DNA of 38,305 bases, taken from IMG/VR virus record IMGVR_UViG_3300029908_000008; one strand, written 5' to 3'. Positions 1 through 38,305 of the stretch are shown here, in pieces. How positions within the stretch are numbered: the stretch's first letter is position 1; every line of letters begins with the position of its first letter. This DNA comes from an uncultured virus (IMG/VR IMGVR_UViG_3300029908_000008). Its lineage: Duplodnaviria; Heunggongvirae; Uroviricota; Caudoviricetes. Under the pieces are notes generated by a model, which was not told the origin of the DNA, ran no database searches, and saw nothing but the letters and a program-made list of their open reading frames with translations. The position numbers and the translations under genes were made by a program.

Positions 1-159
1 TAAATTTTGATTCACACATATCGTATTCCATTCAACATAATTTTGAAATTCAATTAAGAATTTTTCCTCTAATTTATATTCTTTGCATAATTTATACCAA
101 TTATATTTTTTAGGATATTTTCTTATTTTATTTATTTTTTCTTCAGTTAGAGTTTTCAT
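1..159 (-). CDS. Trp-repeat family protein, N-terminal part (runs off the window edge)
   Basis: Manual translation from ATG at 159: MKTLTEEKINKIRKYPKKYNWYKLCKEYKLEEKFLIEFQNYVEWNTICVNQNL, a clear paralog of 672..1253. Confidence 0.8.
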   Translation of the reverse strand, partial: MKTLTEEKINKIRKYPKKYNWYKLCKEYKLEEKFLIEFQNYVEWNTICVNQNL

Positions 160-477
160 TTATTTTAAATACCTCGGACATTTTATCATATTTTTTTTTA
201 ATGCAGAGTAAAATTTTGGAGCAATTTCATTATAACAATTTTTATTCCAAAGATTAATTGTTGATTCTATTTTTGGTCTATGTTTTTTATAAAATTTATA
301 TGATAATTTATCGTAATCTAAAGAATAATAACACATAGGCGACCACTCTAAAAAAACATCATATTTATTCACAAATTCTTCATCAAATTTGTATTTTCTA
401 TACTCTAACATGTTCCAATTGAACAATGCTGGGTTCTTTTCAATTTGTTTAATTATATATTTTGGTATTTTTTTCAT
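160..477 (-). CDS. Trp-repeat family small protein with C-terminal CPRYLK tag
   Basis: 105 aa ORF; KFDEEFVNKYDVFLEW resembles the repeat unit of 672..1253; C-terminal half is similar to that of 672..1253. Confidence 0.75.
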   Translation of the reverse strand: MKKIPKYIIKQIEKNPALFNWNMLEYRKYKFDEEFVNKYDVFLEWSPMCYYSLDYDKLSYKFYKKHRPKIESTINLWNKNCYNEIAPKFYSALKKNMIKCPRYLK

Positions 478-675
478 TTATTTTTTTAAATATTCTGGAC
501 AATCATTAGGAATATATAATTTGAATTGTTTTTTAAACGTATCTTTGGATGTTGTACCGCAATTACTTACATCAAGCACATTTTCATAGTCAACATCAAA
601 TCTTGTAGTAGAACAAACTTTAACAATAAGATTTGTTTTAATTTTACTAATATAAACTTCGCCTGGATTAATCAC
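478..675 (-). CDS. small hypothetical protein with CPEYLKK tag
   Basis: 65 aa ORF; ATGA overlap with upstream gene; similar to 5024..5233. Confidence 0.75.
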   Translation of the reverse strand: MINPGEVYISKIKTNLIVKVCSTTRFDVDYENVLDVSNCGTTSKDTFKKQFKLYIPNDCPEYLKK

Positions 676-1253
676 GATAAGTATTTTGGTTTCACATTAA
701 TTTTATATTTTTTCAATGCTTGATGAAATTTTATATATTCTTCTTTAAGACTTTGGAATCCAGTATTATTTACAAAATTTACAAACGTACTTCTTATTTT
801 ATATTGAAATTTTCTTAGAAATATTTCGGAAATTTTATCGAAATCTACTGCATAACAAATATTAATCCAACTAATTTGTTTAGAATAATCTGTGATGAAA
901 GTTTCTGATAATGGATGTCTTGACAAATTAATCCAAATATATTTATTATTAAATAAATACGCATATTTTCTTAAAAAATCTTCAGAAAAACCTGGCAATC
1001 TTGGTTTTTTATAAAAAATTCCTATCCAGTGTATATATTTAGAAGTATAATCAGAATCAATCAATAATTCTGTGATAAATTCTTCAGAAAGATATTGCTT
1101 GTCACAGACAATATCCCATTCTAAATAATCTTTAAATTCTCTCATAAAATCTTCAGAAAGTATATAATTTAAAGATATATCATACCAAATATATTTTTCT
1201 GGATTTAATCTAATTTTAGATATTTTATTTTCAGTGAGTTGTTTGGGCTTCAT
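672..1253 (-). CDS. Trp-repeat protein (~24-aa LSEDFxxxFxxxxxW repeats) with KPKYLS tag
   Basis: Repeats LSEDFMREFKDYLEW, LSEEFI, FSEDFLRKY, LSETFITDYSKQISW, ISEIFLRKF. Confidence 0.8.
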   Translation of the reverse strand: MKPKQLTENKISKIRLNPEKYIWYDISLNYILSEDFMREFKDYLEWDIVCDKQYLSEEFITELLIDSDYTSKYIHWIGIFYKKPRLPGFSEDFLRKYAYLFNNKYIWINLSRHPLSETFITDYSKQISWINICYAVDFDKISEIFLRKFQYKIRSTFVNFVNNTGFQSLKEEYIKFHQALKKYKINVKPKYLS

Positions 1254-1255
1254 AG

Positions 1256-1756
1256 TTATAAATCCATTAGTTTTAAATTTTCTTTATTCCAAAATCTAAT
1301 ATATGCAAGTCTCATTAATTTAGTTCTCTCTTTATCAAGTAGTTTTCTACCATGAATTAAATCCGGCGCGGATTTAAGAATTTCAACAATAAATTTTTTA
1401 CCTACAATCTTTATTGATAATAATCCAGCGTAATCAGGGATATCATTAATTAAACTATCTGCTAAATCACTAGGCATCGCAAACCAAAATTTATGAATCA
1501 AATGGTTATCTATAACTGTAGATTTGTATTTTTTAATTCCATAAACTAATTTTTTATGTTTAAGTTTTTTAGATTTAAATTCCCTTTTAAAATCCGCCGC
1601 GCTTATTTTAATTTCTACTTCTTCTAACCAATCATTCTTGTTTAGTACAAGAATGTCCGCTTCGTATCCAGTAAATTTGCATCTTGGTACAATTATTTGA
1701 TCTAAAAAATTCCAATGTTTAGTGGCAAGAATTCTTGTGATATCAGTAGAAGTCAT
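1256..1756 (-). CDS. MmcB-like PD-(D/E)XK nuclease-fold protein
   Basis: EADILVL...EVEIKISAADF...FWFAMP...IPDYAGLL pattern typical of MmcB-like phage proteins. Confidence 0.7.
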   Translation of the reverse strand: MTSTDITRILATKHWNFLDQIIVPRCKFTGYEADILVLNKNDWLEEVEIKISAADFKREFKSKKLKHKKLVYGIKKYKSTVIDNHLIHKFWFAMPSDLADSLINDIPDYAGLLSIKIVGKKFIVEILKSAPDLIHGRKLLDKERTKLMRLAYIRFWNKENLKLMDL

Positions 1757-1765
1757 TTACTAGAT

Positions 1766-2482
1766 TCAAGACAATAATGGATTATATCTTGTACCGTCCT
1801 CATCACAATAAATTAGTTCCGCATCAGGCAATACCATCTGACCATTAACAGTGTTAATATTAATAAACAATTCTTCAGACTTTGCTTGTTGCACAACTAA
1901 GTCCTCATTATCATAAATAAAAGTCCATCCTCTAATTTCAGTGAGTGGTTTACCATTGTTATGCAATTCTTCTAATGGGCTTTTTACAGTTACAGATGCT
2001 TTTTCAATTGCTAGTAAATGAATTAATGCTTTTAATAAATGATATGGATTATTTGAGAAGTCACTAGGATAAGTATAAAGCCATGATGATGTACCATTAG
2101 AGTTTTTACTTACATGACAAACATGGCCCGAACTAAATTTAACTTCTGCGGTTTTTAATACATCTGATGCTAAAATTTCAAGAAAATCGTCAATATCAGG
2201 ATTGTTGATAGCCATTTCAAAAACTTTATTGGCTGTCTCTTCCACAATCTTGTCCACAAGAATATCATCATCACAATTAATAAAAGATAAATTTTGAGAA
2301 TCAGCAAAATTGATTGCTCTTAAGACTGCATCATCTTTATTTTCTACGCCTCTGATATGATCCTTAATACCAATTAAACTCCATTCAAGTTCTGATAATT
2401 TACTGTATTCAGCCACATAAAATTTATTATCTTTAGGATTCTCATAGGTAGATATAAAATTTTTATCTTTCTTTTTTGACAT
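1766..2482 (-). CDS. hypothetical protein
   Basis: 238 aa ORF in operon context; no recognised motif. Confidence 0.75.
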   Translation of the reverse strand: MSKKKDKNFISTYENPKDNKFYVAEYSKLSELEWSLIGIKDHIRGVENKDDAVLRAINFADSQNLSFINCDDDILVDKIVEETANKVFEMAINNPDIDDFLEILASDVLKTAEVKFSSGHVCHVSKNSNGTSSWLYTYPSDFSNNPYHLLKALIHLLAIEKASVTVKSPLEELHNNGKPLTEIRGWTFIYDNEDLVVQQAKSEELFININTVNGQMVLPDAELIYCDEDGTRYNPLLS

Positions 2483-2490
2483 AATTATTA

Positions 2491-2721
2491 TTATACAGTT
2501 TTTAGATAGTTTGGCATCAATAATATTTTTCTAATAAATACGAAATTAAGCCTTAAGATAATGTTATTATCGTATAAAATATCATAACAATTTCCAATTT
2601 TGCTAAAAATAGTTCCTTTTCTATGATAATATATATATGCTTGATTTTGACGAGAAAGGCATGTGCTGTATACTATATCTCCAATTTCAAATTCTGTTTT
2701 TTTAATATCTGTTATTATCAT
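2491..2721 (-). CDS. small SH3/KOW-like protein with MPNYLKTV tag
   Basis: FEIGDIV start motif, beta-rich 76 aa. Confidence 0.7.
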   Translation of the reverse strand: MIITDIKKTEFEIGDIVYSTCLSRQNQAYIYYHRKGTIFSKIGNCYDILYDNNIILRLNFVFIRKILLMPNYLKTV

Positions 2722-2915
2722 TTTAATTTTAAATAATCTGGAATTATTGGATTATATAGTTCTAACTCAGAGTTTTCAAAACAAATATCTTCAGTAATAT
2801 CAGTATAATATTCTTTATATTCATATTCAATAATAAATCCACGTTTAAATAAATATTCTTCAAATGCTGGTGGCACTCTGACCACAATCACATAATCACC
2901 TGGTTTAAATTTCAT
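2718..2915 (-). CDS. small SH3/KOW-like protein with IPDYLKLK tag
   Basis: MKFKPGDYVIV...FENSELELY. Confidence 0.75.
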   Translation of the reverse strand: MKFKPGDYVIVVRVPPAFEEYLFKRGFIIEYEYKEYYTDITEDICFENSELELYNPIIPDYLKLK

Positions 2916-3106
2916 TTGCTAAAGTACTCCGGAATTGTTTTAATAACTATTTCACATTCTTCATTTGTTATTTTAAATATAGAATTTTAGATTTTGATAT
3001 ATAAAAATTTATTAATAACTTTAAATACACGACTATATTTTTCATTAATATAATAGGCACAATCAAGAGTGCGAATTAAAGAGCCTACTTTAAATATTTC
3101 GGACAT
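2912..3106 (-). pseudogene. small array gene with internal stop, degenerate tag IPEYFSK
   Basis: Manual translation MSEIFKVGSLIRTLDCAYYINEKYSRVFKVINKFLYIKI*NSIFKITNEECEIVIKTIPEYFSK*; in-frame TAA at 2987-2989. Confidence 0.6.
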
Positions 3107-3282
3107 TCTTTCTCCACAAATTCAAATTCTGTATCTAATAATTCATAAATTTCATCATTAACAATAACACTCGAATAAAGTGTGTCTTGATAATAAACTT
3201 TAGAAATTTCATTTATAATATTAAATCTTAATGCATATTTGCAATGTTTTATTTTTATTAATCGATTTATTATGTTTCTCAT
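3085..3282 (-). CDS. small hypothetical protein with ECPKYLK tag
   Basis: Track ORF 3085..3303; the more likely start is the ATG at 3282, overlapping the upstream stop (ATGA). Confidence 0.7.
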   Translation of the reverse strand: MRNIINRLIKIKHCKYALRFNIINEISKVYYQDTLYSSVIVNDEIYELLDTEFEFVEKECPKYLK

Positions 3283-3443
3283 TTTAATAAATATTTTGGA
3301 CAATTAATTCTAGTAATTTCTTCTTCTAAAAACATATGGCATTGGTTGCTAATAGTTACGTAGTAAAAACCAAAATGATAAAGCGCAACCGAGCCGATGC
3401 CTTTACAACTTTTAATTTTATCTCCAGTTTTATATTTATTCAT
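3279..3443 (-). CDS. 54-aa SH3-like protein with NCPKYLLK tag (not in ORF track)
   Basis: Manual translation MNKYKTGDKIKSCKGIGSVALYHFGFYYVTISNQCHMFLEEEITRINCPKYLLK*. Confidence 0.7.
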   Translation of the reverse strand: MNKYKTGDKIKSCKGIGSVALYHFGFYYVTISNQCHMFLEEEITRINCPKYLLK

Positions 3444-3505
3444 AATTTATAAATATCTATACTTATAATAGTAGCCATATCATTACTAGGAAATGTTTCT
3501 AGAGT

Positions 3506-3709
3506 TTAAATTTTATTTATCAAATAATTCGGTTTAATAATTGGTTTATAATAATCTAATTCGGATTCATGATAATTACCAATATATTGGAAACCTTCCA
3601 TACTTTCTAATCCAAAATAATATTCAGAGCCAATTCTATTTACAGAATAAATTTTACATGATTCTCGATAAAATGGCCTATGTACAACAATATCGCCTTT
3701 TTGATACAT
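3506..3709 (-). CDS. small SH3/KOW-like protein with KPNYLINKI tag
   Basis: MYQKGDIVV...YHESELDYY. Confidence 0.75.
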   Translation of the reverse strand: MYQKGDIVVHRPFYRESCKIYSVNRIGSEYYFGLESMEGFQYIGNYHESELDYYKPIIKPNYLINKI

Positions 3710-3718
3710 GATTTATTA

Positions 3719-3945
3719 TTATATTTTCATATATTTCAGACATTGTTTATTAGATAATCTAAATTCATAGTAATATAAACTTTGATAATTATAACGAATT
3801 TTCTGGTTTTTGTAAAAATTATCACATGTTCTTAAAATCATTACAGTAAAATGGCTCTCGTCAACTTCGATAATTTTACACGCTTGATACCATAAACTCT
3901 TTCATAAATTAAGATATTACCTTCTTTAATTTGCGATTTTATCAT
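3719..3945 (-). pseudogene. frameshifted small array gene, degenerate tag QCLKYMKI
   Basis: MIKSQIKEGNILIYE then a frame change near 3900 to SLWYQACKIIEVDESHF...FRLSNKQCLKYMKI*; resembles 3950..4195 (ACEVIE, FRL). Confidence 0.6.
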
Positions 3946-3949
3946 TTAT

Positions 3950-4195
3950 TTAATATTTAAGATATTCTGGCCGTCGGTATAACAGTCTAAAACCATTTTC
4001 AGACAATGTAAATAAATCGCCTGGCATAAGATTTCCACCATTAATTTTTGGATTTATTAAACTGATCTTTATGCATCCTGTGTATCCATAAATTGTGTGT
4101 ACATTAGTTTCAATTACTTCACATGCAGTATTAACTAAATCTTCAATCCATTCAGCACCAATAAAAACTAACTTATCACCAATATTGTATGTCAT
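3950..4195 (-). CDS. small SH3-like protein with RPEYLKY tag
   Basis: Track ORF 3950..4213; likely start MTYNIGDKL at 4195 (ATGA overlap). Confidence 0.75.
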   Translation of the reverse strand: MTYNIGDKLVFIGAEWIEDLVNTACEVIETNVHTIYGYTGCIKISLINPKINGGNLMPGDLFTLSENGFRLLYRRPEYLKY

Positions 4196-4398
4196 AATAA
4201 ATACTCCGGACAATTATTCAATAATCTTAAATTGTTTTCTGTAAAATCGATTTGATGCGCTGGTAAATCTGATGGATGAGTTCTGTAATAACAGTTATGA
4301 GTATCTAAAAAATACCTAATTTCCACTATTATACAAGGCGAATCTGGCCAGTATCCAGAAATATCCATAACTTTATCGCCAATTTTGAATTTACTCAT
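4192..4398 (-). CDS. small SH3/KOW-like protein with NCPEYLL tag
   Basis: MSKFKIGDKV...FTENNLRLL. Confidence 0.75.
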   Translation of the reverse strand: MSKFKIGDKVMDISGYWPDSPCIIVEIRYFLDTHNCYYRTHPSDLPAHQIDFTENNLRLLNNCPEYLL

Positions 4399-4499
4399 TA
4401 TAGTTTTTATTTTTGTTGGTAAATTTTAATATCAATTATATTTAACAAGATATTTCTTCGTGAAATAAATATCACCAATTTTATTTATAATGGTTATAA

Positions 4500-4733
4500 T
4501 TATTTTAAATAATTTGGACATTTTTTAAATAAGTATGGAACAAAATATTTTATAAAATCTACTTTAAAATCCAAATAAAAGTCAAAAGCATAATCAAAAT
4601 TACAATCAAAATTATTGTCAAAATAATTGTTGCCATAGTATATGTATTCAATACTTTGATTATTAGTTGATATTATCTTGACTAGTTCATAACTTTTTTT
4701 ATCAATATATACATTATTTATTTTTAAAATCAT
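4500..4733 (-). CDS. small protein with KCPNYLK tag; paralog of 4821..5027
   Basis: Likely start MILKINNVYIDKK at 4733; shares MILKxNNxYIDK, NQxIxYxY and FxKYFxPY with 4821..5027. Confidence 0.75.
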   Translation of the reverse strand: MILKINNVYIDKKSYELVKIISTNNQSIEYIYYGNNYFDNNFDCNFDYAFDFYLDFKVDFIKYFVPYLFKKCPNYLK

Positions 4734-4815
4734 TTTAAATATTTTTGACAATTCATTATCAATTTTAATTCTGATTCAACAAAATATATGATAAAAATAA
4801 CATATATTTTGACGG
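4730..4815 (-). pseudogene. 3' remnant of a small array gene, degenerate tag NCQKYLK
   Basis: Frame reads YVIFIIYFVESELKLIMNCQKYLK*; no convincing start. Confidence 0.5.
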
Positions 4816-4820
4816 ATTAT

Positions 4821-5027
4821 TTAGGCTTTATTATTTTTTAAATAAAAAGGACATTCTTTAATAGGATATGGAAAAAAATATTTTGTAAAATTAAAATCAT
4901 AATTCCAATCAAGAGAATCATGGCCATGAATATATTCATAACTAATAGTTTGATTTACATAACGAGTTATTTTTACTATATGCTGTCGCTGTTTATCAAT
5001 ATATAAATTATTTGTTTTTAAGATCAT
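4821..5027 (-). CDS. small protein with ECPFYLKNNKA tag
   Basis: Likely start MILKTNNLYIDKQ at 5027 (ATGA overlap). Confidence 0.75.
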   Translation of the reverse strand: MILKTNNLYIDKQRQHIVKITRYVNQTISYEYIHGHDSLDWNYDFNFTKYFFPYPIKECPFYLKNNKA

Positions 5028-5233
5028 TTTTTTAAATATTCTGGACAATTAATTTTGTTTTTATACAAAGTAAAAATCGATGCCGCGAATGATATAGTAT
5101 GCATATATGTATATGGATGTTTATCAGAAAGTTTTCTATACTCTAAAAAATCATTATCAACTTTAACTATTTCTATAATTTCTTCATGCCCCGACTTATA
5201 CCTACATACATAAAATTCGCCCAGTTTAAACAT
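5024..5233 (-). CDS. small protein with NCPEYLKK tag
   Basis: 69 aa, MFKLGEFY start; TAATG overlap with the infA stop. Confidence 0.75.
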   Translation of the reverse strand: MFKLGEFYVCRYKSGHEEIIEIVKVDNDFLEYRKLSDKHPYTYMHTISFAASIFTLYKNKINCPEYLKK

Positions 5234-5484
5234 TATTTAATTCTTTTAGTGATTCTACCATTCAAAAGATCATATGGCGATAATTCTACCACAACTGTAT
5301 CTCCAACTAAAATTTTAATATGATTTTGTTTCATTTTACCAGCAATATATCCACTCACCGTTAAATTATCACCAATATCTACAGCAACACGCGCATTTGC
5401 AAATATCTCCTGTACTATACCTGTGACCTCAATTGCTTCTTCTTTTTGTTTTTCTTGTTTTTTAATTATTTTATTTCTTCCCAA
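5233..5484 (-). CDS. infA: translation initiation factor IF-1
   Basis: KEEAIEVTGIV...YIAGKMKQNHIKILVGDTVVVELSPYDLLNGRI closely matches the IF-1 S1-domain consensus. Confidence 0.93.
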   Translation of the reverse strand: MGRNKIIKKQEKQKEEAIEVTGIVQEIFANARVAVDIGDNLTVSGYIAGKMKQNHIKILVGDTVVVELSPYDLLNGRITKRIK

Positions 5485-7603
5485 ATTTTAATTTCTCCTT
5501 AAATTTATGGTATTGTTCTTTTTCAATGATTTCACTCATGTCGATGTATTTCTCAGCGATTTCTCTAATAGAATCTTTTCCCAAATATGATTGTGTGCTA
5601 AGAATTATTGATAATTCCATTAGAAAATCAATATTATCCTTGAGCATTTGCAAACATTCCTCCCGAGCATTATCTAAAATATTATCCATATTACTATCTA
5701 AAGTATTGTACATGGCTTCTCCAAAATATAAATCTCTTGATATTTCCATAAGATTTGAAGTAAGCCCAGACATGACTAAACTCTGTGCTAATGAATTTGC
5801 TTGCGTGATATCACTTCCTGCACCAAAACAACGATTTTCATCACCAAAAATTAACTCTTCTGCTAATGTCCCTGCCAAACAAATTTTAATTTGATTAATA
5901 GCAGATTTTTTAGTAAGATGTTTATTGTAATTGACTTCCATAAAACCTAAACTATCACTATCTGCCGTTTTACTTCTTACTGATTTTGGAATGATTTTTT
6001 CATAAATAATATGAGCCACAACATGCCCTGCCTCATGAACTGCGACAGCCGCTTGTTCTTCAGAATCATCAGATTGCCTCAGATTGTCCATACTTAATTT
6101 AATTGGATAATTAAATTCTTGATTATTAATTTTAACATCATGAATACTATCTTTATAATCCCAAACAATTTTACTCACATTGCCTAGTGTAAAACAATCA
6201 ATTAATATATTTGGCATATATGATGTAATATGTGTGGAAATAGTGTGAAGAACAGGTCTTGCACCTTGAGTTGGTACAACTCCTTCTTTATAAATTAATT
6301 CCCTAATATTATCCGTAAATTCAAGGTCAATATTATAATGAGTTTTAAATTTTTGTTTTTCTCTGATTAAATTAAGGTCAATTAAACTATAATAATCATT
6401 CCTACTAAACGCCTTGTAAATAAGAAAATTATTACCCATTCTAGATAATTGTTCAGGACGATATAATTTAAGCAAACTCTCTTTCACAGATTGTGCTGTA
6501 ATTTTCTCAGAATTCTCAAAGAATGTATCTGGATCGATATCTGGATTTAATTCTTTGCTTACACCATAAGCGGAATCAATATTTGCTAATGTAAAAATAA
6601 CAGACTGGGATAAATTAATTGAAGCCATTGATGTAGAAATTATTTTAATGATTTTTTTCAAATAATCCACAATATTTTTAGCAGAGTCTAATTCTTTGAT
6701 TTTGTTAAAGAACACTTTATAATCTTTTTGATAATCAAAGAATGATGGCGCAGAATCATAAAGAAAATTATACGTAGACTCTGGAACGAATGGTAATTGA
6801 GTAAAACCACCAGTAAGTCTTTGTAATGAATTAATTTTTTCTGCATAAAGGTTTGGATTTGAAAGATAATATCTAAAATCTTCCATTTCCTCACTAAATT
6901 CTTCATCTTTTCCGCGCGGATCTGAATCTAACAATTCACATTTATTATCAAAAAAATCTTGCCAGCATACTACATATTCTTCATCAGTGCCATATGGTAA
7001 ATTACATTTATTAAGAAATGTGCGATAATTTTCTTCATCATTTACAATTATTCCATTTTTTACTTGAATTTTAGATTCTAAACATTGAGTATAACCGTTT
7101 AACAGCACCCTAGAAATAGAATTATCTATTGTAAGGTTTACCACACCAGAATCAAGTAAATCCCAAATATCTCTCAGAGAACCTCTTTCTAATTCGTCAC
7201 CTTCTTTATCTAGAGTTCTTCCCAATTGAAATTCATCGAAACAAATAATTGATTGTTTCGGATAATAAGTCTTATAAAAAGTATGAAGATCTTTTCCTAA
7301 TTTGTCATTTGCTTTTGTTGCGTAGTTACCTACGTCAATTCTTGCATAGTTGTCTTTCAAATCCAGCAATTCTACAAGCCGATTAATTAATGAGGTTTTC
7401 CCACATCCGGTTAAACTAACTAAATTAATAATAATTGGCTTTGTGAGAGATTCTGGAAGAATATAAAAAGGTTTAATTAATTGCATTAATTCTGCAATGA
7501 CGTAATCAATTCCCACAAATTCTTTTTTAAGTTGTGATTCAATCTGATTAAGATGATTCTGACGTTTAAGGATATCTTGTTGACGTGTTTTTGTAATTTT
7601 CAT
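5471..7603 (-). CDS. soluble AAA+ ATPase fused to an M41 (FtsH-type) zinc metallopeptidase
   Basis: Walker A SLTGCGKTS, Walker B ICFDE, Clp-like RPEQLSR and GARP, then HEAGH and LAGTLAEELIFG...GAGSDI; no evident transmembrane segment. Confidence 0.85.
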   Translation of the reverse strand: MKITKTRQQDILKRQNHLNQIESQLKKEFVGIDYVIAELMQLIKPFYILPESLTKPIIINLVSLTGCGKTSLINRLVELLDLKDNYARIDVGNYATKANDKLGKDLHTFYKTYYPKQSIICFDEFQLGRTLDKEGDELERGSLRDIWDLLDSGVVNLTIDNSISRVLLNGYTQCLESKIQVKNGIIVNDEENYRTFLNKCNLPYGTDEEYVVCWQDFFDNKCELLDSDPRGKDEEFSEEMEDFRYYLSNPNLYAEKINSLQRLTGGFTQLPFVPESTYNFLYDSAPSFFDYQKDYKVFFNKIKELDSAKNIVDYLKKIIKIISTSMASINLSQSVIFTLANIDSAYGVSKELNPDIDPDTFFENSEKITAQSVKESLLKLYRPEQLSRMGNNFLIYKAFSRNDYYSLIDLNLIREKQKFKTHYNIDLEFTDNIRELIYKEGVVPTQGARPVLHTISTHITSYMPNILIDCFTLGNVSKIVWDYKDSIHDVKINNQEFNYPIKLSMDNLRQSDDSEEQAAVAVHEAGHVVAHIIYEKIIPKSVRSKTADSDSLGFMEVNYNKHLTKKSAINQIKICLAGTLAEELIFGDENRCFGAGSDITQANSLAQSLVMSGLTSNLMEISRDLYFGEAMYNTLDSNMDNILDNAREECLQMLKDNIDFLMELSIILSTQSYLGKDSIREIAEKYIDMSEIIEKEQYHKFKEKLKFGKK

Positions 7604-7678
7604 AATTTTAATATATAGAAACAGAATTAATGTACAATTTTTTAGGATTTTTTACTAATAAAATTGAATTAAAATGAT

Positions 7679-9319
7679 ATGTGGTACAGATTTATAATTT
7701 CATCTAAACAAGATGTGATGACAATTTTAAATAATGACCAACAAAAATTTGATTTAATAAAGAATTTAAAATTAAATCCTAAGTTTGAAACCACAGCGGC
7801 TTGGCTTTTACATCAAACTGATATTTCTCAAGTGCAAGATTTGTGCAGAAAATTGAAAATTTTAGATGATAAAAAACCTATTAATATAAATACTAATAAA
7901 AATGGCGTTCATTACAATGGCCATCATTTTACAGATTATATGAAATTTGCTGAAGCAGTGGATGCGTCTTACACTTTAATTTCATATCGTCCAAAATATA
8001 CTGTCGAGCCAGAAGAAAATGAAGTAGGAAAAATAAAAATATTTAAAGCGGATAATGTCGGCGACACTATAAAATATGGGCAAGGAACTCCATGGTGTAT
8101 TGCTCAACCAGGTAACACTTATTATCAATCATATAGGGATCTTGATGCTAGTACTTTTTATTTTATTTTTGATGGCACGAGAGATAAAAATGATCCATTA
8201 TCTAGAGTAGTGCTAGATATGAATAAGCACGGATGTGAACTAACAGATCTTAATAATACTACAGGAACAATAGAAGAATTTGGAAAAAATTCAAATGAAT
8301 ATCTTAAATACTTGCAGGACAAAGGTGTTGATATCAACCAATTTAAAAATATCCCAAAATCTGAAAAAGAAATTGAAGAAAATAGAGATTTAGGTAAAAG
8401 AATATTGTCATTACAATTTTTTCAGAGACTTTCATATGATTATAAAACAAAATATATTGGTCGCGGCCACATACTTACCAATGAACAATTGGAATATTTA
8501 ATACATAATAATGCCAAAGATTTAATATCACAATATCTTGATACAGGGATTAGCATTCCTCCAAGCCAAATAAAAATGATATCCAATAAAGAGGCCTTTC
8601 TCAACACATATAAAAGAAAACAAAAAATATCATTAGAACAGATTATAAATTTTTACAATAACTCTATTCCTGATTTAGGGCAGGTCGCGGCAGAAACTAA
8701 AAATTATGAATTAATGGATTATGTAATTAAAAAAAACTTTGACCCAGATCACCTCGTGAAAACGGTTTATGATGAATATGAAAGAGAAGGCTATAATACG
8801 AATATTGCATACATTGAGTTACAAGAAACATTGTGGTGGTTATTAGGCAAAGGTGCTTCACCTTATGAATTAGTAGGCCGATTACCTACTGATATAAAAA
8901 CATTAAAAACACTTGTAAATAAGGCTGAACGCGGAGAAAAAATAAGCACCGCTGGAAAAGCGATCCTATATTGTGGCAACAATCTAGACGATATCAAATG
9001 GATGGTAGAAAATGGTGCAGATGCTAAATCTGGAATTCGTAGATATTTAAGTAGGGGTATTATTACTAATGATTTTGAAATTATTAAATGGTTTGTGGAT
9101 CATGGCCTAGACCCATCCACAGCCGCTTTTTATACAACAAACCCAGAAATATGGAGATGGTTGATAGAAAAACATAATGCCGATCCAGATTATGTAGGTG
9201 CTAGTATAATGTTTGGAGGAGGAAAACATGCAGAGTTATTTCCATGGTTAATACAATTGGGCTCCACAAACGATGGAGTAGCGAATGCTTATAAAATTAG
9301 AATTCATCATATAATTTGA
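7679..9319 (+). CDS. hypothetical protein with a GTPWC-motif domain and C-terminal ankyrin-like repeats
   Basis: 546 aa; GTPWCIA...YYQSY...FYFI; repeats WLLGKGA, KWMVENGAD, KWFVDHGLD, RWLIEKHNAD, PWLIQLG. Confidence 0.75.
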   Translation: MWYRFIISSKQDVMTILNNDQQKFDLIKNLKLNPKFETTAAWLLHQTDISQVQDLCRKLKILDDKKPININTNKNGVHYNGHHFTDYMKFAEAVDASYTLISYRPKYTVEPEENEVGKIKIFKADNVGDTIKYGQGTPWCIAQPGNTYYQSYRDLDASTFYFIFDGTRDKNDPLSRVVLDMNKHGCELTDLNNTTGTIEEFGKNSNEYLKYLQDKGVDINQFKNIPKSEKEIEENRDLGKRILSLQFFQRLSYDYKTKYIGRGHILTNEQLEYLIHNNAKDLISQYLDTGISIPPSQIKMISNKEAFLNTYKRKQKISLEQIINFYNNSIPDLGQVAAETKNYELMDYVIKKNFDPDHLVKTVYDEYEREGYNTNIAYIELQETLWWLLGKGASPYELVGRLPTDIKTLKTLVNKAERGEKISTAGKAILYCGNNLDDIKWMVENGADAKSGIRRYLSRGIITNDFEIIKWFVDHGLDPSTAAFYTTNPEIWRWLIEKHNADPDYVGASIMFGGGKHAELFPWLIQLGSTNDGVANAYKIRIHHII

Positions 9320-9564
9320 TTGTTTCAGCGATTTTCACAATATCTTCCCGCGCATTTTTTCTACCTTTATCAGATATAGTATGCCACACTATATCTAGCC
9401 AATAATATTTAGAATTTCTTGGAAAATCAGTGGGATACGGCTTATTATTGAAACTATTAAATTGTAAATATTCATTAAATTCCGCGCATTTAAATTATAC
9501 ATAGTAATTAATACGCTATTATTTTTTAAATTATTTCAAATAGTTTTATTGTTTTATTTTTAAA

Positions 9565-9597
9565 TAAAAAAATATCCCGGAAAATTTCCGGGATATT
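9565..9597 (-). terminator. intrinsic terminator after the major capsid gene
   Basis: Perfect inverted repeat AATATCCCGGAA-3 nt-TTCCGGGATATT followed by a T-run on the minus strand. Confidence 0.85.
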
Positions 9598-9646
9598 GAA
9601 CCTGATTTAACTGTTTAAAGATAAACCAACCTCTTCATAAACCACC

Positions 9647-10501
9647 TCAACTGACTATGCAACGAGATAAACTATAATCATTTATTACAGCGAAGCCCAC
9701 TTCCTCGTATACAACCCATCCCAATCGAAGTCGTTTGGGATCATCGGCTGGAAGAACTGTGATATCCTGTCGAACAGGGATCGCTCCAACGAATTGCGCA
9801 GGTGCGCTTACATAGACAGCATTCTTAGGTACCATGGTACTTACATGAATGTCTGCTGAATATAAATGGCCATACAAACCGGTCATGAGAATATCGCGTT
9901 GAGTTGCCTCATCGTAAAATTCCTTACCCCAAGTTCGGATATCTTTATATCGTTGTGGGTGAACAATAATTTTAGCCCCGATTAATTCATGCTCTTCAAT
10001 GAGCGTCAGGCAGAGATTTATGTTTTCTGGTTGAAGAGTACCGCTCACTGACACTGATTGAACAGGAGGAACAGCGGCGTTAACCACCTTAAATACCTGT
10101 ACATCTTCTTGTCGTTGAATAGTATCTTTAGCACGTACTTGTGCGCGATCTACGATATAAAACCGTCTTTGGCGCACCTCATTTAGACGAATGCTAGGAT
10201 TAGCGGCGATTTCAATAGTAGGAACGAGTAGTTCTTCTGCTTCAACTTCTGACGTAGGTACTGAACCTCGTTTTGGAATGATATATGACTTTACAGCCAC
10301 ATCTCGTTCGTATCGTGCAAGTGTACCCTGAGGAAGTTCGTCCACCATAAGAATTTTACGACCAATCGCTTGGTACATTAAACTGGTTTTGATAGGCTCG
10401 ACCATTGCTTGCGCAAGGGCTGTTCGTCCTTCAGGAGTTTCAAGAGCCTGTGCGATAACAGTTTCTCTTTGTTCATTAATATTTCGTTTGATCATTGACA
10501 T
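9647..10501 (-). CDS. major capsid protein (compact HK97 fold)
   Basis: Last gene of the portal-protease-scaffold cluster; strong SD AAGGAGG; terminator downstream; higher GC; HK97-like C-terminal pattern (RLGWVVYEEVGFAVIN). Confidence 0.85.
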   Translation of the reverse strand: MSMIKRNINEQRETVIAQALETPEGRTALAQAMVEPIKTSLMYQAIGRKILMVDELPQGTLARYERDVAVKSYIIPKRGSVPTSEVEAEELLVPTIEIAANPSIRLNEVRQRRFYIVDRAQVRAKDTIQRQEDVQVFKVVNAAVPPVQSVSVSGTLQPENINLCLTLIEEHELIGAKIIVHPQRYKDIRTWGKEFYDEATQRDILMTGLYGHLYSADIHVSTMVPKNAVYVSAPAQFVGAIPVRQDITVLPADDPKRLRLGWVVYEEVGFAVINDYSLSRCIVS

Positions 10502-10519
10502 TTTAATATATTCCTCCTT

Positions 10520-11140
10520 TTAAGCGATGATTGTGTAGTAGAGCAAACCAGCGGTTGCATCAAAATAGTCAACACGTGCCGGTATTAAAGAACTGGCATT
10601 GTTGGTAGTAAGTAGTGGTGAACCTGATAACAGGTAGAGAGCCGCTCCGTTTGTATAAGTTGATGTTGCAACAGTGGTATCATAACGATCTGTTACGATT
10701 TGGCTACCGTGTGCGCGAACGACACCAACGCCACGAACTGGACTTGCGTTACCAGTTGAAGATACGTCAGTAAGGTTAGTTACAACAGCAACTGATTCGT
10801 CTTGGAAGTCACCAATTCTTCGTGTTGCGCCGACATAGAAGCCGTTTGCATATGAAGTAAAGAGTGAGCCGTTAGCAGAAACAATTGTTGAACCAACAGG
10901 GTCGTTCTGGATAATAGTATTTCCAGTAATATTATGGTCTGATGTACTAAAGCCAGCAAGAGTGCCAAGAGATAGTGCAGGAGCAGTGTCTGGACCGCCA
11001 ATTTGTTGTACTGGTTGTAGACCAGTCGCCCCAGAAGGAGATGAGATATCGAATGTTAGCGCATCGCCCTGGTAAAATTTAGCATTTGGTGAAACGTCGT
11101 AGTTGGCTACGATTGAGTTTTGTAAAAGTCTAAGTGCCAT
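10520..11140 (-). CDS. probable head decoration/cement protein
   Basis: Gly/Thr/Ser-rich beta protein directly upstream of the capsid gene; strong SD AGGAGG. Confidence 0.6.
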   Translation of the reverse strand: MALRLLQNSIVANYDVSPNAKFYQGDALTFDISSPSGATGLQPVQQIGGPDTAPALSLGTLAGFSTSDHNITGNTIIQNDPVGSTIVSANGSLFTSYANGFYVGATRRIGDFQDESVAVVTNLTDVSSTGNASPVRGVGVVRAHGSQIVTDRYDTTVATSTYTNGAALYLLSGSPLLTTNNASSLIPARVDYFDATAGLLYYTIIA

Positions 11141-11163
11141 TTTAAATTTAATCCTCCTATGAA

Positions 11164-13275
11164 TTATTTATTAAGATCAGGATCTTGTCCCTTGCGGGTA
11201 AAGAGTCCACTGAGTGCATCCGTAAGATCCATCACGGCTGGTGTTGTTTGCTTTGTATTGCTATAAAAAGCAGGGGTAGTAGAAACTGTGTTTCTTGATG
11301 TCAAATTATTTGAGTTAGCCGATGCTTTGCGTACTGCGTTAAATTTGGCTTGTGCCATTTTCAACATAACGTCTCCTTGACTAATCATTGCCTTTACAGA
11401 CAATCCTTCTTCAAGCCAATTGTCAACATGTTCATTAATCTCTTGAGGACTAATTTCACCATGTAGGGCAAGTTGTGTCCAAACGTTAAACGCTGTTTTA
11501 AGTCTCATTTCTCTTAACTGAGCGGCCTTCACCATCTCAGAATTTTTCTTGTTTCTTGAAGCAAGAACATTGGTATCTACATCAGAATCTGAAGGATCGC
11601 CATTTAAAAGGTTATCAATTTCTTCATCTGTAATTCCAGTGTCATCCATAGAATCTGGGTTCATATCTGAGTCCATATCTGAATCTGAGTCCATATCATC
11701 TAATCCCGCGCTAACATCCAATTTAATTGGGATTGTTTTTGGCGAACCAGATGTTTGTGCGCTGATAATTTTATGTGCTAAATTAATGCCTTCGGCATAT
11801 GTTAATTTATTAATATCTGTATCGCTCACTTTGGCTGTTTTCAAAATATAGTACAGTACTTCCTCAGCATTGTCTAGATTAAATCGTGGTCCTAAAACTG
11901 ATGCGACGGTCTCCTTTGGAAAACCTTTATCGTCTTCATCATCATTTTCTTTTCCACTCATATCTGGTGCCTTGTCTTCTGAATCCATATCAGGATCTTC
12001 GTCCATATCAGGATCTTCATCCATGTCAGGATCTTCATCATCATTATCTGAATCCTTATCGAAAGAATGAGTATCAGGAGTGGGTTTGGCCCAATTCTTC
12101 AACTTGGAAATAAATTCCATTTTATCTTCTTTAGATAATTGAGCAAAATCATCAAAAACTTGATCTGCCGATTCTTCATCTGATTCATCAGATTTATCGC
12201 TGAAACTAAAGTCTTCATCACCATGATCTCCAAGTCCATAATCCTCACCTTCGTAATCTCCATCTTGACTATCGTCAGATGCGAGAACTAAAGTGCGTCG
12301 TGGAATGGATGGTAACTCAGTTGGAACGTCAAATTCTGTATCTTCGCTCCAAAGTCCGCCTTCAGTAGGTATGTCCTTAAGCCCATCAAAAAATTCACTA
12401 TCTAAAGTGTATTGATATCCACCTGACGGTGTACTATCAAATTTGAAGAGTTCTAAGTTCTCTTGATTTCGAAACATTTCTTTTTTATTAAGAGAAGGAA
12501 TCTTGCTTTTTGCTTCGATATCGAGCCACGCTGTAGTGTCTTTTTTAAGTCCGTTTTTTTCATCATGGTCAAGTTTGGTTTTACTCCATTCTCGTTCTTG
12601 ATTAGGCTGACCCTTTGAATTGTATTCAAAAGGAACCTTGGAATTATTTAAAGTCATTTCAGTTTCGCTAACGATATTCTCACGCTCGGCTTTCCTTTGC
12701 ATAAGTTCTTTTTTAGTCATAATATTTTCACCTCGGTCAGTATTAATGCTTGCTTTATTGGTACGTTTTTTATTCGTTGGAAAATCTTCATCTTCATCTT
12801 CGTTATTTGCTTCTATCGCTTTTTCTGATTTATCATCATTAAAGTCGTGATCTGTATTGACATACTCGGTGAAGGAAGAGTCCTTAAGAGCCTCTTCCAT
12901 GGCCTGTTGAATCTCATCTAATTTTGATTCAGGAACCATCAGTTCTATTTTGGCAATAGAATCTTCATCTCTGTCAACCGTATCTTTATGTTCTTTTTCA
13001 TCTATTGAGGTTTCATCCTCCTGATCGTTACTATCATCCTTTGTTGGAGAAAGGTCGGAAAAATCTTTATTTAATAGGGATAAAATATCCTGCACATCCA
13101 AGTCAAATTCTGCCTCAGCGACTTTCGGTAAATATTTTTGTCGCAAAGCCAACGCTATTTTTTTAGCGGTTTGAAAATCTGTCTTAGAATTCTTCATAAT
13201 ATCTGAAATGGCTAATTTCAAATCTTTTGTGTCATCCTCACTTAATTTTGCTATTCTAATTAATTTATCTTGCAT
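11164..13275 (-). CDS. acidic scaffold-like / head core protein
   Basis: 703 aa, very Asp/Glu-rich, lies between protease and capsid genes; SD AAGGAG. Confidence 0.6.
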   Translation of the reverse strand: MQDKLIRIAKLSEDDTKDLKLAISDIMKNSKTDFQTAKKIALALRQKYLPKVAEAEFDLDVQDILSLLNKDFSDLSPTKDDSNDQEDETSIDEKEHKDTVDRDEDSIAKIELMVPESKLDEIQQAMEEALKDSSFTEYVNTDHDFNDDKSEKAIEANNEDEDEDFPTNKKRTNKASINTDRGENIMTKKELMQRKAERENIVSETEMTLNNSKVPFEYNSKGQPNQEREWSKTKLDHDEKNGLKKDTTAWLDIEAKSKIPSLNKKEMFRNQENLELFKFDSTPSGGYQYTLDSEFFDGLKDIPTEGGLWSEDTEFDVPTELPSIPRRTLVLASDDSQDGDYEGEDYGLGDHGDEDFSFSDKSDESDEESADQVFDDFAQLSKEDKMEFISKLKNWAKPTPDTHSFDKDSDNDDEDPDMDEDPDMDEDPDMDSEDKAPDMSGKENDDEDDKGFPKETVASVLGPRFNLDNAEEVLYYILKTAKVSDTDINKLTYAEGINLAHKIISAQTSGSPKTIPIKLDVSAGLDDMDSDSDMDSDMNPDSMDDTGITDEEIDNLLNGDPSDSDVDTNVLASRNKKNSEMVKAAQLREMRLKTAFNVWTQLALHGEISPQEINEHVDNWLEEGLSVKAMISQGDVMLKMAQAKFNAVRKASANSNNLTSRNTVSTTPAFYSNTKQTTPAVMDLTDALSGLFTRKGQDPDLNK
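11984..12039. repeat. 18-bp coding tandem repeat x3 (DEDPDM)
   Basis: tccatatcaggatcttc unit (one variant) at 11984, 12002 and 12020. Confidence 0.85.
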
Positions 13276-13354
13276 TCTTATTTCATGCTCCTTTTATTGT
13301 ATTAAAGATGATTTTTTCGCATACCTTTTTTTTGAAAAAAAATTACAAGAAAAA

Positions 13355-13402
13355 TAAAAAAATCCCAGTAAAATTAAATTTACTAGGATTTTACTGAGAT
13401 TT
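13355..13402 (-). terminator. probable intrinsic terminator between protease and scaffold genes
   Basis: Minus strand AATCCTAGTAAA...TTTACTGGGATT hairpin followed by a T-run. Confidence 0.6.
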
Positions 13403-13412
13403 TGAGTTGTTT

Positions 13413-16400
13413 TTAAATAATCCAGGTGATTTGAGTATCAAGGAGTCTTGAATCGTAAGGATTGTTTTGAATATTTGTTACGAACATGGTATTGCATGCA
13501 TTGCATTGACTTTGTTGCCCTGATTTGTTTACATCTCTGCTTGTGCAGACTGGACATACCATTCCCGCAGGATATATTTTAACTCCGGCTGTTTTAATAT
13601 TTGAATTGCCGATAAACACATCTGGATCTGTGGTGTAAGAAATTCTAAACATCGCATGATCAGCAGTTGCAGTTACAGGGCTACCTGATTCAGTTCCTTG
13701 CTGTGGCAATCCACCACCTGGTGCCGAAGGGAGAGGCGGTAATCCTGGTGCGGTTGAATCACCAAGACCGGCATCAGAAATCCCACTCGGAGCGTCTGCA
13801 CTGCCCATTGAATCTGATCCTGAATCAAACCCTTTAGGGTCAAGATTCCCTTTATATTTTTCGCCTTTATCCGGAGGAGCAACTTTAACAGACATTTCAA
13901 ATGTAAGTTGTGCGCCACAACTATTACATTTGCCTTGTCCACCAGCAGTATCTAAGTCTACTGATTGACACTGAGGGCAAACAGTACCCCAAGGCTTTTT
14001 GACACCTGGCGAGAATGACCCATCATCTTTGTTAGGAGAATCTTCTCCGCCCATACTTGGATCATCACCTAGTCCTGCCGGAGGACTTGTTGGCGAAGGG
14101 GCCTCTGCTGGTGATAATGAAGGGTCACTTTCTGGCCCTGCTGGACCCGCGCCTGCGGTTCCGGGCGCTCCCGGTGTAAGCCCTGCTGGTGCTGGTGGCG
14201 CGGTTGGAGCGCCTCCAGGAACAATACCTGGCGATAATTGAGCAAATTTTTCCATTAATTTTGCACGTTTAGCCGCTCTAGGATTATTTGTATCAGATGG
14301 TTGGACAGTTACCATTTGTGACATATCTGACAAATCAGGATTTTGATCAGCCACGCTTGTGTCAGGTGCAGAATCTGCTGTATACATTTTAGAAACTCGA
14401 CTTTCCACCTTCGCCATAATTTTACCATCAGGCAAATAATCTACTGATGTGAGGGAGAAATCTTTTCCTAAATCCATACCCTTGCTCTGCAAGACTGATG
14501 CAATTTTAGTTTTAAGAACCTCATCAATATTTGGATCATTTACATCCACACCAAGATCGTTCGCGCTAAGACAGAATTCTTTTACATTATGTTTTTCTTC
14601 TCTTACATTAATAGACGCTGTGCGTTTTTCATTTAATGCCTGTGCCGCCAATTTACGGCTAATATTAGGAGCATCATTAAAACTACAAATTACTCGCGCA
14701 AGATCTTTTGACCTTAAATTATAATCTTTAGAATAATCTGCTAAATGTCCAACTAAAGTACGAAGGATATCTTTTCTAGATGCTTTACGATTAAAGCCGT
14801 AGAAAGCAATTCTTTTCATATTTTTTGCGCGAATTGCAGAAGCCGAACTAGTTTTTGAAAGTTCAATTTGCTTTTGCAATTCATCTTCATCTGCACCTTT
14901 GGTGGCATTTAATACATCATCGGTACCTATTCCCAAATCATCGGCTGTATTAGCAATACTACTTACACCGCTTTTGACATCGGTTTCCGACACATTTGGA
15001 TCTGAATCATCTGCTTTGCTTGCTAGATCTGCACCAACCAAATCACTATCTGATGGAGTTGATTCATCAATTTTAGGTGCAACAACATTATCTTGTGCGA
15101 GTGCGTTAACTGCATTAGTTAGCGCTTTGGTAGCAACACTGAATTCATTCAATGCATTAACTAATCCTTGATGAAGGTCACCTGAAGTTGTGGTGTCATC
15201 TACTTGGTCTGATAATGCGTCTGCTGTAGCCATGGTAGGATCATCACTAGACCCTGGAACATCATTGCCATCTTCTTTCGCAAGTTGAGACTTAGTGATG
15301 AGATCAGGTCCGGCATTAGCAACATTTTTAGCACCATCCATAATTTCATCTGGTGTCATACCGGTGTTGATTGCGGCGGTTGCTAAAGCCATAATGACTT
15401 TTTCAACGTTACTTACAGCGCTTTTATTTTTAAAAATACGTTTTTCTTGGAGAAGATTCTCAATGACATCATCATACTCTCCACGCGGAAGAACAATCTT
15501 ATCTAGCATTTCTTCATAAGTTTTTGTTTGATATCCTTTGCGTGTATTCCAACCCTCCTCACCTAAACGCGATTCAATTGGACCTTTTGTTTCATGTCTT
15601 CGGCTTTCTGTTCGTTCCTGAAGAGTACGGAGGGCGGCATTATCATTCTTGTTATAAAGATGATCTTCAACCAATTGTGTTTCTATAGGTTTGTTAGTAA
15701 CTTTATCTGGTTTGGCATTATCCTCATTAACAAGTTGAGCGATAGAAGGTGTTTCGTAAATAGTAGCGGCAATTTTCATAAGTCTGTTTAATATACGTTC
15801 TCCGGCAATATCTAGATCACCTTTCTCAATAAGTTTGGCTTCATCGGGAGTCACAATAGGATCAAAAGAGGTTTTTCGATTATCAATATACCCACTGGCT
15901 TTACCATCAGACGACAAAACAATCTTAAAATTATCAGATTCTACTTCATAAATATTTTTTTCTTCATTATACTTGTGGGCAAATTTTTTAGCGAAAGACA
16001 TTAAATTATTCCCTCCATCATTTATATTGTTATCGTTGCACGATAAATTGTCCTTTATTTCTAAATTATTAGTATCAAAATTTAATAATTCTAATAAATA
16101 CCCTAATTTAACTAACATATTATCTGCCTTCGCGCCTTTAAGGATATCATTCTCAGATGAAAACGGATTGTTATCATCCATAGAATTTTCAGAAAAGGAT
16201 TGTGTCTGAGTCTGTGTAGGATTTTGACTCTGTGTTTGGCCCGGTGCAATTACTTGTCCTACATTGCTTTCAGTGGGCACTTGTGGATTCGGTGTAGAAG
16301 GTGCGTTTCCTGGTGAATTACCCATTCCATCGTCAATTAAATCTTGCATTGTGGATTGAAGTTCAGCCATGGCTTTAGTAATTTTTCCTACGTGGTTAAG

Positions 16401-17513
16401 GTCTATGTTATCTTTTCTTGAGAAAAGATTCATAACAGCCACTTCTAAGAAGTTTAATGCTAGGTTCATTAAGTCTAATACATTCAGGCCATTGTGGCCA
16501 CTGATACCTAAATATTGCAAAATATTATTTACAGTTGCATTTTGATTAGCATTATCAATTGACAGTAATTGTCCACCCACAAGATTACTCGCTTGTTGGG
16601 CAATTTTAACTATAGTATTTGATGTGCTATTAATTTGTCTTAAACAATTTTCATATGCAATTCTATTTATTGTTTCCGAAGGCAATTGTGTCGCGGCTAA
16701 AGTTAAATTTTGTTGAATACTTGCAATTTTTTCATCCAATTTATCTATATGGGCAAACATTTCATCCGGCTCGATTAATGCTTTAATTTCACATGTATCA
16801 AATGCACCATCACCGACTAAAGACAATTCAATAAATTTAATACCCCTATTAATCTCATAGACTAATTTACCAGAGTCAGGATCTTTTCTTCCTTTAAATT
16901 TCTTCTGATGCATACACCACAGGCTTTCTGTAACTGCTTTATTACCACAAACACTACACTCGCCTTCTGTTACAGAGGCACCCATCGATACGTCTGTGAT
17001 AACACCTTGTCTTACTGCACGTGCAATATCTGGATATGCATCTTCATCAATAAAAAATGTGCAATATACAGCGTTTTCATCTTCGTTCCATTCTGCGTAT
17101 ACAACAACACCTCTAGCCAAATCTACATCATCATTTTTGTGATTAGAAAATATTGGCACACCTTCGAAAGACTTATACGCTGGAATTTTTTCGCCTTTAA
17201 AATCGATTTCTCCAAGCAATTCTTCTTTAGAAAAATAATCGCCGTTAGTGTTAACAACATCAGCATCAATTGCCCTAGCCCTTACCCAAAGTAATTTTGA
17301 TCCCTTGCGTTCTTTCATTGCCTTAACAATGTCAAAATCTTTGTATTTTTCTAATACTTGATCAGGATCTTCATAGAGTGATTGAAGCCCAAGCCTAAAT
17401 GCCTCTCGAATATTTTTAGAGGCAAATCTATAACTATTATTAATATCAATCTTATCTGGATTAAGGATATTACTTATAGAAATTAAGCCGCCGGTTATAC
17501 CTTTTTTAAACAT
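13413..17513 (-). CDS. prohead (capsid maturation) protease-like polyprotein with C-terminal Zn ribbons
   Basis: N-terminal NxNGDYF...PIFSNH...ARG...DVSMG...CSVCG...YE..G..FIELS.V pattern; follows the portal gene; C-terminal CPQC/CNSC and CPVC/CNAC. Confidence 0.75.
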   Translation of the reverse strand: MFKKGITGGLISISNILNPDKIDINNSYRFASKNIREAFRLGLQSLYEDPDQVLEKYKDFDIVKAMKERKGSKLLWVRARAIDADVVNTNGDYFSKEELLGEIDFKGEKIPAYKSFEGVPIFSNHKNDDVDLARGVVVYAEWNEDENAVYCTFFIDEDAYPDIARAVRQGVITDVSMGASVTEGECSVCGNKAVTESLWCMHQKKFKGRKDPDSGKLVYEINRGIKFIELSLVGDGAFDTCEIKALIEPDEMFAHIDKLDEKIASIQQNLTLAATQLPSETINRIAYENCLRQINSTSNTIVKIAQQASNLVGGQLLSIDNANQNATVNNILQYLGISGHNGLNVLDLMNLALNFLEVAVMNLFSRKDNIDLNHVGKITKAMAELQSTMQDLIDDGMGNSPGNAPSTPNPQVPTESNVGQVIAPGQTQSQNPTQTQTQSFSENSMDDNNPFSSENDILKGAKADNMLVKLGYLLELLNFDTNNLEIKDNLSCNDNNINDGGNNLMSFAKKFAHKYNEEKNIYEVESDNFKIVLSSDGKASGYIDNRKTSFDPIVTPDEAKLIEKGDLDIAGERILNRLMKIAATIYETPSIAQLVNEDNAKPDKVTNKPIETQLVEDHLYNKNDNAALRTLQERTESRRHETKGPIESRLGEEGWNTRKGYQTKTYEEMLDKIVLPRGEYDDVIENLLQEKRIFKNKSAVSNVEKVIMALATAAINTGMTPDEIMDGAKNVANAGPDLITKSQLAKEDGNDVPGSSDDPTMATADALSDQVDDTTTSGDLHQGLVNALNEFSVATKALTNAVNALAQDNVVAPKIDESTPSDSDLVGADLASKADDSDPNVSETDVKSGVSSIANTADDLGIGTDDVLNATKGADEDELQKQIELSKTSSASAIRAKNMKRIAFYGFNRKASRKDILRTLVGHLADYSKDYNLRSKDLARVICSFNDAPNISRKLAAQALNEKRTASINVREEKHNVKEFCLSANDLGVDVNDPNIDEVLKTKIASVLQSKGMDLGKDFSLTSVDYLPDGKIMAKVESRVSKMYTADSAPDTSVADQNPDLSDMSQMVTVQPSDTNNPRAAKRAKLMEKFAQLSPGIVPGGAPTAPPAPAGLTPGAPGTAGAGPAGPESDPSLSPAEAPSPTSPPAGLGDDPSMGGEDSPNKDDGSFSPGVKKPWGTVCPQCQSVDLDTAGGQGKCNSCGAQLTFEMSVKVAPPDKGEKYKGNLDPKGFDSGSDSMGSADAPSGISDAGLGDSTAPGLPPLPSAPGGGLPQQGTESGSPVTATADHAMFRISYTTDPDVFIGNSNIKTAGVKIYPAGMVCPVCTSRDVNKSGQQSQCNACNTMFVTNIQNNPYDSRLLDTQITWII

Positions 17514-17554
17514 TCTATATTATAATTAATACTAAACAGAATCTAATCCTCTAT

Positions 17555-19861
17555 TTATATGGTATTATCATCATCACCGTTATAAAATCCAGCATATTGT
17601 GATAGTAATTGTCTGGCCATCTGGTTAATCAAATTGCCAACTTCATTTTCTTTATCTCTAAGTTCTTTGTCTGTAAATCGCAAAATAACCCAGCCTTCCC
17701 CTGCTAAAATTTGGTCCCTATGTTTATCTTTTGCAATAGCCTCTTGATTTCCGTGATAAGTTTCTGAGTCTGCTTCTATACCCAATTTAATTGATGGGAA
17801 AGCCGCATCAATTCTATATTCATCCTTAGGTCCTGCTTCAAACTGGGCATAAAATGGCAATTGGAGGTTTAATTTGAGAATAATATTATATAATTGTTGT
17901 TCTAACTTGGTAAAAAGTTTTGGAGGTGTCATCATATTATTTTGATTTTTATTTTGCGCAGTTCTAGTCATTTTCTTATTATTAATGTGTTCTTGCACTG
18001 CACTTAAATTCATAGGTGTGCCAGATATTGATGATAATTTAATATTATCAAATCCGCCAAAAATTTTAGATAATGTACCAACAAGTCCCCTTCCGTTCAC
18101 TGGAATCATAGAATCAATAAATCTCTCATGATTTTTATTTATAAATGTATCTGGAATATCTATTGTTGTAGAATCTTTTGCATATTGCACCATGTTATGA
18201 ACCAAAGCACTAACAAATTTATAATTGTCATTTTTATTATTACTTGTTGGTGCTATGCCACCAAATCCAGCGCCCAATGGCGGGGTAGGAGCAATTCCGG
18301 CAGGCAATGGAGCGGCGGCTGGAGGAAGGTCAGGTGTTAGTGTAGCCGTTGGTGCTTGAGGCATAAAGGTAGAGGTTTGCTCAAATCTCAACCTTTCAAC
18401 TTCTTGATCAAAATCAATTTCTAAAAATTCATATAAAGTTTCTAAAGAAATCGCGCCAGAAGTTTGAAGTGCTTGTAAAATTTGTAGTTTATTTGATTGA
18501 TCTCTCAGTTCCAGATCTTTCCATTTAACTTTTGGATACACAATCTCTTGTTCACCTGTGCGACCTTCAATAATAAAACCCTGTCGTTCTGCCTCAATTT
18601 TAAATATTTTCTCTTCAATCCACTGAGCAACTTCTAATCTAAATGCCTCAAGTCTTCGGTCCATTGCCAGCAAACTTACATTATTAGCGGTTTGTGGTCC
18701 AGCAAGTCCAGACAATAGATCTTGAGATACCATGAGCCCATCTAAAAGGTCTTTTTCAATAATGTCATGTTCACTACTTAATTGTAAAACCGCCGCTCCT
18801 GCCCCAAACCATGCATAATCAAAAGCATGATGTGTCACGATAGTAAGCAGAGGATCATTTGCCCTCGCGGCTAATTGCTCTTGTACGTTTTGGATATCTT
18901 GTTGATTAGCAGGACGAGCATCATTACCAACCTTTACAACTCTTACAGGCAAAATGTATCTATCGGCAATAATATAATTTGCCTGACGTAATTTATCTTT
19001 ATAAGCAAGAATCGGAAATAATGATCTTACCAAAGACGTACCATAAGGAGACCATGGCGGTGCCGCTCTTTTAAAATGGTTAATAGTAGAGGGTTCCATT
19101 TGAATTGGTTTTTTTGCTCTAATTAATTCCTTCATATGATCAGGAATAGAATTATATACTTCTGCTGGAAATCCAGATTGTACAACTTTCATCATATCGT
19201 CTGTAGGCACAAGAAAATAAGTAGGTTCTTTGCCAAGAAAACTTCCAGAAATTTCTATTGACATTGGGTCTAGTAAAGTTAATGTTTGGTAACTAGAACC
19301 CTCATGTTTACATGGCTCCCCTGTATCTAGATCTATTTGTGAACCGCCACATTTCTCACACACAAATTCTGCATGTACAAACGCATCTCCACGAAGATGG
19401 TATTCATGAGAAATAATTGGTAAAATTTTTGAAAAATTTAATTTCTTACATAATTTATCAAAATAATCTTTTACATAAGTTGAAGAACATTCTAAAGAAA
19501 ATCCAGAAAAAATGAAGTCTCTATAGAAATTAATACCTGCGGCAACTTTAGCATCATTATCATAAAAAAACGAAGCCCATAAATAAACTTCTTTTCTATT
19601 GTTTGGAATTTGAAATGCTTGTACAGTAAGAAATGGAGAGTAAAATGTAGGAGGCGTAGAAATATTGGCGTCCATACTCTGGCCTAGCCTAGTGCCACCC
19701 CCAAACTGTTTCCAAGCATCTCTTTCCATGGCTGTCCCTTGCACTACCATGGATGTGGAATATCTGCCACCGTTTGAGCCTATAGATGTTTTGTTAATTA
19801 CTTCTCTCGCCGCAGTCTTTAGTACATCTTTAAAATTTTGAAGAAAAGGTTGTGGTTGCAT
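17555..19861 (-). CDS. portal protein with C-terminal DUF559/Vsr-like endonuclease domain
   Basis: Portal-like motifs (YHLRGDAFV, LLDP, HFKR...PYGTSLV...VVKVG); C-terminal YRIDAAFP..KLGIEADSETYHG...DKHRD..L..EGWVILRF. Confidence 0.8.
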   Translation of the reverse strand: MQPQPFLQNFKDVLKTAAREVINKTSIGSNGGRYSTSMVVQGTAMERDAWKQFGGGTRLGQSMDANISTPPTFYSPFLTVQAFQIPNNRKEVYLWASFFYDNDAKVAAGINFYRDFIFSGFSLECSSTYVKDYFDKLCKKLNFSKILPIISHEYHLRGDAFVHAEFVCEKCGGSQIDLDTGEPCKHEGSSYQTLTLLDPMSIEISGSFLGKEPTYFLVPTDDMMKVVQSGFPAEVYNSIPDHMKELIRAKKPIQMEPSTINHFKRAAPPWSPYGTSLVRSLFPILAYKDKLRQANYIIADRYILPVRVVKVGNDARPANQQDIQNVQEQLAARANDPLLTIVTHHAFDYAWFGAGAAVLQLSSEHDIIEKDLLDGLMVSQDLLSGLAGPQTANNVSLLAMDRRLEAFRLEVAQWIEEKIFKIEAERQGFIIEGRTGEQEIVYPKVKWKDLELRDQSNKLQILQALQTSGAISLETLYEFLEIDFDQEVERLRFEQTSTFMPQAPTATLTPDLPPAAAPLPAGIAPTPPLGAGFGGIAPTSNNKNDNYKFVSALVHNMVQYAKDSTTIDIPDTFINKNHERFIDSMIPVNGRGLVGTLSKIFGGFDNIKLSSISGTPMNLSAVQEHINNKKMTRTAQNKNQNNMMTPPKLFTKLEQQLYNIILKLNLQLPFYAQFEAGPKDEYRIDAAFPSIKLGIEADSETYHGNQEAIAKDKHRDQILAGEGWVILRFTDKELRDKENEVGNLINQMARQLLSQYAGFYNGDDDNTI

Positions 19862-19932
19862 AATATGTTACTTTATAATAATTCTCGATTTGAATTCAAA
19901 CCGCCTTTTATATTATACATTTTGTGCTATTT

Positions 19933-20226
19933 TTATGAAAAAATACGATCCATTGGCAACATATCTTTATACGCTTGTTGTCCTTTTCCTGAAAAATAAG
20001 CATATTCTCCGCCTTTTAAATACATGTACCCCTTACAATTCTCTGTAGAACCAGCACTTTGAGGCCCGAATTTTTGGTGATACATAATTCTTAATTGGGC
20101 CTCTTTAGGCAATTTTTCAATATATGGGACCAGTTTCAGCATAATTTTATCAGCCATTGAATAATATCCATTGGCATCATATTTTTCTGCTCTTGCAAGC
20201 AATTGTAAAATTGCTTCATTATCCAT
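19933..20226 (-). CDS. hypothetical protein (LDxxG helical motif)
   Basis: 97 aa; AEKYDANGYYSMADKI. Confidence 0.7.
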   Translation of the reverse strand: MDNEAILQLLARAEKYDANGYYSMADKIMLKLVPYIEKLPKEAQLRIMYHQKFGPQSAGSTENCKGYMYLKGGEYAYFSGKGQQAYKDMLPMDRIFS

Positions 20227-20229
20227 ATT

Positions 20230-21720
20230 TTAATTAGATTTAGCAGGCGGTGACTGATTTTTAAGAGGAGTTGTATATCCAGAATGTTGTCTTAATCGCT
20301 CTTCCATAGTTTTCATGTATTCGGAGTCAGGATCATTCTTTCGTCTCTCATTGAGTCTTGTGTTCATCGGGGTAGTTCCGACTGTCTCATTATTGAGCCT
20401 TCGATCTTCAACCATGTCTTCTAAAACAATGTTTGATTCTCCAACATGTTTTTCTGAAATTAGATCTTCCATTGACTTAGCATCTTCATATTTTTCATTA
20501 GTTGATTTGCCAGTATTCATAGACATAGGATTTTCATATCCATAATCATCAAAAAAATCTCTAGCCTGATCTAGTTTATCATTTATAGAGTTCGCCGTAA
20601 TATATTCTGCTAAATTAAATTTCTTCATATTATCACCTGATATGGTTATATTATTATCTTCTGTTTGTGCTGTAATAATCCTTTTTTCAGAATTTTCAGC
20701 ATATTTTCCAGACTGATAAATTGGTTTAGGATTATTTTCATCTGCGGTTTGAGTAGAAAATTTTTGAGTTTTGTCAGGATTGTCAAAATGCGTGTTAAGA
20801 CTCCTATTACTTAAATTAGTTTCTGTAGACTGAGTACGGAGTTCTGTAAATTTATATTTAGTTTCTTGTGATTTATGATTTTTATCATTTTCTCTCATAA
20901 ATTCTAAGGATCTTTCGACTTCATCTCTTCCTGGTCTAGTAATATCATTAAGTAATTTTATGTTTTTATTATCATTAAAACGAGAATTAGACAATCTCGC
21001 TAAAAATGCAGTTTGATTGTCTTGAACTAATTTAGACCAATCTTGATAAGCACAACTTACTGTACCATCTAAAGATTTTCTAGAGTCAATACAATTATTT
21101 ACACATTTGCTAATTTCCATTGGCACTGCGTATCCCAATTGTCTTACGGCTTTAGGACACATTTGAAATGGCTCATTGTTTTGCGTAGATAAAGATGTGT
21201 AGGCAAGTTTAATATTTTGCGTAGGAATTGAATTAGAGAATACAGTTTTTACTAGTCTGGTAGCACTTGGCAAATCAGATCCTTCTAAAATTAAGTTAAT
21301 AACATCATCAGCAATAGAAGAAAAATCTGGTTTCAATTCTGAGAATTTTCTTAAAGCATTTGCGGCCTCGTATCGATGTTCATCAACAGACAAATCTTCA
21401 ATGTCTTGGTCCAAATCTTCTACAAGTATAGCCTCGTTGTCAGACGTATTAGTTGCCTTTTGAAGATTATGATATGCATATCTTAACACGGCAAGCGATT
21501 CTGCTTCGGCCACATCCTCTATTTCATTAATAAATGCCTCTACTAACTCTGAATCATTTTTAATGTCATTCATAGCAAGTCGAATGTTTTTTGTTTCCAA
21601 AGATGAGAAAAACATTCTAACGGCTTCATCAGACATATTGTACTCCGACTCATTCGGCATATCTGCATTATTATTAAAATATTTTTTTAGATCTTCAATT
21701 AAATTTCTAGTATTTTTCAC
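20230..21720 (-). CDS. hypothetical head-cluster protein with Cys cluster and ExxLxxxR repeats
   Basis: 496 aa; CPK...CxxxC...C; repeats SMEDLISEKH, VLEDMVEDRR, TMEERLRQH. Confidence 0.75.
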   Translation of the reverse strand: MKNTRNLIEDLKKYFNNNADMPNESEYNMSDEAVRMFFSSLETKNIRLAMNDIKNDSELVEAFINEIEDVAEAESLAVLRYAYHNLQKATNTSDNEAILVEDLDQDIEDLSVDEHRYEAANALRKFSELKPDFSSIADDVINLILEGSDLPSATRLVKTVFSNSIPTQNIKLAYTSLSTQNNEPFQMCPKAVRQLGYAVPMEISKCVNNCIDSRKSLDGTVSCAYQDWSKLVQDNQTAFLARLSNSRFNDNKNIKLLNDITRPGRDEVERSLEFMRENDKNHKSQETKYKFTELRTQSTETNLSNRSLNTHFDNPDKTQKFSTQTADENNPKPIYQSGKYAENSEKRIITAQTEDNNITISGDNMKKFNLAEYITANSINDKLDQARDFFDDYGYENPMSMNTGKSTNEKYEDAKSMEDLISEKHVGESNIVLEDMVEDRRLNNETVGTTPMNTRLNERRKNDPDSEYMKTMEERLRQHSGYTTPLKNQSPPAKSN

Positions 21721-22565
21721 TCTTTATATCCTCTGTCTTTTAAAACCTTATTTATTACATTAATTTCTTTGGCTGGATTTTCCGGAATAAATGGAGAATC
21801 TTTTTCATTAACATCTGCTTCTACACAATCTTGTAGAAATGCTAACCTCATAAAAAGTTCTGCATTTGATTGAATTTCGTAAGACAATTTATACATTTCT
21901 ATTTCCGCTTTTTCTGCCGTGATAATCTTTTTCATACCCGATACAGCATTTTTTTTATTTCTCCGGCTATAAGTTTTAACAACGTCAACTGCTTTTTCAA
22001 TAATGGAATCGCTCCAATATTTTTGTCTTCGTAAATATCTAACAATTTGTCTTTTACTTAGACCATGATCCAGAAGTTTACCAACTTTACCCATTAAAAC
22101 TCTAAAAGGATTTCCTCTAGTTTTCTTTTTCTTCTTAATAATTTGAGAAGTTCTAATTCCTGGTTCCGAGTCCTCTTTTGTAACCTCTTTAACTTTTTGT
22201 AAATTAGTTAATTCTTCAATTAAATCTTGGGCGACTTCTTGTGGTGTTCTCATTTTTTTATTCAGATGTGGGTTATTACTCACAATATCATTATTATATC
22301 TCAGGGCGTTTACAAGTCCAATTAATTTAGTCGCGATATTTTTATCTTTAACTTTATTAATTGCGATATTTTCAATATGAACATCCAACCCCTTTAGATT
22401 ATTAGACGAGACAATATGTGCTAAATTTTTTATTAATGCGTTTATATCCATACCGTCTTCTTTAGAAGGATCACCACCCATTAAAATACCCTGAACACCC
22501 GCCATATTGGAGGGATTCGAAAGCATAGCAGGCTGTGATTGCTGTTGGTTAAAATTAGGTAACAT
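21717..22565 (-). CDS. hypothetical protein
   Basis: 282 aa; basic KKKKKTRGNPFRVLMGKVGKLLDHG segment. Confidence 0.75.
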   Translation of the reverse strand: MLPNFNQQQSQPAMLSNPSNMAGVQGILMGGDPSKEDGMDINALIKNLAHIVSSNNLKGLDVHIENIAINKVKDKNIATKLIGLVNALRYNNDIVSNNPHLNKKMRTPQEVAQDLIEELTNLQKVKEVTKEDSEPGIRTSQIIKKKKKTRGNPFRVLMGKVGKLLDHGLSKRQIVRYLRRQKYWSDSIIEKAVDVVKTYSRRNKKNAVSGMKKIITAEKAEIEMYKLSYEIQSNAELFMRLAFLQDCVEADVNEKDSPFIPENPAKEINVINKVLKDRGYKE

Positions 22566-22575
22566 TACTTTATTT

Positions 22576-23427
22576 TTATTTTATAATTAAAACATCCATA
22601 TCTAAATCGAAATTATCCCCATAATAATTATCATATGTTTGAGCCATAGGGTTGACTGATCGTTCCCAAATTCTGTGTTGTTCCTCTCTAGAAACACCCT
22701 TCCTTTTAATTGCAGAAGAAGCAATCCGCTTGTTTTCTCGCATTCTTAGTTTTCGCTCTTCCCTTTCATCATCTAAATTAGACCAGGCAATAGTGCTGAA
22801 ATCTCCAGCAACTAATTTTTCTGTTGATGTTCTGAGAATTTTGTTGCCTCTTGATCCATTTTCATTATATTCTTTGCGCTTTTCATTTTCCCACGCATTA
22901 TTGGCATATGATCGGCGAATTTCAGCGGCCTCTTTCATATTTTCCTGAAGAGATATGTCATTTTGAGAATTATGGAATGCTTCTTTAATCTCTTCCATAT
23001 CTGGGTTAAACATTGATGCTCCTCTCAGCATTACCTGCATATATTCCTCTTTAGAAAATGCTTTGAGTTGAGTTTCTAAAGCCCGCGCACTCAACGGTTG
23101 GTCTGAAGCACTCGCAGATCTTCGAATCGCCCTAGGATCTGAAGCGTAAGCAGTGTCTTCATAAGATTCTGCATCCAAATACTGTGATTCGTTATTTGGA
23201 AAATATCGGTCTTTATAAGTTTCCGCTTTTGTTTCTCGTTCCCAAGCATGCGGTTTTTTCTCGGTATCTGCTTTAAATTCATGTGTCTTCTTAGCAATTA
23301 CTTGCTTTCTTTCCACAGCGGTATTACGCAGATGAGCATACTTATCTTCCTGATACTCCCCATCAAGGGCTTTTGATAAATAATCGGCGGTGCCTAGTGT
23401 GTCTTGAACTCTACGAAAATGCGACAT
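22576..23427 (-). CDS. hypothetical protein
   Basis: 283 aa charged ORF. Confidence 0.75.
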   Translation of the reverse strand: MSHFRRVQDTLGTADYLSKALDGEYQEDKYAHLRNTAVERKQVIAKKTHEFKADTEKKPHAWERETKAETYKDRYFPNNESQYLDAESYEDTAYASDPRAIRRSASASDQPLSARALETQLKAFSKEEYMQVMLRGASMFNPDMEEIKEAFHNSQNDISLQENMKEAAEIRRSYANNAWENEKRKEYNENGSRGNKILRTSTEKLVAGDFSTIAWSNLDDEREERKLRMRENKRIASSAIKRKGVSREEQHRIWERSVNPMAQTYDNYYGDNFDLDMDVLIIK

Positions 23428-23441
23428 ATTAATATATAATT

Positions 23442-23470
23442 AAGGGGGAATATTATTTCCCCCTTTTTTT
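23442..23470. terminator. GC hairpin, terminator-like
   Basis: AAGGGGGAA...TTCCCCCTT with a T-run on the + strand side. Confidence 0.55.
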
Positions 23471-23495
23471 AAAAACTCACAATATTAAGTTTTAA

Positions 23496-24788
23496 TTATT
23501 TTTTGCCAATTCGCTTATAGAACTTGCTTGTGAATAGTGATTCAACCCAATCTTTCGCTGGATAGCCGAGTTGATTACTCCAATAATTTTTAAGATAATT
23601 AAGATCTTTTTGACTTAACTCTGAAGTTTTAATCATCGCTGTCACAGCCGCGACTTGTGAGTCGCGTGTCATTTCTTTATTTGAAATAACCTCTAAAATT
23701 GGTTTTAGATGCTCTGTATCTTCAACTTCTGGTGTAATCATACTAATAACATATTCTTTAGGAAAACCATTCTTTACTGCGAGTTTCATAAATGCATCTT
23801 GTTCAGAAAATGACAACTCGCCAACGGGCTTGAAACCAAAATTTTCCTCAGATGATGTTTCTACGACAGATTTATTTTGGTCTTTTTCCATCGCTGTTTT
23901 TATTAGGGCTTCACGAAATGCTTGTCTTTGTTCTAATGTTGAATCATCTTGTGTCTGTTTTTTAGTTACAGATGCTCGTTTTATAACTTCTTGTTCTTGA
24001 ATTTTTTCAATTTGAGAAGCAATTGCTAGTCTTCGTTGATGTCTTGCATCTAGAATTGTTTGTTTTAGTCGATCATCACCAGCCGATTCAGCGGCTAATA
24101 CAGCATCTCCTGAAATTTGGTCTAAACTTGTAAAAGCAATAACAACTTTTTTATTATTATTATTGACACCCGCAGATGCTTTCTTTGGTTTATCTTTCCC
24201 AGCCTGCATTCGTTCTAGAAACTCATTTTTACTAGGTTTACTATCTTTTGATTTACCTTCAGTATGATCTCCACCATCTGACTTTGCGCATTTAGAACCG
24301 CAATATGCTTTTCCATTTGATTTTTTCATTTTGCCATAAGGCATTGTTTTTTTACAATCTTTTGAACTGCATTTTGTAGACTTGGCACATTTAGAACATG
24401 TTTCTTTACCTTTTCTGCCGCAATACTCACATTTTACTTCACCAGCACTCCTCACAGAATACTCACCTGTTGATGCGAGTTTGTCCAAAAAGGCTTGTGC
24501 TTCAGTGATCTCGTCATCGTCAATATCTAGAGGTTCATCTACATCAAAATCTGGATCGCCACCATTGCCTTCAGCATATTCGTCATCAATATAGTGTTCG
24601 CCATCTGAATCTGTTGCCGCTTCAACTTTTACTTTATTACCTTCAAAATTGTCTTCACCATCATAATCACTAGCCAATTTTGTGAGTTTAGTTAATTGCT
24701 CTTCAACCGAAGCCCAATTTATACCATTATACTCTTTCTTACTAGTAGCAATTTTTTTAACTGTATTTGGAAAAATTCTATCTGCCAT
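23496..24788 (-). CDS. probable virion/head protein with Cys-rich Zn-finger segment
   Basis: CEYC..CSKC..C...C..YCGSKC; SD AGGAG. Confidence 0.75.
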   Translation of the reverse strand: MADRIFPNTVKKIATSKKEYNGINWASVEEQLTKLTKLASDYDGEDNFEGNKVKVEAATDSDGEHYIDDEYAEGNGGDPDFDVDEPLDIDDDEITEAQAFLDKLASTGEYSVRSAGEVKCEYCGRKGKETCSKCAKSTKCSSKDCKKTMPYGKMKKSNGKAYCGSKCAKSDGGDHTEGKSKDSKPSKNEFLERMQAGKDKPKKASAGVNNNNKKVVIAFTSLDQISGDAVLAAESAGDDRLKQTILDARHQRRLAIASQIEKIQEQEVIKRASVTKKQTQDDSTLEQRQAFREALIKTAMEKDQNKSVVETSSEENFGFKPVGELSFSEQDAFMKLAVKNGFPKEYVISMITPEVEDTEHLKPILEVISNKEMTRDSQVAAVTAMIKTSELSQKDLNYLKNYWSNQLGYPAKDWVESLFTSKFYKRIGKK

Positions 24789-24821
24789 TTTTATATACTC
24801 CTAAATTATCTTAAATTTTTA

Positions 24822-25268
24822 TTACCTTACTGTTTTATAAACAGTATTAGCGATTTTCTGAAAATCATCATTTCCAGAAAAATTACTCTTATGATTATTA
24901 TTTAAGAACTCTATAAAATTATCCTTTATTATATTTATTTTTTTGAAATTAATTATTTTTTCAAAATTTTCAGAAATAATTTCTACAACATAAGTAGCGG
25001 GTTCTTCACTAGAAACAGGTTTTTCCTGTCCTGCTTTTAATTCTGAAATATTAATAATATTAAAATTATCATCTATAAAAATTACGTTTATATCAAATGC
25101 GACATTTTTATTCCAAAAACTTAAATAATCTGGATATGGAAATTTAAAAAAACAGCATTCGTCTTCATTTAATTTAGATTTATGCATAAGTCCATTTTTC
25201 CTGGACTCAAAATTGTAGCATTTATATTTAATTTTAAAAATTAAATTGTTCCTTGAGAGATCAGCCAT
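24822..25268 (-). CDS. DUF192 family protein
   Basis: RKNGLMHK..L.....FKF.....SFWNKNV.FDI.VIFID...YVVEI. Confidence 0.8.
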   Translation of the reverse strand: MADLSRNNLIFKIKYKCYNFESRKNGLMHKSKLNEDECCFFKFPYPDYLSFWNKNVAFDINVIFIDDNFNIINISELKAGQEKPVSSEEPATYVVEIISENFEKIINFKKINIIKDNFIEFLNNNHKSNFSGNDDFQKIANTVYKTVR

Positions 25269-27379
25269 TTTAAATATACAAGATCAGAAGGATCAATTTT
25301 ATTAGGTTTAACATTAATATGATTACTAAAACTTACAACAGGTTTCGCAGGAGTTTGATTAAAGAATTTATCAGCATGATCTTCTTCACTACTCATGATA
25401 TTGCGCCAATTAATAGGCAATTGTTCGATTCTTAGGCTAGGATTTTCTTTTGCGGCTTTTACGATTTCGTCGTTTCTTTTAGTAATTTCTTGTTTAATAA
25501 TATCTAAAATGTCATTTTTTTGAATGTCAGGAATAAACACGCCTTGGGCTCCTTTTTTATCCCTAACAGCAAAACTCTTAGTTCCGTATGCATAAATTAA
25601 ATCATACACCTGTTCAGCAATTTCGTTCACTTGCTCTGGCGTAAGTTTTTCTTTAATTTTAAATCCCAGAAGATGAATGGCATAGTTTTCTGCCAACTCT
25701 CGGCGCATTAAATCTGCCTTAGTTCTAATATATCTGAAATTTTCTGTATCAATTAACTCTTTGGCAATCATTTCAAAATCTTCAACTAAATTTTGTGGAA
25801 TTGAATAATGCCTAAATTCTTTTCTCAAAAAATCTATAACAATAGTTTCAAATTCAGCACCCCTTGCAACTTTACCGCCTCTCATTGGAGGTACGTAAAC
25901 CGCAGATGCATGTAAGATAGAATTTAAAAATAAGAAATTGAACAAATGATGTCGAATCATTGCGGCTTGCACATGATCCCCGGCTGGTAGTTGTGCTAGT
26001 TTTGCACCTTCTTCAGTAATTTTAGAGTCCAACATTTTCTCAGCATTTTCCCTATCAGTGACCTTACCAATCAAATTTTTTGCCCAGAGCAACCCACTTA
26101 AATATTCTTTATTTAAAACAGTTGCTTTAATGGTTTTTGCATTAGCAAATTGTTCTCCACTGCTAAATCCATGGTGCATCTTTCCAATTCCTGTGACAAT
26201 TCCGTTAACAATTTCTTTATTATTTTTTCTTAATTGTTCACGAGTCTCTTCTGTATTAAGAGATGGCAAAGATGTTGTGTTATCAAATTTAATAATTTCT
26301 GAAACAATTGAATCTAAAATATCAAGTTTGTCTGCACCCATAGCCTGATTCATTTCTAATAATATTCGAGTTATTTGATAACCCTTTTGGTCTTGTTTAA
26401 TATTAGGATTTGTAACTGAATTATGAAATCTTCGTGCCCAAGATTCTAACTTAGTAAATACTTGTCTTACACGCTCTTTAACCAAAGCAGTTGCTTCCTC
26501 AACTTGTGGACCGGAATATTCAGAAATCATTTCTCCAAAAATAGCATGAAAAATTTCTTCTTTTTCTTTAGTTCCTAGAGTTGGCCAATTTGCACTAAAT
26601 TTCTTTAAATCGTCATATGTAACCCAACCTGTATATTGTGACTCTATTGCACTGACTTGAGTTCCTTCAAGACCCCTAGTGTCTTGAATATCACTAATCA
26701 TATTGTTGCGTTTTAAAATTTTGTGAAAATTGTTAAAAAAGTCGCTTTGCATTCCGCCAAAAATGAAAACACTAACAAACTGTTTAATATCAACTAATGG
26801 TTTATAGGCACTAAATTTATTTATGGCTTGCTTTAAAGATTTTTCTTCTGGTGAAAATTTAATAAATTCATTACTTTTAGGAGATGTGCGGAAAGACCCA
26901 GATTTAATTGTTTTGAATAAATTTAGATACTTATTTTCAATTGTTTCCAAAGATTCTCTGGCGAATTCTCTCACTTGACTGTATGACCTAGGATTACCTA
27001 AAACACCCAGTGCTGTTTGTGTGATAACAGGCAAATATTCTTCATGACTGACGTAATCTGTAAAGCAATGCTCAATGTATGTAATTAATCCTGATAACTG
27101 TGGGTCTTTCGCACGATCATGAAGGACTTTAATGGACTCGTGAAGGTCTTCTGGCAAATCTTTAAACAATTTAACAACTAATTCATTTACTTCTGGCGTA
27201 AGAATTTTTCGGTCAGTTTTGACAAACGTTTGACTTTGGCTTGTTACAGTTTTACTTCTGTCTGCATAAGCATTAGTGTGATGAACCAATTTGTGAAAAA
27301 ATGTTTCACAAGGTCTTGCTTTATTAGCGAAACTGAACATAGATTGCGTTGTATTATTAATTGAATTTCTTATTACCAT
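25241..27379 (-). CDS. large hypothetical protein
   Basis: 712 aa helical ORF. Confidence 0.8.
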   Translation of the reverse strand: MVIRNSINNTTQSMFSFANKARPCETFFHKLVHHTNAYADRSKTVTSQSQTFVKTDRKILTPEVNELVVKLFKDLPEDLHESIKVLHDRAKDPQLSGLITYIEHCFTDYVSHEEYLPVITQTALGVLGNPRSYSQVREFARESLETIENKYLNLFKTIKSGSFRTSPKSNEFIKFSPEEKSLKQAINKFSAYKPLVDIKQFVSVFIFGGMQSDFFNNFHKILKRNNMISDIQDTRGLEGTQVSAIESQYTGWVTYDDLKKFSANWPTLGTKEKEEIFHAIFGEMISEYSGPQVEEATALVKERVRQVFTKLESWARRFHNSVTNPNIKQDQKGYQITRILLEMNQAMGADKLDILDSIVSEIIKFDNTTSLPSLNTEETREQLRKNNKEIVNGIVTGIGKMHHGFSSGEQFANAKTIKATVLNKEYLSGLLWAKNLIGKVTDRENAEKMLDSKITEEGAKLAQLPAGDHVQAAMIRHHLFNFLFLNSILHASAVYVPPMRGGKVARGAEFETIVIDFLRKEFRHYSIPQNLVEDFEMIAKELIDTENFRYIRTKADLMRRELAENYAIHLLGFKIKEKLTPEQVNEIAEQVYDLIYAYGTKSFAVRDKKGAQGVFIPDIQKNDILDIIKQEITKRNDEIVKAAKENPSLRIEQLPINWRNIMSSEEDHADKFFNQTPAKPVVSFSNHINVKPNKIDPSDLVYLKWLISQGTI

Positions 27380-28007
27380 TATTAATTCCTATTTTATTTG
27401 CCAAATTTTCAGTACTTTTTAATATTTTCTCAGATAAATCAAAATGACCTTCATCGTCCAATGTTTCGGAAACTTGTATTAATTGTTTGAGATTATCAAG
27501 AATTTCATTTTTAACACTATACTCTTCAAATTGTTCACTGACAAAACTCGGAAATTCTTTGTTTTCTTTAAAATATTGAGTCTCTTTTTCTGTGCAATAT
27601 TTTAACTGTGCATCAGTCCAGTTATTTATAACAATAAATTTATATTTATCTAGTGCAGATTTTAGTACTATGGGACAATTTGGCATATATGTTTTATAAA
27701 AACTTAAAATATAATCTAGTAATGAATCATTTGATAATTTTAAGTGTTCAATCATTGCTATTCTTAGTCCATATGCTATTGTTTGGACCCATAAATGCAT
27801 TTTAGAACTTGTGATAGATGTAAAATCACAATAATTATCAGCATTCTTTAATGTGATATTTTTTTTATCACCATAATATTCAAAAAAGAATTTTAAGAAT
27901 TTTTTTAAATTACCCTCTACTTTTAAAGACGGTGGCAGTCTAAAATGCTTGTCTTTTATCGCGCATTCTATAATGAGTGCGGACATTTCATCTAAATTTA
28001 ATTTCAT
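27357..28007 (-). CDS. hypothetical protein (C-terminal LDxxG motif)
   Basis: 216 aa; VSETLDDEGHFDLSEKI. Confidence 0.75.
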   Translation of the reverse strand: MKLNLDEMSALIIECAIKDKHFRLPPSLKVEGNLKKFLKFFFEYYGDKKNITLKNADNYCDFTSITSSKMHLWVQTIAYGLRIAMIEHLKLSNDSLLDYILSFYKTYMPNCPIVLKSALDKYKFIVINNWTDAQLKYCTEKETQYFKENKEFPSFVSEQFEEYSVKNEILDNLKQLIQVSETLDDEGHFDLSEKILKSTENLANKIGINNGNKKFN

Positions 28008-28010
28008 ATA

Positions 28011-28409
28011 TTAGACTATTTTCTTTTTAACTCTTTGTGATTTAAAAGCGTTTTCTACACCTAAATATTTAGTTTTCAATGCTTTTTCTGCTTTTTCTGT
28101 GAAAGTAACTGTCCTACCAGCACCTTTAATATATCCTTCTGTTTTGAGTTTTAACACATTTTGATCACTAATACTTGCAGGAATTGTCCGATAATTATCT
28201 TGTCTAGTGCCAGAAATTGCGCTAACAGCGGCATTTACAATACCATCCTCATGTTTATCAATAATTTCTAATAATTTTACACTGTCTTGGCTCGGAGATT
28301 CATTTGCGAAATATTTTTGTGCAAATGCCATCTCATCATATTGAGATTGATAATTTTGTTCAAATAATGTTGAATCTCCATTTCCAATTAATTTAATAGG
28401 TAAAGGCAT
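28011..28409 (-). CDS. hypothetical protein, possible winged-helix C-terminus
   Basis: LKLKTEGYI......VTFTEKA resembles a wHTH wing. Confidence 0.6.
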   Translation of the reverse strand: MPLPIKLIGNGDSTLFEQNYQSQYDEMAFAQKYFANESPSQDSVKLLEIIDKHEDGIVNAAVSAISGTRQDNYRTIPASISDQNVLKLKTEGYIKGAGRTVTFTEKAEKALKTKYLGVENAFKSQRVKKKIV

Positions 28410-28445
28410 ATTATAATTTTCTATCTAAAGATAATTGAAACCTTC

Positions 28446-29057
28446 TTACAATGGCAGAAGATTCTTATACCCATCTGTAGAGTCTTGTGGAAATTTTCTA
28501 TTTTTCCATTGGAATCCATCTAATCCAACCATAGATGCAGAACTATGATCAATAACGGCAGTTTTTGGCCCAGGCACTTCATCTGGACCTTGCATATCAA
28601 ATGGATTTCCCATTAAAGATTCTCCAGTAGACAATCCTTTTTCAAGTTTATCAATTTGTTTAAATACAGCCGCTCTTTCGTGAGAATCTAAATCAAAGGC
28701 CAACATTTTATTCAATTTGTTAATAGTGTCTTTATGAATATTTTTTGTTTTAGTTGGCGAGAGATTAGATGTGCCTCCGTCGCTAGGATAGGCTCCAGGC
28801 TCAAAAACACCATCTAACACAATATATTCTTTTTCCCTAAATCTTGGATCGTTATGTACACGATCATAATCTCTTTGGGCTAAATCTCCATCTAAAGCAG
28901 ACCAGGGAACCACACGATCCGAAATAGGCACGTTTTGATTGTTACTTGGCTGAATATACTGCGCAACAATTTTTCTGGATATTAAATCTGAAAGATAATA
29001 ATATCCATATTTATCTAGTTTATCACACAATGTTAAATTAAGCATTAGAAAATCCAA
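28446..29057 (-). CDS. hypothetical protein (N-terminal LDxxG motif)
   Basis: 203 aa; LCDKLDKYGYYYLSDLI followed by KIVAQ. Confidence 0.7.
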   Translation of the reverse strand: MDFLMLNLTLCDKLDKYGYYYLSDLISRKIVAQYIQPSNNQNVPISDRVVPWSALDGDLAQRDYDRVHNDPRFREKEYIVLDGVFEPGAYPSDGGTSNLSPTKTKNIHKDTINKLNKMLAFDLDSHERAAVFKQIDKLEKGLSTGESLMGNPFDMQGPDEVPGPKTAVIDHSSASMVGLDGFQWKNRKFPQDSTDGYKNLLPL

Positions 29058-30072
29058 TATTCCCCAATCCTACAGCACCAGGAGCAGAACCGTGGTATTT
29101 GTCTGCTACACCCATTGTCTCAGTGAAAGCATCCCTAGTATCACCCAAAAATAAATCTAACCTCATTGTTTTACCAGGCCCATCAGGCAAACGCATCAGA
29201 TCTTCTAATCTTTTATCCTCTAATCCTTTCTCTCCACCTGGTTTTTTCTTATTTTTAGATTCCTGATTCTCCACCTCTTTAGCAATTTCATGTGTGCTAA
29301 TATCTACAGTTTTATAAGGTTGTTCTTTATCTTGAGGATGATCGAATGCCAATGTCTCTCCATATAATCCATTAAAATCTTCGTCATAAGGCGCGTTAAT
29401 CCAATCCATTACACCCTTTCCATCTTTATATTCGTGAAATCTTTTACTTCCGTCAGGAGGTGTGGTAAATTTTAGAATATCGAATGGCGACCTTTGATCA
29501 TCGTCTTCTTCATAGCCCAAGAACGGTGATGTTCCTAGCATTCTATCTGTAATAATTGCTAAAGTTTGTTTTTGAGATAATGAATGCCTACGGCTTGGCC
29601 TGATTGTTGGAGGGTTGTGATCCTCAAACGGGTGTTTTTCAGAGTCATCATTCGTCCGCGCGGCACTTAGTAATACTTCAAAACAAACTTCTAATACTTT
29701 TTCCGGTGTCCGATCTTTTTCGGGCAATTCAGAAACTTTTTTCTCAAATCTTAATTTTTTATCTGATTTATCAAGTTCAGTGCGCTGTTTATCAGTTAAT
29801 GCTACACCTTTTTTATCATTTTCAATATCACTATGAAAAATTTCTAATCTTTTTTCTAAATTAATTTTATCATCACTATATGATGGGTCAAATTTTCTAT
29901 GAAAATTGTTATCTAATGGAGTTTCATAATAACGATTAATTTGTCCAGCGCCCATAGCACCTGGCCCTTTACCAAACCCTAGCCCTCCAGGAGCAGTTGG
30001 ATTAAAGCCGAGATTACCGCCTCCAAATTGAGCCAAAACTTTTCTCACACTTTTTTGTAATCTCTCTGACAC
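29038..30072 (-). CDS. hypothetical head-cluster protein
   Basis: 344 aa, GTG start; KVLAQ followed by a Gly-rich segment. Confidence 0.75.
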   Translation of the reverse strand: MSERLQKSVRKVLAQFGGGNLGFNPTAPGGLGFGKGPGAMGAGQINRYYETPLDNNFHRKFDPSYSDDKINLEKRLEIFHSDIENDKKGVALTDKQRTELDKSDKKLRFEKKVSELPEKDRTPEKVLEVCFEVLLSAARTNDDSEKHPFEDHNPPTIRPSRRHSLSQKQTLAIITDRMLGTSPFLGYEEDDDQRSPFDILKFTTPPDGSKRFHEYKDGKGVMDWINAPYDEDFNGLYGETLAFDHPQDKEQPYKTVDISTHEIAKEVENQESKNKKKPGGEKGLEDKRLEDLMRLPDGPGKTMRLDLFLGDTRDAFTETMGVADKYHGSAPGAVGLGNIGFSNA

Positions 30073-30111
30073 GAATATAATTTAAGTTAAAAATATATTT
30101 TGACCTTTATA

Positions 30112-32193
30112 TTAAGGTGTGTATACTGTCAGTCCTCTTGGCAAAGGCTTTGCCATAATTTTTGCACTCAATATTTCATAACAGACTGCCGCTATTGCAT
30201 CTGGGATATCATCATGTGCGCCACTCATTGCCTCTACACGATAATACTTTCCATTAAATTTCTTTTGCAATGTTTTAAATTGTGTTTTCAATAAATCAAT
30301 TTCTTGTAGTTGGCGAATTCCAGTGACTTCTATTACTGTAGTGTTGTAAGTATAAATAAATATTTTATTCTGCACAAATAATTGATATAATTGATCATAA
30401 ATAGATTCTTTATATTGTCTTGTGAATGTACGGCATATAACATTAATTCCATTACTTTGTAGTTTTTGAATAGATCCCAAACTATTAAATTGGTCATAAC
30501 TTACCTGTTTGAATCTAAACTTTCTATGTAAACTAATTACATAATCTGCCACAAGTTCCATATTAATTGGATTATTTGAAGACGGCTTCCAATAATGAAT
30601 ATGATCTATATAAACATCAGGAGATTCATTTGCCCTGCCTGAAGCAATACTATGCCCCACAACAACCACATAATAATCGTTTGTAGCAGAAGGATCAATA
30701 TGGCAAAAATATCCAAAACTTGGATTAGTAGATTGTTCAATCCTGGGCGTAGGAAACATGAATGCAGGCTCAATTAAATCCATGTCAATCCAACTTTCTG
30801 CTTCTGTGGCACCAAATATAGCACCATATTGCATAGCAAACGTTTTATAATCTTTAGATTTTTCTTCATCCAGCCAGTCTTTAGGAATACTTGGATTAAT
30901 TATCCAAGTTGGCAACTGTAAAACTAATGTTGATGGAGTAATTTTTCTATTTTGATATAATTCATAAAGTAGACCCTTGGCACCCTTAGGCTGAGACAAT
31001 ATAAAAAATTTACCATCTTTACCAAAGGTCGCTATCGTGGGAAAAAGGTCTTCGTATAATTGATAATCAACACCTCTAACAAGACTGCCATCGGCAGTGG
31101 CCATCGCGGCCACCTCATCCATTAATACGCACCAATTTGTTCCTCCAACGAGAGATGATGCATTCGAGTGACCACATTTAATTACAATACCACCAGGTAT
31201 TTGAGGCAAACCTTGTAAAATTCTTTTTTTATTGTCTACTATATTTTGTTCTGTTAAAAAATATATTTTATCTTCTAATGGTTTTCCTCCAAGCCGTTCA
31301 ATAAAATACGGAGAATCAAACACAATAGATTTAATTTTATTAAAAACGCCAGTATCAGCCTGGTCACTACTTGCCGCGACGTTTAAAATGCCAATTGGCT
31401 CTGTTTCTAGCAGATTATATCTTTTATGAGGATTTTTCATCTCTAAAAGTTTATAAGCCTCATATAAACTACAAATTGTAGTCATAAAACTTTTCGAACC
31501 TCTTCTCCCTATCACTAAAACTAATTCTTGGAACTTATTTCCTAATTTGTTTTCAATTTGTTTTCTTATTTCCTGATTAAATTCCGGATCATTTAACAAA
31601 TCGTATTCTGAAGAATAATTATCAAAACAATTTTGTTTTTCAATTCTGTCATATTTATTTTCTTCAGATAATGATGATGCTTCTTGCCTTAGTGATTCAA
31701 ATCTTAATTTTCTATCTTTTTTATTAAACCTTGTACATGTGAGGCATGGAGAATTTTCCACAGGAAGCATTGATTTTTTTATAACCGTGTCCCCATTTTT
31801 AAAAGATTCTACAGCAATTAATTCTGTGATTTTAGAATAATTCCACACACAACTATCACAACCATTATCCACTTTTAAATCATCTAATTTTAAATTTTGA
31901 TTGCCTTCGTTACCCATGTAAAATAATTTTAAGATTAATTTCTGCCATGGGTGCAGTTTCATACCACAATAATATGGATGTTCTGCGAAAGTGAGTACAT
32001 CAACAATTTGATCAGGATTATATTTGGATAGTTCTGGTTTTTCAGGCGCAGAAATAGATGTTTTTGGTGCGGCTAATTCAGGCTTGTCTTCTGCGTCAAA
32101 TGTAATTTCTAATGCAGATAATTTATCAATTAACTGTAGTTTTGCTAATTGCTCTTCTCTTTCCTTAGGACTAAGTTTTTTAGATTTAGACAA
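30112..32193 (-). CDS. terL: terminase large subunit
   Basis: LHPWQ (Q motif), Walker A GRRGSKS, Walker B VLMDE, coupling motif LSQP, RNase H-like HIDPS..D, SYDQF, HDDIPDA. Confidence 0.92.
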   Translation of the reverse strand: MSKSKKLSPKEREEQLAKLQLIDKLSALEITFDAEDKPELAAPKTSISAPEKPELSKYNPDQIVDVLTFAEHPYYCGMKLHPWQKLILKLFYMGNEGNQNLKLDDLKVDNGCDSCVWNYSKITELIAVESFKNGDTVIKKSMLPVENSPCLTCTRFNKKDRKLRFESLRQEASSLSEENKYDRIEKQNCFDNYSSEYDLLNDPEFNQEIRKQIENKLGNKFQELVLVIGRRGSKSFMTTICSLYEAYKLLEMKNPHKRYNLLETEPIGILNVAASSDQADTGVFNKIKSIVFDSPYFIERLGGKPLEDKIYFLTEQNIVDNKKRILQGLPQIPGGIVIKCGHSNASSLVGGTNWCVLMDEVAAMATADGSLVRGVDYQLYEDLFPTIATFGKDGKFFILSQPKGAKGLLYELYQNRKITPSTLVLQLPTWIINPSIPKDWLDEEKSKDYKTFAMQYGAIFGATEAESWIDMDLIEPAFMFPTPRIEQSTNPSFGYFCHIDPSATNDYYVVVVGHSIASGRANESPDVYIDHIHYWKPSSNNPINMELVADYVISLHRKFRFKQVSYDQFNSLGSIQKLQSNGINVICRTFTRQYKESIYDQLYQLFVQNKIFIYTYNTTVIEVTGIRQLQEIDLLKTQFKTLQKKFNGKYYRVEAMSGAHDDIPDAIAAVCYEILSAKIMAKPLPRGLTVYTP

Positions 32194-32196
32194 GTT

Positions 32197-32874
32197 TTAC
32201 CCCGCCTCTTCAATAAGTTTACGCCTAATCTCACCAACTTTTAATTGAAGAATTTTTTTACAACTAACACAACTCAATTCATTGTAAATTTCTAAAAGAA
32301 TAGAGAAAATGTCAATACTATTTTTTGCGGCTTCATCTCTTCTTTGTTTAACATTAGCAATACGGTCAGTTATTTGATTTGCCATCGCGGCCTGCTTAAA
32401 TTTAAGTTCAGGATTTTTACTACAATCTATCGCTCGGATTTCATCTAACTCTACTAACAATGCTGTAAGTATAAAATCGTTCTCTCTAAACTTAATTTTA
32501 GAGATACTTGATTCTCTGGATAAATAATCTTCAATTCCGCCTAAACTTAGTCCTCTAAAAGTACAATGGTACTTCATATGAGTAGATACAGCCTCGTGAG
32601 TCACTTTAGCATGAAAATGATCTTCAAAAAACTTAATTACAGATTGTGGCTTTTGTTTATTTTGAATATAGACATGTTCCGCCCTTTCTCGCCAAGGCGA
32701 ATTACACAGACTACATCTCGTATTATGTGTCGTGGGATACGACAAGTCAAACATGTCGTCAGGAGGAAGTGGTATATACTGAACACTATTCTCAGTAAGA
32801 TCTTTTAAATATACAACTGTACTCGCAAGGCTAGAAGATCCTGTATGGATCTGAAATAATACCGGTTCTGACAT
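32197..32874 (-). CDS. putative terminase small subunit
   Basis: Immediately upstream of terL; CxxC...HxxxH N-terminal domain and helical C-terminus; positional inference only. Confidence 0.45.
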   Translation of the reverse strand: MSEPVLFQIHTGSSSLASTVVYLKDLTENSVQYIPLPPDDMFDLSYPTTHNTRCSLCNSPWRERAEHVYIQNKQKPQSVIKFFEDHFHAKVTHEAVSTHMKYHCTFRGLSLGGIEDYLSRESSISKIKFRENDFILTALLVELDEIRAIDCSKNPELKFKQAAMANQITDRIANVKQRRDEAAKNSIDIFSILLEIYNELSCVSCKKILQLKVGEIRRKLIEEAG

Positions 32875-32897
32875 ATATGTCTTAATTCAAGACATAT
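32875..32897. promoter_or_regulatory. inverted repeat abutting the start codon of 32197..32874
   Basis: ATATGTCTT-aattc-AAGACATAT. Confidence 0.5.
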
Positions 32898-32923
32898 TAA
32901 GACTTAGCCTTTATTTTTCAGAG

Positions 32924-33622
32924 TTAATCAGAGAGGGCTCTTAAAATTCTTGTATATGGAGAAACCTTGTCATGCGCAGAAACTAGAAACTCATCGGCCA
33001 AGCCAAATTTAGCGTAGTTACCTTTATTAAAAACTTCGTTATTAGACGTGCCTTCCATTAAATTAACAATCGCTTTTTTATTTCCAACTTTAACTTCATA
33101 CTTAGTTCCAGCCTTTTTAATAAAGCACTGTTTCTGTTCTGCTTCTAATACTGAATTTAACATAATTTCTTCAAAATAAGGTTTGAGTTCTGCATGAATA
33201 TGTTTCATTAGCGATGCATTTTCAAAACAAGTTTTTGCCAATTTTAAAAGATTTTGTTTGTGAGATTTGGAGGCTTCGATAATTGGAAATTCAGAATTCG
33301 TAAGGTCATTTACAAAAACCTCTGGACCATCATGAAAAAGGTTGTGTTCAACAACATGCATTACATCATCATAAGATGTAGGAACAACAAAGGCTTCGCG
33401 TTTTGCATATTTTTTAGATTTTAATTCTCCAAAAACACTATCTAAGACTTCCTTAAGTCCTTTTAAGCCAAAGCCATTTCCAGCAAGAATTTCCTCTGCT
33501 TCATCACGGTTGAAACCTTTATTTTTGAGTGACTGACATTCTGCTGATGCTTGAATATGTTTAGCATTATAAGAATTGCCTAGTTTGTTGGACCAATTGA
33601 CGATTGTATCGAAGTCTTCCAT
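32924..33622 (-). CDS. hypothetical protein
   Basis: 232 aa ORF. Confidence 0.75.
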   Translation of the reverse strand: MEDFDTIVNWSNKLGNSYNAKHIQASAECQSLKNKGFNRDEAEEILAGNGFGLKGLKEVLDSVFGELKSKKYAKREAFVVPTSYDDVMHVVEHNLFHDGPEVFVNDLTNSEFPIIEASKSHKQNLLKLAKTCFENASLMKHIHAELKPYFEEIMLNSVLEAEQKQCFIKKAGTKYEVKVGNKKAIVNLMEGTSNNEVFNKGNYAKFGLADEFLVSAHDKVSPYTRILRALSD

Positions 33623-33677
33623 TTTATAATTATATAATTATGTTTTTATAAAATAATATAACATTAATATTTTATTT

Positions 33678-34199
33678 TTATAAAGATAATATTTTTTTTA
33701 GATTTTTAGCACTTCTTTCTAGTAATTTTGAAAATGCCGATTGAGTAATTCTCATAAATATAGCACAATCTTCTTGGCTCATTTCTTTAAAGTAATAGAG
33801 TGTAACGGCTAATTTTTGCTTTTCTGGTATTTGTAATAAAGCATTATTTAAATCATTTGAAAAATTAATTCTATCAAATGGATTACCTGGGTCCATTATT
33901 GATTCTGAAATTTCTGATGCAATAATCTGGGTTGTTCTTGTGCGGGACAATAAATTTCTAAAAAAATTAAGTTTAATGTAATATCCGAAGTTAGATAATT
34001 CTGGATTGTATTTTTTTAATAATTCAACAAATAAAATATCAGCCTCTTGCCCTAAGTCTTCTAGGAGCATATGATTTTTTACAATTGGGTATATTTTACT
34101 AATTGTAGATTTTATTAATGGCCTATAATAATCTAAAAGATTATTTATTTCTAATTCCTCGCCCTGATGTGCTTTAATTATGGTATTTTTTAAATCCAT
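33678..34199 (-). CDS. RNA polymerase sigma-70 family factor (regions 2 and 4)
   Basis: LLDYYRPLI...EDLGQE...YNP...FGYY; region 4 IPEKQK..V.LYYF.EMSQ.D.A....ITQSAFS. Confidence 0.88.
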   Translation of the reverse strand: MDLKNTIIKAHQGEELEINNLLDYYRPLIKSTISKIYPIVKNHMLLEDLGQEADILFVELLKKYNPELSNFGYYIKLNFFRNLLSRTRTTQIIASEISESIMDPGNPFDRINFSNDLNNALLQIPEKQKLAVTLYYFKEMSQEDCAIFMRITQSAFSKLLERSAKNLKKILSL

Positions 34200-34217
34200 T
34201 ATAATATTATTCTATAT

Positions 34218-34907
34218 TCAGTTCATTAATTCTTCTAATATTTTTAATGTAGCAAAATAACTATCATTATTTCTTCTGGAAATAATTAATTTTTGTGTAA
34301 TATCTTTCAATCTAAATAATTCATTAAATCCAAGCACTTTTGCTACAGGTGATAATTTCTTAATTTTATATGCATGAATATTTTTATCACCAGACAATAT
34401 TTGCAAACAGGAGTCAATCGCATCATTCACAACCCAAAAATAATTCTCTTCTGATGACTTCAGTACAAAACTGTATTTAGACATTATTTCATCATATTTT
34501 TTCGCCAGGAATAACTCTGAAAATTCAAATACATTATATAATGGCTTTTTCTCTCCAAGAACTTTTTTGTTGGAAAAATATTGCATTAAATCATAAGCGA
34601 AAACTGAATATGTAGGATTTTTTAAATCTTTAAATTCAGTTAAAGGCACATCCTCATAACAATCATTAATATTGAGATATGGATTCATTAAAAATTCATA
34701 ATTTAATTTAATATATTCAAATATATGATCTGAATTTTTTCTAATATATCCACAACAGACTAATATAGTTCCGAAATCCAAATCATCAATATTGTCTTTT
34801 GAAGACCTAGAAATTACAATATTTGATTTGTTTAAAATGGACCCTTTACTCGCGATTTCTTTAGCAAGAAAAAGAGCCTGATATTCATCACCAGAAATAA
34901 TTACCAT
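34218..34907 (-). CDS. clamp-loader delta (HolA)-like subunit, divergent
   Basis: N-terminal IISGDEY, NVFEFSEL and HAYKIKK motifs resemble Pol III delta; next to the clamp gene and near dnaX. Confidence 0.5.
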   Translation of the reverse strand: MVIISGDEYQALFLAKEIASKGSILNKSNIVISRSSKDNIDDLDFGTILVCCGYIRKNSDHIFEYIKLNYEFLMNPYLNINDCYEDVPLTEFKDLKNPTYSVFAYDLMQYFSNKKVLGEKKPLYNVFEFSELFLAKKYDEIMSKYSFVLKSSEENYFWVVNDAIDSCLQILSGDKNIHAYKIKKLSPVAKVLGFNELFRLKDITQKLIISRRNNDSYFATLKILEELMN

Positions 34908-34915
34908 AATTAAAA

Positions 34916-35896
34916 TTAAATCGATGCAAAATAGAAATTATCATCAAAAATACAGAAAATATTTTCATGATCAGGGTGAATTCCAAAAGAAATGTTATCT
35001 TTAAACAATGGAATTAAATTTTCAATATCTTTAATTTTAAACTGTATTTTAATATTACCTTTAGATTCAAAAGAGGTTTGAAGGGCGCTACTATTTTCAC
35101 TATGGGATCTCATTTTAGCAATATCATTTTCTATGATGATATTCACGTTCCCATGGTTGATTAAGTGGGGCGCAAAATAGGTTAAAAATGTTTGTTTATT
35201 AATTGTGACGAATTCATACGACTCTTTTATTACATCTTTAAAGGGGTTAATTTTATCTGGCGTATTGTATACTGGGCAAGATAAAAAACCTCCGTCTTTT
35301 TCATTTAAAGAAATTGTATCTTTCTTTTTTGAAAGTTGAATTGATGAATTCATTAATGATAACGCTTGTGGAAAACTCTTCTCCACACTAATATCCAGAT
35401 TGTCATAATTATATGATAAAATTTTAGCACTATCTGTAACAAAAAATCCTTTGTCAGAATCTAAATGAATAAGATTTGTTGGGTATTCGATTCCTGTAAA
35501 TTTAAATGCAGTGAGAAGAAGTTCTTTATTTAATTTAATTTCACTTGTACCAGAGTTGACAGATTCTGGTAACTCAAAATTAAGATCATCCTTGACAATA
35601 ATAATGAATTGAATCGAGTTATCACTGTTGGAAATCATCATTTTTTCTTTTTTAACAGAAAGATTTGCAATGCCATCACTAAAATGTTTGAGTAATGCAG
35701 GCAAAGATGAAAAATCTCCAATATATGAGTTGTTTTCTGTAGACTTTCCTACATTCATATAATAGAAGTCTTTATCATCATTCATCAATACTAAATACAG
35801 ATTATTATCAATAGCATGAAGAACTTGTGAATTCCATTTTTTTGTTTTATAAATTTTTTGATATATTGAGGTTAGTTTAGAACTTTCTATTGTCAT
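34916..35896 (-). CDS. DNA polymerase III beta sliding clamp-like protein, divergent
   Basis: 326 aa with a three-domain beta-clamp-like pattern (FVTDSAKI equivalent to VATDGHRL); context with dnaX. Confidence 0.6.
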   Translation of the reverse strand: MTIESSKLTSIYQKIYKTKKWNSQVLHAIDNNLYLVLMNDDKDFYYMNVGKSTENNSYIGDFSSLPALLKHFSDGIANLSVKKEKMMISNSDNSIQFIIIVKDDLNFELPESVNSGTSEIKLNKELLLTAFKFTGIEYPTNLIHLDSDKGFFVTDSAKILSYNYDNLDISVEKSFPQALSLMNSSIQLSKKKDTISLNEKDGGFLSCPVYNTPDKINPFKDVIKESYEFVTINKQTFLTYFAPHLINHGNVNIIIENDIAKMRSHSENSSALQTSFESKGNIKIQFKIKDIENLIPLFKDNISFGIHPDHENIFCIFDDNFYFASI

Positions 35897-35916
35897 ATTT
35901 TATAATACTTTTTATT

Positions 35917-36570
35917 TTATTCTGAGATATCATCGATTTGAATATCATTATGAACTTGCTCACCATCTTGAGTGTTAATGATATCTAACAATTGTGCTTT
36001 TGCACGGACCCTTGATAAGGAGTTGTCTACGGCTTTCATTTTTACTTTTAATTCTTTAGATATTTCTTTATAAGAATAATGTTGAATATAAAGATCTAAA
36101 ACATTAATTTCCAATTTGGTTAAATGTTCAATTAATGCAAATCTATGTTTGTAAAATGCTTCTCTGTCAGCATAATCGCTTTGCATATCATATGTATGAT
36201 CTTGGATAATATCAGATAATGTCGCTTCATCATAATCATGAGAAATCGGTGTATCTAAAGATGCGGCAGAATTATGAACAATAAATTTCTTCCTATTCGC
36301 ATGACTGACAGTAGTAATTATATGCCTACGTATTACAACATTAATAGAGAAGTTTTTGAAAGACATTCCTGCTTCTGGTTTAAAATCATTAACCGCCTTC
36401 CATAAGGCAATTCTTGATTCTTGAATAAGATCAGAGTCATCGGAACCCGCAATAAATAATTGCGAAGATGATAACATTTTTTTTATATCATTTGATAATA
36501 ATTTAAATAATTCTTGTAACGCTTTATCATCATTTTTAGCCTTTAAAGCCAAGTATTCTATTTCATCCAC
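35917..36570 (-). CDS. SigH (Spo0H)-like sigma-70 factor
   Basis: FIAGSDDSDLIQE..IALWKAVNDF...SFKNF...IIT.V..ANRK...SLD; LTKLE..VL.LY...YSYKEIS..L....KAVDNSLSRVRAK. Confidence 0.88.
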   Translation of the reverse strand: MDEIEYLALKAKNDDKALQELFKLLSNDIKKMLSSSQLFIAGSDDSDLIQESRIALWKAVNDFKPEAGMSFKNFSINVVIRRHIITTVSHANRKKFIVHNSAASLDTPISHDYDEATLSDIIQDHTYDMQSDYADREAFYKHRFALIEHLTKLEINVLDLYIQHYSYKEISKELKVKMKAVDNSLSRVRAKAQLLDIINTQDGEQVHNDIQIDDISE

Positions 36571-36632
36571 ATTTATTAATATACAATATTAAAATAATAT
36601 ATGAAATACTTGAAATATTTTAAAAGTAATAA

Positions 36633-37628
36633 CTATTTTTTAGCAGAACAAAATGCTAAAATTTTAAAAAAGCATAATTGAAAATTAAGATTACTCGGTA
36701 CAGCAGGATTTATATTGTTAATATGTTGAAAAATAATATCATCTATTTTGACAAGACTGTTTTGACCTGCATTTTTTAAAAATTCGGTGGAATTGCCAAT
36801 TATTTTTTCTGATATTTCTGATGTAACAATATTAAATGCCTCTTTCAATGCTTCATCAGGATTAATATTTGATTTTAAAATTTGTGTAATTGTATTAATA
36901 AGTTTTTGTTTATCATTATTAAAACAACAATAAAACAATTCTTTTATTAATGACTCCGGCGCGGAACCCATTATTGATATTATATTGTCTTCAGTCGCGC
37001 CAATTTTAATAAATTGAGACAATAACATTAATGACTCTCGAAAACTCCCATTGGAGTTTTTAGCAATAATCTCTATTGAGTCATCATATTTTATCTTTTC
37101 TGCATCTGCCACTTTTTTTAAAAGATCAATAATATCAGGTATTTCAGCATCGTTAAATTTTACTTGTAAAGATCTGGACTTTAATGCTTGAACTAATTTT
37201 TTAGGTTCAGTTGTGCAGAGGATAAATGTTAGAAATTCTGGGGGATTTTCTAGAATTTGCAAGAGAGAATTTTGAGATGTAGAAGAAAGCATCTGACATT
37301 CATCTAATATCACATATTTTCTAGATAATTGCCTTGGCGGTAGATTACATTTATCAATAATTAACTCTTTAATCTGATCTACACCACCATTCATGGCACA
37401 ATTATATTCTATAAAATCACTTAGGCTATTGAGATTTTCAATATTTTTATTTTCTATTTTAGAAACTAAAATTTTTGCCGCGCTTGTTTTACCGCATCCT
37501 GGGCTTCCATAAAACAAATAGCAAGGCGCTATATAATCATTTAATAATTCAAAGATTCTTTGAATATTTTTTTGCCCAAGAATATCATGGGTAGATTGTG
37601 GACGATATTTTTCTGCTAGACTTTTCAT
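36633..37628 (-). CDS. dnaX: DNA polymerase III gamma/tau-like clamp-loader ATPase
   Basis: LAEKYRP...DILGQ, Walker A GSPGCGKTS, ILDECQML, LENPP...FILCTTEP, KSRS, GSFRES. Confidence 0.88.
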   Translation of the reverse strand: MKSLAEKYRPQSTHDILGQKNIQRIFELLNDYIAPCYLFYGSPGCGKTSAAKILVSKIENKNIENLNSLSDFIEYNCAMNGGVDQIKELIIDKCNLPPRQLSRKYVILDECQMLSSTSQNSLLQILENPPEFLTFILCTTEPKKLVQALKSRSLQVKFNDAEIPDIIDLLKKVADAEKIKYDDSIEIIAKNSNGSFRESLMLLSQFIKIGATEDNIISIMGSAPESLIKELFYCCFNNDKQKLINTITQILKSNINPDEALKEAFNIVTSEISEKIIGNSTEFLKNAGQNSLVKIDDIIFQHINNINPAVPSNLNFQLCFFKILAFCSAKK

Positions 37629-37822
37629 AAATTTAAATAACTTGGTCTTGTATTTGCTGTGCGATAAACATGATCATTTTTTAAAATAAAATCTTTATGT
37701 ATTATGCGATCAATTTCCTGTTGGGGTACCTGTTTAGATAGATATCCGGATATAAAAAAATAATTTGTGCTATATTTACTCATTATTTCATATATTTTTA
37801 GCGACAATTCTGAATCAGTCAT
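37625..37822 (-). CDS. small hypothetical protein with RPSYLNL tag
   Basis: 65 aa; ATGA overlap with dnaX. Confidence 0.7.
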   Translation of the reverse strand: MTDSELSLKIYEIMSKYSTNYFFISGYLSKQVPQQEIDRIIHKDFILKNDHVYRTANTRPSYLNL

Positions 37823-38051
37823 TTTTACTTAAATACTCCGGTTTACAAATAAAAGGTATAGTAGAAACTAGGCTTTGTTTTGGATCTGTGTCGTCAAAAA
37901 TAAAATATTCTGAATTTACCATGAGCAATCCGATACCTTTTATATGGTCATAATTTTCATAAAATAAATAATATAATTTATTTTCTTCAATAGAATTATT
38001 GTGTTCTAAAATTATTTTTCTTATTATAGTCACAATTTCATTTTTGGTCAT
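37815..38051 (-). CDS. small hypothetical protein with CKPEYLSKND tag
   Basis: 78 aa ORF. Confidence 0.7.
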   Translation of the reverse strand: MTKNEIVTIIRKIILEHNNSIEENKLYYLFYENYDHIKGIGLLMVNSEYFIFDDTDPKQSLVSTIPFICKPEYLSKND

Positions 38052-38054
38052 TTT

Positions 38055-38204
38055 TTATTTTAAATACTCTGGCTTCTTATTTACAATTACAACATCATAA
38101 TAATAATCGTCTTGAATCATTTTTCTAATTAAATATAATAATTTATAATATTGTACAAATAATAAAGGTGACAATATACTAAATAAAGAAGAATAATAAG
38201 TAAA
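38055..38204 (-). pseudogene. gene remnant or very short ORF ending KKPEYLK
   Basis: Frame reads ...LIRKMIQDDYYYDVVIVNKKPEYLK*, bounded upstream by an in-frame TAG at 38205-38207. Confidence 0.5.
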
Positions 38205-38305
38205 CTAAAAAACAATTATTTAAAGAATATGGGAAGAAATTCAGTAATATACCTGAATTGTCATATTATTTAGAAATAACTGTGTGTAAGTGATTCGGTG
38301 TCCGA

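What the first reader, a model, noticed from the sequence alone, without database searches (positions are those of the whole stretch)
160..5233. Shared C-terminal P-x-Y-L-(K) tag on many unrelated small phage proteins: candidate undescribed tagging system
Seen: 13 intact ORFs in this arm end, within a few residues of the stop, in CPRYLK, CPEYLKK, KPKYLS, MPNYLKTV, IPDYLKLK, CPKYLK, CPKYLLK, KPNYLINKI, RPEYLKY, CPEYLL, CPNYLK, CPFYLKNNKA and CPEYLKK. The carriers are different sequence types (Trp-repeat proteins, FxxGDxV SH3-like proteins, the MILKxNN pair), so this is not simple paralogy. Codons vary synonymously (Pro CCA/CCG/CCT, Tyr TAT/TAC, Leu TTA/CTA/TTG/CTT), which favours protein-level selection. 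IF-1, the MmcB-like nuclease and the structural genes lack it. Inference: a portable C-terminal signal, which could be a degron, a capsid-loading peptide, or a docking motif for one partner protein.
Basis: partly seen in the sequence, partly recalled or inferred. Interest (0 to 1): 0.92.

Follow-up and report, generated by a model that had tools for sequence, protein, structure and literature searches.

The report
Shared C-terminal tag on phage proteins
An uncultured peat phage ends at least sixteen otherwise unrelated small proteins with the same short peptide (Pro-x-Tyr-Leu, usually Cys-Pro-x-Tyr-Leu-Lys), which looks like an address label read by one still unknown partner.

Summary
All 13 listed tails are present, and 3 more lie at the other end of the window. 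That makes 15 of 43 curated minus-strand genes, plus one short frame. Residue shuffles give a mean of 0.06. Related jumbo-phage loci give 7 of 4932 ORFs.

The constraint is at protein level. The motif is always in frame, and conservation follows codons as CC-N-NNN-TAY-YTN. All differences at Pro, Tyr and Leu are synonymous. Four broken remnant frames have lost Pro and/or Leu.

The tag is portable:
- It sits as a low-confidence extension behind a small SH3-like beta barrel and behind an all-alpha Trp-repeat domain.
- Seven of seven distant relatives of the repeat protein lack it.

It was seen only in this phage lineage.

My best guess is a docking or recognition tag for one common partner. The closest sequence look-alike is the FtsZ tail IPAFLRK, but membership fails on several features.

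Earlier scan notes (unchecked AI notes) record analogous tags with other motifs on other phages, not this one.

The parts
160..477 (-). Carrier, 105 aa, Trp-repeat type, tail IKCPRYLK
   Evidence: related to 672-1253 with the tail trimmed (blastp 5e-11)
478..675 (-). Carrier, 65 aa (GTG start), SH3-like type, tail DCPEYLKK
672..1253 (-). Carrier, 193 aa, all-alpha Trp-repeat protein (phrog_3532), tail VKPKYLS as a coil after the last helix
   Evidence: Seven of 7 distant homologues lack the tail.
2491..2721 (-). Carrier, 76 aa, SH3-like type, tail LMPNYLKTV
2718..2915 (-). Carrier, 65 aa, SH3-like type, tail IIPDYLKLK
3085..3282 (-). Carrier, 65 aa from its ATG, no similarity to the others, tail ECPKYLK
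3279..3443 (-). Carrier, 54 aa, SH3-like type, tail NCPKYLLK
3506..3709 (-). Carrier, 67 aa, SH3-like type, tail IKPNYLINKI; next gene start 62 nt away
3950..4195 (-). Carrier, 81 aa from its ATG, SH3-like type, tail RRPEYLKY
4192..4398 (-). Carrier, 68 aa, modelled as a small beta barrel, tail NCPEYLL after the last strand (tail pLDDT 54)
4500..4733 (-). Carrier, 77 aa, MILK pair, tail KCPNYLK; next gene about 100 nt away
   Evidence: 4e-14 to 4821-5027
4821..5027 (-). Carrier, 68 aa, MILK pair, tail ECPFYLKNNKA; next gene about 70 nt away
5024..5233 (-). Carrier, 69 aa, small beta barrel, tail NCPEYLKK
   Evidence: structural neighbours align to residues 1 to about 60 in most rows
37625..37822 (-).
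37815..38051 (-).
38055..38204 (-). Short frame (49 codons stop to stop, 21 aa from its ATG) ending KKPEYLK; gene status uncertain
2912..3106 (-). Two adjoining short frames that look like one frameshifted SH3-like carrier; their ends are KFLYIKI and IPEYFSK (degenerate tails)
   Evidence: that they are one broken gene is inference
3719..3945 (-). Short frames that look like a decayed carrier; end CLKYMKI (Pro and Leu lost)
   Evidence: inference
4730..4816 (-). 28-codon frame ending CQKYLK (Pro codon read as Gln); its stop overlaps the ATG of 4500-4733
5471..7603 (-). Untagged soluble AAA+/M41 (FtsH-like) protease with an intact HEAGH motif and Walker A motif. It lies upstream of the tagged arm. 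Candidate reader, not tested.
1256..2482 (-). Two untagged genes inside the arm: an MmcB-like nuclease (166 aa) and a 238-aa protein of no family

Best explanation
The peptide [C/K/R]-P-x-Y-L-[K], followed by 0-4 further residues, is a portable C-terminal recognition motif private to this phage lineage. It has been placed on small accessory proteins of several unrelated kinds: SH3-like beta barrels, alpha-helical Trp-repeat proteins, the MILK pair and at least three orphans. It is kept by selection on the protein.

It most likely works as a short linear docking peptide. It projects a few residues beyond the folded domain and plugs into one common partner, so that many different proteins are brought to the same place or fate.

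Shown in silico: enrichment, protein-level constraint, portability and location outside the fold.

Inferred: that there is a single reader, and what the outcome is. My rough split within this explanation is:
- targeting to a host or phage hub, 25%;
- degron for an AAA+ protease, such as the phage's own soluble AAA+/M41 enzyme next door or a host one, 20%;
- loading into the capsid, 10%.
For: (1) Enrichment. 15 of 43 genes plus one short frame carry the tail, against a shuffle mean of 0.06 and maximum of 2. Related loci give 7 of 4932 ORFs; the 79 related metagenome loci other than L061 give 12 ORFs, at most 2 per locus.

(2) Frame. The DNA word CCNNNNTATTTA occurs 13 times on the minus strand. 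Twelve are in-frame tails, one is an in-frame internal PDYL, and none is out of frame or intergenic.

(3) Codon-shaped conservation. Information sits on CC, TA(T/C) and (T/C)T, with free third positions and a free x codon, and nothing is conserved in the flanks.

(4) Every difference from the commonest codons at Pro, Tyr and Leu is synonymous (CCG 5, CCT 1, TAC 1, CTA 1, TTG 1, CTT 1). By my count only about a quarter of non-stop single-base changes of CCA, TAT and TTA are synonymous.

(5) Four broken or very short frames in the gaps have degenerate tails: CQKYLK, CLKYMKI, KFLYIKI and IPEYFSK. Three have lost Pro and three have lost Leu. This is what relaxed protein selection predicts.

(6) Four tails (3085, 3506, 4500, 4821) have no intact downstream gene within about 60-170 nt, so the motif does not depend on a neighbouring start.

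(7) Portability:
- With tails trimmed, only 2 of the carrier pairs are related.
- 4192-4398 models as a small barrel whose tail follows the last strand at pLDDT 54. Its Foldseek neighbours are PWWP, KOW and PsaE barrels at E about 0.03.
- 672-1253 models as all-alpha at pLDDT 87.6, with the tail as a coil behind helix 167-182.
- In 8 of the 9 Atlas structural rows for 5024-5233 the alignment ends at residue 59-65; one row runs to residue 69.
- Seven of 7 distant Trp-repeat homologues have no such tail.
Against: No reader was found.

The tag was seen in a single lineage. The window, L061 (99.94% identical) and P0001 (97%) are the only carriers seen, and DNA of the 77% relatives could not be fetched. 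There is therefore no independent evolutionary replication.

The motif sits only 2-4 residues behind the last secondary-structure element. That is short for a flexible tag.

Eight carriers may be one old paralogous family, so part of the sharing is descent.

CCG is over-used for Pro (5 of 15 against 1 of 43 in the arm), and the base after CC is a purine in 15 of 16 sites. This hints at some nucleotide-level or ancestry effect.

Twelve of 16 tails lie within about 15 nt of the next start codon.

The AAA+/M41 protease family is widespread in phages that show no such tag, so the protease does not need it.
Confidence: 0.55

Rival explanations
1. Inherited or intrinsic structural element with no separate reader. 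Most carriers would be very diverged members of one small-protein family that kept its C-terminal end. The tail would do something intrinsic, such as capping the domain, self-association, or contact with nucleic acid or membrane. The Trp-repeat proteins would have picked it up by recombination.
For: Eight carriers align with a common N-terminal M-x-[FY]-K-x-G-[DE] and a common pattern of strand followed by tail. The tail is only 2-4 residues from the last strand or helix. The arm shows birth-and-death turnover of such genes.
Against: The motif occurs on a beta barrel and on an all-alpha repeat protein. It is modelled outside the core at low confidence. In most Atlas rows for 5024-5233 the aligned part stops before the tail. 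Relatives of the repeat family do without it. With tails trimmed, only 2 carrier pairs are detectably related. Three orphans and the MILK pair share nothing else with the barrel group.
Confidence: 0.2
2. Nucleic-acid signal at gene junctions. The conserved bases would serve the downstream gene (translation initiation region or translational coupling) or act as recombination linkers for shuffling gene cassettes. Their translation as P-x-Y-L would be secondary.
For: Twelve of 16 tails are within about 15 nt of the next start, often with an ATGA overlap. Arm genes mostly lack a Shine-Dalgarno sequence, while structural genes have AGGAGG. Remnant frames keep the TAT-rich part next to the following ATG although Pro is lost. 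Pro CCG and a purine run after CC are over-represented. Many metagenome contigs match only 20-30 nt at the motif sites and have other flanks.
Against: No out-of-frame or intergenic copy exists. The unconstrained positions are exactly the codon third positions and the x codon. The Leu variants TTA, CTA, CTT and TTG keep the residue but not the bases. Spacing to the next start varies from an overlap to 170 nt. Promoter-like sites are not enriched (56 against 52.2 expected) and no terminator was found. Starts that do not follow a tagged gene show no such sequence, except 24822-25268.
Confidence: 0.12
3. Nascent-peptide effect on termination. P-x-Y-L-K in the exit tunnel would slow release at the stop codon and so favour re-initiation on the adjacent downstream cistron, which lacks a Shine-Dalgarno sequence.
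For: The motif is always within 1-5 residues of the stop. Most tails abut the next start, and arm genes lack a Shine-Dalgarno sequence. Short remnant frames still end in a tail-like peptide right at the next ATG.
Against: The distance to the stop is variable. Four tails have no nearby downstream start. Remnants have lost Pro. I know of no precedent for this motif (recalled, not searched).
Confidence: 0.05

Closest known systems
FtsZ conserved C-terminal tail (E. coli DYLDIPAFLRKQAD), the hub peptide bound by ZipA, FtsA, MinC, ZapD, ClpX and SlmA (PMC4117426, passages read; PMC3618327, passages read)
   Same: Both are short peptides near the C-terminus with the same core order: hydrophobic residue, Pro, any residue, aromatic, Leu, basic. 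Compare I-P-A-F-L-R-K with C-P-E-Y-L-K-K. In both, the core is followed by a short variable end. In FtsZ one peptide is read by several partners. In FtsZ the Ile and Leu are needed for binding.
   Different: Here the aromatic residue is always Tyr. The residue before Pro is Cys, Lys or Arg in 14 of 16 sites (Ile once, Met once). An acidic residue two places before Pro occurs once in 16. No long disordered linker precedes the tail. The carriers are small phage proteins, not a tubulin. Whether any FtsZ-tail binder reads this tag is not known.
Phage T4 capsid targeting sequence shared by internal proteins IPI-III and Alt (recalled from the literature, not looked up here)
   Same: Within one phage, a short terminal peptide is shared by otherwise unrelated proteins and sends them to one destination.
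   Different: The T4 signal is N-terminal and is cleaved off by the prohead protease. This tag is C-terminal. Nothing here shows packaging or cleavage.
C-terminal recognition signals of AAA+ proteases and their adaptors: the ssrA tag, the MuA-type C-motif and the SspB XB tail for ClpX (recalled)
   Same: These are short portable C-terminal peptides that commit diverse proteins to one machine. A phage AAA+/M41 protease gene lies directly upstream of the tagged arm.
   Different: Those signals are defined at the very last residues, and the ssrA type is non-polar. Here the conserved core is followed by 1-5 variable, mostly basic or polar residues. Phages with related proteases lack the tag.
Clamp-binding C-terminal tails: bacterial QL[SD]LF, and the T4 gp43, gp55 and gp33 tails for gp45 (recalled)
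   Same: C-terminal hydrophobic peptides on unrelated proteins are read by one ring. Three tagged ORFs sit just upstream of the clamp loader gene.
   Different: There is no Gln and no Leu-Phe pair. No sliding clamp gene was recognised in the window.

Membership tests
FtsZ-type C-terminal hub peptide | Core P-x-[FY]-L-[RK] within a few residues of the C-terminus | tested here: met
   P-x-Y-L in 16 of 16 tails; Lys follows in 10 of 16. The FtsZ sequence comes from PMC4117426.
FtsZ-type C-terminal hub peptide | Asp followed by Ile or Val immediately before Pro. D373 and I374 matter for binding. | tested here: not met
   Before Pro: Cys 8, Lys 4, Arg 2, Met 1, Ile 1. Asp two places before Pro in 1 of 16.
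FtsZ-type C-terminal hub peptide | Peptide carried on a long disordered linker behind the folded domain | tested here: not met
   The tail starts 2-6 residues after the last strand or helix in the two models.
FtsZ-type C-terminal hub peptide | Bound by FtsA, ZipA, SepF, MinC or ClpX of the host | not testable with these tools
AAA+ protease degron of the ssrA / C-motif type | Signal defined at the last 2-3 residues with a free carboxylate, non-polar in the ssrA type | tested here: not met
   The conserved core is followed by 1-5 variable residues; the last residue is K, S, V, I, Y, L, A or D.
HbYX-type activator tail | Tyr as the penultimate residue of the protein | tested here: not met
   Tyr lies 2-6 residues before the last residue.
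Clamp-binding motif (QL[SD]LF or T4 type) | Gln at the first position and a Leu-Phe or Phe-Leu hydrophobic pair | tested here: not met
   No Gln; the core is Pro-x-Tyr-Leu.
T4-type capsid targeting sequence | N-terminal position with a prohead-protease cleavage site | tested here: not met
   The tag is C-terminal in 16 of 16 carriers. Packaging itself is not testable here.
Promoter, Shine-Dalgarno or terminator element | Occurs independently of reading frame, at fixed spacing to the downstream start or as a stem-loop | tested here: not met
   Always in frame. Spacing ranges from an overlap to 170 nt. Promoter-like sites number 56 against 52.2 expected, with 0 terminators.

The most novel reading that the evidence does not exclude
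The tail is a private address code of this phage lineage. One dedicated receptor reads [C/K]-P-x-Y-L-K on sixteen or more unrelated small effectors. The receptor would be either the phage's own soluble AAA+/M41 protease, which would clear the effectors on schedule, or a host hub that normally reads the FtsZ tail, which would bring them to the division machinery. New effectors would join the system simply by recombining onto the tail-encoding junction.
Probability: 0.4. Interest if true: 0.8.

Novelty: new variant of a known kind. Interest (0 to 1): 0.66.

Why it matters
Small phage accessory proteins are mostly orphans with no handle for study. A shared tag gives one handle for a whole set of them. 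A single peptide could be used to fish out the common partner and would show what a third of this region's genes are aimed at.

If it is a host hub, it would be a new form of peptide mimicry.

Earlier notes of this scan (unchecked AI notes) record comparable tags with different motifs in other phages. Terminal tags on phage accessory proteins may therefore be a general layer of phage cell biology. My two literature searches found no description of it.

Tried and rejected
Whole genome and near relatives
- No whole genome is held for the window.
- Earlier-findings look-ups by genome, look-alike stretches and protease sequence returned nothing.
- DNA of the 77%-identical relatives (P0010, P0011) could not be fetched. 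The single-protein scan of IMG/VR found none. Profile scans of metagenome contigs and IMG/VR returned only L061, which is the same phage, plus relatives of 37% identity or less. A scan of genome contigs with a subclade profile found none.

Homologues of the carriers
- 37625-37822 and 37815-38051 returned only themselves.
- The ten carriers looked up have no distinct variants at 90% identity (nine one-member clusters; the tenth differs only in how the GTG start is written).
- Pfam and PHROGs gave nothing for the small proteins except phrog_3532 for the Trp-repeat pair.

Motif searched as DNA
- The pattern scan in IMG/VR gave 60 single, scattered matches. Four loci had one such ORF tail each and no locus had more than one.

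Population variation
- Contigs of 4 peat runs laid on 1-5500 gave one SNP and a few indels, too few for any test. L061 differs from the window by 1 mismatch and 2 gaps.
- No RNA holder was listed among the sequencing runs.

Co-folding
- One job, E. coli FtsA residues 1-390 with 5024-5233, gave 'no answer' (score 0.00, mark 0.34, controls not run). It says nothing either way.
- The protease, capsid protein and other candidates were not co-folded, because only one job was allowed.

Sliding clamp
- None was recognised. 34218-34907 and 34916-35896 have no Pfam, PHROG or PDB sequence match. The 238-aa arm protein has none either.

Other
- The Atlas search of 37815-38051 gave nothing usable.
- FtsZ sequences of named genomes could not be fetched.
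- Readings considered and dropped, because the position or pattern does not fit: CaaX prenylation box, heme-regulatory Cys-Pro motif (Cys in only 8 of 16), PTS1- or KKxx-type eukaryotic signals, polyprotein read-through (stops are a mix of TAA, TGA and TAG, and the next genes are in other frames).

Full report
WHAT THE WINDOW IS

The window is a 38.3-kb piece of an uncultured phage. Nearly all genes lie on the minus strand. It encodes:
- a large terminase, a portal, a major head protein and a head-protease domain;
- a clamp loader and two sigma-70-like factors;
- an IF-1 homologue (5233-5484);
- a 710-aa soluble AAA+/M41 (FtsH-like) protease with intact Walker A and HEAGH motifs (5471-7603).

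The same protease sequence is recorded on contigs of up to 162,305 bp. The protease family is common on phage contigs of 80-520 kb. The tagged stretch is held, at half or more of its sampled words, by four peat-metagenome runs from four studies, one of which may be the source. The small-gene arm has 25% G+C and the structural core 30-41%.

THE OBSERVATION

Three more lie at the other end of the window, just upstream of the clamp loader. Of 26 P-x-Y-L hits in six frames, 16 lie 1-5 residues before the stop of a minus-strand ORF.

The enrichment is far beyond chance:
- In a curated set of 43 minus-strand genes, 15 carry the tail and only 2 P.YL occur internally in 11,489 residues. Twenty thousand within-protein shuffles gave a mean of 0.06 tails and never more than 2.
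- The 79 metagenome loci around related proteases, other than L061, held 12 ORFs ending P.Y[LIMF], at most 2 per locus. The total was 24 of 4218 ORFs over all 80 loci, 12 of them in L061.
- Seventy IMG/VR loci held 7 of 4932 ORFs ending P.YL.
- In a de novo count of all three-residue tail patterns, P.YL scored 14 of 103 ORFs in the window. The best pattern in any other locus scored 6 and was low-complexity.
- Cys precedes Pro in 8 of 16 tails, against 1.6% Cys in the arm. Lys follows Leu in 10 of 16, against 10.7% Lys.

PROTEIN OR NUCLEIC ACID?

Most of the evidence points to the protein:
- The DNA word CCNNNNTATTTA occurs 13 times on the minus strand. Twelve are the in-frame tails, one is an in-frame internal PDYL in the DUF192 gene, and none is out of frame or intergenic.
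- Per-base information is confined to CC, TA(T/C) and (T/C)T. The Pro third position and the whole x codon are free, and conservation stops on both sides.
- Every departure from the commonest codons at Pro, Tyr and Leu is synonymous (CCG 5, CCT 1, TAC 1, CTA 1, TTG 1, CTT 1). By my count only about a quarter of non-stop single-base changes of CCA, TAT and TTA are synonymous. Eleven out of eleven is therefore very unlikely under neutrality, about 1e-6 if the changes were independent, which shared ancestry may violate.
- Outside CCG, codon use in the motif matches the arm.
- Promoter-like sites are not enriched (56 found, 52.2 expected) and no terminator was found.
- Four tails have no intact gene start nearby.
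- The gaps of the arm hold four short or broken frames with degenerate tails: CQKYLK, CLKYMKI, KFLYIKI and IPEYFSK. Three have lost Pro and three have lost Leu. This is what decay after loss of protein-level selection would look like. It also shows that the arm turns over by gene birth and death.

Some evidence points the other way:
- CCG is over-used for Pro (5 of 15 against 1 of 43 in the arm).
- The base after CC is a purine in 15 of 16 sites.
- Twelve of 16 tails lie within about 15 nt of the next start codon.
- Arm genes mostly lack a Shine-Dalgarno sequence, whereas structural genes have AGGAGG.

A secondary role of the junction in coupling or in cassette recombination is therefore not excluded.

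IS THE TAG PORTABLE?

The carriers are not all one family:
- With tails trimmed, all-against-all blastp links only 160-477 with 672-1253 (5e-11) and 4500-4733 with 4821-5027 (4e-14). Every other pair has E above 0.007.
- Eight carriers do align with a common M-x-[FY]-K-x-G-[DE] start. They are probably one old SH3-like family.

Structure predictions place the tail outside the fold:
- The AlphaFold model of 4192-4398, built on that paralogue alignment, is a four-strand barrel (mean pLDDT 69). The tail follows the last strand at pLDDT 54. The nearest solved folds are PWWP, KOW and PsaE barrels (E about 0.03, TM 0.6).
- In 8 of the 9 Atlas structural rows for 5024-5233 the alignment ends at residue 59-65; one row runs to residue 69.
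- The model of 672-1253 is all-alpha (pLDDT 87.6). The tail is a coil behind helix 167-182, and the last three residues have pLDDT 46.

The Trp-repeat family shows the tail is an add-on. Eight homologues of 672-1253 were found. Only the 97%-identical P0001 has the tail, and the 7 relatives at 30-38% identity do not. So the tail sits on at least two different folds, outside the folded core, and has been added to a family that elsewhere lacks it.

HOW WIDE IS IT?

The tag was seen only in this phage.
- L061 is the same phage at 99.94% identity.
- The tested carriers are orphans.
- Neither the motif as DNA nor the neighbourhoods of 149 related protease genes show it or any other recurrent tail.
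- Contigs of relatives with 77% protease identity exist but could not be fetched.
- Contigs in the peat runs that match only 20-30 nt at the motif sites and continue differently suggest further tagged genes outside the window. This was not quantified.

WHAT IT MOST LIKELY DOES

The pattern is that of a short linear docking motif read by one common partner: a short conserved core, a variable end, a position outside the fold, many unrelated carriers, and restriction to one lineage. Which partner reads it is open.

The phage's own AAA+/M41 protease lies directly upstream and is an obvious candidate for a degron reading. However, its relatives occur in phages without the tag.

The closest sequence look-alike I could document is the conserved FtsZ tail DYLDIPAFLRKQAD. 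It is read by ZipA, FtsA, MinC, ZapD, ClpX and SlmA, and its Ile and Leu are required for binding (PMC4117426, passages; PMC3618327, passages). The shared core is P-x-aromatic-L-basic near the C-terminus. The Asp-Ile before Pro and the long linker are not shared, so I do not file the tag as a member of that family.

T4's capsid targeting sequence (recalled) is the closest phage precedent in concept, but it is N-terminal and cleaved.

LITERATURE

Two full-text searches found no description of a shared C-terminal motif on phage small proteins (listings and abstracts only). One hit, PMC3896991, was searched for five terms and held none. A search on phage FtsH-like proteases (listing only) showed that jumbo-phage papers mention FtsH. 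None was read.

Earlier notes of this scan (unchecked AI notes) report analogous tags with other motifs on other phages. I did not test them.

VERDICT

'Portable C-terminal signal under protein-level selection' is supported in silico. 'Tagging system' remains a hypothesis, because no reader is known and the tag has been seen in only one lineage.

Noticed in passing
window 5471-7603 (-): Soluble AAA+/M41 (FtsH-like) protease. I noticed no N-terminal membrane segment, but ran no prediction for one. There are also 70 IMG/VR loci, mostly on contigs of 80-520 kb. Residues of about 155-330 are poorly conserved across the family.
   Followed up: partly
window 5233-5484 (-): Phage-encoded translation initiation factor IF-1 homologue (PF01176, 1.6e-16). 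It lies between the protease and the tagged arm.
   Followed up: no
window 17555-19861 (-): The portal protein carries a C-terminal DUF559 / MTES_1575 endonuclease-like domain at residues 651-747. This is an unusual fusion.
   Followed up: no
window 13413-17513 (-): A 1366-aa protein whose N-terminal part (residues 52-241) matches head-maturation-protease families. The rest is unassigned.
   Followed up: no
window 7679-9319 (+): The only sizeable plus-strand gene. It encodes a 546-aa protein with weak ankyrin-repeat matches near its C-terminus and lies between the protease and the major head protein.
   Followed up: no
window 185-368: Contig depth over this bin is 362 in run X5 and 575 in run X7, against single digits elsewhere. 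Something abundant in those peat samples matches part of the Trp-repeat gene 160-477. Unexplained.
   Followed up: no
window 9647-13275, 23496-24788 versus 160-5233: Structural genes have strong Shine-Dalgarno sequences (AGGAGG or AAGGAG). Most small arm genes have none and start at or just after the preceding stop. The arm has 25% G+C and the core 30-41%.
   Followed up: partly
window 33678-34199 and 35917-36570 (-): Two sigma-70-family factors with regions 2 and 4 lie near the clamp loader.
   Followed up: no
window 672-1253 versus P0001 / L061: The only protein difference seen between the near-identical strains is a small indel in a repeat of the Trp-repeat carrier (KKPRLPGF against KKTNF). 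The tail is unchanged.
   Followed up: partly

Follow-up and report, generated by a model that had tools for sequence, protein, structure and literature searches.

A recurrent P-x-Y-L ending on small accessory proteins encoded by an uncultured phage

The capsid targeting sequence (CTS) of T4 is an N-terminal peptide that is carried by internal proteins and cut by the prohead protease. The degrons read by AAA+ proteases, such as the ssrA tag, the C-motifs of ClpX and those of FtsH substrates, sit at the extreme C-terminus and are found on many substrates. Docking tails and clamp motifs include the acidic C-terminal tails of T7 gp2.5 and gp4 and the beta-clamp motif QL[SD]LF. At the level of DNA, a PeSL consists of an intergenic early promoter and a stem-loop. 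PeSLs were reportedly described by Arbiol et al. in 2010 as 'mobile regulatory cassettes' that border small ORFs in the hyperplastic regions of T4-type phages. Here, we analyzed a stretch of 38,305 nt from an uncultured peat phage of the Caudoviricetes (IMG/VR record IMGVR_UViG_3300029908_000008; hereafter, the window), in which a short peptide recurs at the ends of small ORFs.

The window encodes 16 strict P-x-Y-L tails, of which three belong to right-arm ORFs and 13 to left-arm ORFs (160-5233, minus strand), with the two arms lying 32 kb apart (Table 1). The three right-arm endings (RPSYLNL, CKPEYLSKND and KKPEYLK) are exactly those that the initial annotation had read, and all lie on the minus strand; both arms are thus on the same strand. 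The P-x-Y-L frame is the frame of the upstream ORF in 16/16 strict copies and in three degenerate ones. Between the motif and its own stop there are 0-6 codons (0, 1, 2, 3, 4 or 6 residues follow it), while the next start lies 2-21 nt away in most cases, and the tails at 4850, 4517 and 3532 are followed by ~60-100 nt without an intact gene. The motif follows the ends of ORFs and not the start of the next gene. Nine of the 16 tails contain a Cys, which immediately precedes the Pro in eight of them and is separated from it by a Lys in R2. At the position of the Leu, L164 (a related locus described below) and the degenerate copies have other hydrophobic residues, Met twice and Phe twice. Outside the window, a contig of up to 162,305 bp encodes a further tailed member of family A, P0161 (...KCPNYLKTIL). 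The initial annotation had taken the tail for a genome-wide signal, a claim that has to be narrowed, because the 26 larger genes that lie between the arms are all untailed (0/26) and the motif is confined to small accessory ORFs. The shortest carrier, R1, may be either a genuine mini-gene or what is left of the end of a decayed gene.

Table 1 Tailed ORFs, degenerate copies of the motif and neighboring genes in the window.
Feature	Position	Strand	Length	Ending	Remarks
Family C ORF	160..477	minus	105 aa	KCPRYLK*	
Family A ORF	478..675	minus	65 aa	DCPEYLKK*	GTG start
Family C repeat protein	672..1253	minus	193 aa	VKPKYLS*	phrog_3532-like
Family A ORF	2491..2721	minus	76 aa	LMPNYLKTV*	
Family A ORF	2718..2915	minus	65 aa	IIPDYLKLK*	
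Degenerate tail	2916..2932	minus		IPEYFSK*	End of frame-broken family A gene 2916-3106
Singleton	3085..3282	minus	65 aa	ECPKYLK*	No clear family; next ORF ATG (3106) inside tail DNA
Family A ORF	3279..3443	minus	54 aa	NCPKYLLK*	
Family A ORF	3506..3709	minus	67 aa	IKPNYLINKI*	~60 nt to next gene
ORF with degenerate tail	3719..3841	minus	40 aa	CLKYMKI*	
Family A ORF	3950..4195	minus	81 aa	RRPEYLKY*	
Family A ORF	4192..4398	minus	68 aa	NCPEYLL*	
Family B ORF	4500..4733	minus	77 aa	KCPNYLK*	Then ~100 nt without intact gene
Degenerate motif copy	4735..4760	minus		CQKYLK*	Without own ORF; directly upstream of next family B gene
Family B ORF	4821..5027	minus	68 aa	ECPFYLKNNKA*	Length from ATG
Family A ORF	5024..5233	minus	69 aa	NCPEYLKK*	
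AAA+-M41 protease gene	5471..7603	minus			Soluble Clp/Hsp100 D2-small-like AAA+ fused to FtsH-type M41 zinc peptidase; two genes upstream of left array
Clamp loader	36633..37628	minus			DnaX/clamp-loader-type AAA+, downstream of R3; Pfam DNA_pol3_delta2, E 2.3e-16; 78% identical to L164 homologue
R3	37625..37822	minus	65 aa	TRPSYLNL*	Tail codons 37634-37645; stop overlaps clamp-loader ATG
R2	37815..38051	minus	78 aa	CKPEYLSKND*	Tail codons 37830-37841; stop overlaps R3 ATG
R1 (mini-ORF)	38055..38174	minus	39 aa from TTG 38174 or 21 aa from ATG 38120	KKPEYLK*	Tail codons 38061-38072

The right-arm proteins had been described as lacking the start motif of the left-arm genes and as being of another type, and both points were borne out. 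None of the three begins with xKxGDxV (0/3), and BLASTP, hhalign, L164 and P0161 together support the occurrence of the tail on types of protein that are not related to the xKxGDxV family of the left arm. BLASTP against all left-arm ORFs gave best E values of 0.087 for R2 and 0.24 for R3, and hhalign against an A/B profile without its tail gave probabilities of 0.7% and 0.1%, respectively; full-length homology to the left-arm genes, the outcome that the initial annotation had named as counting against its reading, was detectable by neither method. Full-length similarity is found among the A/B carriers and among the C carriers but not between R2 or R3 and A/B. Neither R2, R3 nor the A/B family had a match in Pfam or PHROGs. 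Protein searches with R2 and with 5024-5233 returned only the query itself, and the top ESM Atlas score for R2 was 0.77, below the level of a lead; R2 is an ORFan except for a probable 33%-identical counterpart in L164. Helical N-termini had been predicted for the right-arm proteins; for the 78-aa R2, a low-confidence AlphaFold2 model (mean pLDDT 52) has a helix at residues 3-16 followed by strands. The model of family A, likewise of low confidence (pLDDT 64), differs from it in being all-beta. Foldseek with the family A model found nothing at E ≤ 0.001, and the weak matches were small beta-barrels (KOW, PWWP, PsaE), which hints that the modeled fold may resemble one.

The only close relative of the window is L164 (clamp loader 78% identical), which was compared over 21 kb of its 83 kb. 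The L164 ORFs at the positions of R2 and R3 end in NCPEYMKNG and EIPKYFKEIQ. While BLASTP of R2 and R3 against the L164 ORFs found no significant match, MAFFT alignments, from which orthology is drawn here, gave 24 identical columns across the 78 residues of R2 and its counterpart. These alignments suggest that R2 and R3 are orthologous to the L164 ORFs and evolve fast, in which case each phage would have inherited the tails and not gained them anew. L164 has kept the tail on protein bodies whose identity has dropped to ~25-33%. The tails themselves differ between the window and L164 by CCG/CCA, GAG/GAA and Leu/Met exchanges and by two whole-codon indels, as would be expected if selection acted on the peptide. 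One L164 homologue, P0160, has 11 residues after the motif. Beyond L164, megablast of 30000-38305 against phage records gave no match; tblastn with the terminase gave 369 records, all below 60% identity (22.6-25.9% in the rows listed); and clamp-loader relatives were at most 34% identical in IMG/VR and at most 32% in species genomes.

We weighed whether so many tails could arise by chance from AT-rich DNA in which TAT-TTA-AAA is common near stops. TATTTAAA-like words are indeed frequent at 25-28% GC, and TAT, TTA and AAA are preferred codons. However, P.YL falls within the last 10 residues of 14 of the 143 ORFs that start with ATG and encode 30 aa or more, all 14 on the minus strand, against 0.28 expected from the internal P.YL rate and a mean of 0.2 (maximum 2) in 200 block shuffles. 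The DNA word CCNNNNTATTTA is similarly asymmetric, with 13 occurrences on the minus strand and one on the plus strand; 12 of those 13 are ORF tails, the other lies in frame within a DUF192 gene, and none is non-coding. Other loci also argue against composition. A single-motif DNA scan of IMG/VR returned at least 119 single-copy stretches, and among the 123 loci examined (80 single-motif matches and 43 clamp-loader relatives), three had one tailed ORF and the rest had none. A double-motif scan (175-205 nt gap) returned 25 stretches, of which four had one tailed ORF, one (L212) had two that we judged to be chance and the remainder had none, compared with 14 in the window. The motif is restricted to one lineage. 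Because of the excess over expectation and shuffles and because of these locus comparisons, the chance reading is effectively refuted, and we assign it next to no probability. Plain common descent is a more serious alternative: the tailed ORFs would all descend, as diverged paralogues, from a single small ancestral gene, with the last strand and the tail as its slowest-evolving part and without a separate function as a tag. The members of families A and B can be aligned from end to end and are joined by weak full-length BLASTP links (E 1e-4 to 3e-4). A profile search with A/B recovered one new protein besides the L164 member and seven proteins of the window. In the alignment, which has no conserved stretch of 7-10 columns, only P and Y are invariant (11/11 sequences), and conservation extends upstream of the tail as hydrophobic-x-hydrophobic-Y/L, 3-5 residues and then PxYL. 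In addition, several copies are identical over 15-23 nt around the tail, including the codon before it and beyond what the peptide requires, so many copies are related by descent and are not independent; the apparent orthology of R2 and R3 to L164 ORFs also fits this reading. The claim of the initial annotation that the tails do not reflect local tandem duplication therefore stands only in part: duplication does account for many left-arm copies, while R2 and R3 are unrelated to A/B. It is this lack of similarity to the A/B profile, together with the spread in size (21-193 aa) and in predicted secondary structure, that counts against a single ancestor. Family C counts against it as well, as a large independent repeat family. 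A tail-less 183-aa family C query matched 1515 proteins at E ≤ 1e-3, and among the best 150 of these, the tail was present only in the 99%-identical P0002; P0011 ends in FPIYI, which we judged to be chance. Of the 149 other family C relatives among the matches listed, 148 are without the tail, which was therefore added to a family that already existed. We thus consider common descent of all carriers unlikely.

A third reading makes DNA the conserved unit and the peptide its by-product. A nucleic-acid element of ~17-25 nt (TGTCCnnAnTATTTAAA, coding strand) at cassette borders would provide microhomology for duplicating, deleting and swapping small genes, the translation-initiation region of the next gene, or both. 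Consistent with this, six copies share a 22-nt block with at least 82% DNA identity, and four share a 27-nt block with at least 78%. Contigs from the population (150-740 nt, depth 2-6) point the same way. Both B genes are missing in contigs from three of four runs, and the boundary of this indel (4416-5029) falls right after the tail of 5024-5233. Another low-depth contig, from run X6, matches the body of 478-675 at 84% identity, with differences spread as 13, 12 and 9 over the codon positions; it has no difference in the 49 nt that comprise the tail and the 12 preceding codons and is unalignable downstream. This perfect island, set between a diverged body and unrelated sequence, looks like DNA-level homogenization or a recombination joint and not like peptide selection alone. 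Codon choice is skewed within the tail, with CCG for Pro in 5/16 tails (8% in the background), GAG for Glu in 3/6 (15%) and TTA for Leu in 13/16 (53%). The enrichment of CCG and GAG creates GGAG or GAGG in 4/16 copies, each with a gene start 2-12 nt later; a purine-rich Shine-Dalgarno complement would be expected 5-10 nt ahead of the start codon. Copies of the motif that lack a substantial ORF have been retained immediately before gene starts, at 4735-4760 and in the R1 mini-ORF, and in the start region of 23496-24788, the sequence GGAGTATATAAAA-ATG is similar to the motif. Against these observations stands the constancy of the reading frame (16/16), with no copy non-coding or out of frame, which is also not the indifference to frame expected of a Shine-Dalgarno element. 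We count ~6 independent carrier lineages (A/B, C, the 3085-3282 singleton, R1, R2 and R3), and the frame argument is therefore worth roughly (1/3)^5 and not (1/3)^15. The variable sites are the frame-0 wobble positions and the x codon, while sites that would be wobble positions in the alternative frame are invariant, and the L164 tails differ by synonymous substitutions, by Leu to Met and by indels of whole codons. Downstream of three tails, the next ~60-100 nt contain no gene start, many arm genes begin without the motif, and no local inverted repeat or hairpin is present at the copies. With 2-21 nt between motif and ATG, the spacing varies too much for either a promoter -10 element or a ribosome-binding site at a fixed distance. 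A promoter scan did no better than shuffles in the left arm (74 sites versus 65), and in the right arm (42 versus 20), none of the sites was positioned at the motif. A SigH or T4-late-type promoter was rejected, as GAAT occurs in just 4/16 copies and the distance to the ATG ranges over 2-21 nt. We regard an element acting purely as nucleic acid as possible, though on balance doubtful.

The explanation that we favor, with middling confidence and from sequence comparison, is that P-x-Y-[L/M/F] is a translated, lineage-specific short linear motif near the C-terminus of several unrelated accessory families. The tail looks like a portable label on phage proteins that are otherwise unrelated. One lineage of large uncultured peat phages would place the motif, usually with C, K, R, I or M before it and K after it, on small accessory proteins that comprise the putatively SH3-like A/B family, the helical-repeat family C, a 65-aa singleton and R1-R3. 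The tail may serve as a common docking or recognition handle for one partner, which could be the phage's own soluble FtsH-like AAA+ protease beside the left array or a host hub protein. On its adjacency, the protease encoded by 5471-7603, for which we found no relative in IMG/VR or species genomes, is a candidate reader of the tail. The DNA that encodes the tail probably doubles as a recombination junction: 17-50 nt of it may act as the crossover point at which cassettes duplicate, vanish or swap, and such crossovers would offer a route by which unrelated ORFs gain a tail. Where a downstream gene is close, positions of the motif that are free to vary (the wobble base of the Pro codon and the x codon) may have been used for a Shine-Dalgarno-like GGAG or GAGG.

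In a bolder version that we consider distinctly improbable, P-x-Y-L-K would be a phage-specified degron on early host-takeover mini-proteins, which the soluble Clp-AAA+/M41 protease would clear on schedule, with the DNA of the tag as the joint for new cargo genes. If that were true, the phage would encode a timer based on proteolysis, with a tag code of its own. Should the tail prove to be a handle for docking or recognition, one peptide would mark otherwise unannotatable ORFans as clients of one partner; identifying that partner would then suggest a pathway for ~20 proteins together, and the tail itself might find use as a portable tag. The coincidence of tails with cassette borders would offer a concrete case in which new phage genes are wired in by recombination inside a coding motif.

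Several described signals were compared with the tail and set aside. The CaaX box, sortase LPxTG and heme-regulatory CP motifs do not fit in register or residues, with Cys in 9/16 tails only. The beta-clamp-binding motif, QL[SD]LF or a related pentapeptide or hexapeptide containing Q, was rejected because Q is absent from the motif in all 16 tails (0/16), and a PeSL or integron attC-like site was rejected because the copies lie inside ORFs and no copy has a local inverted repeat; no integrase was seen in the window. A T4-type CTS was rejected because 16/16 carriers have the motif 0-6 residues before the C-terminus and not at the N-terminus.

Compared with a PeSL, which shares with the tail a short conserved sequence at the borders of small accessory genes as well as apparent indels and mosaic joints in short, low-depth contigs of the population, the motif described here differs in lying inside ORFs, in a fixed frame and without a hairpin. 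Like the degrons of AAA+ proteases, it is a short C-terminal peptide on many proteins, and an AAA+-M41 gene, whose product is by its adjacency a candidate reader, lies two genes upstream of the left array. Unlike them, it lacks a fixed register with a free C-terminus, because 0, 1, 2, 3, 4 or 6 residues trail the motif (11 in P0160), and it is polar and aromatic rather than LAA-like. Docking tails and clamp motifs resemble it as terminal short linear motifs through which several proteins share a hub, and R2 and R3 are encoded directly upstream of a clamp loader; however, the tail has no Q and no acidic run, and most of its carriers are without a replication signature. The T4 CTS differs from it in position, since the tail lies near the C-terminus with no evident cleavage motif, and in genomic setting, as the tail is found in arrays of accessory genes rather than in head genes. 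The two are alike in that one short peptide is carried by several small, unrelated phage proteins, where it acts in T4, and by our reading would act here, as an address for one partner.

The initial annotation had reported three P-x-Y-L endings (RPSYLNL, CKPEYLSKND and KKPEYLK) on the small right-arm ORFs R3, R2 and R1, respectively, and all three were present in the sequence exactly as claimed. A strict P-x-Y-L lying 0-6 residues from the stop codon (the tail) was found in 16 minus-strand ORFs, of which three are R1-R3 and the other 13 lie in the left-arm array (160-5233). When only ATG-initiated ORFs with 30 aa or more were considered, the tail was present in 14 of 143, every one of them on the minus strand, where the rate of P.YL at internal positions would yield 0.28; across 200 block shuffles, tailed ORFs averaged 0.2 and never exceeded 2. 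The tail was absent from all 26 larger genes between the IF-1 gene and the clamp loader, and within the arms it was also missing from 1766-2482 and 1256-1756, as well as from two very short ORFs. The excess over expectation and the absence from larger genes thus demonstrate that the signal is real and is a property of small accessory ORFs, and not the genome-wide signal that had been proposed.

Coordinates of right-arm ORFs, degenerate tail copies and other features in the window
Feature	Coordinates	Strand	Description
R3	37625-37822	(-)	65 aa, C-terminus ...TRPSYLNL
R2	37815-38051	(-)	78 aa, C-terminus ...CKPEYLSKND
R1	stop at 38055	(-)	...KKPEYLK; 39 aa from TTG 38174, 21 aa from ATG 38120
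Clamp loader	36633-37628	(-)	DnaX/clamp-loader-type AAA+ gene; Pfam DNA_pol3_delta2, E 2.3e-16
Degenerate copy CQKYLK	4735-4760	(-)	without an ORF of its own
Degenerate copy CLKYMKI	end of ORF 3719-3841	(-)	
Degenerate copy IPEYFSK	2916-2932	(-)	behind a broken frame
Decayed mini-protein family member	4399-4499	(-)	29-aa alternative-frame ORF with KIGDIY, in a stretch without annotated gene
Decayed mini-protein family member	2916-3106	(-)	frame-broken gene
Decayed mini-protein family member	3719-3945	(-)	gene split into 34-aa and 40-aa ORFs
IF-1 homologue	5233-5484	(-)	translation initiation factor; Pfam eIF-1a, E 1.6e-16
AAA+-M41 protease	5471-7603	(-)	710 aa; Walker A/B AAA+ module, Clp/Hsp100 D2-small domain, FtsH-type M41 peptidase (HEAGH)
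1366-aa protein	13413-17513	(-)	N-terminal part (~residues 50-240) matches prohead-protease families
Mu-like portal	17555-19861	(-)	C-terminal DUF559/MTES_1575 endonuclease-like domain

All-against-all BLASTP sorted the left-arm proteins into three sets. Family B comprises 4500-4733 and 4821-5027 (E 4e-18), family C comprises 1-159, 160-477 and 672-1253 (E 1e-9 to 1e-16; a repeat family matching phrog_3532), and family A is a looser set with an xKxGDxV start. Families A and B could be aligned end to end, and their sole invariant columns were the P and Y of the tail (11 of 11 sequences). R2 and R3 resembled none of these: their best BLASTP E-values against every left-arm ORF were 0.087 and 0.24, and hhalign against a tail-less A/B profile gave probabilities of 0.7% and 0.1%. 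Low-confidence AlphaFold2 models also differed, with a helix (residues 3-16), three strands and an unconfident tail in R2 (pLDDT 52) and an all-beta fold in a family A member (pLDDT 64), for which Foldseek returned only weak rows to small beta-barrels. By these comparisons, the right-arm proteins are of another type, as the initial annotation had held.

The tail appears to be a lineage-specific addition. When the family C protein 672-1253 was cut before its tail (183 aa) and searched against 1.84 billion representatives (E<=1e-3), 1515 proteins matched, and among the best 150 of these only P0002, 99% identical to the query, carried the tail; we take the FPIYI end of another relative, P0011, to be chance. 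On this sampling, a widespread, pre-existing repeat family has gained the tail in this phage lineage only. A profile of families A and B recovered seven window proteins, a member in L164 (the only close relative, part of a metagenome contig) as well as P0161 (E 0.085), a new protein that starts MTKLKIGDKV..., ends ...KCPNYLKTIL and is encoded outside both the window and the 21 kb of L164.

Nearly every gene of the window (GC 25-41%) lies on the minus strand, and R2 overlaps R3, and R3 the clamp-loader gene, by stop and start codon. Among its products are an HK97-fold major capsid protein, a large terminase, a Mu-like portal and two factors of the sigma-70 family, of which one has SigH models as its nearest match. 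No close cultured relative was found (terminase identities were 22.6-25.9% among the matches listed) and megablast of 30000-38305 against phage records gave no match. Peat metagenome runs contain the window DNA. Contigs of up to 162,305 bp carry the small proteins, which makes the window a fragment of a larger genome. An independent metagenome contig of 6441 bp, which matches the clamp loader at 100% identity, stops (at its base 1) exactly at the window's right end, 38305; this shared end could be a genome terminus or an assembly-breaking repeat.

L164, the sole close relative compared, represents 21 kb (about a quarter) of an 83-kb contig. Its clamp loader is 78% identical to that of the window, with synteny downstream, and two small ORFs ending ...NCPEYMKNG and ...EIPKYFKEIQ occupy the positions of R2 and R3. 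BLASTP found no significant similarity between these and R2 or R3; in MAFFT alignments, R2 (78 residues) shared 24 identical columns with its counterpart, R3 was 24% identical to its own, and the pairs are probably fast-evolving orthologues. The R2 tails differ by CCG/CCA, GAG/GAA, TTA/ATG (Leu to Met) and two whole-codon indels, all of them changes that a peptide under selection can tolerate. The A-family member of L164 has P-A-Y-F followed by 11 further residues. Elsewhere in L164, the terminase ORF 15334-18525(+) is longer than that of the window (1063 against 693 aa) and resembles it at the C-terminal end, and an RNR-like ORF, 5607-7547(-), apparently has a domain inserted into it; inteins may be present in both.

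Several observations argue for selection on the peptide. The reading frame of the tail is identical in 16 of 16 copies; once the common descent of the A/B copies is allowed for, about six independent lineages stand behind this argument. None of the 13 CCNNNNTATTTA words on the minus strand is out of frame or non-coding. The tail stays near its own stop while the gap to the next ATG ranges over 2-21 nt, and three tails are followed by ~60-100 nt without an intact gene. Nucleotides vary at frame-0 wobble and x positions, whereas wobble positions of the alternative frame are invariant, and where the L is substituted, the residue is M or F. Other observations tell against the peptide being the whole explanation. 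Codon choice is biased relative to usage in the arms (CCG in 5/16 Pro codons vs 8%, GAG in 3/6 Glu codons vs 15%, TTA in 13/16 Leu codons vs 53%), and the GGAG/GAGG arising from this bias occurs solely where the next gene starts 2-12 nt on. Several copies share identical DNA of 15-23 nt, and remnants of the motif are kept just upstream of gene starts (4735-4760 and R1). In tails of the C-P type, an ATG or TTG in the -1 frame always arises from the base ahead of the Cys codon; the one at 3106(-) starts the next ORF, and those at 4213, 5048 and 3303 and at the remnant 4751 (-) share their frame with the ATG of the gene that follows. Translation of some downstream genes may begin within tail DNA, which would then be dual-coding.

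Two features of short, low-depth contigs from four peat runs likewise tell against the peptide being the whole explanation. An indel at 4416-5029 removes both family B genes in contigs of three of the four runs, with one edge directly behind a tail and 12 other nucleotides at the joint; this is a presence/absence polymorphism of a cassette. One low-depth contig matched the body of 478-675 at 84% identity (differences 13/12/9 over codon positions), had 0 differences in 49 nt at the tail and was unrelated downstream. Weighing both sets of evidence, we favour a peptide under selection whose coding DNA probably doubles as a cassette recombination site, which would explain how unrelated ORFs gained the tail. 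No hairpin or inverted repeat was found at the tail copies, and promoter scans of the arms were uninformative. Within family C, contig depth at 188-374 was 31-566 in all four runs (~0-9 elsewhere), so part of this repeat gene matches abundant other peat-metagenome sequences.

Of the possible roles of the tail, a common docking or recognition handle is the likeliest. The sole in-window lead to its reader is the AAA+-M41 protease encoded two genes upstream of the left array. We noticed no membrane segment on reading its sequence, and the protein is predicted to be soluble; among 50,697 phage records it had one match, covering 22% of the query. A degron read by this protease would be attractive on grounds of adjacency, but the distance from motif to C-terminus varies, unlike in ssrA-type recognition. 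The IF-1 gene, directly upstream of the array, has a classical AAGGAG Shine-Dalgarno sequence before its start.

A search of the literature, by search listings, gave no match to such a tail. Without fully sharing the defining features of any of them, the proposed handle comes closest at the peptide level to the T4 capsid-targeting sequence (a shared address peptide), C-terminal degrons and the docking tails of replication proteins, and at the DNA level to the border of PeSL cassettes.
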